The position numbers were made by a program, and so were the translations under genes. Positions 1-64,000 of a stretch of DNA of 64,000 nucleotides are shown in pieces (position 1 is the stretch's first letter; every line of letters starts with the position of its first letter). Below the pieces are notes generated by a model, which made no database searches, had not been told where the DNA came from, and saw only the letters and a list, made by a program, of their open reading frames with translations. This DNA is from Azolla caroliniana. Lineage: Eukaryota > Plantae > Polypodiophyta. Where the stretch lies: NCBI GenBank assembly GCA_043228905.1, contig JBHGNT010000002.1, positions 5,890,001 through 5,954,000 on the forward strand. The letters are read 5' to 3'.

Positions 1-182
1 AACCAAGTAGAATTTCTAGTCTATGTCATTTCCTTAGGAGGCATCTCCATGGATTCAGCTAAGGTCAAAACATTGGTAAAGTGACAGACTCCACGTTCGT
101 TGCGAGATGTGCAATGCTTTTTAGGATTTGCCAATTTTTAGCGCAAGTTCATACAGGATTACTCAAAGCTTGTTCTGCCTCT
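1..182 (+). mobile_element. Ty3/gypsy pol fragment (RT end), left half of the site interrupted by the Sola-like element
   Basis: Reads QVEFLVYVIS...DVQCFLGFANF*RKFIQDYSKLVLPL; the frame resumes at 16238 (TQLTRKGQLFIWSQEADMAFESLKKGFTSAPILAHVD). Confidence 0.9.
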
Positions 183-219
183 AACACGTTCGCGTTCACA
201 AGTGGAAGGATCTAGAGTC

Positions 220-2914
220 AAACCAAATGGTTTGACTCTAGATTATATGTAGGGGATCTCGTTTGCCTTTGACTAGAGCCACCTTGTAGACCTAGTAATT
301 TTTCTTTTATTATATCTATTGTTGACTTCCTTAATCATCCGGCTTTTGTAAGTGTGAAGTTGTACATGATGATATCCACATAAGAGATATCAAGGGTCGA
401 GGTGTTATAAATGTTTCGCTTCCTCTTTCTACCTCCTCTTCTTGTTGGGCATTCAATCATCTCCAATGTATACTTACCTGTAAAAGCATTTGCTCTTCTA
501 GTGTTGTACCAATGAACATTTATAGACTTGATCGTGTTTTCTATTTCATGCATTAGCACTTCTAGAATTTTACCAACCCAAAATTGGTGGCCATGTGAGT
601 TCTCATCAGCCGGCGTTGCAATCAACATCCCCACCGTGAGCTCTTGCAAATTGCCTTGCCATCTAGCTTCGGCTGCTTTGGTCATCCTTGGTTCCACATA
701 AATGTCTCTTTCTTGTGGATGGACCAAACTGTCATCAATCACATTTGCTGGTTGCTCCGGAGTTCTATTTACACAATCATTTTGCAGCGACCATGTGAAT
801 GGCGTTTCCAAATTCCAATTATCACCAAATACACAATTGTCTATAATTCCTTTCTAATCACTATAAAATACATCCCACCATGACGTGTCTTGTTGTGCGG
901 CATATTTCTTGGCGGCCTCAATATGCTTTCTTTTTCCTTCTAAGGCTTGTAGCCATAACCGTTTTTGTTCCGATACCAAGTCACTCTGCAACTGTCCTTT
1001 CTTCTCAATTGGCATTTGCTTAGCTCCATGTACAATTGTACTCGGCATACAAAGTAATAACTGCCAACCACCTTCAGGTTCCCATGTTGTAGAAGATGAA
1101 TATTTTTTAGCATAGAAAAGTGTAGAACCACTTATTTCATTTTTCTTTATCATAAAAATGTGATTGAAGCTTATATTGTTTAACGGGGCAAGTACTTTAA
1201 CATTCCCAACTCCCCCATCTGATATATATCTCTTAAAGTCATATACCTCCTTCAAGTGTAACACTTTTGGGCGTGGTGTATATGCATCACAAATGATATC
1301 AAATAGTTTAGGTAATGTGAAAGCATCATGCCAAGACAACTATCTAGAGAATGTGCTAAACATCTTATCTATATGATCATGTGTGTGGCCAACCAAAAGA
1401 AAATTGACTTTCACTTTTCTAAACAATCCTTGGTTGACCAACATACTTAGATAGCCAAACACATTTGAATTTTTGTTCTCTCTAGTAGTATTGTCCAATT
1501 GAATGTATAGAATAGGGGGGAAAGGTTGGCCCCAAGACATCAAAACTCGGTGAATCACTATAACTGTTAGGTTAGGGTCATTGTGAACATTGGGGTATGT
1601 AATGAAGACGTGAGGTCCAACAAACCTATTATAAGCCAAGCCTCCCACCAAGTGCATTTGAACAAGGCACTCATTATTGACGTCTTTGGGGAGCCTCCGC
1701 ATATGCGGCAAGCACGTCTTCTTCTGGTCCATGCCATCTATCATTAAGCACATGTATTGTTCGGGCCTCTTCAAACACTTCTCTCTATGTTGCATCGCCT
1801 TCTTTCATTCTAACGATTGTGCCTCACGATGCTCTTGTAGTAACTTCTTACTCATATCCCTTTCCATTGATGTATTTGCACCTTTAGCCAAACTTTTAAC
1901 ATTTGCACAAATGGACCAATACCCCATGCGTACTTTACGTGGAATGATAACATTTGAAAACTGAGCTCTCCATAATCTTGTGAATTGGCTATATGTGATA
2001 GACTTATTATGTGAGCCCACCATATCAGATTAATAGACATCATAAACTTCCCGATGTGTGTAATTATCAGAGAGGTGCATCCTACCTATAGTGGGCATTA
2101 CTTCACAATTTAACTGAAAGTAACTTTTCATCCAACCAATAGCATGTCTCCCAATTGCACCTTTCATACTTGGAACCTCTTTACAATTGAGCATCTGATC
2201 CCCACTAAGTAGACGTTGTTGTACTCTATGTAGCCGCATGTTACTAACACATAACGCAATTTTGAATGCAACTCTACATATCTGTTGCACATGGAAGATA
2301 TAATACTCAAATGATACTTTGATCCCCATACATTTCTCAAACACTAGTTGCATATGTGACCCGAGGTAAGTGTCTTACTCATCACCAGTCATCGAAAAAT
2401 AGTATCACCTTAATTCTCGCAACTTTCATTTTCCAATCATAGACATACAACCATGGGCACAACATATTTTTTTGGCATCAAATCCAATCTGTTTATCTGA
2501 TGCCAAGTTAAATCTGGCCAGACGAATTCTTCGTGGGATTCTTCTAATATGCATAGGGCTTCCAGATTTCTCTTCCTACATAGAAGTTGGTGTAACCTTG
2601 TTACTATCCAATTCTTTGTTGTGACCATCGCCCATGATATTCGATGTTTCATTGGCACTACCTTCATTCTCCGTATCTTTATTAATATCGTATTCTTCAA
2701 TAGAGAACTCTTCACATGTGTCATTATTCACATTCATTATAGGTGAAGATGAGCTCAGACAATACTCTTCGATAGAATATGGTGAGTCTGTCGACAGACA
2801 ATATTCTTCAATAGAAAATGGCGAGTCTGTCGACAAACAATACTCTTCAGTAAAAAACGAAGAGTCTGATGACAAACAATATTCTTCAATCGAGAACGGT
2901 GAATCTTCACTCAT
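220..2914 (-). pseudogene. Sola1/DUF7869-like DDD transposase with C-terminal beta-rich (SH3/Tudor-like) domain
   Basis: ORFs 2576-2914, 2030-2353, 1805-2023, 1340-1795, 854-1339 and 335-811 join into one decayed ORF; the stops I checked look like C>T changes. Motifs: ICCAHGC, ICRVAFKIAL, IDGMDQKKTCLPH, ILYIQLDNTTRENKN, FLLVGHTHDHIDKMFS; C-terminal FWVGKILEV...INVHWY. Confidence 0.82.
2750..2910 (-). repeat. 39-bp coding tandem repeat (DSPFSIEEYCLST x4) at the transposase N-terminus
   Basis: Visible in ORF 2576-2914. Confidence 0.85.
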
Positions 2915-3067
2915 GGCTTAAGGTCCACATAGAGCTCTTTAAGTTATGTGCTTAGGCTAAGGCAAAAAACTGATAAGCTCCACTCTAAACATAAACTCCT
3001 CTCTAAATAGAAGCTCCCTCAATATAATGTCTATATTATTTAATATTATATTAATACAATACATAAA

Positions 3068-3630
3068 TTTTAGGAACTACAACGTTCCTTATGCGCAACA
3101 CTCGGCCACAACCGAGCTAAGAATCATACACAGAAAACGGGAAATGAAATGCATGACACAAAGAAGAGACGAGTGCACAGGATGTTTACGTGGAAAGCCC
3201 AAAGAGGGAAAAACCATGGCAGCCCACAGGCTGAAAACTATCACTATGCTAGAATGTACAACAGTGAGTTCACGGAGGCAACGACTTCGTGCTCACGATC
3301 CTCGCCACAGGCGGTGGTTACAACAGAGGCAACAACCTCTCTCTCTCTCTCTGTACACAGTTACACGCACTATCTCCTTCCACCAACAAGAAAATGACAA
3401 CAACTAACAATTACCTAAAGGTTTGCCCTAAGTCATATTTATACTAATATGACTTTTCGGCTATTTACAAATATAGCCTCGATGGGCTCTCAGAAACATA
3501 TTTACGAATATGTCTCTTCATCTGGTGAGCATTCCTCACCGGGTCTGCACCATCCGGCTCTTCGTAGCCGGGTACTCCTCATCCGGTTCATACCGGGTCT
3601 GCACCATCCGGAGGGACTTGTCTCCCAACA
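3068..3630. mobile_element. Solo LTR between the two divergent genes
   Basis: Ends ...TCTCCCAACA; perfect ATAAA TSD (3063-3067 and 3631-3635); same family as 27414-28198. Confidence 0.85.
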
Positions 3631-4165
3631 ATAAAAAATATTATTTTTAATATAATAATTGTATTCAACATATTAATAATTACTTAAACTAGTCTGTATG
3701 AAGTTAAATCAAGTATAATATAATTACAATCATTACCAAGCCATATATATGTTGGATTAAAGTTAAAATCATTGGTTAATTAATGGCACCCATATTTAAT
3801 ATAGAACTTCTCAGTCATTGGTTCATTCATGCCGACCATTTTAAATATAAGACTTTTCAATCATTAGTTCATTCATGCCCACATCTTTAATACAAAGCAA
3901 TTAAGAGTCATAAAAATGTTGCTTTCAATAATCAATCATTGGTTCATTCATGAATCTCTATCATTGTTTCCTTCATGACCTTCAAAGTCATTGTAAGTTA
4001 TTTTGACTATAAAATATTCATCAATATGTTAGTTTAACTTTGTAATCATTGATGCAATCATAAGTAACTCTGGTTAAAGTGACTGTGGTTACTAACTAAC
4101 TAACCTCAAGCTTGCCAACCCTGGTAAAACTGACTGTGGTTACTTTAACCACTGTGGTCAATCCC

Positions 4166-4173
4166 TATAAATA
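4166..4173 (+). promoter_or_regulatory. Putative TATA box of the ParB-MTase gene
   Basis: CCCTATAAATAGG about 120 bp upstream of ATG 4291, preceded by repeated TCATTGGTTCATTCATG-like motifs (about 3770-4060). Confidence 0.55.
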
Positions 4174-4372
4174 GGAAGACCTCATCATATTTCAGTCGCG
4201 CGAAACACAAGACTACACAGAGCAAACAGAGCATACAGAGCACGAAGCACGAAAGCGAGATCTCCGCCTAAAAATCGACAAATAGCAACCATGTCTTCAA
4301 AGAAAGTCGAGCGCCAAGACTCCAAGTAACCCTCTAACACTATGGACATTTTTGTAAATATGTTTTAGCATC

Positions 4373-4926
4373 AGGAACTCGATACAGCGTATCGAGTTCT
4401 TGTGTGAAGTGTAGGTTTTATTCAAGAACTTGATACGTGATATCGAGTTCCTGTTTAAAGTGTTTGTTTTAAAGAGGAACTCGATACGCCATATAGAGTT
4501 CCTATATTATGTTTGCGTTTTAAACATGAACTCGATACGCTGTATCGAGTCCCTGTATAATGTTTGTGTTTTATAAAGTTGTTGTTTTAAAGAGGAACTC
4601 GATACGCCGTATCGAGTTCCTGTATAAAACACAAACATTATACAGGAACTCGATACGTTGTATCGAGTTCCTGAATTATGTAACACTTTTACAGAGGAAC
4701 TCGATACCACGTATCGAGCTCCTGTATTATGTTTGTGTTTTATACATGGACTTGATACGACATATCGAGTTCTTGTATAAAGTTCCTGTTTTATACAGGA
4801 ACTCGATACACTGTAACGAGTTCCTGTGTAAAGTATGTGTTTGATACACGAACTTGATACCCTGCATCGATTTCATGTATAGACACAAACTATATACAGG
4901 AACACGAGATAGCGTATCGAGTTCCT
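4373..4926. repeat. Array of 11 palindromes GGAACTCGATAC-N3-GTATCGAGTTCC, about 52-bp period, in intron 1
   Basis: Read directly; linkers are related AT-rich variants. Remnants occur in copy 2 at about 43290-43560. Confidence 0.92.
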
Positions 4927-7900
4927 ATATAAAACAAGAACTTTAAAGAGGAATATTATCGATTTGGGGCAACAATTTAGTATTGTGTGAAAAGATATCA
5001 AACTTGATGTCAAAATCAGTCTTTTTTTAGGGTGATTTGCCTAATTTTGTAAGCAATAGGGGCCTTAATTATAGAGGTTTTATGACCTAGTATAGCTTTA
5101 AATAGTAGAAAATAACCCACAAATTACCTTTACCATACCAAACTCAAGTCTATCATATGCAAATTCTCTAGAATATGGATATGGAATCAATATAAGCCAT
5201 ACCTACCCTTCAAGACAATATATATCCTTGTATACTTATTAAGATATATATTTTCTAAGTTGAATAGCCCTTACTAGAATGGATTTCTGAATAAAGGACT
5301 ACCATGTTCACTCAATGCATGATTGATATTTATAGTTTACCACAAATCGCCTGCTAGTTTATGTCTTCATCTAATTATTTGTATTTTAATATACAACCTT
5401 AATCTATGTGACCACCTAACTTATGTTTTCGCATGTCCTTTTTTAAATAGGTCGTTTGAGAACTTGTCGGACCGACTTGTGAAGAAGATAAAGCTCCGCA
5501 TACAGGGTTCTCCAATTGAAACACAAACCCTAATAGCTCCCGAGAACATGAAGAGAGGAAAAAAGCTTCTCTTCAACGAGGAGACAAAATCTCAACCACC
5601 CATTGAGGTTAGCCAAAAGAAACTATTAGTAGCTACTGGTGGTGAAGACCTTCCTGACCGTGATCTAACCGACAAGGAATGGTGTATGCAATATGTCAAC
5701 TCCAAGAAAAAAGTCGTATTGTATACATCAAAGAAGAAGGGCGAGCGGCAGCTTGAAAATGAAAACCCATTTATGTATGGCCGTATTCTCCGATTTGACT
5801 GCGAAGATGCAGATTCGGCCAACATACTTGTAATGATAGAGTGCTCTAAGGGGGTACGTAAAGTGTTCCTTTCCGAAGATCTTTTAGTAAAGGAATCTTG
5901 TGGGCCAGAAGCTTTCAAAAAAGATCTAGAAAGCTCACAAAACCTTATTGTTACCTTGAGGCCTTATATACAAGGCCATGTAACTCTAAGGGAGCCATTG
6001 TCCTCCCCAGTGAAGGCCACAAAAAGGGCATCTAAAGTACAATCAAGACCACCAAAATGTCGGACTCTGACTCATCAAGTGAAAATGAAGATGAGGACAC
6101 TAAGGGGACGCCAGGAGCTGAGTTGGCATCGGGTGTGTTATCATCCGAGTAGAATAAGATACGAAGAGAGTTAATGCAGCGTAAACTGGTAAGGAAAGGG
6201 CAAGTGTTTAATTTGCCTATAACACACATCCATCAGCCCCCTATTGATGAAAAAACAGGACGAATACCACTTGAGATTAGAGAGCCACACCAAAGGCATG
6301 TTCAAAATCTCAAGAAAAAAATGAAAATTAATCCTCATGCTACCGTTGTGCCTTTTATTGTTATGGTGGATCCTAAAGAATGTGAAACCATTGAAGATTT
6401 TGATATAAGAAAGCATGATCAATATAATTACTTTGTCATTAGTGGATCACATTCAGCGGAGGCACGTTGGCAACTTGTGAGAGAACATCCAACGACTTTC
6501 TTCTTCAAGTATGCCGAGTGCAAAATTTACGTGGGTCTCACAACTGAAGAGGCAAAGCTGTTGGCATGGGACCACAATAATGATAATGACTATAGGCAAA
6601 AAATGTTATTGATTGAGCGTATAAGGTTCTTCCACCACGAGTATTTGGACGTCAAACAAAAGTTTGGTGTGAAGTTACATCCAGGCCTACGATGTCAATA
6701 CTTGCATGAAGTCGGCATTGTGGTAGATGATAATGTTAAGTCCGATGGTCCTCGAAAATATGAGTCTTGGTTTCAATTGGCCTTTAGAGATGGAGAAGAT
6801 CAAATCTTCTCAATGTGGGAGAATAAGGAGGTCAAGGGTCAACGACAAAAGAAATGTAAGGTTGACCCACAATTAGAATTAAAGTCACAAGCGGCCAAGA
6901 AAATTGACTTGACAATTGAAGAAGCGGCTGACGACATGAAGCTGTCTCTGTGGAGAGCAATGCAAGGTATTAAGGACGAGCAACTTCTTGTGTCTGTTTT
7001 GTCAAGGGTTGTGTCCAAAGATTTAAGCCTTGAAGAAATGGTGATTGACTTCAATAAGTCTTTCAAATACCGATATTGAAGTCTATATGGTGCAATTGGA
7101 AGTTCTAATCTCGTTTTCTAATTTCACAGTCATAAGGTGTACATGAAGATCCAAGAAGTTATGATGAAACAACTTGGATGTATAACTTGGGAACAAGTGA
7201 CCGAGGATTATCCTCTAACTTCTTCATATAAGGCGTTATCAGAGTATTTTATTGCATTCAACGATTGGGTTAGTATTGGTGGTTTTTCATTAAGTTTTCA
7301 TCATATGTAGAGCTTGTATAATAAAACTTGATGTCCTATTGCTTCTATTAGAAACCGTGTCGTGGCAAGAAACAAGGAGAAGTTAAGGATATACATGATT
7401 TCCCAACATCCTTCCTTGCACATCTCGAGAGAGTCAGAAAAGAAAAGGATCGTTGCTTAGTCAAGGCGTACGAAATGGAGGAAGATGGCTCCTTCAAAAA
7501 ATTTAGCCACAAAAAAGATATTACGAGAGATCTTTACTACAATGTGGTTTGCGGCGATGTCATTGACATCATCCAAAAAGTGCCAAAGAAGGAATATACG
7601 CTAATGATTGCGGATATTCCTTACGGATTTTGAATGGTAGGGTCATCATACGACGATGAACCATTTAGGTTTAAACAATTGGAGAAGATGGTCAAGGATT
7701 TTACTGAGCTAACGACTGCATCCTTGTGGAGAATAGTTGTCCTTCATAGTATGGACCAAGGGTACTCGATAGCTCAAGCTTTGAGATCTCGTTTCCATGG
7801 CATCGAGAACCTTGCATGGTAAGGATTATTTATAGGTCCCATTCACTATATTGCCTTTCTTAAGATTGTTCAATCTATTCTTAACTCGATGTAATATTTT

Positions 7901-7971
7901 TTATAGGATAAAAACCAATGTAAATAGAGGGCCAAGCTTTCAGTTCGTTAATGCGATTGAATGCATCACGG

Positions 7972-8853
7972 TGTCGTGAAGAATGTGCTTCACGATATAA
8001 AAATGAGCTTAAATGTTGTATTTAATAATATTTGAGAGACTTGAACCCACATCCTTATATACGATGTACAATGTACATACCACTAGGCTAGGCTATTTGT
8101 AAAAGTGTGTAATAAATGTGCTTCATGATATAAGAATGAAGCTATATATTGTATTAAGTAAAATTGAGGGACTTGAACCCTCAACCTTGTATACCAAGCA
8201 CCAAGCATACACCACTAAGCTAGGTTAGTTATTTTAGAATGCATTTTCATCATTATACTTATCCCATATCTATTTTCATACATAGCCATCATTCATCACA
8301 TGCAATGCATGTGCACCAAATGGTGATCATGCATTACATGTAACTCATGCATTGCATGCATGCCATGCTCCCATACATTACCATATGCATGGCAACACTT
8401 ATATAAAGAGGGGAAAGGGAAAACAAGGTAATGAATCAAGGGAGAGTGAGAAAATAATATAATCAAGTAAAGAAGACTAGCTCATTGGGTGGAGAACCTC
8501 TCGTTTCGAAGTTGAGGTCGTGGGTTCAAATCAAGGGTCGATAGAGAATGTGTTCAGTTTGCGATCAAGGATTGTACTTTTAATATACATTGAATGTTTA
8601 TATCATATACTCTTGTTCCTTGAATCATACTTTGTCTCAATCTTCTATCTTGAATCATACATTGTCTCTATCTTTTATCTATGCTCGTCTCTCTCTCTCT
8701 CTGACACATACACACATTACTCGTAACTCTTCTTCTTACTATCCTTAACCATTCTATCATCACCATACAAGCCTTATTAAAAGTTAAGTTTCTTCAACTC
8801 CCCTTAACCTTAGTCCCCGCGACTTCGCCGCACGAACCACAACTACCTCGACA
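7972..8853. mobile_element. Solo LTR (gypsy-type) inserted in MTase exon 5
   Basis: TGTCG...CGACA ends with ACGG duplication; removal restores ...ECITVGYFDE... in frame. Confidence 0.85.
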
Positions 8854-9939
8854 ACGGTTGGCTACTTTGATGAAATTAAGAAACAAAGAATCAAGGAGCA
8901 TTCTAATGAAGTGGGAGGTTCAAATCTGCTAGTATATCCAGCAGTGACACGGAAATTGCGACATGTCACCACGACAAAACGGGGACTTGTCAACCCATTC
9001 CAAAAACCTCAACGACTTATGATGCGCTTGATCAAAATATTTTCTATCGAAGGAGACTGGATATTAGATCTCTTTTTTGGCACAGGTATTCCTCGAACTA
9101 GGGTAACGATCTTGAGATAACCAATACCGAATCTTTTTTGTTTGAGAACTAATTCTTTTTGTTACTTTCTTCATAGGAACGACGTCTACATGTGCATTGA
9201 AGCTCTTTAGAAACACAGTTGCATTGGAGAAGGACGAGGAGGAGGTTATATTTATAAACATGAGGATTAAGGCTTTGTGGGAATGCCCAGACCAGGACGA
9301 GGAGGTCGGTGCAAAGAACCTCACTGATACAAAAAGGTTTCACCCTGCTTCGTGAGAGCCTATTCCCCCGCTAATAGATATTTCTTTGGCTCGGCTAACA
9401 GGGGAAGCCAATGCACGTATAGCCAAAAAGACTTCTACAGGATGATGAAGAAAATGACATTGATGATTTGATTGCTATGTAATGGACTCTATGAAGAAAA
9501 TGACATTGATGATTTGTTTGGATTTCACATTATTAATACAAATTTTGGGTTTTACTTGGTGGATTCTATTCTTTATAATCTTCTATATGTTTCAATTTTA
9601 TTTTTATATACTTGGTTAGTAGACTTATGACATTGGTTTCACCGCGTGCATAGTTGACTACCAAATTTATGGAGAAACATGAATTAGTTTAAATTGAGGT
9701 TGATTTTGGGCCAAGTTTACCTTAACATAACATGGTCGTAGAATTGTTTCTATGACTGTCCATGTTGTTATTATGGATCTTTGTCTTCTATTGTTAAAAC
9801 TATTATGTTTCTATTCCATTGCTGCTTAGATTTTGTAGTGTGTTGATAATGGTTCCACTAGCGTTATCCGCATGTTTTTATACGCTTGTAGTACCACTAG
9901 CGTTATCGTTCGGAGTTTAATCCCGTGTGAATCTCTCCT

Positions 9940-10195
9940 AAGCAATAGAGTAGATCAATTTTAAATACAAGTATGAAAGCCTTAATAGGTTTGTTATTTC
10001 CACCACATTATCCTAAAGTTCACTGTCTTACATTGTCCACAATTATATACATATGGTTTGATCCCATATGAACAAACTGAGGAATAGATGAGATCAACTT
10101 TAAATACAAGTATTGAATGCTTTAATAAGTTAGTTATTCCAATCACATTATCCTAAAGTGCACTATCCTACATTGTCCACAATTATATACATGCA
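9940..10195 (+). repeat. Two copies of an approximately 110-bp direct repeat downstream of the MTase gene
   Basis: AATAGA..AGATCAA..AAATACAAGTAT..CACATTATCCTAAAGT..CATTGTCCACAATTATATACAT occurs twice. Confidence 0.75.
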
Positions 10196-10415
10196 AGTAT
10201 GGGTCAAAGTATAAATTATAACTCATTTTATTAGTATGGTTACAAGTACACCTCATATTTTTGTAAAACTTACCAAATTAATATAAGTCTTTAACTTAGT
10301 GTTTCCCATGTCGCACATTAGTGACATACTGAGCCATTGTTGAACTTTATTATGCCTACATTAACTTATCAACACGTCCAAACTTGCATGATTTCTAACG
10401 ATCTCCACTCGTAGA

Positions 10416-13400
10416 TGTTGAGAGACAAGCTCAACATCGGCCGGATCGGTTGAGCAAGCCGAGGACTGAATCGGTTGGGACTGATCGGTTAGGCCGGACC
10501 GGTGCGTAAAACAGATACGCAAACCAGTGCGTAATGAGAGGCCATATCGGTGCGTAAACCGAAAGGCCGTTAGAGAGATATTCCTCGTAAGGAATAGTTT
10601 TGGGAGTAAGTGTCGAGGCTCATTTATGAGCAGTCAAGTACTGTCAGTACTTGTGTCAGCCCGATTGTCAGGGCTTATATAAAAGGTGCTCACTGAGCAC
10701 GGTGTATGTATCGAGAGTTAGTATTTTTTGAATTGAGTTTTTTGTGTGTTCTCTCCCTGTCTCTCCCACGTACTACGTATACTCAAGCTCTCCATTAAAC
10801 CTGCGTATTTTTTGTGTGTTTGGTTTTCTATTGCTTCCGCACATAATCTTTTACATGGTATCAGAGCACAAGGGTTGAGAACCTCTGCAACCGACATAGC
10901 TTGAAAGAAAAACAAACAAGACGAACATGCAAAACCGATGGATAGAGGCATGGCTAGCTCGCTTCCAACGAAGAAGCTCGACAAAAACAACTACGCGTTT
11001 TGGTCTTACAAGATGCACCAGTACCTGCTCGGACACGGTTACTGGAGGTATGTCGATGGAGCAAATGAGATAGCACCCGATTCGACACACAAAGACTTCC
11101 CGGCGTGGGAACAATTGGCGAATAGAATGTTGTACTGTTTCGCTTCTTGTGTGGGCGAACAACTATTAAGATACGTTCGGGATGCAAAAACACTAAAGGG
11201 TGCGTGGGAAAATCTAAAGAAGTTCTTCGCCGCGAGCACCACAGCCAGGAAGCTTCAGCTCCGACAAGAGTTGAGCAACCTACAACAACGCGATTTGTCG
11301 GTGGCTCACTATACCTCGAAGATCAAGGACATATGTGACTCCTTAGCTTCCATCGATGTGAACATCGAGGAAAGCAAGATGGTCCAAGTCTGTCTCGGGG
11401 GTTTGGCGCCAAAGTTCGGAGCGTTCCGAACTACTGTGTGTACACGGGAGAATACGTCGTCGTTTTTTGACTTACAATCAATGCTCCTTATAGAGGAGAA
11501 CCATGCGGGTGCGTCGACAAGCATGCATGCTGACAGCAAGATATTGTACACGGAGGGAGATAGGCCCTGTGGTCGTGGCGGACGAGGCGAGTCGGTACGC
11601 AATGGAGGCGGCTGACGGGATCAAGGAAGAAGGCACCGAAGTGATGCTGACAGCAATTCCGGACCCTTCGGAAATAGGGGGAGTCGAGGCGACAAGAACC
11701 GGCAAGGGAAATCCGTTGCGGAATCTTGGTACTGTGGAGAGCGAGTACTTGAAAAAGCGCGTCGATTCGGAGAGAACCAGGTCCGGAACAGGTTCCGGAC
11801 AGACCGACAAAGGAAATCAGCAACGATCACACTACGCCAAAGGATCCGGAGAAGCCGGAAAAGGGTCTGTCTTCGTGACGAGACATGAAGCAAACTCCAT
11901 GAAGAAGATCACCCCGAAGTCGGAGGAGGTGTGGTACGTCGACTCCAGCGCGTCAAACCACATGACGTGCCACGAGGAGTGTTTCTCATACCTTGAGAAA
12001 CTGACGCAACCAAGAGTAGTCGCAACCGGAGACGATACTTCGCATCCAGTCGCAAATGTTGGTGAAGTTTCCTTGAGCCATGTCGGGCAGAAAGGGAAAC
12101 TTATGAACGTGCTACACGTCCCAACAATCATGAAGAATTTGGTGTTGGTCGGGCAGATCATCGACCAGGGGATGCAAATCTAGTTCACGCATCTCGGGTG
12201 CTTCATCGAGGAAGAAGGCCGAGTTATTGCGCAAGGGCGCAGAGACGGGAGGATATTCATCCTCGACTCTACTGACGGTGGCACCGCAATGTTCACGAAG
12301 GGACAAAAAGTCGAGTCGGACATCGACCTATGGCACAAGCAGATAGGCCACGTCAACTACCAGCGGTTTCAAGACCTGCAATCGAAACAGGTGGTGTTCG
12401 GATTGCCCAAATTTAGTGGCCGGAAGGCAAAAATTTGTGAAGTCTGCCAGCTTGGGAAGCAACACCGACTTCTTTTCCCCAACGAGCGTAACCGGAGCCG
12501 GAACAAGCTCGACTTGATACACTCCGATGTGTGGGGGACGACACAAAAAGTTAGTCTTGGCGGGAGCTGATATTTCGTCTCCTTCATCGACGACTACACG
12601 CGGCACACGTGGATCTACCTCATTGAGAGGAAGAGCAAAGTCTTCGACTGTTTCTGAGACCTCAAAGGGTTTGTGGAAACAGAAACAAGGAGAAAGATCA
12701 AGTGCCTGCGGTCGGATGGTGGAAAAGAATACTTTTCCGGTCAATTCAACGGTTATCTACAACATATGGGAATTCGGCGCGAATTCAGTTGTAGATACAC
12801 GCTGGAGCAAAACGGCGTGGCCGAGAGGAAAAATCGGTCAGTTGTGGAAGCGGCACAGCCAATGTTGGAGGAGAAGAGCTTGCCCAACTTCTACTGGGCC
12901 GAGGCGGTAAGGACTGCGGTATACATTCAGAACCGGATCGGAGACAAAGTGTCGGCCCATGAGCAGTACTTCGGAAGGAAGGCGAATCTACAAAACTTGA
13001 GAGTTTTCGGTAGCATTGCATATGTGCATGTGCCAAAGGAGAAATGGAGGAAACTGGATGCAAAGGCCGAGAAATTTATCTTGGTCGGTAACTCGGACGA
13101 GCAGAAGGGTTATAAGTGTTATAACCAGCGCACCAAACAACCGCGCGTGAGCCGCGATGTTGTGTTTGATGAGTCCACATCCTGGTACTTGCCTCTGACT
13201 CCAAACCTCACCTCCAATCTGAGTTCTGACGATGAGGTCAGCAAGACTGAGATGCCTCCGGATGAGCCTGAAATCAGGACCCGTGAAGAGAGTCCGATTT
13301 TGTTTCGGTTAAGTGGACCGAATGGACGACTGAGTCGGTTTGACCAGTCCGATGAAGAGCCGACGACTAGTGGAGACTCGGTCGTGCATTCCCCACGCAG

Positions 13401-16072
13401 GAAGCCGAGGAGATGGCTTACTCACAAAGAGAAAGGGAAGAAAAAGGTGTCGGATTCCGACACGGATGGGAAGCGGTGACGGGTCTTCAAGAGTGAAGTC
13501 CGTGTCGGTCGAGAAGACCTTGACATCGGCTAATGACCGATTACACCGATCTACCCGCCAGAAGAACCCAGTTGTGTGGTTCGGATACAACGAGTACATG
13601 GCGCATCATTATGCGTACATGACCCGTGTAGCATAAGTGCGTGAGCCGGAGAGCTACGCAAAAGCGGCTAAGGACGCGAATTGGTGCGCCGCGATGGAGG
13701 AAGAGATGCATGCATTGGTGGAAAACGAGACCTGGGACCTGATTGACGCACCGAAGGGTGTGAAGCCGATCGGATGTAGGTGGGTGTACAAGGTCAAGTA
13801 CAACACAGACGGCTCGGTCAACCGATACAAGGCCTGGTTAGTGGCAAAAGGCTACGCGCAGAAACACGACATCGACTACAATGAGACGTTTGCGCCGGTC
13901 GCGAAGATGACGACCGTCCGTGTTTTGCTCGCGATAGCTGTGGCAAAGGGGTGGCACTTACATCAGATGGATGTAAAGAATGCGTTCCTACAAGGTGAGC
14001 TTGAGGAACAGGTGTACATGGTATAGCCCCCCAGATTTCACTCCAGAACGAACACGTCTGCAGTGTGCCAATTGAAGAAGTCCCTTTACAAACTAAAGCA
14101 AGCCCCACGTGCCTGGAACGCGAAGATTACGCAGCAAGTGCGTCGATGGGCTTTGCAATGTCAAATTCGGACTCTTCCCTGTTCATCCGGAAAGGTCGAC
14201 TCGGTCCGGTCAGTATTTTACTATATGTTGATGACTTGGTCATCACCGGCGCCGACCTAGGTGAAATCGACCATGTGAAGCTCCAGCTTGCGGCATCATT
14301 CGACATGAAGGATTTGGGGCATCTTCATTACTTCCTCGGGATAGAAGTGATCCATACGCTTGAAGGCATATTGATCAGCCAACGCTATTATGTGCTGAGT
14401 ATGCTCTTGAAATTCGGGATGGCCGACTGTAAGTCTGTCTCGACTCCTCTGGATAGAACCATCAAGCTTCGCCCCAATTCTAGAGAGGTATGCGACCCAA
14501 TGAGGTTCCGACAAATTGTCGGAAGCCTTATCTACTTGACAATCACCCGGCCCAATCTCAGTTATCCGGTCGGGGTGATTAGGCTGTTCATGGCGCGACC
14601 TACCGAGGAGCACCTTTAGTGTGCGCAACGCGTACTGCGGTATGTAAGCGGCACTAAGGACCGAGGACTACTATATTGGATTGGTACAACCTTACAGTTA
14701 GTCGGCTACACCGATGTTGATTGGGTTGGCAATGCCGCCAATCGACGATCCATGTCCAGATACGCGTTCTCTCTTGGGAGTGCCGCGATAGCGTGGAGCA
14801 GTAAGAAGTAGCTGACAGTTGCACTATCGAGTACCAAAGTTGATTACCGAGGAGCGGGTGTCATAACATGCGAAGCCATATGGTTGAAGCGACTACTTAA
14901 GGACCTGCAAGAGGAGGTGTCCGATCCGACGACGATCTACTATGCCAACCTCAACAGCATCCAGCTCGCGAAGAACCCTGTTTTCCACACACGGACCAAG
15001 CACATTCAGGTGCACTACCATTTTGTTCGTGAGCGTGTCCTTTCTAGTGAAGTCGAACTTCAGTATGTTCCGACAGATCGGCAAACTGCCGACATCTTCA
15101 CCTAGCCCCTTGGTCTGGACAAGTTGCGGCAATTTTCGAGTGCGCTTGGGTTGCGTCACCTCAACGTGGCAAACTTGAGTGGGAGAACAGTCTCAAAAGA
15201 CCGAGCAAGGGAGTAGGAAAGGAGCGGAAGAGCCCGCGACACCAAGTCGGAAGAGTCCAAAAGAAGACATAAGGGGAGCAGTCGAAAGAAAGAGCCGAAG
15301 CCAACCAAGCATGGGGAAGATGACGCCGTCAAGGGTGAGAAGATCGAAGACGAGTTGGAGACAACCAACTCGGACCAGAGCGAAAACCGATCAGAGGTAG
15401 CCGAGTCGGTTCAGATGTTTGATTCGGATACATTGAATCAACCAAGGGCCAAGCGGAAAAGAAGGCAACAGGAGAAGCGCCAACACCGCGACAGCAAAGG
15501 AGCTGTGAAGGGCCATGGGAGCAGACAAGCCAACTGGAAGGGTCAAAGCGCACGGAGTCGAACAGGCCAAGGAGCGCGAGTGAGGCATGGAGTCAGGAGG
15601 AACCGAAGCAGTGATCCGGAAGATCTCGAAGAGCCTCAAGTTGAGCTTGAGGGGGAGTGTTGAGAGAAAAGCTCAACATCGGCCGGATCGGCTGAGCATG
15701 CCAAGCACCGGATCGGTTGGGACCGATCAGTTAGGCCGGACCAGTGCGTAAAACAGATACGCAAACCGATGCGTAAACCGAAAGGCCATTAGAGAGATAT
15801 TCCTCGTAAGGAATAGTTTTGGGACTAAGTGTCGAGGCTCATTTATGAACAATCAAGTACTGTCAGTACTTGTGTCAGCCCGATTGTCAGGGCTTGTATA
15901 AAAGGTCCTCACTGAGCACGGTGTATGTACAGAGGGTTAGTATTTATTGAATTGAGTTTTTGTGTGTTCTCTCCCTATCTCTCCCGCGTACTGTGTATAC
16001 ACAAGCTCTCCATTAAACCTACATATTTTCTATGTGTTTCGTTTTCTATTGCTCCGCACATAATCTTTTACA
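10416..16072 (+). mobile_element. Full-length decayed Ty1/copia element nested in copy 1
   Basis: LTRs 10416-10855 and 15658-16072; PBS TGGTATCAGAGC (10856); PPT GAGGGGGAG; TSD GTAGA/ATAGA; gag, WYVDSSASNHM protease, integrase, RT (LLYVDDL), RNase H. Confidence 0.95.
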
Positions 16073-16237
16073 ATAGACCTATCATGTATTTTTATATTTG
16101 CAAATTCTAATCAAGTTGTGGAACATGTGATACTAGTGCATCCAATTTTCATAGAGAGGGTATATTTGGATAGTTTCAAGAAGATTCTACAAGTGGAATG
16201 CGCAATCCTTCCACTTGTGAACGTGAACGTGATTTGT

Positions 16238-16370
16238 CACACAGCTTACCAGGAAGGGACAATTGTTCATTTGGTCTCAAGAAGCGGACATGGCTTTTGA
16301 GAGTCTTAAGAAGGGATTTACATCAGCTCCTATTTTAGCTCATGTTGATCTAGAAAAACCATTCATCATT
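16238..16370 (+). mobile_element. Ty3/gypsy pol fragment continuing 1-182
   Basis: TQLTRKGQLFIWSQEADMAFESLKKGFTSAPILAHVDLEKPFII. Confidence 0.88.
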
Positions 16371-19300
16371 TGTTGAGAGACAAGCTCAAAATTGGGTGCG
16401 TAAACGGGTACGTAACCCAGTACATAGACTGGGTGCGTAAAACCATACGCAAAATATGGTCATGGCGATATTTAAACCGAAAGGCCGTTAGAACGTTATT
16501 CCTCATAAGGAATAGTTTTGGGAGTTAGTGTAGAAGGCTCATTTATGAGCAATCAAGTACTATCAGTACTTGTGTCAACCGGATAGTCAGGGCTTGTATA
16601 AAAGGTGCTCAATGAGCACGAAATATGTACAGGGAACATACAGAGAATTATTTTGATTGTAGTTTGTAGTTTCTGCTCATTCTCTCTCTCTCTCTCCCTG
16701 TCTTTCTCTGTGATTTCTAAGTTTCACCGAATTGTCGTACTACCGAACCGTGTACTCTATGTTCTTACACATACGCTTCCGCATACGTATTCTTTTTCAT
16801 GGTATCAGAGCGCGAGGGTTGAGACTCCTCTATAGCCAATAGAAAAGCTTGCGACAAGACGGAGTTAAGTTATTGTTTTTCGGAAAGGTTAAGACATCAA
16901 TATGGACAGAGGAATTGGAAGCTCGCTACTGACTGAGAAGCTCGACAAGAGCAACTACGCATCTTGGTCATACAAGATGCACCAGTACCTGCTTGGTCAT
17001 GGCTACTAGAGTTATGTCAAAGGAGATAACAATACAACACCCGAATCGACACATAGAGACTTTCGGCTTGGGAACAAGCGGCAAGCAGAGTTCTTTACTG
17101 CTTCGCGTCCTGTGTGAGCGACCAACGCTTGAGCTATATTCAGGATGCTAAGACGCCAAAGGACGCGTGGGCGAACCTCAAGATGATTTTCGCCGCTAGC
17201 ACAATGGCCAAGAAGATGCAACTCAAGTAGCAGCTCAGAAATGTCGGACAGAAAGATCTATCTGTGGCCGATTACACAACCTGAATCAAGGAGATCTGTG
17301 ACTCTCTCACCTCCATCAACGTGAATGTTGAGGAGGACGAAATGGTGTAAGTGTGTCTTGGTGGGTTAGCGTCAAAGTTCGGAGCATTCCGGACGGCGCT
17401 CTACACAAGGGAGATTATGCATTCGTTCTTCGAGCTTCAGTCGATGTTGCTCGTAGAGGAAAATCACGCGGGTGTGTCGACCAGTACGCACACCGACAAC
17501 AAGATGTTGTACACGGAGGAAGATAGGCACCGTGGTCGTGGCGGACAAGGCGGATCGATGTGCAATGGAGGTGGCCAAAAAGAGCGGAACTTGTGGCATA
17601 ATGGAAATGCCAAAAGCAATTCCAAACTCTCCAGAAGCAGGGGGAGTCATAGCGGCGCCAAAAGCCGGCAAGAGAAGGCCATAATGGAATGCTGGTACTA
17701 TGGCAAGAAAGGCCATAGGGAGAGCGAGTGCTGGAAGAAGAGAGCCGATTCAGAAAAAGCCGAATCGAGCGGAAGGGACATAGGAAGGCAACTGAACCAA
17801 GAACCTAGTGTCAGTCGGACAGATCATCAACCAGGGTTTGCAAGTTCGATTCATGCACCTCGGGTGCTACATCGAAGAGGAAGGCCATGCTATCGCACAA
17901 GGGCGCCGTGAAGGGAGGATGTTCATCCTCAACACCAATCAAGCTGGAACCGCATTGTTCGCGAAAGGAGAGAAGGTCGAGTCAGACATCGACCTATGGC
18001 ATAAGTGGTTCAGGCACGTTAACTTCCCACGACTTCGTGAAATGCAAACGAAGAACATTGTTTTCGGATTGCCGAAATTTCGGGGCCATAATGGCCAAGT
18101 CTGCGAAGCCTGTTGGGAAACAACACCGACTTCCATTCCCCAATGAGTGTAATCGTAGTCCAAATCCATTGGATTTGATCCATTCGGATGTGTGGGGACC
18201 GGCACAAAACATGAGTCTTGGTGGAAGTCATTTCTTCGTAACCTTCATTGATGACTTCACTTGGCATCCATGGGCATGCTTGATTATGGCATGGTTCTTG
18301 AAGGTGAAGAACCTTACGGAAAGGGAAACAGGGTGTAAGATCAAGTGCCTATGGTCCGATGGTGGGAAGGAGTACTCCTCGAACAAGTTCAAAAGTTATC
18401 TACAGAAGGAGGGAATTCGACGTGAATTCTCATGTAGATATATGACGTAGCTGAATGGAAGAATCAGACAATCGAAGAAGCCGCCAGGGCAATGCTTGAA
18501 GAGAAGCATATGCCGAAGTTTTACTAGGCTAAAGTTGTAAGGATTGCTGTTTACTTATAGAATCGGACCTCTGCTAATGGAGGAGTATCACCACATGAGT
18601 TGTATTACGACAAGAAGCCGAACTTGGCACACTTGAGGATTTTCGGCAGCATTACGTATGTGCATGTGCCGAAGGAGAAGAGGAGGAAGCTAGATGCCAA
18701 AGCTGAGAAGTGTATCTTGGTCAGCTATTTAGACGAACAGAAGGGGTATAAGTGCTATAACGGCCAAACGAAGGAAGTTTGCATAAGCCGAGATGTCGTG
18801 TTTAAGGAGTTCGCTTCGTGGTACTTGCCTTCACCTCCAACATCTCAAGACTCCATTTTGAATTCTGAAGAGGAGGTCAGCGGGGCTGAGATGCCTCTGC
18901 GTGATGAGGAGATCGGAGCTTTAACAAAGAGTCCGATATCATTTCGGCTAAGTGGGCTGAATGAGGAGTTGGGCCGATCTAGCCAACCAAATGAAGAGTT
19001 GGCGAAAAGTGGAGACTCAGTCGTGTTGTCCCCACATAGAGAACCGAGGAGATGGTTTACGCGTAAAGAGAAAGGGAAAAAGAAACTGTCTGAGTATGAT
19101 TTTGGCAGTGCCGAGTCAGATCGGAGCGAATTTGACTTCGGGCCAATCGGGAAGGAACCTCCACGGAAGGGGTCAAATCGACCGAAAAGCTCATGAAATT
19201 GGGTAATCACGAATTACACCGATCTACCTGCCTGAAGAACCCCGTAAAGAGCTCTGGGTATAATGAATACATGGCGCACCATTATGCGTACATGACACGA

Positions 19301-22300
19301 GTGGCAAAAGTGCGTGAGCCGGAGAGCTACATAGAAGTGGTGAAAGTCGTCAATTGGCATGCCGCGATGGAGGAAGAGATGCGCTCTGTAGAAACAAATA
19401 GTGTGCGGAAGCAATAGAAAATAGAAAATAGGTTTAATGGAGAGCTTTACAGTACGCGGGAGAGACAGAGAGAGAGCACATAGAAACTTAATTCAAAATA
19501 TTACTTTGTGTGTGTATTGTATGTGTTCAGTGAACACTTTTATATAAGTCCATATGGACTGACAGAAGTACGGTGTACTTCAATGCTCACACGAGCATCT
19601 GACACTAACTACGAGATATTAACTCCCTAGTAGACTAGCTGCTACTTGGCTTCCGGTTACTGCTTGATCAAGCTAACCAGCTCCCTAGCTCATCGGCTCA
19701 CTTGCTCACCGGCTCATCGATCTACCTCATCCTTCCGGATGCCGATCCAGCTTAGGCTTATTCAGTTGATCCGGATCTAGTTGAGCTTGCCACTGAACAC
19801 TACCCCTCAAGCTCAACTTGAGGTCAGATCGTAGTGTCAGTCTCCATGGCAGCCTGTACTTCCACCCGACTCCTTCTAGCGTCACTCCGCCTTGCTCGCA
19901 CTCCTCGTTTGGTCCGGTCCCATTTGCCGCGACCCTTCTGTTTCTATGCATCTCGACCTCTTCGATCAGATTGTCTGCTCAATAGGCCCAAATCAGCTCC
20001 CTCGCTGTTGTGACTTGGCTACTACTTGGCTTCCGGTTACTACTTGATCTGGCTAACCGGCTCCCCAACTCACCGACTCACTTGGTCACCGTCTAACCGA
20101 TCCGGCTCATCCTTCCGGAAGCCGATCCCGATCCGGTTGAGCTTGCCGCTCAACACTCCCCCTCAAGCTCAACTTGAGGTCGGATTGTAGTGTTACTCTC
20201 CATGGCAGCCGGTCCTTCCACCTGGCTCCTTCTGGCGTCACTCCGCCTCGCTCGCACTCCTCGTCTGGTCCTGTCCCGTCTGCCGCGACCCTTCTATTCC
20301 TGCGCACCTCGACCTCCTCGGTCAGCTTGTCTGCTCAATAGGCCCAATTCGGCTCCATTGTTGCTGTGACTTTGGCGCTTACCGATTCGCCGATTCCTTC
20401 GTGTTGGCGTCGACTTTCGTTGCCTTGTCATCCTCTTGGCCTTGAATCGATCCTGTTCTTCCGAATCCGCCTATTGAACCGAATCGGCTATCTCCAATTT
20501 GTTCCAACTCTTGTCTGAATCAGTCACTCCCGATTCGTCTTCCGGTTCCAGGCCCTTCACTACATCGAACCATGTCCGGGTCTTGGCCATCTTCTTCCAA
20601 TCGGCTCTGTCCTTCTTGACTCTACCGCCACTGCCGCTTGTTCCGACTTGTTTGGATGTGTCAACTTCCTTTGTCGACTCGGCTCCTTTCTTCTTCTTGT
20701 CTCCCCCTTTTTTGGTTCTTCCCTCACCGGCACAATCGGCAGTTTCTTTGCCTTTGCCCGTTCTCCTCCTCAAGTGTGGCACGTCAAGATATTAAACACC
20801 AAACATTTCGATGAAGTGTTGCAACTTGTCCGATTCGAGAGGTTTGGTGAAGATGTCAGCAACTTGCCGATCCGTATGAACATACCGAAGTTCGACTTCA
20901 CCATTCAAGCCATGCTCACGCACGAAGTGGTAGTGCACTTCTATGTGCTTTGTGCGAGCATGGAATATCGGGTTCTTGGCGAGCTGCATGCTGCTTATGT
21001 TGTCGCAGTAGATCAGGATCGGGGTCGGCACCTCGATTCGCAGGTCGTGCAGTAGTCGCTGAAGCGGTAGCGGCCCGGTATTCAGCCTCAGTGCTCGAAA
21101 GGGCCACTGTTGGCTGCTTTTTGCTGCTCCACGCAACAGCCGCGCTACCAAGGGAAAACATATAGCCGGAGGTGGATCGGTGATCCGATGCATCGTTGGC
21201 CCAGTGGGCATCGGTGTAGCCGACTAGCTCTTCAGTTATACCATGCCGGTATAACAATCCCCGGTCCTTCGTGCCGCTCACATATCACAAAATTCGATAC
21301 GCGCACAAAAGGTGCTCCACGGTCGGCTTTTGCAGATATTGGTTGATCACGCCGACCAAATAACTGATGTCAGGTTGGGTGATTGTCAAATATATGAGGC
21401 TTCCGACGATTTGTCGGAAGCGTTTCTCATCATAGGCCGGTCTAGAGTCGAGACGATGCTTCTGGTTCCGGTCCAGGGGTGTGGAGATTGGTCGGCATTC
21501 CGTCATGCAGAACTTGTACAACATATTCAACACATAGTGTCTTTGTGAGAGAAATATGCCGTCGGGGGTTCGGATCCCCTCGATCTTGAGGAAATAGTGA
21601 AGTTCCCCCAGGTCCTTCATCTCAAATGCTTCCGACAGCTGGGACTTGACTCAGCTAATTTCATCGAGTCCGGGTCCGGTGATGACTAGATCATCAACAT
21701 AAAACAAGATGCAAACCGGACCATCCGGACCTTGGCGGATGAGCAACGAAGAGTCAGACTTGGAGGCCGCAAACCCCATCTTACGCAACCGGTGCGTGAT
21801 CTTCGCATTCCAAGCTCAGGGGGTTTACTTTAGGCCATAAAGGGACTTCTTCAGCCGGCATACCGCCGACTTGTTCATCCCTGACTGGAAACCGGGGGGT
21901 TGGGTCATAAAGACCTCTTCTTCAAGATCTCCTGGAAGAAATGCATCCTTCACGTCCATCTGGTGAAGATGCCCCCCCCTTGCCGCAGCAACCGCCAACA
22001 CCACATGAACCGTCGTCATCTTCACTACCGGAGCGAAGGTCTCGTCGTAGTCGATTCCGTGGGTCTGCGCATATCCCTTCACCACTAACTGGGCCTTGTA
22101 CCGGTTTACCGATCCGTCGACATTACACTTTACTTTGTACACCCAGTTACATCTGATCGGTTTAGACTGTCAGGGAGGGTCAACTAGGTCCCATGTGTCA
22201 TTGGCATCAAGGGCCCGCATTTCTTCCTCCATAGCGGCACGCCAATTTGCGTCCTTTGCCGCTTCTGCGTAACTTTCCAGCTCACGCACCTCCGCCACCT

Positions 22301-25300
22301 TGGTCATGTACGCATAGTGATGCGCCATGTACTCATTGTATCTGTACCGCTTCACGGGTTCCTTCTGGCGGGAAGACCAACGTAACTCACCATTACCCAG
22401 TTTTGGGCCCTTCTTGGCCGGTTCCGTCTTCGTTCCTGAAGATCCGCCATCTTGCTTTCCGGAGTCAGATCCGCTCCGATCCAAATCGTCATTGTCGGTT
22501 TCGTATCCCGACATCTTCTTCTTCCCCTTCTCTTTGCGCATGAACCGTCTCCTCGGTTCCTTGCGCGGGGAGAGCACAGCAGAGTCGCCACTACTCGCCC
22601 GTTCATCATCCTACTAGTCTGGCAGACCCAGTCGCTCAACCGAAACGATTCCAGACTCTCTTCTTGAGTCTCGGACCCTTCGTCTTCTAACTGGACCGGT
22701 TCAGGCGAACTAGCCTCATCCTCCGGTATCGGGCCAGGGTCGGAAGTCGGTAAGGCATACCATGATGCCGTTTCATCAAACTCTACATCACGGCTAACTC
22801 GAACCTGCTTCATCCAGGGGTTATAACACTTGTACCCCTTTTGCTCATGTGAGTAGCCAACTAGGATGTATTTCTCTGACTTGGCATCCAGCTTCCTTTG
22901 CTTGTCATCCAGTACATGAACATATACAATGCTACCCAATATCCGAAGGTGTCTCAAATTCAGCTTGCGTCCGAAATATAGCTCATGCGCGGACACCTTG
23001 TCACCGATCCGGTTTTGGATGTAGATGGTCGTCCAGACCGCCTCCGCCCAATAGAAATGGGGCATGCTCTTCTCTTCCAGTATTGCCCTTGCCCCATCAA
23101 CGATCGACTGGTTCTTTCTCTCGGCCATACCATTTTGCTCCGCTGTGTATCTGTAGCTGAATTCTCTCTGAATTCCTTTTTGTTGCAGATAACTGTTGAA
23201 TTGGCCAGAAAAATATTCTTTTCTGCCATCCAACCGTAGGAACTTGATCTTCCTCTCCGTTTCCTATTCAACTAGGCTCTGCAGATTCCGGAAACACTCG
23301 AAGACTTCGCTCTTCCGCTCGATGAGGTAGATCGAGGCGTGTCGGCTGTAGTCGTCGATGAAGGAGACGAAATACCGACTCCCCGCCAAGACTAACATTT
23401 TGTGCCTGTCCCCATACATCCGAATGAATAAGGTCGACCTTGTTACGCCTACGGTTTCGTTCGGTGGGGAATGGAAGCTTGTGTTGCTTCCCAAGTTGGC
23501 AGGCTTCACATATTTGGGCCTTTTGGTCACTGAACTTCGGCAAACCGAAAACAACTTGTTTTGTTTGCAGGTCTTGAAGCCTCCGGTAATTGACATGGCC
23601 GATCCACTTGTGCCAGAGATCAATATCTGATTCAATCTTTTGTCCTTTGGCAAAAAAAGCGGTGTTGACGTCATTGGTGTCAAGGATAAACATCCTCCCG
23701 TCTCTACGCCCTTGCGCGAAAATCTGGGACTCTTCCTCGATGAAGCACCCGAGGTGCGTAAACTGCACCTGCATTCCCCAGTCGACGATTTGTCCAACTG
23801 ACACCAGGTTCTTCGTGATAGTCGGAACGTGTAATACGTTCATCAGCTTCATCAGTCGAGACTTCTCCGATATGCATGATTGGGTGTGGAGTGTCGTCTC
23901 CGGTTTCTCCACAAAAGAGAACCACTCTTTGTGGCTCGTCATGTGATTCGATGCACCAGAATCAACATACCACACTTCCTCCGATTTGGAAAGTGCTCTT
24001 CTTCATCGAGTTAGCCTCGTGTTTCATCACCAAGGCTGATCCTTTACCGGCTTTTCCGGTTTTTGATCCTCCCAATCCTTCTGCGTACTGCGAGTATTGC
24101 CTGTTCTCTCTACCGGATCCGGATTTGTCTGAATTGGCGCGCTTCTTCCAGCACTCACTTTCTCTATGGCCCTTTTTACCACAATACCAGCATTCCGTGG
24201 CGGATTTGTCTTGCCGGCCTCCGACGCCACTTTGACTCCCCCTGGTTGTGGAGGTCCTGGAACTGCTGTCGGCACGGTCTCTGTGCGGTCGGTCTTGCCC
24301 TTGCCAGCCGCCTCCATTGCGAGCCGACCCGCCTCGTTCACCACACCCATGGGGTCGATCCGCCTCCATGTACAGCATCCGGCTGTCGGTGGGTGCACTT
24401 GTTGATGCACCGGTGTGGTTTTCCTCTACAAGGAGCATCGACTGTAAGTCGAAAAATGACGGTGTATTCTCCCTCGTACATATTGCTGTCCGGAAAGCTC
24501 AAATCTTAGACGCCAGGCCCCCAAGACATACCTGTACCATCTCGGCTTCCTCTACTATGACGTTGATAGAGGCAAGCAAGTTACAAATCTCTTTGATTCG
24601 GGCCGTGTAATCAGCCACCGACATGTCCTTCTATCGGACATTTCTCAACTCCTGTCGGAGTTGCAGTTTCCAAGTTGTAGTGCTTGCGGAGAACACCTTC
24701 TTCAGGTTTCCCCAAGCCTCCTTCGGCATCTTCGCATCTCGGATGTGGCTCAGCAGTTGGTCTCCGACACTGGACGCAAAGCAGTACATCACTCTGCTTG
24801 CCGATTGTTCCCACACCGGGAAGTCCTTGTGTGCCGCATCAGGTGTTGTGTCGTTAGCTCCGTCGACATAGCTCCAGTAACCATGCCCAAGCAGGTACTG
24901 GTGCATCTTGTATGACCAAGATGCGTAGTTGGATCTGTCGAGCTTCTCCACCAGGAGCGAGCTAGCCATTCCTTTATCGATTTGTTTTTCTTTCTATTCT
25001 TTACAAAGGTTAGGTTTTCTTCTTGCGAAAGCGAATGTCGGCTGTAGAGGTTCTCAACCCTCGCGCTCTAATACCATGTAGGCACAAATAGCGTGTAGAA
25101 GCAATAGAAAACAGAAAACGGAAAACAGGTTTAATGGAGAGCTTTACATTACGCGAGAGAGACAGAGAGAGAGCACACAGAAACTTAATTCAAAATATTA
25201 CTTTGTGTGTGTATCGTATGTGTTCAATGAACACTTTTATACAAGTCCATACGGACTGACAGAAGTATGGTGTACTTCAATGCTCACACGAGCATCTGAC

Positions 25301-26700
25301 ACTAACTACGAGATATTAACTCCCTAGTAGACTAGCTGCTACTTGGCTTCCGGTTACTACTTGATCAAGCTAACTGGCTCCCCAGCTCACCGGCTCACCG
25401 ATCCGGCTCATCCTTCCGGATGCCGATCCGGATTCGGTTGAGCTTCCCTCTCAACACGCTCTTAAATGGACAATGCGACTTGGGACCTGGTCAACGTACC
25501 GAAGGGTGTAAAGCTGATTGGATGTAGATGGGTGTATAAGGTGAAATACTGAAATACAAGATCGATGACTGCATCAACCGATATAAGGCCCTTTTGGTTG
25601 CGAAAGGCTACTCGCAGAAGCACGACTTAGATTAGGACGAGACCTTCGCACCAATCGTGAAGATGACTACTGTGCAAGTTTTGCTAACCGTAGTTGTGGC
25701 AAAGGGGTGACATCTACATCAGATGGATGTAAAGAATGTGTTCCTGCGAGGTGATCTTGAGGAACAGGTGTACATGGTACAACCCCCCGGATTTCTATCC
25801 GAACAGAACACTTTGGCAGTCTGCCGATTAAAGAAGGCATTATACGAACTTAAGCAAGCCCCCCGAGCTTGGAACGCCAAGATTATGCAACGGCTGCGTA
25901 GAATGGGGTTTACGACGTCCAAATCGGACTCTTCGTTATTCGTTCAGCAAGGTCAACATGGACCGGTTTGTCTTTTACTTTATGTTGATGATTTAGTCAT
26001 CGCTAGTGCCGACCTGGAATAAATCCGCCGTGTAAAGTCTCAACTTGCGGCATCATTTGAAATGAAGGATCTTAGCGATCCTCATTACTTCCTCGAGATC
26101 GAATTGATCCGTTCCCCCGAAGGCATATTGATCAGTCAGCGTCATTACACTCTGAATATGCTCTTCAAATTCAGGATGGTAGATTGTAAGCCCATCTCGG
26201 CCCCTATGGATAGAAACGTAAAGCTTCGCCGAGATTCGGAAAAGGCGTGTGACCCGACACGGTTTCAACAGATTGTCGAAAGCCTCATTTACTTGACGAT
26301 CACTCGGCCCAACCTCAGTTATATGGTTGGAATGATCAGTTAATTTATGTCGCAACCCAGGACTCAATACCTTCAGTGCGTGGAAAGGATATTACAATAT
26401 GTCAGCGGCACAAAAGACATGGTGTTGTTGTATCGTGCAGACGTAGCCGAGCAATTAGTCTGCTACACGGATGCCGATTGGGCCTGAAATGCCCACGATC
26501 GTAGATCCACGTCCAGATGCACATTCTCATTGGGAAGTGCGGCGATCATGTCAAGCAGTAAGAAGCAACCGATAGTAGCGTTGTCGAGCATAGAGGTCAA
26601 AGATCGAGGGGCGATTGTCGCTACGTGCGAAGTCATTTGGTTGAAACGGATATTACGGGATCTGCATGTGGAGATGTATGATCCAACAATGATCTATTGC
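16371..26700 (+). mobile_element. Ty1/copia element, 3' end lost, split by an inverted copia
   Basis: 5' LTR 16371-16799; PBS at 16800; gag and integrase to 19386; RT/RNase H resumes 25462-26700. Confidence 0.88.
19387..25456 (-). mobile_element. Full-length decayed Ty1/copia element
   Basis: Perfect CGCTC TSD; LTRs 19387-19799 and 25077-25456; PBS 25065-25076; gag-PR-IN-RT-RH fragments on the minus strand. Confidence 0.95.
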
Positions 26701-29255
26701 CACCTTCATCATAAAGGCATAGTGGTATGCCATATAGTCGTTGTAGCCAAATTAGTTAACCGGATTCTTCTCTCGGGTGGAGCAACGGAGTTTCTCATTT
26801 CTCGATGTGAGTGCTTTCTTAACTCTGGGTGACCTCATAAGAGACACATCAAAGCCATCGAACTCACTATCAAGTGAGTGAGTCGATTTGTTGCCATCGA
26901 AGTGATCGTCTTCATATTCCGGAATTTTGGCCTTCCCTTTGTTCATCTTTGGACTTGGTCGAGATATGCTTTAGTTGCTCGAAGGCTCTTGTGGTCCACT
27001 CATTCTAGTTGAGATCAGACTCTCTTCGAGTATTGCCTTAGTTGATCATCTTCTTCGGTATTGCCTTTGTACCATGATGTTGATTCATCAAAGATGACAT
27101 CCCGACCTACACGAACCTTCCGACTAAAGGGATTGAAGCACTTACACGAACATTATCGACATGCCGAATCGGATGAGTGGTGTCATCTCAGGTCTCGACA
27201 TAACCGGGTCGATCCGGCTCTCCAAGGTCTTTGAACCATTCTTGATGGGACGTCATATGGTTTGAAGTACTGGAGTCGACGAACCATACACCTTCCGGAT
27301 TGGAGGCATTAGTCAAAGTAGTGCCCGACATAGAATTTGCTCAATGTCTCATCACCAACATTCCGCCATGATCTTCATAGTCAGAATTGGTGGCATAATT
27401 GGTGAGTTGTCGATGATGGGAACTACACGTTCCTTATGAGCAATGCTCGGCCACAACCGAGCTTAGAATCATACATAGAAAAAAACGGTGAAAAAATGCA
27501 TGACACGAAGAAGAGAAAAAAGTACGCGGGATGTTTACGTGGAAAACCCAAACTAAGGGAAAAAACCACGACAACCCGACTGCTGCAAACTATCACTATG
27601 TTAGAATGTACAACAGTGAGTTCACAGAGGCAACGACCTCGTGCTCACGATCTTCGCCACAGAGGCAACGACCTCTTTCTCTCTCTCTCTCTCTCTCTTT
27701 GTACACTGTTACGCACCTCTAATCTCACGTAGACAAGAATAACAACAACACTACAAAAGTTTTACCTAAGTCATATTTATACTAATATGGGCTTTTCGGC
27801 TATTTACAAATATAGCCACGACAGACTCTCAGAAACATATTTACGAATATGTCTCTTCATCCGGTGAGCACTCCTCACCGGGTTTGCACCATCCGGCTCT
27901 CTGTAGCCGGGTTCTCCTCATCCAGTTCTCACCGGGTCTGCACCATCCGGCTCACCGTAGCCGGGTACTCCTCATCCGGTTCTCACCGGATCTGCACCAT
28001 CCGGCTCTCCGTAGTCGGGTACTCCTCATCCGGTTCTCACCAGGTCTGCACCATCCGGCTCTCCATAGCCAGGTACTCCTCATCCGGTTCTCACCGGGTC
28101 TGCACCATCCGGCTCTCCGAAGCCGGGTACTCCTCATCTGGTTTGCTCATCAGCATTGTTCTTCTCCCTTCCCATCCGGAGGGACCTGTCTCCCAACAGT
28201 CGTCTAGTGGAAGCCGACTCACGCATATTCTTTTGACACTCTTCTTCGTGGTGGCCGATTTTGCCACAATATCAGCATTCGATTGAGTTTTGTCCGCTTG
28301 AACCGTAATGGAAGCTCCCCCTTCTTCTAAAGGTTCCTCGATGGCTTCCGTCTTGTCGCCAAAATTGGGAATTGTTTTCGTATGTCGGACCTTGTTCACC
28401 TCGTCCTTGGCCAAATCGGCCTCTTCCTCGCGTCCTCTTCCTCCGTTCAAATGTGTGTAGAGCATGTGGCCTTCCGAGGTGTTGCTCCTCGTTCGAACAT
28501 GATTTTCTTCAACAAAAAACATGGATTGAAGATCAAAGAAAGAGGGGGTATTCTCCCATTGCGCTGAACCATGGTGGAAGGCCACCAAGGCTTATTTACA
28601 CCATCTCATCATCATCCACATTCACGCTTATTGAGCCAAGTGAATCACAAAGGTCCTTGATCTTCAAGGTATAGCTTGTGATGGACATGTCTCTTTGTTG
28701 AATATTGTTCAACTCTTGGTGGAGTTGAAGCTTTCGTGTCATCATATTCGTGGTGAATATCTTCCTTAGATTATCCCATGCTTCCTTTGGCATCGTGGAT
28801 TCTCGAATGTAGCCGAGCATGTGGTCATGAACAGATGTCGCCAAGCAATACATTACTCGACTCGCTGCTTGCTCCCATGTTGAGTAGTTGGCGTCCTTTG
28901 GGTCGGGTCAATTTTCTTGACATGCTCCTTTCACATAACTCCAATAATCTTGACCGACAAGGTATTAGTGCATCTTGAGCTCCCAAGATGCGAAGTTGTT
29001 TCGGTCTAACTTCTCGCTAGGGAGAGCGCTCCCCATTTGAGTATTCATGGTGTTCGATGTGGATGACACCCTTCTTCTCTCTTGAATACGAGCCATGTAG
29101 TGGCACTACGATAACGATGAGCCGGTTCTTCTCGAACGTCGGCATAGAACACAACACACCCATATGGGCTAGATCGAGCTACCAAGCAACGTTGATACCA
29201 TGTAAAGAATCGATGGTGATCCTTGTGTAGTGGAATAGGTTAGAGATGTGTGTTA

Positions 29256-29290
<35 letters not shown>

Positions 29291-29560
29291 AGAGGAGAGA
29301 AACACAAGAGAGATAAAAAATGAAAATACTCAAGAAGATTGTATATTACAAAGGAGATTAACCAACCTATTACAAAGTAGGAGAAGACTGCGTTATATAG
29401 TCACTCTCTCTTCATTAACTACTGACGCTGGTTCTTCTCGAACGTCGGCATAGAACACAACACACCCATATGGGTTAGATCGAGCTACCAAGCAACGTTG
29501 ATACCATGTAAAGAATCGATGGTGATCCTTGTGTAGTGGAATAGGTTAGGGATGTGTGTT

Positions 29561-29601
<41 letters not shown>

Positions 29602-29900
29602 AAACACAAGAGAGATAAAAAATGAAAATACTCAAGAAGATTGTATATTACAAAGGAGATTAACCGACATATTACAAAGTAGGAGAAGACTGCGTTATAT
29701 AGTCACTCTCTCTTCATTAACTACTGACGCTCATGAGTCATGGGGAATGTGGACACTCATTAGTTATGTGTCATAGAATCATATTCTATGACACATAGTT
29801 AATGTGTAAAGAGTAGTGGTGTGACTTTTGACCATTGAGTGCTCATACACTCTCAAGGGTATGTTCACACATTAGACTAGGTTGAGCTTGATTCTCAACA
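26701..29900 (-). mobile_element. Internally deleted Ty1/copia element with 5' LTR and duplicated PBS region
   Basis: LTR 29507-29900; PBS TGGTATCA ending at 29200 and 29506; gag ORF 28596-28853; protease and integrase remnants. Confidence 0.85.
27414..28198. mobile_element. Solo LTR with about five 54-bp tandem repeats
   Basis: TG...CA ends; TSD GTCGA/GTCGT; unit CACCGGGTCTGCACCATCCGGCTCTCCGTAGCCGGGTACTCCTCATCCGGTTCT. Confidence 0.85.
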
Positions 29901-30289
29901 CAATATATAAAAATATGACTGCAGTCTTGTATACGATTCTCATGATACTTCTTTTGGATGCAATAAACAGTTGCATGTTTGTGTGACAATTTGGTTGTTT
30001 CTAATACTGATTGATAAAACTTTATGAAAGATATGAAATCGACAATGGTTGAGGTTCATGATGAATTAGTTTTTGGAGATTCCAATCTTGTTTCTTAATG
30101 TTTAGTTATTAATTGGAACATATGTTATCACAAGCTTATTTAATAATTCAGTAGACCAAACTGTGGTTTTTGTTGTGATAATAGGAAGATAAAGGTAATT
30201 ATGGACCTGGTATATCTAGTTTGAGAAAAACCTCTGCTAGAAACATGAACTAAATGGAGTAAGATTTCAACTTTTAAATCAATGGTTTT

Positions 30290-30618
30290 TTTGAAGCTTT
30301 TGTTGAAACTACGTGACCAAGGTTCTCGTAGTCCTCGTAGAATGAGGCTTACGGCTATGCATGTTGCAGGACTATGGCTAAATTTCCTTCCATTACAAAA
30401 TACTATATTGAGGAATTGTATCTAGTGTCTATCCATGGTGGAGGTATGAGATGATAAAGGTTTTCTTCTAAAGCTACTTCGTCTATGGTCGAGTCTAATT
30501 TTGATTACTGCCTGCAGAGAGCATAGATGAGGAGTTGGATGGAAAATTTTTAGAGAATGCAATGGCTTCTAGGGAGTACTCCATGGCGATGTAAAGTTTG
30601 GATCTTGAGCTTATTAAG
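30290..30618 (+). pseudogene. Fragment resembling plant TARBP1/Trm3 tRNA 2'-O-methyltransferase
   Basis: GSRSPRRMRLTAMHVAGLWL..SITKYYIEEL..LKLL..DEELDGKFLEN..SLDLEL, followed by a GT donor; recalled similarity to SPRTIRLAALHLTGLWL..TIKYYIKEL. Confidence 0.6.
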
Positions 30619-30761
30619 GTATCAAAAATTGTTGAAGATTTGAATTTGTAATTATTTAAATCTGCTTCAAGATTTTATGGTTTTTTGTATTGTGATGCAC
30701 GAATTTAGGAGCTCTGAGCTTTTTGTTTGTGTCATTATTGCAACGTTGATTCATAAATTCA

Positions 30762-30905
30762 AATGATATGATGAGTTAATCACTCACTTTATTAGTGTCA
30801 ACGGTGGTTGTGGCGGAATTCGCAATTGGGCTTGCCATTCTGGTAGTAACTTCTCAAATTCGTGGGACCATTGCCATGGAATTTCCTAATCGCATGAAAG
30901 GTCGA
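30762..30905 (+). pseudogene. nad4L: Mitochondrial nad4L 3' half (nuclear insertion, NUMT)
   Basis: [48 protein letters not shown] against the conserved [46 protein letters not shown]. Confidence 0.85.
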
Positions 30906-31281
30906 GCACCATTAAACTCCTTGCACTTCATTTTTCCAACTTGAATACAAAGTAGACTTTGGCATTAAGGGAGGAGATACGATTCAAATCTCTCGTTTGA
31001 AAGCGAATTTACTGAAATCAAACGCTTTTTTCATTCAACCACTTTTTGCTTCGACTTTGAGCCAAGATTAGGCTTTATTTTGATATATGAACCCGGGAAT
31101 ATACGGGCTTTATGAGGTTTTTTCATAAAATGAAATACTCCCAAGAGAAAAGTAGGGTCCCATTCACCACCATATTCGCTTGCACCACCGGCTTTCTAGA
31201 GGCTCTACCATTTCCAAAGTAATAACTTTTAATATATTAAGAACAAAATAGAATCATTATGGCTAATACTTACTCTTTTAT

Positions 31282-31321
<40 letters not shown>

Positions 31322-32049
31322 CTCTTCGAAGTGGCCCTCGTTTGGCAAGAAAGGATGTGCAGGATGAACTACAAGGAGGGAATTTGTTGCCATTAGGATC
31401 CATACCATTTTTCAAGGGTTCTTGATTTAGTACCATATCAATTTTTGACCATGTTCGTATGTGTGCATGTGTATTTGCATATGCATGGCTGTGTTTGTAT
31501 GTGTGTATTTGTATGCATGTATGAATTCATGTACACATGCATTTGCAACATTCCCTCTCATGTTTTTATTTCCACGTTAATTTGTTTATTTGCTATTGTA
31601 ATTTCCCAAGCAAGAAGAGCCCTTTTGGTCTTGAGATGCCTCATGGGGAGCTCATGGTGGTGGTGCTTTCTCTGGGAGGGACCCTACCAAGGTCGATTGG
31701 AGTAGATGTTATATTGTGAGGTAGGTTGTGGAGAGTATTGTTGCAGTAGGACTTCCCCGTTGTTGCATTGTCTAGGTATGTTTTCTTCTTGTGACCTTGG
31801 TGGATGTTGAGCCTTGTTCTTCACTCATTGTGGCATGTTTTCTCCTTTTTCATGCAAATAAAGTCATGAGAAAAGATTAAAATTGTTTTTCTTAGAAGCT
31901 TAGTAAAAACCAATTCAGGTTGTGCATATTGGTCAAGGAATATAGCTTTTTGTATTCATTGTATTTCCTTTTATTTATGAGATTAAAAGGAAATGATGAG
32001 AAATATTTTTACTTTAGGAAACCCTAATCCCAATGATTTCCAACATAAG

Positions 32050-32187
32050 ATGATGGCTATCCACTTCGACCTTCGCAGAGGCAGAAACAAACGTTGCCAG
32101 AAGACTGTTGCATATGGTCACTTTGGTTGTGATGACCCTGATTTCGCATGGGAAATTGTTAAGCCATTGAAGTGGGAGAAAGTTTAG
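32050..32187 (+). pseudogene. S-adenosylmethionine synthetase C-terminal fragment
   Basis: [42 protein letters not shown] matches the plant SAMS tail ([27 protein letters not shown]). Confidence 0.85.
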
Positions 32188-34146
32188 CTCCACTTAACTT
32201 TTGATTAGTTATTGTCACAATGAAACAAAAAGTGAACAAAATTTACTATTAGAACTAGGGGTTTTGGCTTATGGTCTATGTCTTTCTTTCTATCGGAGAA
32301 GTATGCAAAAATAAGAATGAAATGGTTGGAAAGGAAAGTATAGATGAAGAAGAGGATATTTTGCTTATTCTAATTTTTTTCTCTTAAAACTCCTTTTTAA
32401 CTAATATGAGATTTTTGTCCCATTTGTTTGAAGTATTTTCTTCACATATTTGTTGTCTTTTGATTATTTCAAATGGAAGAAAACTAATGGGTTATTTATG
32501 AAGAGAGCAGGGCAACAAATATTCACCTACTATGTGTGGTGATGGAGATGCTAAGTTAATTGGATGTCTTTATCAATGGCTCGTTGTGCTTAATTATTTT
32601 TTTATATGATATCTTTGTATTTTAGGATATGGAGCTTTTGATACTTCAGACTAGGCTTCACACCTAACTAGTTTTTATCTTGGTGTTCACTATATGCTAA
32701 GACAAGGCTCTCATACCATGAGTTTGTTTTGGGGCTCACTATCAAGCGAGGTTGAAGCATGTATTTCTTCCTATGATTGTCTTTTGTTCTATTAGTATGG
32801 TTGGGCTTCATTCCTTTCATGAATTTCTTTATTTGGACGTTGGCATTTATTAGAAACATTTTTGAAGCCAAGTGGGTGTTTATTTATTGACTCACGCCCA
32901 CTTTACTCTTCATTGATTGTGTTTGTGGATTTTTATTATCAATTGACATTATGTGCATCTTTCTTGGTGCTACATCATTAGAAGAATGCTTATGCAAGGT
33001 CCATATTTCTAGTTGTTGTAAATGGAGGAGATTGATAAATAAATAATTGTATGTGTTGTAATATAGAACTGTTTCCATTACTTTCCTCTCATCTAATGAA
33101 TTATTGTTTGTTTGAAACATTATTTGAACCTTACGTGTTTCATTATGATAGCAAGTTGGTTTTGCATGTGTTTGTTGTGAACTATATAATCCAAGGAAAA
33201 GGTGTACGAGAAAGAGATGTTGTATTGCCAATAGTGTGATTGATATGTATGTCAAATGTGGTATGACCCGTGTAGCACATATAGTGCTTGATAAGCATCG
33301 CATATTGAAATAGTCATACATGTATGATATATACAACACATACAATACAATACATACATAAATAAACATGGAATACATTGCAATACATACATACATGCAA
33401 TGCAATACGTACATATGGACACACATAGACACATAACCCATACATACATACACAGAACCCATACATAAAATATATATAACATATGCAATACAATATGATA
33501 GATTTCTATTTAAGGGCATTTAAAATTAGTCGTTGTCAAAATATATTTTGGCACGAAGGGGTATTTTTATTAACCATTATTTTATAGAAGGGTGTCTAAA
33601 ATAGTAAAGATTATATGTATGAGGGGTTTATAAAAGATGTCATGAACGCACGTGATACAACCTCTTTATATATAGTGGAGTCCTCGGGTTGTGGGTAATT
33701 TGGGGATTTCAAATAAACACCAACGAGGATTATAGCCCATATACACATACAATGGTGTAACCTAGTAGAGGAATGGATAGAATTATTATATGCAAATTTG
33801 GCAAAGCATAATATATCCTTACAATCATCTTGTTGATAACTTATGAAACACTGAAGATATTCCTCCCATGTTTGATTTGTACGTTTTTCTTGTCCATCCG
33901 TTTGGGGATGGTAGATAGAGGAGAGGTTGCAAGTGACCTTGAGCATTGTGAAGAGATGCTTCCAAAGTTTAGGTATAAATTAAGGTCCACGGTCACTTAT
34001 GATGTTGTCGGGAAGACCACGGTGATGAAAAACTTCACGCATAATGATTTTTGTGGTTTCTTCACTAGTGATCTCTTTAGTGCATAGCAAGAAATGTGTC
34101 ATCTTAGTATATTGATCAACCACTGTTAAGATAACGTTGAAACCCT

Positions 34147-34654
34147 TGTTATAGGTTTAGGGTTAGGGATTACGATAGAGATGCCTATTTATGATAACGA
34201 TAGAAATGGTGGGTGTGATGACGATAATCATTGTGTGGTGGATTAGGGTGATGTTGAGAATCATTGCGGGGTGGGGGGTGGTGCCTAGAATGGCTCCACC
34301 CCCCTCCAAAGGGGATCAACATTAGGGAAGAGAGAGAGAAAGAGAAATGACAAGAGAGAGAGAGTGAGAGATTGAGAGAGAACTATGTCTTATTCATTCA
34401 TTCCCTACAAGTGGTTAAATAGTTACAAAAGGGTAGATACACATGGGTGCAAGCTCCCTTGTCCATTCACACTAATCACTCACTCACACCTCTTCGTATA
34501 TGTCCACATGCACACATGTGTGCGTGGGTTCACATACGTATCGACTCATACTTATAATTATACTTGTGCACATTTACTCATACACATCAACAACATTATA
34601 GCATTCGACCCTTCCTCATCACACTCTACTCTCTATACATCTCGTGTGGTAACA
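34147..34654. mobile_element. Solo LTR in the gypsy integrase
   Basis: TGTTA...TAACA ends with perfect ACCCT TSD. Confidence 0.88.
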
Positions 34655-37600
34655 ACCCTTAGAATTCGGAAGATCTATAATAAAATCCAAAGAAATAGAT
34701 TGCCCTGGCTTCCTTGGAATCGGTAATGGCTCCAATAAACCATACGGATGATGTCGGGGCATCTTCGCTTTGCAGCATGTATCACATGTTCGAACATAGT
34801 CTTCTACAAATTTACACATATGTGGCCATCAAAATGTTTGGGTTATTAAATCCAAGGTTTTAGTACTACCAAAATGTTCAACCGTATATGTATCATGGCA
34901 ATTTTGTATGAATCGAAGGTGAGATGAACCATTGGGAACATACAAAAGATTTTTAAAGAAGAGTAGTCCATCATGCCCTTTGACTTGGTGATAATCTGTA
35001 CCTGATTGTTGTGACCGCCAACATGATGCACAAGTGGGATCAGTGTAATCTAAGATATCTTGAGCAAAGACCTTTGTCCTCAAATCCTGACGGATAGTAT
35101 CAATAATGTTGGATTCCAATGGAGTATCAAAAACCGAAGTTGCTTGAAGCTATGTAGGACCCAAGATTACTTGCTTTTTATTATCAAAGGTCAAATCATC
35201 AAGACGAGGTGCTAGATACGAGCGTCGTGATAATGCATCTACCTTCCCGTGTTGCTTGCCTGGACGAAATGTAATCTTGAAGTCAAAATGAGTGAGAAAC
35301 TTAACCCACCAAGCTTGTCATCTATTTAATACATGAGCATTCTGGAAATGGGTGAGGTTCTTGTGACCACTAAATACAATGATTCAATGAGGAGATCCTT
35401 CTAGGAAATGTCACCATTGTGCAAAGGAATCAACTATAGCTAATAATTCATTTCCATGCACCTCATAGTTGATTTTGGCAATGTCAAAATTGCGTGAGTG
35501 GAAAGCCACTAGTTGTAGCTTCTCATCATCACGTTGTTGTTACAAAATACCACCAAGTGCAAAATCCAACGTGTCTAGTTCAATAATAAATGGTTTTTTC
35601 AAATCAACATGAGCTAAAATAGGGGCCGATGTACAAACAATTGATTGAGCCTTCTTTGTGAGTTGTGTGAAAGGCAAAATAAGCTTTGAGTAGTCATGTA
35701 TAAACTTGTGATAGAAATGTGCAAATCCTAGAAAACATTGCACATCTCGCACTGATCATGGAGTCTTCCATTCTAACACCGTTTGGACCTTAGCTGGATC
35801 GATAGAGATTCCTTTAGAGGAGATGATATAGACTACGAATTCCAGCTATTTACAATCAAAATTACACTTTTTGAGTGTTGCATAAAGACCATGTTCTTGT
35901 AGTCGTTTTAGTACTAATCGTACATGAGAATCATGTTCTTCCTTTTTATTTTTAATAAATTAGTAGATCATCCAAGTAGATGATCAGATAGATGTCCAAA
36001 AATCTCAAAAAATATCATTTTCCATGCGTTGAAAAATTGTTGGTGCATTGGTTAGCCCGAATGGCATATAACTGTATAGTCAAAATGCCCATATTGGGTG
36101 CGGAAACTTATCTTCTACTCTTGTCGTAGTTGAATCTGTACGAGGTTATATGCACCATGTAAGTCGATATTTGTGAAATATTTTGCACCATTAATCCTTT
36201 CTAAAAGACTCAAGATTAGGGGAAGTGCATACCTATTTGTAATGGTAACTTTATTCAGGCCATGGTATTCCTCAAGAAAATAGGTGCGCTAGCTGGAGAT
36301 TTCGAATGTAGAATGAATCCATTCTCCAAGTTTTCCTCTATGTAGGCTCGAAGAACCTCCAGCTTGGTTGGTGACAAGTTGTAGATTGGTCCCCACAGTG
36401 ATTCTTTTCCTAGTTGTAAATCAATGGGACAATCATACGGTCAATGTTGAGGAAGAGTCAGGTTTTACCTTATAAAAAACATTGGCATAATGGCGATACT
36501 TCCTTGGAAGTTGAATTGTTGACTTCTCAATGATACTAGAAGGCTTCAATGATATGGCAATTAAAAACATTGGCCTCATTCTCCAATCGATTTCGGGGTT
36601 GTGTAATTCGAACCAAGGTAACCCCAAGACAATTGGATGCTTTGGGCTACTAATTATATTAAATGATATTACACATGCCAAATAATCTAGGATAACATGA
36701 ACCAACTCCAACTCTTCTACGATATTTCCAGAAGCAATGGGACAACCATCAATGACTATACGGAAGTTGGGCAAGGAAGTTTCCTTAAAGATATCTGATG
36801 AACTTGAGTTGCAAAATTCCAATCCATGAGGCAAGAATTAGCCCCGATATCTAGGAGTGCTAAGACATGTATTAGAGGGTTGTTTGTAGTACTAACTTCT
36901 ACTTGAGCTAAGAACACCTTGCCAGCTTGCTTAGGAGAAATGGAACCACTAATGGGCAACACAGATCCAGGTTTTTCCAACCAAACAATTCCTATTTTGG
37001 CTGGACTTAATCGTTTAACTCTTCTTCTAGTTGAATGAGAACTTCAAATTTGTTGGATAAACTTGGACCACTAGGATTATCAAATACTCTTAATAAAATA
37101 GACTCAGGTTTAGCAATAACAACTAGTTGATTTAAGTCTAGTCTTCTTGGCCTATGGGGACAATTTACTGCAATATGCCCTTGACCACAGTAATATAAAC
37201 ATAGACGATTTGCTCAGCATCGTTGCTTTTCTTCTTCAATAATGGTCCACAACGACGTGTTTTGTTGATTTCCATTAGACTGTGTTAGTGGATTTGTAGA
37301 GGATGCATTATATGATTCTATTGGGAAGGGTTTTGCTATGATTAATGCATATGTAGGCTCCGATCTTGTCCTTGGCATCTATAACTGTCATTCTAAACAT
37401 CGTTCAAAAAGACAATAATTGCATCACACCGCTTAATTGATTGCCTTTGTGAGCGACTTTGGTTCTTCAAGGAAAGTCAAGAATAAATCTTTGACATCAT
37501 TGTGTAGGCCAAAACGAAATTGCTCCATCAATGCTTGGTTGTCCAATGGAATATCACTTGCAAGTAGATGGAAATCCGCAATATAGGCTAAGACCAAACG

Positions 37601-38866
37601 ATCTCCTTGACGCAATATTTGGATTTTATTGATTGATGTCCTAACACTAGTGATATCTCCAAAATATGCTTTAAACTCACTAATAAACTCCTCGAAATTA
37701 TTTAGCGAAGGAGATCCTTTTTCTAACAAAGGGGTGAACCATGGTAACGTTGTACCACTAAGTAATGTGCCTACTAGCACCACTCGTGATGCATCGGTGG
37801 GATATCGAGAAGGATGCATTTGGATCACCAAGCATACCTGATCAAGGAACCCTTTGAATTGTGATGGCGTTCCATCAAATTTCACGAGGAGACCAATCTT
37901 GCGCTCTTTAAGGATTCCTTGAGTATTTGGTTCTTGTTGTTGTAACAACATGATCTTTACTTCCAGCTGTTGCACTATTAATGCCAACTCCCCATGTTGT
38001 TGTTGTGTTTTTTGCTTTTCTAAAGTGATTTCTTGAAGATCTCCAACAACCGTGGATTTTCTTGTTCCAATGCTACGAACTTTTCCTTCAAGCTCCGAAA
38101 AGACAGATTGGCATTCTTGTGCGGTTACAATTGCCATTTAACACTAATGGAAGGATCGATAAGAGGACTAATATTAGAGGAAGGGAGGATAAGAAGGTAT
38201 TTGGTTCAAATTGTCCTAAATAGTACTAGAGATAGAGAGGAGGGAATGATTGAAAAAATCATGAGAGAGAGAAGGAGAGAGAGATAGGGTGTGGAAGAGA
38301 GAAATATGATAACAAGAAGTATATTATGTGAAGAGGAGTACAAGGATAGTTAATGCTTAGAACTAGCGTTCAATTGAATTGGTTTTGAATAGTGCCATAT
38401 GCCTCAAACACGTTCGCATTCACAAGTGGAAGGATCACGCATTCCACTTATAGATTGCTTTTATAATCTTGCGATTTTAGGCAGTTTTCAAAAACTTGAT
38501 ACATCAGTATCACATGTTTTAAATAACATATAAAATTTGCTGTTTTTTAAAGATTTAACAAGTGTCAAAATGATAATTTCTAAAATTGAATAGTTTTTCA
38601 ATAAATGTTTAAATGTTGACGGTTTGCATATATGAAATCTAGTTAACTTAAAGAAAATCACAATGGTTAACTCAAGGCACAAGTTACGATTAATGGTTTC
38701 ATCATCTTGAGAAGATGTAGGTTCAAGAAGTGGAAGTGACATCAATTGGTATACTTGAAAATGTTTTAAGTATAAGAGGTAACCCTATAATCCTTAGTGT
38801 CATCATTTATAAATTTAGTGCTCATCAACATCCACAAATTCACAACTCAAGAAATGTAAATTTCTC

Positions 38867-38922
38867 AAGACCTTGGCACTGATGAGCTCTACCTAGAGCG
38901 AAACTAGTTTGCACAAGGTCTT
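38867..38922 (+). ncRNA. Minimal type I hammerhead ribozyme
   Basis: Stem I AAGACCTTG-GCA / TGCACAAGGTCTT; CTGATGA; stem II GCTCT-ACCT-AGAGC; GAAA; palindromic mini stem III ACTAGT; GTT cleavage triplet. Confidence 0.82.
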
Positions 38923-39420
38923 TCTAATGAAAATTTCTTAAGCTTTTCTCTTTTCTCACTCACTCTTCTCTTCTTCTTTCATCTCATTCTCTCATTCTCT
39001 TTTACTCTTGGTCACCTCTAATCCTACTCACCTTAGTTTCACTTGCATCATTGCTTTATTTCTTTTCTTACTCTTCCCATATCATCTCAATAGTTGTGCT
39101 AGTTCGCTCGCACTCCTTGTCACGATCCTACGGTCATAGCAACAATTTTGATAAATTCACAACTCCAAAAATATAGACAATATTCATAAATTGTGAAAAC
39201 TATCAAACTTAGATGTAAGCATTAATATATCAATTTGAGCATATCACATAGTTATCAGGGTATCCACACTGCTCTTCTCTTCTTCCTTTTGAGAACTCCC
39301 CTACAAAATTTATGCAATATTATCTACTCCACATAAGCTAGCAATGATAGGGTTCTCCAATAGTTTGTTGACAAAATCAATAAGTTCCTTAGGTTCACCA
39401 ACTAATGTAGGAATATGTTT

Positions 39421-42118
39421 TGTCAGGATCAGTACTAAGGCAGAGAAGGAATTAGTACTAAAAGATGAGGATTAGTACTAAGAGAGGTTTAGAACTCTCG
39501 AGAGAAGGAAAGAGCGAGTGAGAGAGAGAGATAGAGAGAGAGAGAAAGGGTGAGAGAATGATGATAAAAGATAGGGAGTATACACTAGTAGCTAGGAGGC
39601 TTAAGACAGGCATTGAACCGATTTGGTTCAAAATAATGCCTTGTGAGTGTTCTCAGGAGTACTCCTGAAGTTTCTAGAATGTTCCAGAGAAATCTAGAAG
39701 ATACATCAATTTTCTATAATAAAACATAAATGAAAATAATATTCTACGTATTACAATGTGTGGTCTAATGGTCAAGAGCTTGACCCATGTAGCATAAGGT
39801 CATGGGTTCGAGTCTTGCCATATCATGACACTATCGTCCCTTTAAAACGATGAGTGTCACGAGTCGTTTTGGATTGAGACCCCGTTTGTCTATATATTGA
39901 CAATGGAAGTCGTCAAGAAGAGCACGAGCATTAGTCACATTCTCTATCGGTTCCCAAGTACGCTCATTGGGACTATATCCTAGCCAATCGACTAGATAGT
40001 AGAGCTTGTTGTGAACAATCTTGGAATCAAGGATGGCGGCAACCTCGTACTCAAGTCCATCTTCAAGCTCGATCGGGGGTGGAGGCTATGTAATATGTTC
40101 TGGGATGGTGCTTTCTTGATAGGGTTCGAGGAGAGAACTATGAAACACCGAATTCCATCTTCAAGCTCGATCAGGGGTGGAGGCTGTGTAACACGTCCTA
40201 GGATGGTGCTCTCTTGATAGGGTTCGAGGAGAGAACTATGAAACACCGGATGTATCCGAAGTTGTAGAGGTAGATGGAGATGAAAAGTGACATCATTAAT
40301 CTTTCCTATAATATGGAAAGGACCTAATCGCCGATAATCCAACTTCTCGCATGGGCGAGTAGTCTTGATGTGTCATTGTAGTAGCCATACCCGATCTCCA
40401 ATGTTAAAACTAGATGGAAGTTGATGTCGATACGCGTAAACCTTGTGTGTTTGTTGAGCTTGTTGGAGATCAGTAGATAAATCTGCTTGTATCTTGCGTA
40501 ACTGCTCTAAACGATCCTCTACGCAAGAATTTGTGGACAACTCTGGGGTTTCAAATACACACCACCGGGGGTGACAACTTGTATAACCATAAAATGGCGT
40601 AACTTTAGTCGATGCGTGGACAGAGTTATTATAGGCAAATTCGGCGAAGTGGAGAATATTTGCCTAGTGATCTTGATGATAGCTTAGAAAGCACCGAAGA
40701 TACTGCTCCATCGTTTGATTTGTTCATTCTGCTTGGCCATCGGTTTGTGGGTGGTAGCCGGAGTAGAGGTTACAAGTGACCTTGAGCATTTTAAAAAAGT
40801 GCTTCTAGAATTTCGATACGAGCTAGGGTCCACGGTCGTTGATGATACTATCGGGAAGGCCATGATGCCGACATCCTTCACGCATGACAATTTCAGCGGT
40901 TTCTTCACTGGAGATTTCCTTAGTACATGGCAAGAAATGAGCCATCTTCGTATATCAATCTACGACTATTAGAATCGCATTGAACCCGTTAGAGACTGGA
41001 AGATCTATGATGAAGTCTAGATTACCTACTTTTGGTTATCAAAACCTGGCTCGCCAGGACGCGGTGCTAGGTACGAACGCCGTGATAATGCATCTGCCTT
41101 CTCTTGGTGCTTCCCCGGACGATATGTAATTTTGAAGTCGAAATGCGTGAGGAAGTGGGCCCACCAAGCTTGACGTCGATTTAACACACGAGCATCCTGA
41201 AAGTAGGCAAGGTTTTTGTGGTCAATGAATACGGTGACTTGATGAGTGGATCCCTCTAGAAAATGCCTCCATTGCATAAAATAGTCCACTATTGCCAATT
41301 GCTCCTTATCATGAATTTCATAGTTGATTTTGCCGGCGTCAAACTTGCGTGAGTGAAAAGCTACAGGATGTAGCTTCTCATCACTACCCCATTGTGACAG
41401 AATGCTCCCCAATGCGAAATCCTGTGCATCTGCTTCGATAATGAATGGTTTTTCCGGATTGACATGAGCTAGAATTGGAGCCGATGTAAATGCCTTTATG
41501 TTGTCAGTATCTCCAAAACAGGCTTTAAACTCACTTATAAATTCTTCAAAATTGTTTAGTAATGGAGATTCTTTTTCTAACAGCGGAGCGAACCATGCCA
41601 ACGCTGAGCCACTTAACAACGTGCCTACTAAACCCACTCGAAATGCATCGGTTGGATATCGGGAAGGATGCATTTGAATAACTAGTCGTACCTGATTAAG
41701 GAACCCTCTAAACTGCGATCACGTTCCATCGAATTTCATGGGAAGGCTGATCTTGGGTTCTTTATGAATCCCTTGTGTTCCGGGTCCTTGTTGTTACATC
41801 ACTACAATGGTTGCTTCGAGTTGTTGCACACGTAACGTCAGCTCCCCGTGTTGTTGTTGTTTTTCTAGCATTATTTGTTGAAGATCCCCCAACAAACGGT
41901 GATTTTCTTGTTCTAGTACTACAAATTTCTCTTTTAAGCACTAGAGCTCCGAGAAAACAGGTTTCCATTTTACTAGGGAGGATAAGAGGATTAGTATGAA
42001 AGGAAGAAAGGGGTAAGAAGATGAGGGAAACCGAAAAGAAGACCGGAAAAAGGGGATATGTAAGAAGATAAAAGGAAGAGGAGGAAACGGAAGGAGGATG
42101 GAAAATCGGTTCAAACTG
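39421..42118 (-). mobile_element. Deleted gypsy chromovirus nested in copy 2
   Basis: 3' LTR 39421-39830; chromodomain EYEVAAILDSKIVHNKLYYLVDWLGYSPNERTWEP; integrase; ORF 41026-41673 is a gag/RNase H deletion fusion; 5' LTR absent. Confidence 0.9.
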
Positions 42119-43020
42119 CTCGTCGTCCTTTTTAAGTGCAACAATATTTTTGAATAACTTCAATGCAAATGCAAATGTAGTACACATTAACAATTAAAAA
42201 TGAAAAGTGCTTTAGCTAAACATAAGCTATATTGATTTCTGAAGGCATAGCAAACAAAGTTATAATAATTTACCCGAGCCGGAGAACAAATCTAGTATCC
42301 AATCTCCTTCATTGGAGAACATTTAAAATGACAATTATCAATATTAAGTAGAATGTATTGATGGGAAAAAATCAAAACTCTCCATGTAATATAAATATTT
42401 CTTACTAAGCAAGGTTTTCTATCCCATGACAATGAGATCTCAAGGCCTATGCTATAGAGTATCCTTGGTACATGCTATGGAATACGATAATTCTTCATAA
42501 GGATATTGTTTGTGCAAAATCTTTCACCATCTTCCCAAGTTATTTAAACATAAATGGTTCATCATCATATGTTTATCCAACCATACAAAATCCGTATGGT
42601 ATCTCAATAATCAATAATATGTACTCCTTTGTTGGCAATATGTGCATCATCTTAGCCACATCACCAGAATAGACATTATAGCATAAATCCTAGGTGATAT
42701 ATTTTTTGTGGCTAAATTTCTTAAAAGTGCCACCATCTTCTACACCGTATGCCTTCACTAAACGGTAGTTCTTTTCTTTCTATGCTCTTTCAAGATGTGC
42801 AAGAAATGATGTAGGAAAATCAAGAATATCTTTAACTTCTCTCAATATCTTATTATCACTATCTTGGTATATCATTGTTGAACAATTTTTCTTTGCTCTC
42901 TGACTATACATGGCTTCTTCACATTGAGCAGATTCTAAAGGCGAGCCTCGATTATTCAAACAAATTTTCTTGACCATACACTCATCCTGATTTTCAGTTG
43001 ACCTTGTAGGTGCAAGATAA
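42119..43020 (-). pseudogene. Remnant of the ParB-MTase gene in copy 2
   Basis: EVKDILDFPTSFLAHLERA..YNVYSGDV..EYILLIIEIPYGF..HGIENLA; MFSNEGDWILDLFSGSG; ALKLFKNIVALKKDDE. Two splice donors are at the same positions as in copy 1. Confidence 0.88.
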
Positions 43021-43779
43021 AAAAATATAGAGAAACTCAATTATATGAACCAATAAGTAGTTTCTAACAACTTAGATGTTTAAAGACAGCTTAACTCTAG
43101 AAAAAGGCTCTAAATGCCAAAAAGAGACATGTAGATATGAAATATCGCAAAAATTAATGAATTTTTGTTAAATAATATGCAAAAAAAACACTAAATAGTG
43201 CAGTAAAAACACTCCCATCAATCAATTTTTCTAATGGGAAATCCTAGAAAAAATAGAGAATATTTGTGAAAATATACAATTTATTCAGAAACTCGATAAT
43301 TTTAATAGTAAAATAGAGATTTCATAGTACAATTCGATACAATATATTGAGTTTATGTTATTTTCCCATAAAAAAACCCAAACAATTAAAAACAAATATT
43401 TAAAAAAAAATTTACTTTAAACATGAACTCAATACATTGTATCAAATTGTGATGAAAACTCTACATTTTATATCAACTCGATACAATGTATCGAGTTTAT
43501 GTATAAAAATGTTCTTTTTTATCAAATAAAAAAGAACAATTTTAAACATGAACTCACATTGTACTAAAATTTCTATTTTTACAAGAAGTATGTTGCACAC
43601 CAAGATACCTTATGGTGAATATGTTCTTCATTGGTCAACAAAAAACCATTAATAATTGTGTTGATGGTAATTGAACCTTGCAAATGTCGTTTACATGGTC
43701 TATAATATATTAGTGTGGTCTCAATCACCGCTTCAAGTACTTAATGGTGATCTCCATAGTTTGCTGAATCCATAACAGA

Positions 43780-44250
43780 GAAACATTTATGTGGAATTAA
43801 GGATGACAACACGAGCATAACTCAGGTGCTAAAGAAACTTGCAACAACTTAAGGTGGGGATATTAATAGCTACACATGCAGATGGCCATGATGTAGGTCA
43901 CAAATTCTGGATTGGTAAAGTTTTGGATGCGGTGATGCATTAAACCTTTGTAATACATCTATAATTGACATTAGTGAGGTGAATATCATTGTGTATGACT
44001 TTACATTGACAAAAGTTGGATGTTTAAGGAAGATAACAATAGACATAATAAAAGAGATATTACCAAGTCTAGAAAATGTCTCAGATTGAAGCCGAACAAG
44101 ATTTAGTGCACATAATTTTGAGACACCATTTGGTGAAGACAATGATTTGATTGGTACATTCGGAAATGAGGAGGAAGAGTCCCAATTGTATATTAGTTAT
44201 AGTAGCGATTCTCATGAAAGGAGTGATCGTAGTGATGCAAATAACTAGCA
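43780..44250 (+). pseudogene. Transposase C-terminal remnant in copy 2
   Basis: IYVELRMT..NLQQLKVGILIATHADGHDVGHKFWIGKVLD..DISEVNIIVYDFTLTKVG..TIDIIKE is homologous to ORF 335-811. Confidence 0.88.
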
Positions 44251-46811
44251 AATGTATTTTTTGTGCAACTATATGTAACAAATTTAGACAACATTTTATC
44301 GAATGATATAAAAAAGTTGATTTTTTGAAATCTTTTGCTTCTAAAATCCTTAAGATCTAAAAATGTATTAGTTGTCATTTTGCCTTAAAAATACACAAAG
44401 TTATTTTTCGTATTTGACAGAAATTTGGCATTTCTCAATTTTACCAAATGATGAAATTTTCAAAATTTTCATCAAGTTTTTGAGAGCATGTGATACTAGT
44501 AATAAGATGTTTTGTGAAATGGTAGAAAAAACCCCAAAATCAAACGGAATATTCCTTATCCTTCCACTTTTGAACAAGAACGTGTTCTCTATTTATAGTA
44601 TTATCAGGAGTATTCCTAAAATTTCTAGAATGTTCCAGAGTAATATAGAATATATATGAATTTTTTGTAATGAAATAAAAATGAAAATAATATCTTGTGA
44701 GTTACAATGAATAATATAATGGTATGGCCTCAACCCGTGTAATATAAGGTCATGGGTTCAACTCCTTTTGAGACCATATCATGATAGAGGGTTGTACACT
44801 CTTAAACCTTCGACCTCCATGATATGCCACCAGCACCATAGGTGAAGATTTATCCACCGCCTCCTAGTGCTTCTTTGTTGGGTTTGACATGTACCTACTC
44901 ATGACCCCTACAACATATGCAAGGTCAGGTTAGGTCACCACCATTGTGTACATGATGCTTCCTATGGTTGATGCATAGGGTATCTTTCCATTGAGCTTTC
45001 TCTCTACGTCGGTCGATGAAGAGTCTTTGTTCGATAGTCAAAACAACGTCGAAGCGAAGTTCTGGCTTCGCATTCTCCATGTTGAATTGCCTTAGCACCT
45101 TCCGGATGTAATCAGACTAGGAGAGCTGGAGGTCTTTGTTGTCCAATTTCTTGGATTCCTTTGTTGCTTCTGATGTGTCTATATACTCAGCCTCCATTGT
45201 CGATAGTGTCGTGCAATCCTGTAACTTCGACCTCCATAATATGGTGCCACCGTCGTTGGTGAACATGTAACCTAAAGTGGATTTCCGATTGTCGGGGTTA
45301 TCGGCATAATTGGAATCCATATAGCCTTCGACTTCGGTCGGATTGTCCGATCTGAAAGTCAGCTGCAAATCTTCTTCCTTGTAGGTACCTGAAGATGTTC
45401 TTCACATCTTCCCAATGCTTCCATCTGGGATAGGAGATGTATCAGTTGATGACCCCTATGACATTTGCAAGGTCAGGTTGGGTCACCACCATTGCCCATG
45501 AGACTTCCCACGGCCGAAGCGTAGGGTATTTGCCGCATGAACAATTTCTCCTCCTTTGTAAATGGAGAGTCTCTATCCGCTAGTTAGAGAGACTTCGGAA
45601 GTGGAGTTGGTGTCGTCTTAACATTCTCCATGTTGAAGTGCCTCAACACCTTTTGAGATGTAGTCAGATTGGGAGAGCCAGAGGGTCTTTGATATCTGAT
45701 GTCACTCTATTTGCATGCCCAATATGCATCGGGCTTGTCGCAACTCCTTCATGGTGAATGTCTCGTGAAGGCTCTATTTCAACTTCCGATTTTTGCTCGA
45801 TTGTTGCCTGCGATGAGCATGTCATTGACATATAGGATTAGATAGATCTAGGACTCATTGGCCAATTGCCAAATGTACATGCATGGGTCAAAGTCTGATT
45901 TGCTATATCCAAGCTGCCAGATGTAAGTATCAAATTTTTGATACCACATTCTTGGTGCTTGTTGTAGGCCATAAAGGGTGAAAGCATGAGAGTGGAAACA
46001 ATTAGCTATGTCCTTGACATAGCTAATTAGCTATGCAAAAAGCTACCATTGATAAATAGTCATTTTAGCAAAAAGCCATCAGTAATAAATTAACTATTCA
46101 AAAAACTACCATTGAAAATACTAGAGTGTTTTAATTACATATGTAAATGAGCACCATAAATGTGCAACATAAACGTGCAACATAAATTGATATGTGCACC
46201 ATAAATGTGTACCATAAATTATATATCGAATTCTTAGGTCCATTATGCATGATCCTTTGGCACATCACGTAGGCCATCTCTAGTTGAGTATTGTGGGTTA
46301 GTTGCTACCACTGTTGCTAAACCCTATCAAGTCCATCTGCCGCCACTCTACACTCAGGGGCCGCTATTGTGAAGGTCGTGTATTGCTGCCACTTTTTGAC
46401 CCGATGACGTTAACATCTCCACTGCCGCCATTCTACTCTCAATTGCCTTCTTTGTGCGTTCCAAGCATCATCGGTAACTGTTCCATTTGACGGGGTTCTC
46501 TCCTCCATTGCCATCATTCTACACTCAGTTTCCGCTACTGTCCAGTCATGGATTGCTTCCACATTTCAATTTGACGGAGTTCACTCATCCAACGGCAACA
46601 TTCTACACTCAGTTGTCGCCATTGGTTGGTCCTGGATCACCTCCTCAACTGTTCGATCCAACGGAGTGAACTCCTCAACTGTTCGGTCTTGGATTGCAAT
46701 AACTTTTCTGTCTATTGATTATCTTGTGTATTGTGGAATATTTTTGTGTATTGTTGTTGCCCATAGCCATCTTAAATACTTTTTTTTTTTCTGGAAATTT
46801 AGGGTTTTAAT

Positions 46812-47561
46812 ATGTCCAGCCAAATGGAATGGGAAGAAGGGTGTTTAGAATTACCCCTCAATGATCATAAGGATAGGGATGATGCTATCAGGACACAACA
46901 AGCCATACGAAACTATTGGGCAGGAAAAAAAAAAAAAAACATCGTCATTTGTTGAAGGATACGAAAGCCACACTCAGTAAGGTAAGGATAGTTTAGCTGA
47001 GAATGTAAGTAATGCGACTACCATCATAGAGAGAAAGGTTGTAGACTATTTCAATGTTCAAACCAAGCACATTAGCAATGAAGAAAAGAAGGAAGTACTT
47101 TATGGAATATTAAATGATCCATCAATAAAGGACTTAGTTGATTTTTATAGTCTTAATGCAAACATATCATCTATTTTAGTAAATAATCTTCGTAATAGTT
47201 TCGTATCCATGAGCAAGTCAGAAGATGATCTTGTCTTAAAAAGGTCTACTCTAATGATGTTACTTAATAGTGATGTTGACGATATAAACATCAGTGAGCT
47301 ATCTAAGGTAATTGGTGTTAGTAGAAAAATAGTGTACAATACATTGAACCGTATAATTTCCTTGGGTGAAGGAACTAGTCTACTAAAGCTAACTACAAGA
47401 TGTAAGCCAATGACACCATAACATTAGAAATCAAGGATGTAATCACAATGTTTTGGACTAATGAGAGTAGGGTTTCACCCAATAAAAAGGATTTATGTAG
47501 GAAACGTGTTGGAAAAAATCAATATGAGGAGCATCCCATTCATCTTCTTGATGTACCTCAG
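46812..47561 (+). pseudogene. N-terminal exon of a probable Sola2-type transposase; catalytic core not found
   Basis: HTH-like ISELSKVIGVSRKIVY, then FWTNESRVSPNKKDLCRKR..EHPIHLL (the SRxxPxKKD motif I associate with Sola2 N-termini), ending at a GT donor. Confidence 0.55.
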
Positions 47562-47604
47562 GTATTTACATTTATCTCAACATTTGTTTTGATTGTACAC
47601 GGAA

Positions 47605-49290
47605 AGTTAATTAGCTTAGTTAGCAGAAAAGCTAATTAGCTTATTAGTTACATTTACCTCAGTTAGCTACTAGGATAGCTACCACATCGGTAACTGGCTA
47701 CTCTCAATAGCTACTACCATGATAACTAATTAGCTATTCTCAATAGCTAATTTAGTTACTACCAGATAATTAGCTACCAAAATAGCTAACTAGCTACCAT
47801 GATAGCTAATTAGCTATTCTCAATAGCTAATTTAGTTATTACCACATAATTAGCTACCAGAATAGCTAATTAGCATTTAGGATAGCTAATTAGCATTTAG
47901 GATAGCTAATTAGCTATTAGAATATGGTTTTAGCTACCATGATAGCTAAATAGCTACTAGAATAGCTAATTAGAATAGGTAATTAGCTAATTAGCTATTA
48001 GAATAGGTAATTAGCTACCATGATAGTTATTTAGCTACTCTAGTTATTACCAGCTAATTAGCTACTAGGAAAGCTAATTAGGTACCATGATAGCTAATTA
48101 GGTACTAGGACAGCTAATTAGCTACCATGATAGCTAATTAGCTACTAGAACAACTAATTAGCTACTAGGACAACTAATTTCGTTATTACCAACTAATTAG
48201 CTACTACGAAAGCTAATTAGCTACCATGATAGCTAATTAGCTACTAGGACAACTAATTAGCCACCATGATAGCTAATTAGCTACTAGACCAGCTAATTAG
48301 CTACCATGATGGCTAATTAGCTACTAGGACAGCTAATTAGCTACCATGTTGCGTCAAGTGTTCAAAAACACTGTTGTTGTGAACCTTAGTTTTACATGTT
48401 GTTTCCACTATTTAATGGCATTTCATATCATTGCCTAATTCAATACACTGTTCCAAAAGAATAGGGTGGAGCTTATCTGAAGGAGATGTGATAGCAGGAC
48501 TCTTACTTTTAGCCACGTTGGCAGCTATCTCCTCATCTGTTGCAGCGTCATCAGCTCCAGACACATCATGTGTCGTCCTTAATCCACAAGATTCTACAAT
48601 AACATGGCAACTATTTAGGATAGCTAATTAGCTACTTTACTAAACTATGGTAGTAGCTAGGATAGCTAATTAGCTAGTACGATAGCTAATTAGCTACTTT
48701 TCTCAACTATGGTAATAGCTAGGATAGCGAATTAGCTACTTTCTCAACTATGTAGTAGCTAGGATAGCTAATTAGCTGCTAGTAGCTAATTAGCTGCCAG
48801 TAGCTAATTAGCTGCCAGTAGCTAATTAGCTGCCAGTAGCTAATTAGCTAGTAGGATAGCTAATTAGTTGCCAGTAGCTAATTAGCTAGTAGGATAACTA
48901 ATTAGTTGCCAGTAGCTAATTAGCTAGCAGGATAGCTAATTAGCTTTTTTACACAACTATGGTACTAGCTAATTAGCTACTAGATAGCTAATTAGCTAGT
49001 AGGATAGCTAATTAGCTTTTTTACACAACTATGGTACTAGCTAATTAGCTGCCAATGGCTAATTAGCTAGTAGGATAGCTAATTAGCTACTTTACACAAC
49101 TATGGTACTAGCTAATTAGCTATGAGCTAACTAGCTGCCACTTAGCTAATTAACTATTGTAGTAAACTAAGGCAGTAGCTAATTAGCTACTAGGATAGCT
49201 ATTAGCTACTTTAATCAACTATGGTAGTAGCTAATTAGCTACAACGATAGCAGCAAAATAGTTTCCATAATTTTTATGACGTAGCTAATT
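47605..49290. repeat. TAGCTAATTAGCTA palindromic satellite (blocks about 47605-48348 and 48615-49290)
   Basis: Dozens of copies; the same motif lies just inside both TIRs. Confidence 0.95.
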
Positions 49291-51744
49291 AGAAAAGACT
49301 AAGCTTATTAGCTACAGTATGGTATACCTGTAGAGTTGTACTGCAATCTCCAAAACAGAATGCAGCAATTCGACAGGCATATTGAAAACAAAGCAGATGG
49401 TATGTGTGGTTGCATGGTTGTAGGTGAACCAACAAAGACGCAGTTTTGTCCTCCACACCTAACCCGCAAACGATACAACATGCTTGAATTGTCAATAAAT
49501 CATTTTTTGGTTCTCCTTCATTTGGTAAGGGAGCAAGAATGTTCAGGGCCAAATCCTGTCTGCTCCTTACCATTCCCTCCACAAAATGTGGTTGCTTCTT
49601 AAGGCAGCTAACTACCTGTTCTTGATGAATGTATTGTTCCTTCAACGCAATAGAGAAATTTACCGATTAATTATTCCTGTCTGAGAAAGATACACCAACT
49701 TTGCTCAGGAATCGTTAACTTACTTGAAGCTTTTCCAAATTGTAATCTGCAACAGTATTTACACCTAGAAGGTCCAGGTTCATTGAAAGAACTTGGATCT
49801 CTATTTGCAATTGTATTTTACGTTGGGGATCCAGTGGCCCCTCTAATTCAAGCTCCTGTTGCGCAACCTATTCCAAATAATGCTTGATTAGCACATTTTA
49901 CCCTTAAAGTTATTTATAACACAATCACATACCAGCAAAACAATAGTTACCTGAATCTTATTTCTAATCGTTGTAACAGCTAAAGTAACTTTGCTCTCCA
50001 TTGTAGAAGCCATTGTAGCTTTCTTTAAATCAGTCTTAAAAAATGCCAATGTCTCACAGGCTTCATGGACATTTTTTAGCATATAGCTAACCAATGTCTC
50101 ACATGTATCATCGACATTGGCTTTCCTTGGGTGTCGATGTGGTGTATGCCCCCAGTTTTGCTGGGAGTCGGTAGCTGCATCAACAGCTGCCATGCTCCAA
50201 AATCTGTCTATTTTTTGTGCCAAGGTCCCCATCTTTTGGCATCTTTCTAACGATGCCTCACCATAGACTGCCCAAGCTACCCTATACATTTCAAGGTCTC
50301 TGGATTCCTTCGTTGTTTTGCAGTACTCATATGCAAATGCTCTAGCAAATGAAACTGACAACTCATTGTTGACTGGGATCTCCTGATGAACTTTCTGGTG
50401 CAGCCTCATGCAGTCATCGTACAAGTCGGCTCATACATGCTTCAGCTTGACCTTGCCTTTGACTCTAGGCACTGTATATACTGTCATCCAGTCTACATCA
50501 CTGATCAATTTATCACTTAGGACAGTAGGGTCAACACGCTCGAGTGACAGACCATAAGTGTTGTGGAAGTCCTCCTTTGTCTCACAAAATTTTGCGAAGT
50601 TTAGCACTCTCGGATACGGAGGAACGAGCTATTTGAAATATCAAATCAGAAATAAGAAATAGTGCAAAATCAGAATATGTCAGAATCAAAAACCCCAATC
50701 AACAACAGAAATAGTGCAAAATCATTAACTTAGCAAATCAGAAACCCCTTTCAGAAATTGCAATCAGATATTTGTAAACAAAAACCCTAATCATAAATTG
50801 TATTTAGAAATTTGAAATCAGAAACCCTAATCAAAATCTGTAATCAGAAGTTTGTAACCAGAAACCCTATTTAGAAATTCTAATCAGAAATTTATAATAA
50901 AAAACCCTAATCAGAAATTTTAATCAGAAAATTGTAACCAGAAACCGAAACCCTAATCATAATTTGTATTCAGAAATTTGAAATCAGAAACCCTAATCAA
51001 AATCTGTAATCAGAAGTTTGAAATCAGAAACCCTAATCAAAATCTATAATCAGAAGTTTGTAACCAGAAACCCTATTAAGAAATTCTAATTAGAAATTTA
51101 TAATCAAAAACCCTAATTAGAAATTTCAATCAGAAATTCTAATTAGAAATTTATAATCAAAAACCCTAATTAGAAATTTCAATCAGAAACCCTAATCAGA
51201 AATTTCAATCACAAACCCTAATCAGAAATTCTAATCAGAAATTTATAAACAAAAACCCTATTCAGAAATTCTAATCTGTAATCAAAATTTGTAACCAGAA
51301 ACCCTATTCAGAAATTCTACTCAAAAATTTATAATCAAAAACCCTAATAAAAAATTTCAATCACAAACCCTAATAAAAAATTCTAATCAGAAATTTATAA
51401 ACAAAAACCCTAATCATAAATTTCAATCAGAAACCCCAATCATCACTAAAGACAGGATTAAACACAAAAAAAGTAATATAAACACACCTGCTGCTACTCC
51501 CCGATCTGCGAGACATCGTTGTATGGGACTCCAAGGACTTCGCCCTATTCGATTTTGGGGAAATATGAATCGGCACCAAAGTTCAGACAATAGTCAAAAA
51601 GAAAAAACAAATGTTTGGGGTTTCTGTAACTAAAACATACCTAGACGATGATCGAGCGGGTTCTGTGTTGTAGCTCTGAATCTACAATGTCGATTTTCTA
51701 CTGTTGCGGGAGCTACGTCTGCGTTTGTGCTCTGAGTACTCCAT
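49289..51744 (-). pseudogene. Multi-exon cargo gene with C-terminal RING-H2-like finger
   Basis: ATG 51744; donors near 51640 and 51487; acceptor near 50630; ORFs 49888-50424 and 49289-49645 ending CIVC..PCNHTYHLLC..CFGDC. Confidence 0.65.
50640..51445. repeat. AAACCCTAATCAGAAATTT-type intronic satellite (telo-box-like)
   Basis: About 20 AAACCCTA(A/T) units interleaved with ATCAGAAATTT. Confidence 0.9.
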
Positions 51745-52619
51745 CTGTGTTCAAAATCAAACTTAGGCTAAATAGGAAATTGATGACATTGAAGTTGACC
51801 TTAGATGATGGTGTTATTCCCCAAGTTCCACTACGTCTGAAATAGAAGTTCAAATAATTGAGTTTTTTCATAAATTAGTTTTTCAAATATTTGATTTTCC
51901 CACAAAAAAGACTAGCTAAACAAATAGCTAATTGGCTATGGCCATTTTAGTAGCTAATTAGCTATAATAGTGTTTCCACTCGCATGCTTTTACCCTAAAA
52001 GCTCTTCTTTAGCCAACAGAGGAGGTTACCTTACTCCCTCATCGCCATAAATCTTGCTGATTGAGACATGTAAATGTCTTCATCGAGATCTCCATGGAGG
52101 AAAGTTGTCTTCACATCTAGTTGTTGTCGCCATGACTCTGAGTACGAGCCGAAGGATGGTCATCTTGACTACAGGTGCGAAGATCTCGTCATAATCGACC
52201 TCGTGTTCTTGCTTGAACCCTTTGGCGATGAGCCAAGCTTTGTACTTGGTTCGTTTAGAACCAAATACATACTTGTATTGGTAGACCCACTTACAAGATA
52301 GCGGCTTCCATTTGGCTGGTAGTTCGACCAACTCCCATGTGTTATTTTCCTTGATCGAGTCCAACTTAGATTGCATGTCTTGTAGCCATGTATCAGCGTT
52401 TGGAGTGACAATAGCTTCCTCATAAGAGGTTGGTTCGTTTGCATCCGTGTAATTGACATAGTCGAGGCCTAGTTGGTAGAACTCAGTCAGTTGTCTATCG
52501 TCCACTTCTCCTTGGTGCCGATATGGAATTACTTGAACCATCTTCAGGAGTCTGTGTAAATGATCTGCTTCAACAATCATCATGTGTTGATATCAGATCA
52601 TCCCCTTCGCCATTGGGAT

Positions 52620-55600
52620 TGTAAATAAAATGAGAACCAAGAGTGGTTGAGATGTAGTTGAAGGACTCTATGTGTGTGTGTGTGTGTATGCACGTAAGGC
52701 AAAACACAGAGAGAGAGTGAGAGATCTCCGCCAATGCGTGCATCTCTTCCTCCATCGCGGCACGCCAAGTCGCGTCTGTAGCCGCTTCTGCGTAGCTCTC
52801 CGGCTCACACACTTCCGCTACACGGGTCATGTACGCATAGTGATGCGCCATGTACTCGTTGTATCCAAACCGCAAAACTGGGTTCTTTTGGCGGGTAGAT
52901 CGGCGTAATCTCACATCAGCCGATGTCGAGGCCTTCTCGGTCGACGCGGACTTTACCTTAAAAGTCCCGTCACCGGTTCCCTCGGAGTCGGACTCGCGTC
53001 GGTCTGACTCGTTCCTATCCGTGCCGGAATCCGACACCTTCTTCTTCCCTTTCTCTTTGCACGTAAGCTGTCTCCTCGCCTTCCTACGCGGGGAATGCAC
53101 GGCCGAGTCTTCACTACTCGCCTGCTCTTCATCGGACCAGTCGTACCGACTCAGTCGTCCAATCGGTCCACTTAAACGGAGTGAAATCGGACTCTCTTCG
53201 CGGGTCTCGATTTCGGGCTCATCCGGAGGCATCTTGGCCTCGTTGAACTCATCGTTAGAGCTCGGATTGGAGTCGGGGTGCGGAGTCGGGGGCTGGTACC
53301 AGGACGCGGACTCGTCAAACACAACGTCACGGCTAACACGCGCTTGTTTGTTGCGAGGGTTATAGCACTTATAGCCCTTCTGCTCATTCGAGTAACTGAC
53401 CAAGATGCATTTCTAGGCCTTTGCGTCCAGCTTCCTCCTTTTCTCCTTTGGTACATGCACATACGCAATGCTACCGAACACCCTCAAGTGTCGCAAGTTT
53501 GGCTTCGATCCGAAATATAGCTCGTGCGCCGACACTTTGTCTCTGATCCAGTTCTGGATGTATACTGCAGCCCTTACCGCCTCACCCCAATAGAACTTGG
53601 GCAAGCTCTTCCCCTCCAGCATTGCCCGTGCCACTTCCACAACTGACCGATTCTTCCTCTCGGCCACGCCGTTCTGCTCCGGCGGCGTATCTACAACTGA
53701 ATTCGCGCCGAATTCCCATTTGTTGTAGATAACCGTTGAATTGACCGGAGAAGTACTCTTTCCCGCCATCCGACCGCAGGCACTTGATCTTTCTTCCCGT
53801 TTCCGTTTCCACGAACCCTTTGAGGTCCCGAAAACAGTCAAAGACTTCGCTCTTCCTCTCAATGAGGTAGATCCACGTGTGCCGCGTGTGGTCGTCGATG
53901 AAGGAAACAAAATATCGGCTCCCGCCAAGACTAACATTTTGTGCTGGCCCCCATACATCGGAGTGTATAAGGTCGAGCTTGTTCCGGCTCCGGTTTCGCT
54001 CATTGGGGAAAGGAAGTCGGTGTTGCTTCCCGAGCTGGCAGGCTTCACAAATTTGTGCCTTTCGGCCACTAAATTTGGGCAATCCGAACACTACCTGTTT
54101 CGATTGCAGATCTTGAAGCCGCTGGTAGTTGATGTGGCCTATCCGCTGGGCCACAAGTCGATGTCCAACTCGGATTTTTGTCCCTTCGCGAACATTGCGG
54201 TGCCGCCGTTAGTGGAGTCGAGGATGAACATCCTCCCGTCTCTGCGCCCTTGCGCAATCACACGGCCTTCTTCCTTAATGAAGCACCCAAGGTGTGTAAA
54301 CCGAACCTCCATCCCTTGGTCGACGATCTGTCCAACCAAGACCAAGTTCTTCGTGATTGTTGGAACGTGCAACACGTTCATGAGCTTCCTTTTCTGCCCG
54401 ACATGGCTAAGGGGAACTTCTCCGACATTCGCGATCGGATGCGGAATGTCGTCTCCAGTTGCGACTACTCCAGGTTGTATCGGTGTTTCAAGGTACGAGA
54501 ACCATTCCTTATGGCTCGTCATGTGGTTTGACTCGTCAGGTTTAATGGTGAGCTTGAGCTTACGTAGTATACGCGGGAGAGACAGAGAGAGAGTGAGAGA
54601 GAGAAAACACAAGAACTATATTCAACAAAAAAAATACTCAATCTCTATTCACCACTCTCTATACATATGTGTGTTCAATGAACACTTTTATACAAGTCCT
54701 AGAAGGACTGACAGAAGTACTGACAGTACTTCAATTCTCATTAAGAGCTCCTACACTAACTCCCAAATATATTCCTCATGGAATATCTTTCCTAACGGCC
54801 TCCCGGTTTACGCACCGATCCGGCCCTACCTACGCACCGGTCTGCGTACCGGTTTACGCATTCGGCCTAACCGATCGGTCCCAACCGATCCGATCCTCGG
54901 CTTCTCTCAACATTACGTTAATCAAAATACTTCCAACTGTAACTAAGTTACAAGGGGTTGTTTTAAATACCAACTAAACTACGGCAAGTGCCCTTTCTAC
55001 TATTTACAAAACTAGCCTTGTATGACCATGACCTAGTGTGAAACCTATTACTATGGGAAGTTGAGTTCGACTCTCAACACACCCCTTCGAACACAACTTC
55101 CATCTGTCGAAAAGTTGTTTCGGTTCTGGCTTAGGAATCCGGCTTCCAGCGTTCGTAATCCTCGAACAGGATTGTTTGGCTTTTCGGCTTCATGCTCGTG
55201 TTGTGTACTCACGTATCATTGCATGTTGTGTACTTGATCAATAGCGTATAGTGCGTGTATCGCTCGAAGTACTCCCCCTCAAGCTCGACAATGTGGATGT
55301 TGTGAGACCAAGATCCGATGTGAATTGCCTCAGCTTGTCGACTTCTAGGGCCTTCATAAAAATATAAGCAATTTGGAGGTGCGTACTGATATGTTGCAGA
55401 TTGATATCTCCGGCCTATACATGCTCGCAGATGAAGTGGTAGTGCACTTCGATGTGTTTAGTTCGCGCATGGAAGACGGGGTTCAGAGCAAGGTAGATGT
55501 TGCTCATGTTGTCGTAGAAGAGGCGAATGGGATCCGTAATGGGAACGCCCAGATCCTTCAGTATGCGCTTGAGCCATACAGCTTTGCATGCGGCGACTGC

Positions 55601-58600
55601 CGCGCACTGGTATTCGGCTTCCGTGCTCGACAATGCGACTGTCGGCTGCTTCTTACTACTCTAGAAGATCGCTCCGCTCCCGAGGGAGAAGACGAATCCG
55701 GATGTTGATTGTTTATCTGCTTTGTATCCTACCCAGTCCGCGTCTGTGTATCCTTCGAGTCGAATGGATGTACTGGATTATACATAATGTCGTAATCCAT
55801 CGTAGTATTGAGATACTAGAGTATCCTGTAGCACAATCGAGATGAAGGTTTCGTGGATTCTGCATGAATTGGCCATGTAGACCGACCGAATAATTGAGAT
55901 CAGGTTGCGTAATCGTGAGATAGATTAAGCTGCCGATCAATTCACGATACTGAGTTGACTTACACACGGTTGTGCCGGAATCGGCATCCATCTTGAGATT
56001 ACGATTGAGAGGGGTGGACACAGGTTTGCATTCGGTCATTCCGAACTTGTAGAGCAAGTTGAGAATGTAGCGCCGTTGAGAGATCATTATTCCGACTGGT
56101 GTCCAAATTACTTCAATGCCTAGGAAGTAATGGAGCTCGTGCAGGTCTTTCATTTCGAATCTGCCAGAGAGAAGTGATTTGACTTTGTTAATCTCGGCGA
56201 GATCCTTTCCTCCGATGACCAAATCATCCACGTAAAGGATGATGAAAATCGGGCTTTCCAACTCGTATCGAATGTACAAGGAAGTATCAAATTTTGACAT
56301 TCGAAATCCAATCTGATGAAGATATTGCATGATCTTCGAGTGCCACACACAGGGTGCTTGTTTGAGGCCGTATAGTGGCTTCTTGAGGTGGCATACGTCG
56401 TTTAGATGATTTCACGATTCAAAACCAGGTGGTTGGATCATGTACACCTCCTCTTCCAATTTGCCTTGAAGAAAGACGTTTTTGACGTCCATCTAGTGGA
56501 GGTGCCACCATTTTGCTGCCGCGATTGCAATTACGGTCCGCACAGTTGTCATCTTTCCAACCGGGGCAAAGGTCTCTTCGTAGTCTACGTCGTGCATTCG
56601 CGCATATCCTTTCGCAACGAGCCGTGCTTAAAGCGATTTACGGAGCCATCAGCATTGTGTTGCATTTTGTAAATCCATCAACAGCGAATCGCTTTCTTGT
56701 ACGATGTGTGAGGGACGAGATCCCATGTCTTGTTTTTGCATAACGCTTCCATTTCCTCATTAATCGAATCGACCCATTGCGGATCCTTTACAATCTCGGA
56801 AAGCATCTCCAACTCTCGTACTAACACTACTTTCATCATGAAGGCGTAATGGTATGCCATATAATCGTTGTAGCCGATACAGTTTACGGGTTTCTTTTCA
56901 TGGGTCGATCAATGGAGTTTCTCGTTTGCTGATACTAGGGCTTTCTTCGCTCCATCTGTCCAGATGATTCGGATGTCCAAGCATTCAAAGTCACTGTCAA
57001 GGGAGTGAGTCGACGGGTTGTTGATTGGATCTTCGTATTCGGACATCTTCGCCTTCCCTTTGTCGAGTTTCATAGGGGCTCCCGTGGTCCAGTAAGCCTT
57101 GTCATAATCGATATTCCTTCGAACATGCATGTGAGCCGATCTTCGTCTTCTATCTCCATTTCGGTGGATTCTGGGTTGAGCGGAGTCAGACTCGAAGTTG
57201 TTTCTGGTGCGTACTAGGATGCAAACTCGTCGAAGACTATGTCTCGACTTGTTCAAGCTTTTCAGGTAGATGGGTTGTAGCATTTGTACCCCTTCTATTT
57301 GAGTGAGTATCCTATGAGGATACATTTCTCTGACTTCGGGTCGAGCTTTTGTCGCGTATCATCGGGAATATGTACGTAAGCGATTGTACCGAAAATGCGG
57401 ACATGCAATAATTCTGGCTTCTTTCCAAAGAACTTCTCATGAGGAGTTACGTCGTGTACTCCCGAGGTTGTGCACCTATTCATGAGGTATACAACCGTGT
57501 TCGCCGCTTCTGCCCAATATGATTTTGGTAGGTTCTTCTCATTCATCATAACCTGTGCGACTTCTACTATGTGCCAGTTTTTACGATCAGCTACGCCATT
57601 CTGCTGAGGTGTGTGACGGCAAGAGAATTCTTGTCGGATTCCTTCCTTTCGGAGATAAGCCGTAAACTCATCCAAAAATTATTCTTTGCCTCCATCCGAT
57701 CGAAAGCAGCGTATGTGCCAAACCATAGCTTTTTCGACTTCGGCTTTGAATCTCTGAAGTATCCGAACACTTCACTCTTTTGTTTCATCAGGGAGATCCA
57801 AGTGTTCCTGGAAAATTCGTCGATGAACGTAAAGTAATATCGGCATCCACCGAGTGTGCTTGTCTGGGCCAGTCCCCATACATCTGAATGTATGACATCC
57901 AGGATCCCTTTGCTGACATTCCTCTCTTTCGGGAATGGATGTCGACATTGCTTTCCGAACTGGCATGCTTCCCATACACCCGTAATCTCCTTCGCGGTAA
58001 AGTTTGGGAGTCCGATTACGACTCCTTTCGATTGCATATTCTGAAGTTTTTGGAGATTGATGCGGTTGATTCTTTTGTGCCACAAATTTAAGTCTGTTTT
58101 GACTTTGAGGCCCTTTGCGAACATGCCCGACTTTACCTCGTTCGATTCGAGGATAAACATACGGCCTTCTCGTCGACCGTGAGCTACGACTTGACCGCCC
58201 CTTTCGATGAAACACACGTCGTTATTAAATCATACTTGCATTCCTTGTTCGACAATCTAGCCGATTGAGACCAGGTTTTTTGTGATGGTAGGGACATGGA
58301 GTACATTCTTGAGGTAGGTTTGTTTTCCGTCGTTTCCGAATGGGACGTTCCCGATGTGTTGTATTGGATGAGTCATGTGATCTCCTGTTTCGACATATCT
58401 GGGACGTTCAGGCTTCCGTAATTCCCGAAACCAATCTTCATGAGACGTCATGTGATTGGATGCTCCTGAATCGACAAACTATACGTTATTTGAGTTGGAG
58501 GCACTAGTTGAATCCTGTGCTGACATCGAGTGTGCTTCATGTCTCATTATGAACATTCCGCCACGGTCACCGTAGTCGGAATTCGTGGCATCGTAATATG

Positions 58601-59925
58601 TAAACATTCCGCTATGGTCGTCATAGTCAGGATTCGATGCGTAGTTCATAAGCTGTCGGCTAGTTGAGGCCGAGTCTCGTACCTTTTTCTGGCACTCCTC
58701 TTCATAGTGGTCGTGTTTTCACAGTATCCACATTCGATCAGGTTGTTACGATTGCTCGGTCCAGCGTGATGACTCCCCCTTCTACTGAACTCTCTAGGAC
58801 CGTTCCTGTCCACTTTCCATTGGTGGGGGTTACGCTCTTGAGTCTGCCGATCATTACAGCCTTGTTCGAATCGACCTCTATTTCCACAGCCGAAATTACT
58901 TCTATCATCCGACTGGGAGTAGAGCATATGACCCGCTATTTCGTTTCTCCTTTGTCGAGCGTGATTTCCCTCAACCAACAATATTGATTGGAGATCGAAA
59001 AATGAAGAAGGGTTCTCCCTTGCAAGGATGGCCGATCTAATCCAGCCAAATCAAGGTGCTAAGGTGTTGAGGCATATTTGCACCATCTTGTCATCGTCGA
59101 TTACAACATTAATCGAACTGAGGGCATCACACTGCTCCTTGATCTTTAAGGTATAGCTTGTGATCGACATGTCCCTCTGTTGCATGTTGTTTAGCTCCTA
59201 TCAAAGTTGGAGGTTTCGTGCAGCCGTGTTGGCCGCAAGAATCTTCCTTCGGTGTTTTCGAATCTCGAATATAGCCAAGCATATGATCATGAACGCATGA
59301 TGCAAGGCAATACAACACACAGCTTGTGGCCTTCTCCCAAGCGGGATAGTCGGCATGTGTTGGGTTGGGTTCAGTTTCGTGAGCTCCTTCAATGTAGCTC
59401 CAGTAAGCTTGTCCGATAGGGTACTGATGCATCTTATATTCCCAAGATGCGAAGTTCGTTCTATCAAGCTTCTCGATAGGAAGAGCACTTCCCATTTGAG
59501 TGTTTATTATGTCGATTTCTTCTCTGTTGATGAGCTGGTTCTCTTGATCGTCGGCGTGTACCACAACATAGTTGAATAGATTCGATTACGCAACCACACA
59601 CTCTGATACCATGTAAATAAAATGAGGAGCAAGAGTGGTTGAGATGTAGCTGAAGGACTATGTGTGTGTGTGTGTGTATGCACATAAGGTAGAACAAAGA
59701 GAGAGAGAGAGAGAGAGAGAGAGTGAGAGAGCTTAAGACAAAAATAAAAGACTGTATATTACGTTAACCAAAATACTTCATACAATAACTAAGTTACAAG
59801 GGGTTGGTTTAAATACCAACTAAACTAGGGCAAGTGCCCTTTCTATTATTTACAAAACTAGCCTGGTATTACCATGAGCTAGTGTGAAACCTATTACTAT
59901 GGGAAGTTGAGTTCGACTCTCAATA
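52620..59925 (-). mobile_element. Full-length decayed Ty1/copia element
   Basis: GGGAT TSD; 5' LTR 59612-59925; PBS 59600-59611; 3' LTR 52620-55079 interrupted; gag-PR-IN-RT-RH remnants. Confidence 0.9.
52723..54912 (-). mobile_element. Truncated copia (family of 10416-16072) inside the 3' LTR of the previous element
   Basis: Partial LTR about 54535-54912 joined to protease-integrase; gag and RT absent. Confidence 0.85.
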
Positions 59926-62274
59926 GGGATAAATTGACAAAAAGGGTTGGTGTCGTGGCTTGTTCGGCTCGGGCTTTTAGCACGTTGGCCTATTTGGGTG
60001 AGTTGGTCAATTTCACTCTGTCTTTTTCAGCTTTTCCCATCTCGAACAGTTCCGCTCTTGCCAATTTGGCTCTCATTAGTATTCTAGTCGATCCATATTC
60101 GGAATCAACTGGTGGAACTTTTGCCAATTTGGATTCGGCAGGGGGGCCACTAGTTTGTTAGACTTCCACAATTTGTCAAGTCGTAGATCGTCTTCATCCA
60201 ATTGGGTGAGATTGAATCAGACTCTTTTGTGGACCTTCTTCGGCAGGGTCCGGTCGGAGAGAATGGAGTCTTGATTGAAGACTACGTCATTACTTCGAAT
60301 AACCTTTGGAATTTATGAATCCCATATCCGATAGCCGAATTCCGCATCGGATCCATAACCGAGAAATATGCACTTTAGTGCATTCACTACCAACTTGGTC
60401 CTCTTGTCCCTAGGGATGAAGGCATAGGCTTCACATCCAAATGTATGGAGGCTATTGATTGTCAATTGTTTGCCAGACCATAGTGCATGTGACACTTTGA
60501 GCTAGATTTCTCTAGACACTGAAAGATTGATCAAATAAATTGTTGGGTGTAGTGCCTCAGCCTAAAAGTCCAGCTTCAGTCCGGTCTACTAGAGGATTGT
60601 CGTCGCTCTCTCTTGGATCGCCCGGTTCATCTATTCTGCCATGCTATTTTGCATGGGGGTATATGGAACAGTCTTTTAGTGCCGAATCCCTTTGTTGGTT
60701 GGGTACTTTTTGAAGGCTTGGGAGGTGTATTCACCTCCATTGTGGAATCAGATTGTCTTCACTTGGTGTCCGAATAGGTTCTCCACTTGCACTAGTCACT
60801 GAGAGAAGACCTGGAGTATTGTATCTTTGGACATCACTGAATAGGCCCAAACCTTCCATGTACAATCATCAACAAAGGTGGTGAAGTGCCGAGAGCCTCC
60901 TATTGATCTTTCGGGCATCAACCCACAGATATCGGTGTGGACAAGTTCTAGGGGTTGTCATTTCGTCTCGTAATTGAGAGAGTGTGGACTTTGGGTCTAT
61001 CTCCGAATGAAAATGCTTGCAGAAGTCCGTCTTTTTCTGGAGTTTTAGGATGTAGCCAATTGCCATCAGTCAGTCTAGTCCATCGTGGGACATTTGGTTG
61101 AGTTGGCCATGCCATAAGTTCGAATCCAACGATTCGGCTACATTCACCTTGCCCTCTGAATTGATCGAAATTAGCAAATATAGGTTGTTGTACTTGCATC
61201 CACACCCGATTTTCATGTTGCCTTGGCTAATCATCCATGACAACTCACTAAGAGTCATCCTATACCCAACTTTTGCTAACATGTCAATTGAGACCAGACT
61301 CCTTCGTAGCTCGGGTATGTGCTAGACTCGGTGCACGGTGATTGAATTGTGATTTGGCAAATGAATGTGGAACTTGCCGACCCAGTGATAACACACTCCT
61401 ACCCATTGCCGAGTTGGATTGTGCACCGGTTTCGACCGAATAGTTTGAAAACCTTTCAATGTCGGGGGTCACGTGAAATGTCGCATTGGAGTCATTAGCT
61501 AGGTTCGTGCTTCTTGTGCATGGTATACGACCTCACCAACCGAAGAGTTTTCCAACGAGAGGACTTCTCTTGACTAGGATTCAACAACATTGATTTGATT
61601 GCCGATTTGGGAATGGTTTAAGTCAGTCGATCTTGAATTCCACTCGAATTGCCGCCCATTCCCTCGTTTAACAGACCAGTAATCAGCAAGGTTGTAGCCA
61701 ACCTTTTTGCAATCGGATGGTCAACCTAGTTATCTCGTCCACGGATCGCCATTCTTTTGCAGTCATTGACGTCGGCTTATTGCTATGACGTATTTTTTCA
61801 ACTTGTCACCGGATGATAATAACATCATGCATCATCTCCTTCCACAAGGAAAAGTTTTTGCCATCGAATTTCCGGATTTCCACTCTTGTGCCGGATGTTG
61901 AAGCCATATTTTGTGAGAAGTGAGAGATTTTGTGACCTTGTCTTTTCCTTAAGCCGATTTCTTTCTTGGGTTTGATGTTGTTGTTGCTATTGGACTCCAA
62001 TCGCTTTGATACCAAATGTTGAATAATATGAAGTTATTGCGGAATGTTGAGAACCTATGAGTGAACCAATGAAGACAAGGAATAGTATGAAGAACAAGAG
62101 AAGTAGACCATTACACAGAGTTGTTGCTCAAGAGACTATCTTCTTATTTTCACCTGCAAAATTATGTTACAATACTTAGTCTCTCACATATATAGTTAGG
62201 GTAACTTAGCCCTCATTGTGAGGACATGTTCACACTAGGATAGAAATGGGTGGAGTGCGACTTTTAGCCCAACA

Positions 62275-63600
62275 ATGAATATGCTATACAAATTTGGTAG
62301 GACAGATTGTCAATCCATCATGACTCCTCTGGACAAGAACGAAAAGCTTCGCCACAATCTACTGTTGGCTTGCGATCCAACAAGATTCTAGTAGATTACC
62401 GGAAGCCTCATCTGTATGACGATCACGTGGCTAGACCTCAATCATCTGGTCCGCGTGATAAGTCAATTCTTGTCGATGCCGACGCTCGAGCACCTTCAAT
62501 GTGTGCATCGAAGATTGCGTTATGTCAGTAGCACAAAGAACCGTGGGTTGCTGTGTCGGCCCAACATAACCGAATAGTTAGCTAGCTATACGGACGCCGA
62601 TTGGAGTGGAAATGCTAGCAATCACTGATCAACATCTGGCTATGCCTTCTCCTTGAGGAGTGTGGTGATCACTTGGTGCAACAAAAAGTAGCTGACAGTA
62701 GCACTATCGAGCATTGAGGCCGAATATAAACGAGCGGTTGTCACTTCATGCAAGACCATATAGCTCAAGTGGCTATTGAAGGATGTGCAAGTGGAGGTTG
62801 TCGATCCAGTGTCGATCTATTGTGACAACTTGAGTAGCATCAAGCCTGCGAAGAACCCAGTCTTCCATGCTCGCCTAAACACATACAAGTAAATTATCAC
62901 TTTGTGCATGATCGCGCTCTCAGTTGTAAAGTCGAACTAAGTTATATTCATACCTATTGGCAAGTGGCCGATATCTTCACCAAGCCCCTTGGACTCAACA
63001 AGTTACAACACTTCTTGGAGATGCTTGTTTTGCAGCATCTTGATGCGTTGTACTTCAGTGGGAGAGAAGAAGAAGTTGATAAGAGGAGAATAGAAGGAAG
63101 CACACTGGCTAGGAAGAGACTTGCTCACAAGGGAAGCAACAGAGAAGATGGGCCAAAGTTGGAGCCAACAAAAGGCAAGGGGAGAGCCGATGGAGAAGAT
63201 GAATTGGAAACAACCGATTCAGATAAAGGTGATGATTCGGATGAGCCAAATCGTGTAAGCGCCAGATAAAGAAGAGGGCACCAAAGCCGTAGAGGTGGGA
63301 AGAAGGCTGATGAAGACCTAAGGAGCAAACAAGCCGACCAGACGAGTCGAGGAGCGTAGGACTAGACAAGTCGTGGAGCATGGGCCAAGAGGGGAGTTAA
63401 CAAAAGGAGCTGGAGTGGAGGACCGGTTGTAGCGAATGGCAACCTCAAGTTGAGCTTGAGGGGGAGTGTTGAGTGACAAGCTCAACATGAGCCGAATCGG
63501 CTAAAGGCAAAAACTCTTAGTCAACTGAAGAAGCTAAAAGCTGGATTGGCTAAAGCCGTTGACAGGCTGTGTATGCTAGATCGACAAATAACTGGACATG
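62275..63600 (+). mobile_element. Copia RT/RNase H 3' part with PPT and start of 3' LTR
   Basis: YTDADW, IYCDN, QVADIFTKPL; GAGGGGGAG followed by TGTTGAG at 63467. Confidence 0.85.
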
Positions 63601-63764
63601 CTACTAGGGCCTATATTCTTTTTTTTTTACAAAAAAAAATACTACATTAGTATTAGAAAACGCCATAAGGCTAAACATACAAGATATACCACCGATCCCC
63701 TATGTTTTTCTAAATTCTAACCATCGGCTTAAATAAACACTTCGGTGTTGAGCAAAACCACTCC

Positions 63765-64000
63765 GGGTGAAAGCATGGGAATGGGAACAATTAGCTATGT
63801 CCTTGACATAGCTAATTAGCTATCTAAAAAGCTACATGTAATCTGTATATTTTGGCATTTTTAGGGATGATTAGAATTTGATCTCAAATAAAGACTAGCT
63901 AAACGGTGGACCATAAATGGTAATATTTCCATCCCCATCATAAATGATATGTATCTTTAAGATCTTCCAACTAAAAATTAGCTATAAAAAAAACTATTTA
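63765..64000 (+). mobile_element. Left end of another Sola2-like family member, probably a short derivative; runs off the window
   Basis: GGGTGAAAGCATGGGAATGGGAACAATTAGCTATGTCCTTGACATAGCTAATTAGC matches 45976; AAAGACTAGCTAAAC near 63890 matches the right subterminus near 51907. Confidence 0.8.

What the first reader, a model, noticed from the sequence alone, without database searches (positions are those of the whole stretch)
38407..44586. Independent, diverged second copy shows the MTase travels with the element
The same TIRs, divergent gene layout, two shared splice positions and palindrome remnants recur at a different target (a gypsy LTR, beside its TATA box) in the opposite orientation. 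Many differences are synonymous or conservative (FFGTG vs FSGSG; FWVGK vs FWIGK). This argues for an old family with a maintained MTase rather than a one-off capture or segmental duplication.
Basis: seen in the sequence. Interest (0 to 1): 0.8.

Follow-up and report, generated by a model that had tools for sequence, protein, structure and literature searches.

The report
Moss transposon carrying ParB-methylase gene
This is a dead, heavily deleted copy of a jumping gene, probably from a moss, whose intact relatives carry a conserved bacterial-type DNA methylase joined to a ParB-like domain that likely grips mirror-image repeats in the element and marks its own DNA; this design was described in algae in 2025.

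Summary
Observation confirmed. 38407-44586 is a second, independently inserted copy of the element at 183-16233: same AACAC termini, a 4-bp target duplication, opposite orientation, in a gypsy LTR beside its TATA box. Between the copies dN/dS is 0.07 (methyltransferase) and 0.30 (transposase tail), and a tree rejects them as sisters (p=0.004). This copy is dead, though: it lacks both promoters, the transposase core and the ParB domain; DIPY has become EIPY; exon 4 has six stops; and 2.7 kb is a nested gypsy. The real proof comes from 80 metagenome loci. All 11 that are long enough carry the head-to-head DUF7869 transposase, 38 of 39 keep DIPY and DLFSGT, and 26 of 27 carry a palindrome array (GATRC-N3-GYATC) in intron 1. 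The N-terminal domain folds like ParB/Srx. Homologues occur in Chara, a liverwort, a lycophyte, ferns and Ginkgo. The design is in print for Ectocarpus Sola1-1_Ec32, and ParB plus repeat arrays for red-algal Plavaka, so this is a land-plant member of a known kind. Self-methylation through the array is inferred, not shown.

The parts
38407..44586 (.). Copy 2: internally deleted, non-autonomous Sola1-like (DUF7869) TIR element; about 3.2 kb element-derived, the rest nested insertions
38407..38442 (+). TIR at the MTase end (AACACGTT...)
44551..44586 (-). TIR at the transposase end
38403..38406 (+). left target-site duplication CTCA
44587..44590 (+). right target-site duplication CTCT
44587..44786 (-). 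U3 half of the host gypsy 5' LTR, TATA box at 44597-44592 (outer end approximate)
   Evidence: sequence
38213..38406 (-). R/U5 half of the host gypsy 5' LTR, followed by gag from about 38140 (outer end approximate)
   Evidence: Ty3_capsid, DUF4939
38443..38858 (-). element subterminal sequence, aligns to L016
38859..39140 (.). 282-bp foreign insert, absent from other copies in sequencing runs
   Evidence: joint 38858-39141
39247..39414 (-). tail of MTase exon 6 (reference codons 62-117)
39420..42115 (-). nested, internally deleted chromodomain gypsy element (3' LTR about 39424-39830, chromodomain, RNase H, gag start; 5' LTR lost)
42116..42181 (-). start of MTase exon 6; acceptor AG mutated to GT
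42275..42322 (-). last 16 codons of MTase exon 5 with the SAM-binding motif (DLFSGSG; family DLFSGTG); donor kept; first 81 codons deleted
42405..42870 (-). MTase exon 4 with catalytic motif EIPY (family DIPY) and 6 stops; donor kept; left junction approximate
42870..43001 (-). first about 45 codons of exon 2 with the acceptor kept, fused to exon 4 by a deletion that removes the ParB-like domain and exon 3
43280..43570 (.). remnant of the intron-1 palindrome array (GATRC-N3-GYATC at 43480, degenerate at 43431)
43581..44245 (+). C-terminal about 250 codons of the transposase, with stops and frameshifts; catalytic core, exon 1 and both promoters deleted
183..16233 (.). Copy 1 (comparison): near-complete but broken element; transposase on - at 221-2917, six-exon ParB-MTase gene on + from 4291 to about 9400, palindrome array 4375-4930

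Best explanation
This is a dead, internally deleted copy of a Sola1-like cut-and-paste transposon whose intact relatives carry a conserved spliced gene for a ParB-fold domain fused to a beta-class DNA amino-methyltransferase, which likely binds the palindrome array in its own first intron and likely methylates the element's DNA (adenine more likely than cytosine) to help it escape host silencing. Shown: the anatomy, the independent insertion, purifying selection on both genes, their linkage, the conserved motifs and array, the predicted ParB/Srx fold, and the death of this copy. Inferred: binding to the array (by analogy with ParB/parS), catalytic activity, 6mA rather than 4mC (Asp, not Ser, in motif IV), and the anti-silencing role. 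History of this copy (inferred): a member of a subfamily separate from copy 1 lost three internal segments, was moved in trans into a gypsy LTR, then took a gypsy insertion and decayed mostly by C-to-T/G-to-A changes. My odds: identity and family-level maintenance about 0.93; the full self-marking mechanism about 0.45.
For: Selection: copy1-copy2 omega 0.069 over 175 MTase codons (dS about 2.4, saturated; LRT p=4.5e-25) and 0.295 over 155 transposase codons (p=7e-7); 0.018-0.026 between intact members L002/L013/L004. Linkage: 11 of 11 loci with more than 2.3 kb upstream of exon 2 carry the divergent transposase (two pairs are near-identical), and both genes split into the same three main groups. 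Motifs: 38 of 39 loci covering exons 4-5 have DIPY and DLFSGT, and 36 of 39 have no stop there; they form 27 groups at 93% identity. MTase class: PF01555; top PDB profile hits are beta-class MTases, two chains labelled adenine-specific DpnA (E 1e-14), then CcrM, MboIIA and RsrI, ahead of an N4C enzyme at 2e-5. Fold: AlphaFold model pLDDT 83; Foldseek top 10 are all ParB/Noc (E 8e-5 to 9e-4); VIA Z 10.4 to PadC (rmsd 2.9 over 100 residues) and 8.0 to sulfiredoxin. Array: 143 matches in 37,584 nt upstream of exon 2 against 9 in 208,054 nt elsewhere; present in 26 of 27 loci (19 groups; the miss, L013, is a contig that starts after the array). The core is fixed across clades whose synonymous sites are saturated. 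Mobility: 21 different flanks at TIR ends and a perfect TGTT duplication at L033.
Against: Nothing here shows activity, binding or expression. Motif IV is DIPY, not DPPY, and distant relatives drift to DAPY, DVPY, DLPR, DIPH and DIPS. The ParB-like motif reads GGSHSAEA, without the arginine of the ParB/Srx nucleotide-binding motif (the canonical motif is recalled). Array size varies from 1 to 15 exact units, and L042/L044 have only one although their gene is intact. Only 1 of 6 elements with both ends has a perfect 4-bp duplication; one has 3 of 4, one fits by length only, and L034, L042 and L051 do not match (possibly collapsed assemblies). Tree congruence holds only for the main groups, and L030 looks chimeric. 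The loci were fetched with a ParB query (best 80 of 165), so elements lacking the gene could not be seen.
Confidence: 0.55

Rival explanations
1. The accessory protein is kept as a DNA-binding regulator or scaffold for transposition, and its methyltransferase domain binds SAM or DNA but no longer methylates.
For: DIPY departs from DPPY, and distant relatives vary more. Inactive MTase domains are reported in DIRS1 retrotransposons (PMC4738411, passage).
Against: Asp, Pro, Tyr and FSGTG are kept in 38 of 39 loci, and omega is 0.02-0.03 across the domain. From known MTase chemistry (recalled), the first Pro contributes a main-chain carbonyl, which Ile also provides.
Confidence: 0.2
2. The enzyme is active, but the palindromes are transposase-binding sites or the methyltransferase's own target, not ParB loading sites, and the mark tunes transposase expression or transposition rather than opposing silencing.
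For: The array core contains GATRC, with an adenine on each strand. The array survives in copy 2, which lost ParB but apparently still moved.
Against: The array sits in intron 1, far from the ends, and half-sites are absent near the TIRs of 6 long loci. Its spaced dyad form with about 40-51 bp period suits a dimeric HTH protein, and ParB-fold genes with adjacent inverted-repeat arrays recur on unrelated transposons.
Confidence: 0.2
3. Copy 2 is a segmental duplicate of copy 1, or the MTase is a one-off captured fragment evolving neutrally.
For: Both copies lie within 64 kb, and both follow GCCTC(T/A) on the + strand.
Against: Different targets, each with its own duplication; AU test rejects sisterhood; omega is far below 1; 11 of 11 linkage.
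Confidence: 0.01

Closest known systems
Sola1-1_Ec32 of Ectocarpus (PMC12477816; passages and supplement rows read; figures not seen)
   Same: Sola1-type element with AAC...GTT termini (AACCG-CGGTT there, AACAC-GTGTT here), a 4-bp TSD, and an accessory gene on the strand opposite the transposase encoding a ParB-like domain plus an N4/N6 MTase (1104 aa there, 964 codons from exon 2 to the stop here). Its best transposase hit is listed as the moss element Sola1-1_PPa, and the authors propose self-binding and self-modification.
   Different: Brown alga versus land plant; 21.5 kb with a 282-bp TIR versus 7.6-8.6 kb with a TIR of about 36 bp. The passages read give no selection test, catalytic motif or array for it. 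I could not align its sequences.
Red-algal Plavaka accessory genes PAG2/PAG3 (bioRxiv 10.1101/2025.02.11.637652; passages read; supplements closed)
   Same: Transposon-borne ParB-like protein beside tandem arrays of inverted repeats, proposed to bind and modify its own element; a PF01555 methylase on the same element.
   Different: EnSpm/CACTA-type transposase. ParB is fused to a 2OG oxygenase and the methylase to SET, in separate genes; here ParB and MTase are one protein on a DUF7869 element.
Physcomitrella Sola1 of Repbase (Bao et al. 2009; not held; existence cited in PMC9033089 Table 1 and the Ectocarpus supplement)
   Same: Probably the same or a sister family (inferred from termini and the Ectocarpus best hit).
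   Different: Not compared directly. I could not see whether those entries already annotate the second gene.
VANDAL/VANC anti-silencing of Arabidopsis (PMC5735166; abstract and passages read)
   Same: TE-encoded protein acting through short motifs arrayed in the element's introns and non-coding DNA.
   Different: Mutator-like element. VANC removes 5mC and has no amino-MTase or ParB fold, and its motifs diverge fast, whereas this core is conserved.
Marchantia DN4MT1 and bdelloid N4CMT (10.1101/2021.02.12.428880, PMC8885841; passages read)
   Same: Eukaryotic beta-class PF01555 enzymes of prokaryotic origin.
   Different: Host genes with SPPY that make 4mC. This one is transposon-borne, ParB-fused, and has DIPY.

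Membership tests
ParB-MTase-carrying Sola1-type elements (Sola1-1_Ec32 kind) | accessory gene with ParB-like domain plus N4/N6 MTase | tested here: met
   family level; copy 2 keeps only MTase remnants
ParB-MTase-carrying Sola1-type elements (Sola1-1_Ec32 kind) | accessory gene on the strand opposite the transposase | tested here: met
   11 of 11 informative loci and both window copies
ParB-MTase-carrying Sola1-type elements (Sola1-1_Ec32 kind) | AAC...GTT termini and 4-bp TSD not restricted to AWWT | tested here: met
   AACAC termini at all ends but one (copy 1 right end reads ATCAC; L051 right end AACAT); TSD perfect in L033, 3/4 in copy 2, length only in copy 1, unmatched in 3 contigs
ParB-MTase-carrying Sola1-type elements (Sola1-1_Ec32 kind) | transposase homologous to that of Sola1-1_Ec32 / Sola1-1_PPa | not testable with these tools
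   those sequences are not held; ours is DUF7869 (E 8.7e-48) with DGMD, QLDN and GHTHDHID motifs
Canonical Sola1 (Bao et al. 2009) | AWWT target preference, called a hallmark in PMC3845634 (passage) | tested here: not met
   CTCT, TGTT and 21 varied flanks; hence I write Sola1-like
Canonical Sola1 (Bao et al. 2009) | Sola1 DDD catalytic core by profile | tested here: inconclusive
   no Sola1 profile on hand; Pfam DUF7869 and Atlas DUF7869 clusters only; motif likeness to Sola1 is recalled
Beta-class DNA amino-methyltransferases (PF01555) | catalytic motif IV N-terminal to the SAM-binding motif FxGxG | tested here: met
   DIPY in exon 4, QKP and FSGTG in exon 5; profile hits
Beta-class DNA amino-methyltransferases (PF01555) | (D/S/N)PP(Y/F) catalytic motif | tested here: inconclusive
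   the family has DIPY (first Pro replaced) in all 39 loci covering exons 4-5; copy 2 has EIPY, so not met for this copy
Beta-class DNA amino-methyltransferases (PF01555) | methyl transfer to adenine N6 or cytosine N4 | not testable with these tools
   needs an assay or long-read modification data
ParB/Srx superfamily | ParB/Srx N-terminal fold followed by a helical DNA-binding region | tested here: met
   (Z 10.4, rmsd 2.9, 100 aligned; the helical part matches KorB/SopB only at Z about 4)
ParB/Srx superfamily | nucleotide-binding GxxRxxA arginine (recalled) | tested here: not met
   GGSHS(A/T)EA in 8 of 8 loci shown, SGSHSAEA in copy 1; ParB-like fold, CTPase activity doubtful

The most novel reading that the evidence does not exclude
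Seed-free land plants and Ginkgo carry an ancient transposon lineage with its own parS/ParB-style loading system: a ParB-fold protein binds a deeply conserved palindrome array in its own intron and writes 6mA (or 4mC) along the element. It would be a transposon-encoded source of bacterial-type DNA methylation in plants, and a self-marking counter-silencing device that could be tested in a moss.
Probability: 0.4. Interest if true: 0.8.

Novelty: new member of a known kind. Interest (0 to 1): 0.5.

Why it matters
The algal reports proposed, from domain content, that transposons may bind and methylate themselves. This family adds what is needed to test the idea: many intact members, strong purifying selection, conserved catalytic residues, and an exact candidate binding site conserved across saturated clades, in a probable moss. 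It also points to an amino-methyltransferase family in land plants, which a 2016 survey described as having few N6A-MTases (PMC4738411, passage). The copy at these coordinates is only a relic; its value is as evidence of independent insertion and of non-autonomous spread.

Tried and rejected
Sequencing runs: 11 of 16 listed hold part of the stretch, none half of its words, and no RNA holder was listed. Laying one guessed-RNA run, one run of unknown kind and one tiny run on copy 1 gave no joint at any predicted intron; this is no evidence on expression. I first read the joint 42115-39420 as an empty site and rejected that: it is the LTR-to-internal junction of other gypsy copies. Close relatives in viral contigs: 0 of 15 candidate stretches confirmed. 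In prokaryote genomes: 0 of 43. A profile search for prokaryotic MTase relatives returned only 7 hits from a truncated candidate list, so the donor is unresolved; PHROG hits (phrog_67, phrog_498) show only general kinship with phage MTases. Single-sequence folding of the ParB part failed (pLDDT 38). Pfam found nothing on the ParB part. Many deep pairwise dS values are saturated and meaningless; I rely on the moderate pairs and the simulation. The Mantel test (p=0.0005) reflects shared ancestry and is not independent proof of co-evolution. An RNA-hairpin reading of the palindromes is not excluded (arms mostly stay complementary), but fixed sequence and tolerated A-C mismatches favour DNA half-sites. 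A target preference for GCCTC was not seen in 21 other flanks. Literature: 10 searches found no paper describing this gene in a land-plant transposon; I saw listings and abstract starts, and read passages in 13 papers. Bao 2009 and the Current Biology version of the Bostrychia paper are not held; Iyer 2011 and Repbase were not looked up. Any of these, or the closed bioRxiv supplements, could already mention the moss case.
Full report
What is at the coordinates. 38407-44586 is bounded by 36-nt inverted repeats that begin AACACGTT. The same pattern occurs at only two other places in the window, the ends of copy 1 (183-16233), and never in 100 shuffles. The flanks, once joined, form one gypsy LTR, followed by a gag remnant. 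The insertion is 5 bp downstream of the LTR's TATA box, with a CTCA/CTCT duplication. Copy 1 interrupts gypsy RT sequence instead and leaves four extra bases at its empty site. The two copies are in opposite orientation.

The copy is a ruin. Against the intact locus L013 and the transposase of L007, copy 2 has three internal deletions. The first removes about 660 transposase codons with the catalytic core, both promoters, exon 1 and part of intron 1. The second fuses the start of exon 2 to exon 4 and removes the ParB-like domain. The third removes most of exon 5. Exon 4 has six stops and EIPY in place of DIPY, and the exon-6 acceptor is lost. A 2.7-kb chromodomain gypsy fragment splits exon 6, and a 282-bp insert lies near the left end. 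At invariant first and second codon positions copy 2 has drifted 10.7% (23 of 214 sites, 15 of them C>T or G>A) and copy 1 4.2%. Contigs of public runs that differ from copy 2 by 10-13% bridge two of the deletion junctions (records 5, 19, 22). This suggests that the deleted form was itself amplified as a non-autonomous subfamily; I could not count copies.

Codon-model dN/dS between the copies is 0.069 for 175 MTase codons and 0.295 for 155 transposase codons, both significantly below 1 (codons with stops dropped; dS saturated for the MTase). Because methylation-driven transitions could mimic this, I simulated neutral change with CG/CHG hypermutation: synonymous codons made up 19% on average and at most 30% in 200 runs, against 54% observed. 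Copy 1 nests with L002/L009, copy 2 lies on a separate long branch, and their sisterhood is rejected (AU p=0.0036; 16 rows, exon 4, the group named after an earlier tree had been seen). The FFGTG/FSGSG example is misleading: both are private changes from FSGTG.

The family. A scan of metagenome contigs with the exon-2 protein found 165 relatives, of which the best 80 were returned. All 11 with enough upstream DNA carry a head-to-head DUF7869 transposase. Four hold both ends (L033, L034, L042, L051; 6.0-7.8 kb), and L033 has a perfect TGTT duplication while the other three do not match. Of 39 loci covering exons 4-5, 38 keep DIPY and DLFSGT. Named homologues of the accessory protein come from Chara braunii, Riccia sorocarpa, Diphasiastrum, Adiantum, Ceratopteris and Ginkgo. 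Named homologues of the transposase come from Ceratopteris, Adiantum and Riccia. I could not see the genomic context of those proteins, so their linkage is inferred. The host of the window is inferred to be a moss, from this distribution, the chromovirus-rich surroundings and the Ectocarpus paper's best hit to a Physcomitrella Sola1; no call names it.

The accessory protein. The C-terminal half is a beta-class amino-methyltransferase, with best structural relatives among N6-adenine enzymes. Published usage links DPPY to N6A and SPPY to N4C, with the warning that specificity has switched repeatedly (PMC8885841, passages). The middle domain, modelled from 26 sequences at pLDDT 83, matches ParB, Noc, PadC, KorB and sulfiredoxin and phage ParB-like proteins, but lacks the usual arginine.

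The array. Intron 1 holds repeats of a 23-bp palindrome, AANTCGATRC-N3-GYATCGANTT, at about 40-51 bp spacing. It is present in 26 of 27 informative loci, about 90-fold denser there than elsewhere (143 in 37.6 kb against 9 in 208 kb), and conserved across clades whose synonymous sites are saturated. Copy 1 has nine matches and copy 2 two.

How it likely works. By analogy with ParB on parS arrays (recalled; also argued for PAG3), the protein would bind its own intron and bring the methyltransferase to the element, marking it in cis and in sister copies. Nothing here shows binding, catalysis or expression. An inactive regulator (0.2) and a different role for the array (0.2) remain open.

Known or new. 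PMC12477816 describes Sola1-1_Ec32 with a ParB plus N4/N6 MTase gene opposite the transposase, AACCG termini, a 4-bp TSD and a moss Sola1 as best hit, and cites similar proteins in green and red algae. The Bostrychia preprint reports ParB-like genes beside inverted-repeat arrays. So the kind is known. My ten searches found no description in land plants, but the Repbase entries, Bao 2009 and Iyer 2011 were not seen. Earlier AI notes from this scan report the same design in an invertebrate and a moss-like genome; I did not test them and do not count them as support. Verdict: real, well supported as a family trait, a new member of a recently described kind; interest 0.5.

Noticed in passing
window 210-243: The left TIR of copy 1 is followed at once by a perfect 34-bp palindrome, and roughly 350-400 bp of subterminal DNA kept in copy 2 is missing; it looks like hairpin or template-switch repair.
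   Followed up: partly
window 177-182 and 38401-38406: Both insertions follow GCCTC(T/A) on the + strand; this is not seen in 21 other flanks, so probably chance.
   Followed up: yes
P0001 residues 235-542 (window 6153-7076): The ParB-like domain's nearest Atlas clusters are fungal DUF3723 proteins (score 0.96); from recall, DUF3723 is an accessory gene of fungal Starship elements.
   Followed up: no
intron 1 of L005, L016, L026, L028, L031, L033, L034, L040, L077: A conserved TGTACGGAC lies about 25-30 nt after the exon-1 donor (10 of 80 loci contain it; degenerate in copy 1, absent from copy 2); role unknown.
   Followed up: partly
window 43758-44134 and 335-720: The transposase C-terminal region (FWIGK...VHWY) is conserved and is the only part kept in copy 2; it may be a chromatin-reading beta-barrel (guess, not modelled).
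   Followed up: no
L015:3280: An element of the L042 type is inserted in intron 5 of an L013-type element, so one subfamily nests in another.
   Followed up: partly
L030:4033-6332: A transposase identical to that of L031 lies tail-to-tail behind an internal TIR: a tandem insertion or an assembly chimera.
   Followed up: partly
L034:11000-15300: Tandem and inverted repeats containing two tRNA-Thr genes flank the element.
   Followed up: partly
window 40053-40248: A 98-bp tandem duplication (92% identical) just upstream of the chromodomain of the nested gypsy.
   Followed up: no
window 38859-39140: The 282-bp insert is matched by several contigs of a guessed-RNA run whose loose ends hold a TATA-like stretch; probably a piece of another LTR.
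   Followed up: partly
window about 51040-51400: A degenerate array with AAACCCT-like words, resembling interstitial telomeric repeats.
   Followed up: no
P0027, P0127: Public gene models fuse this MTase to a cytochrome P450-like sequence (Diphasiastrum) or a retrotransposon integrase-like sequence (Adiantum); probably annotation artefacts of decayed copies.
   Followed up: no
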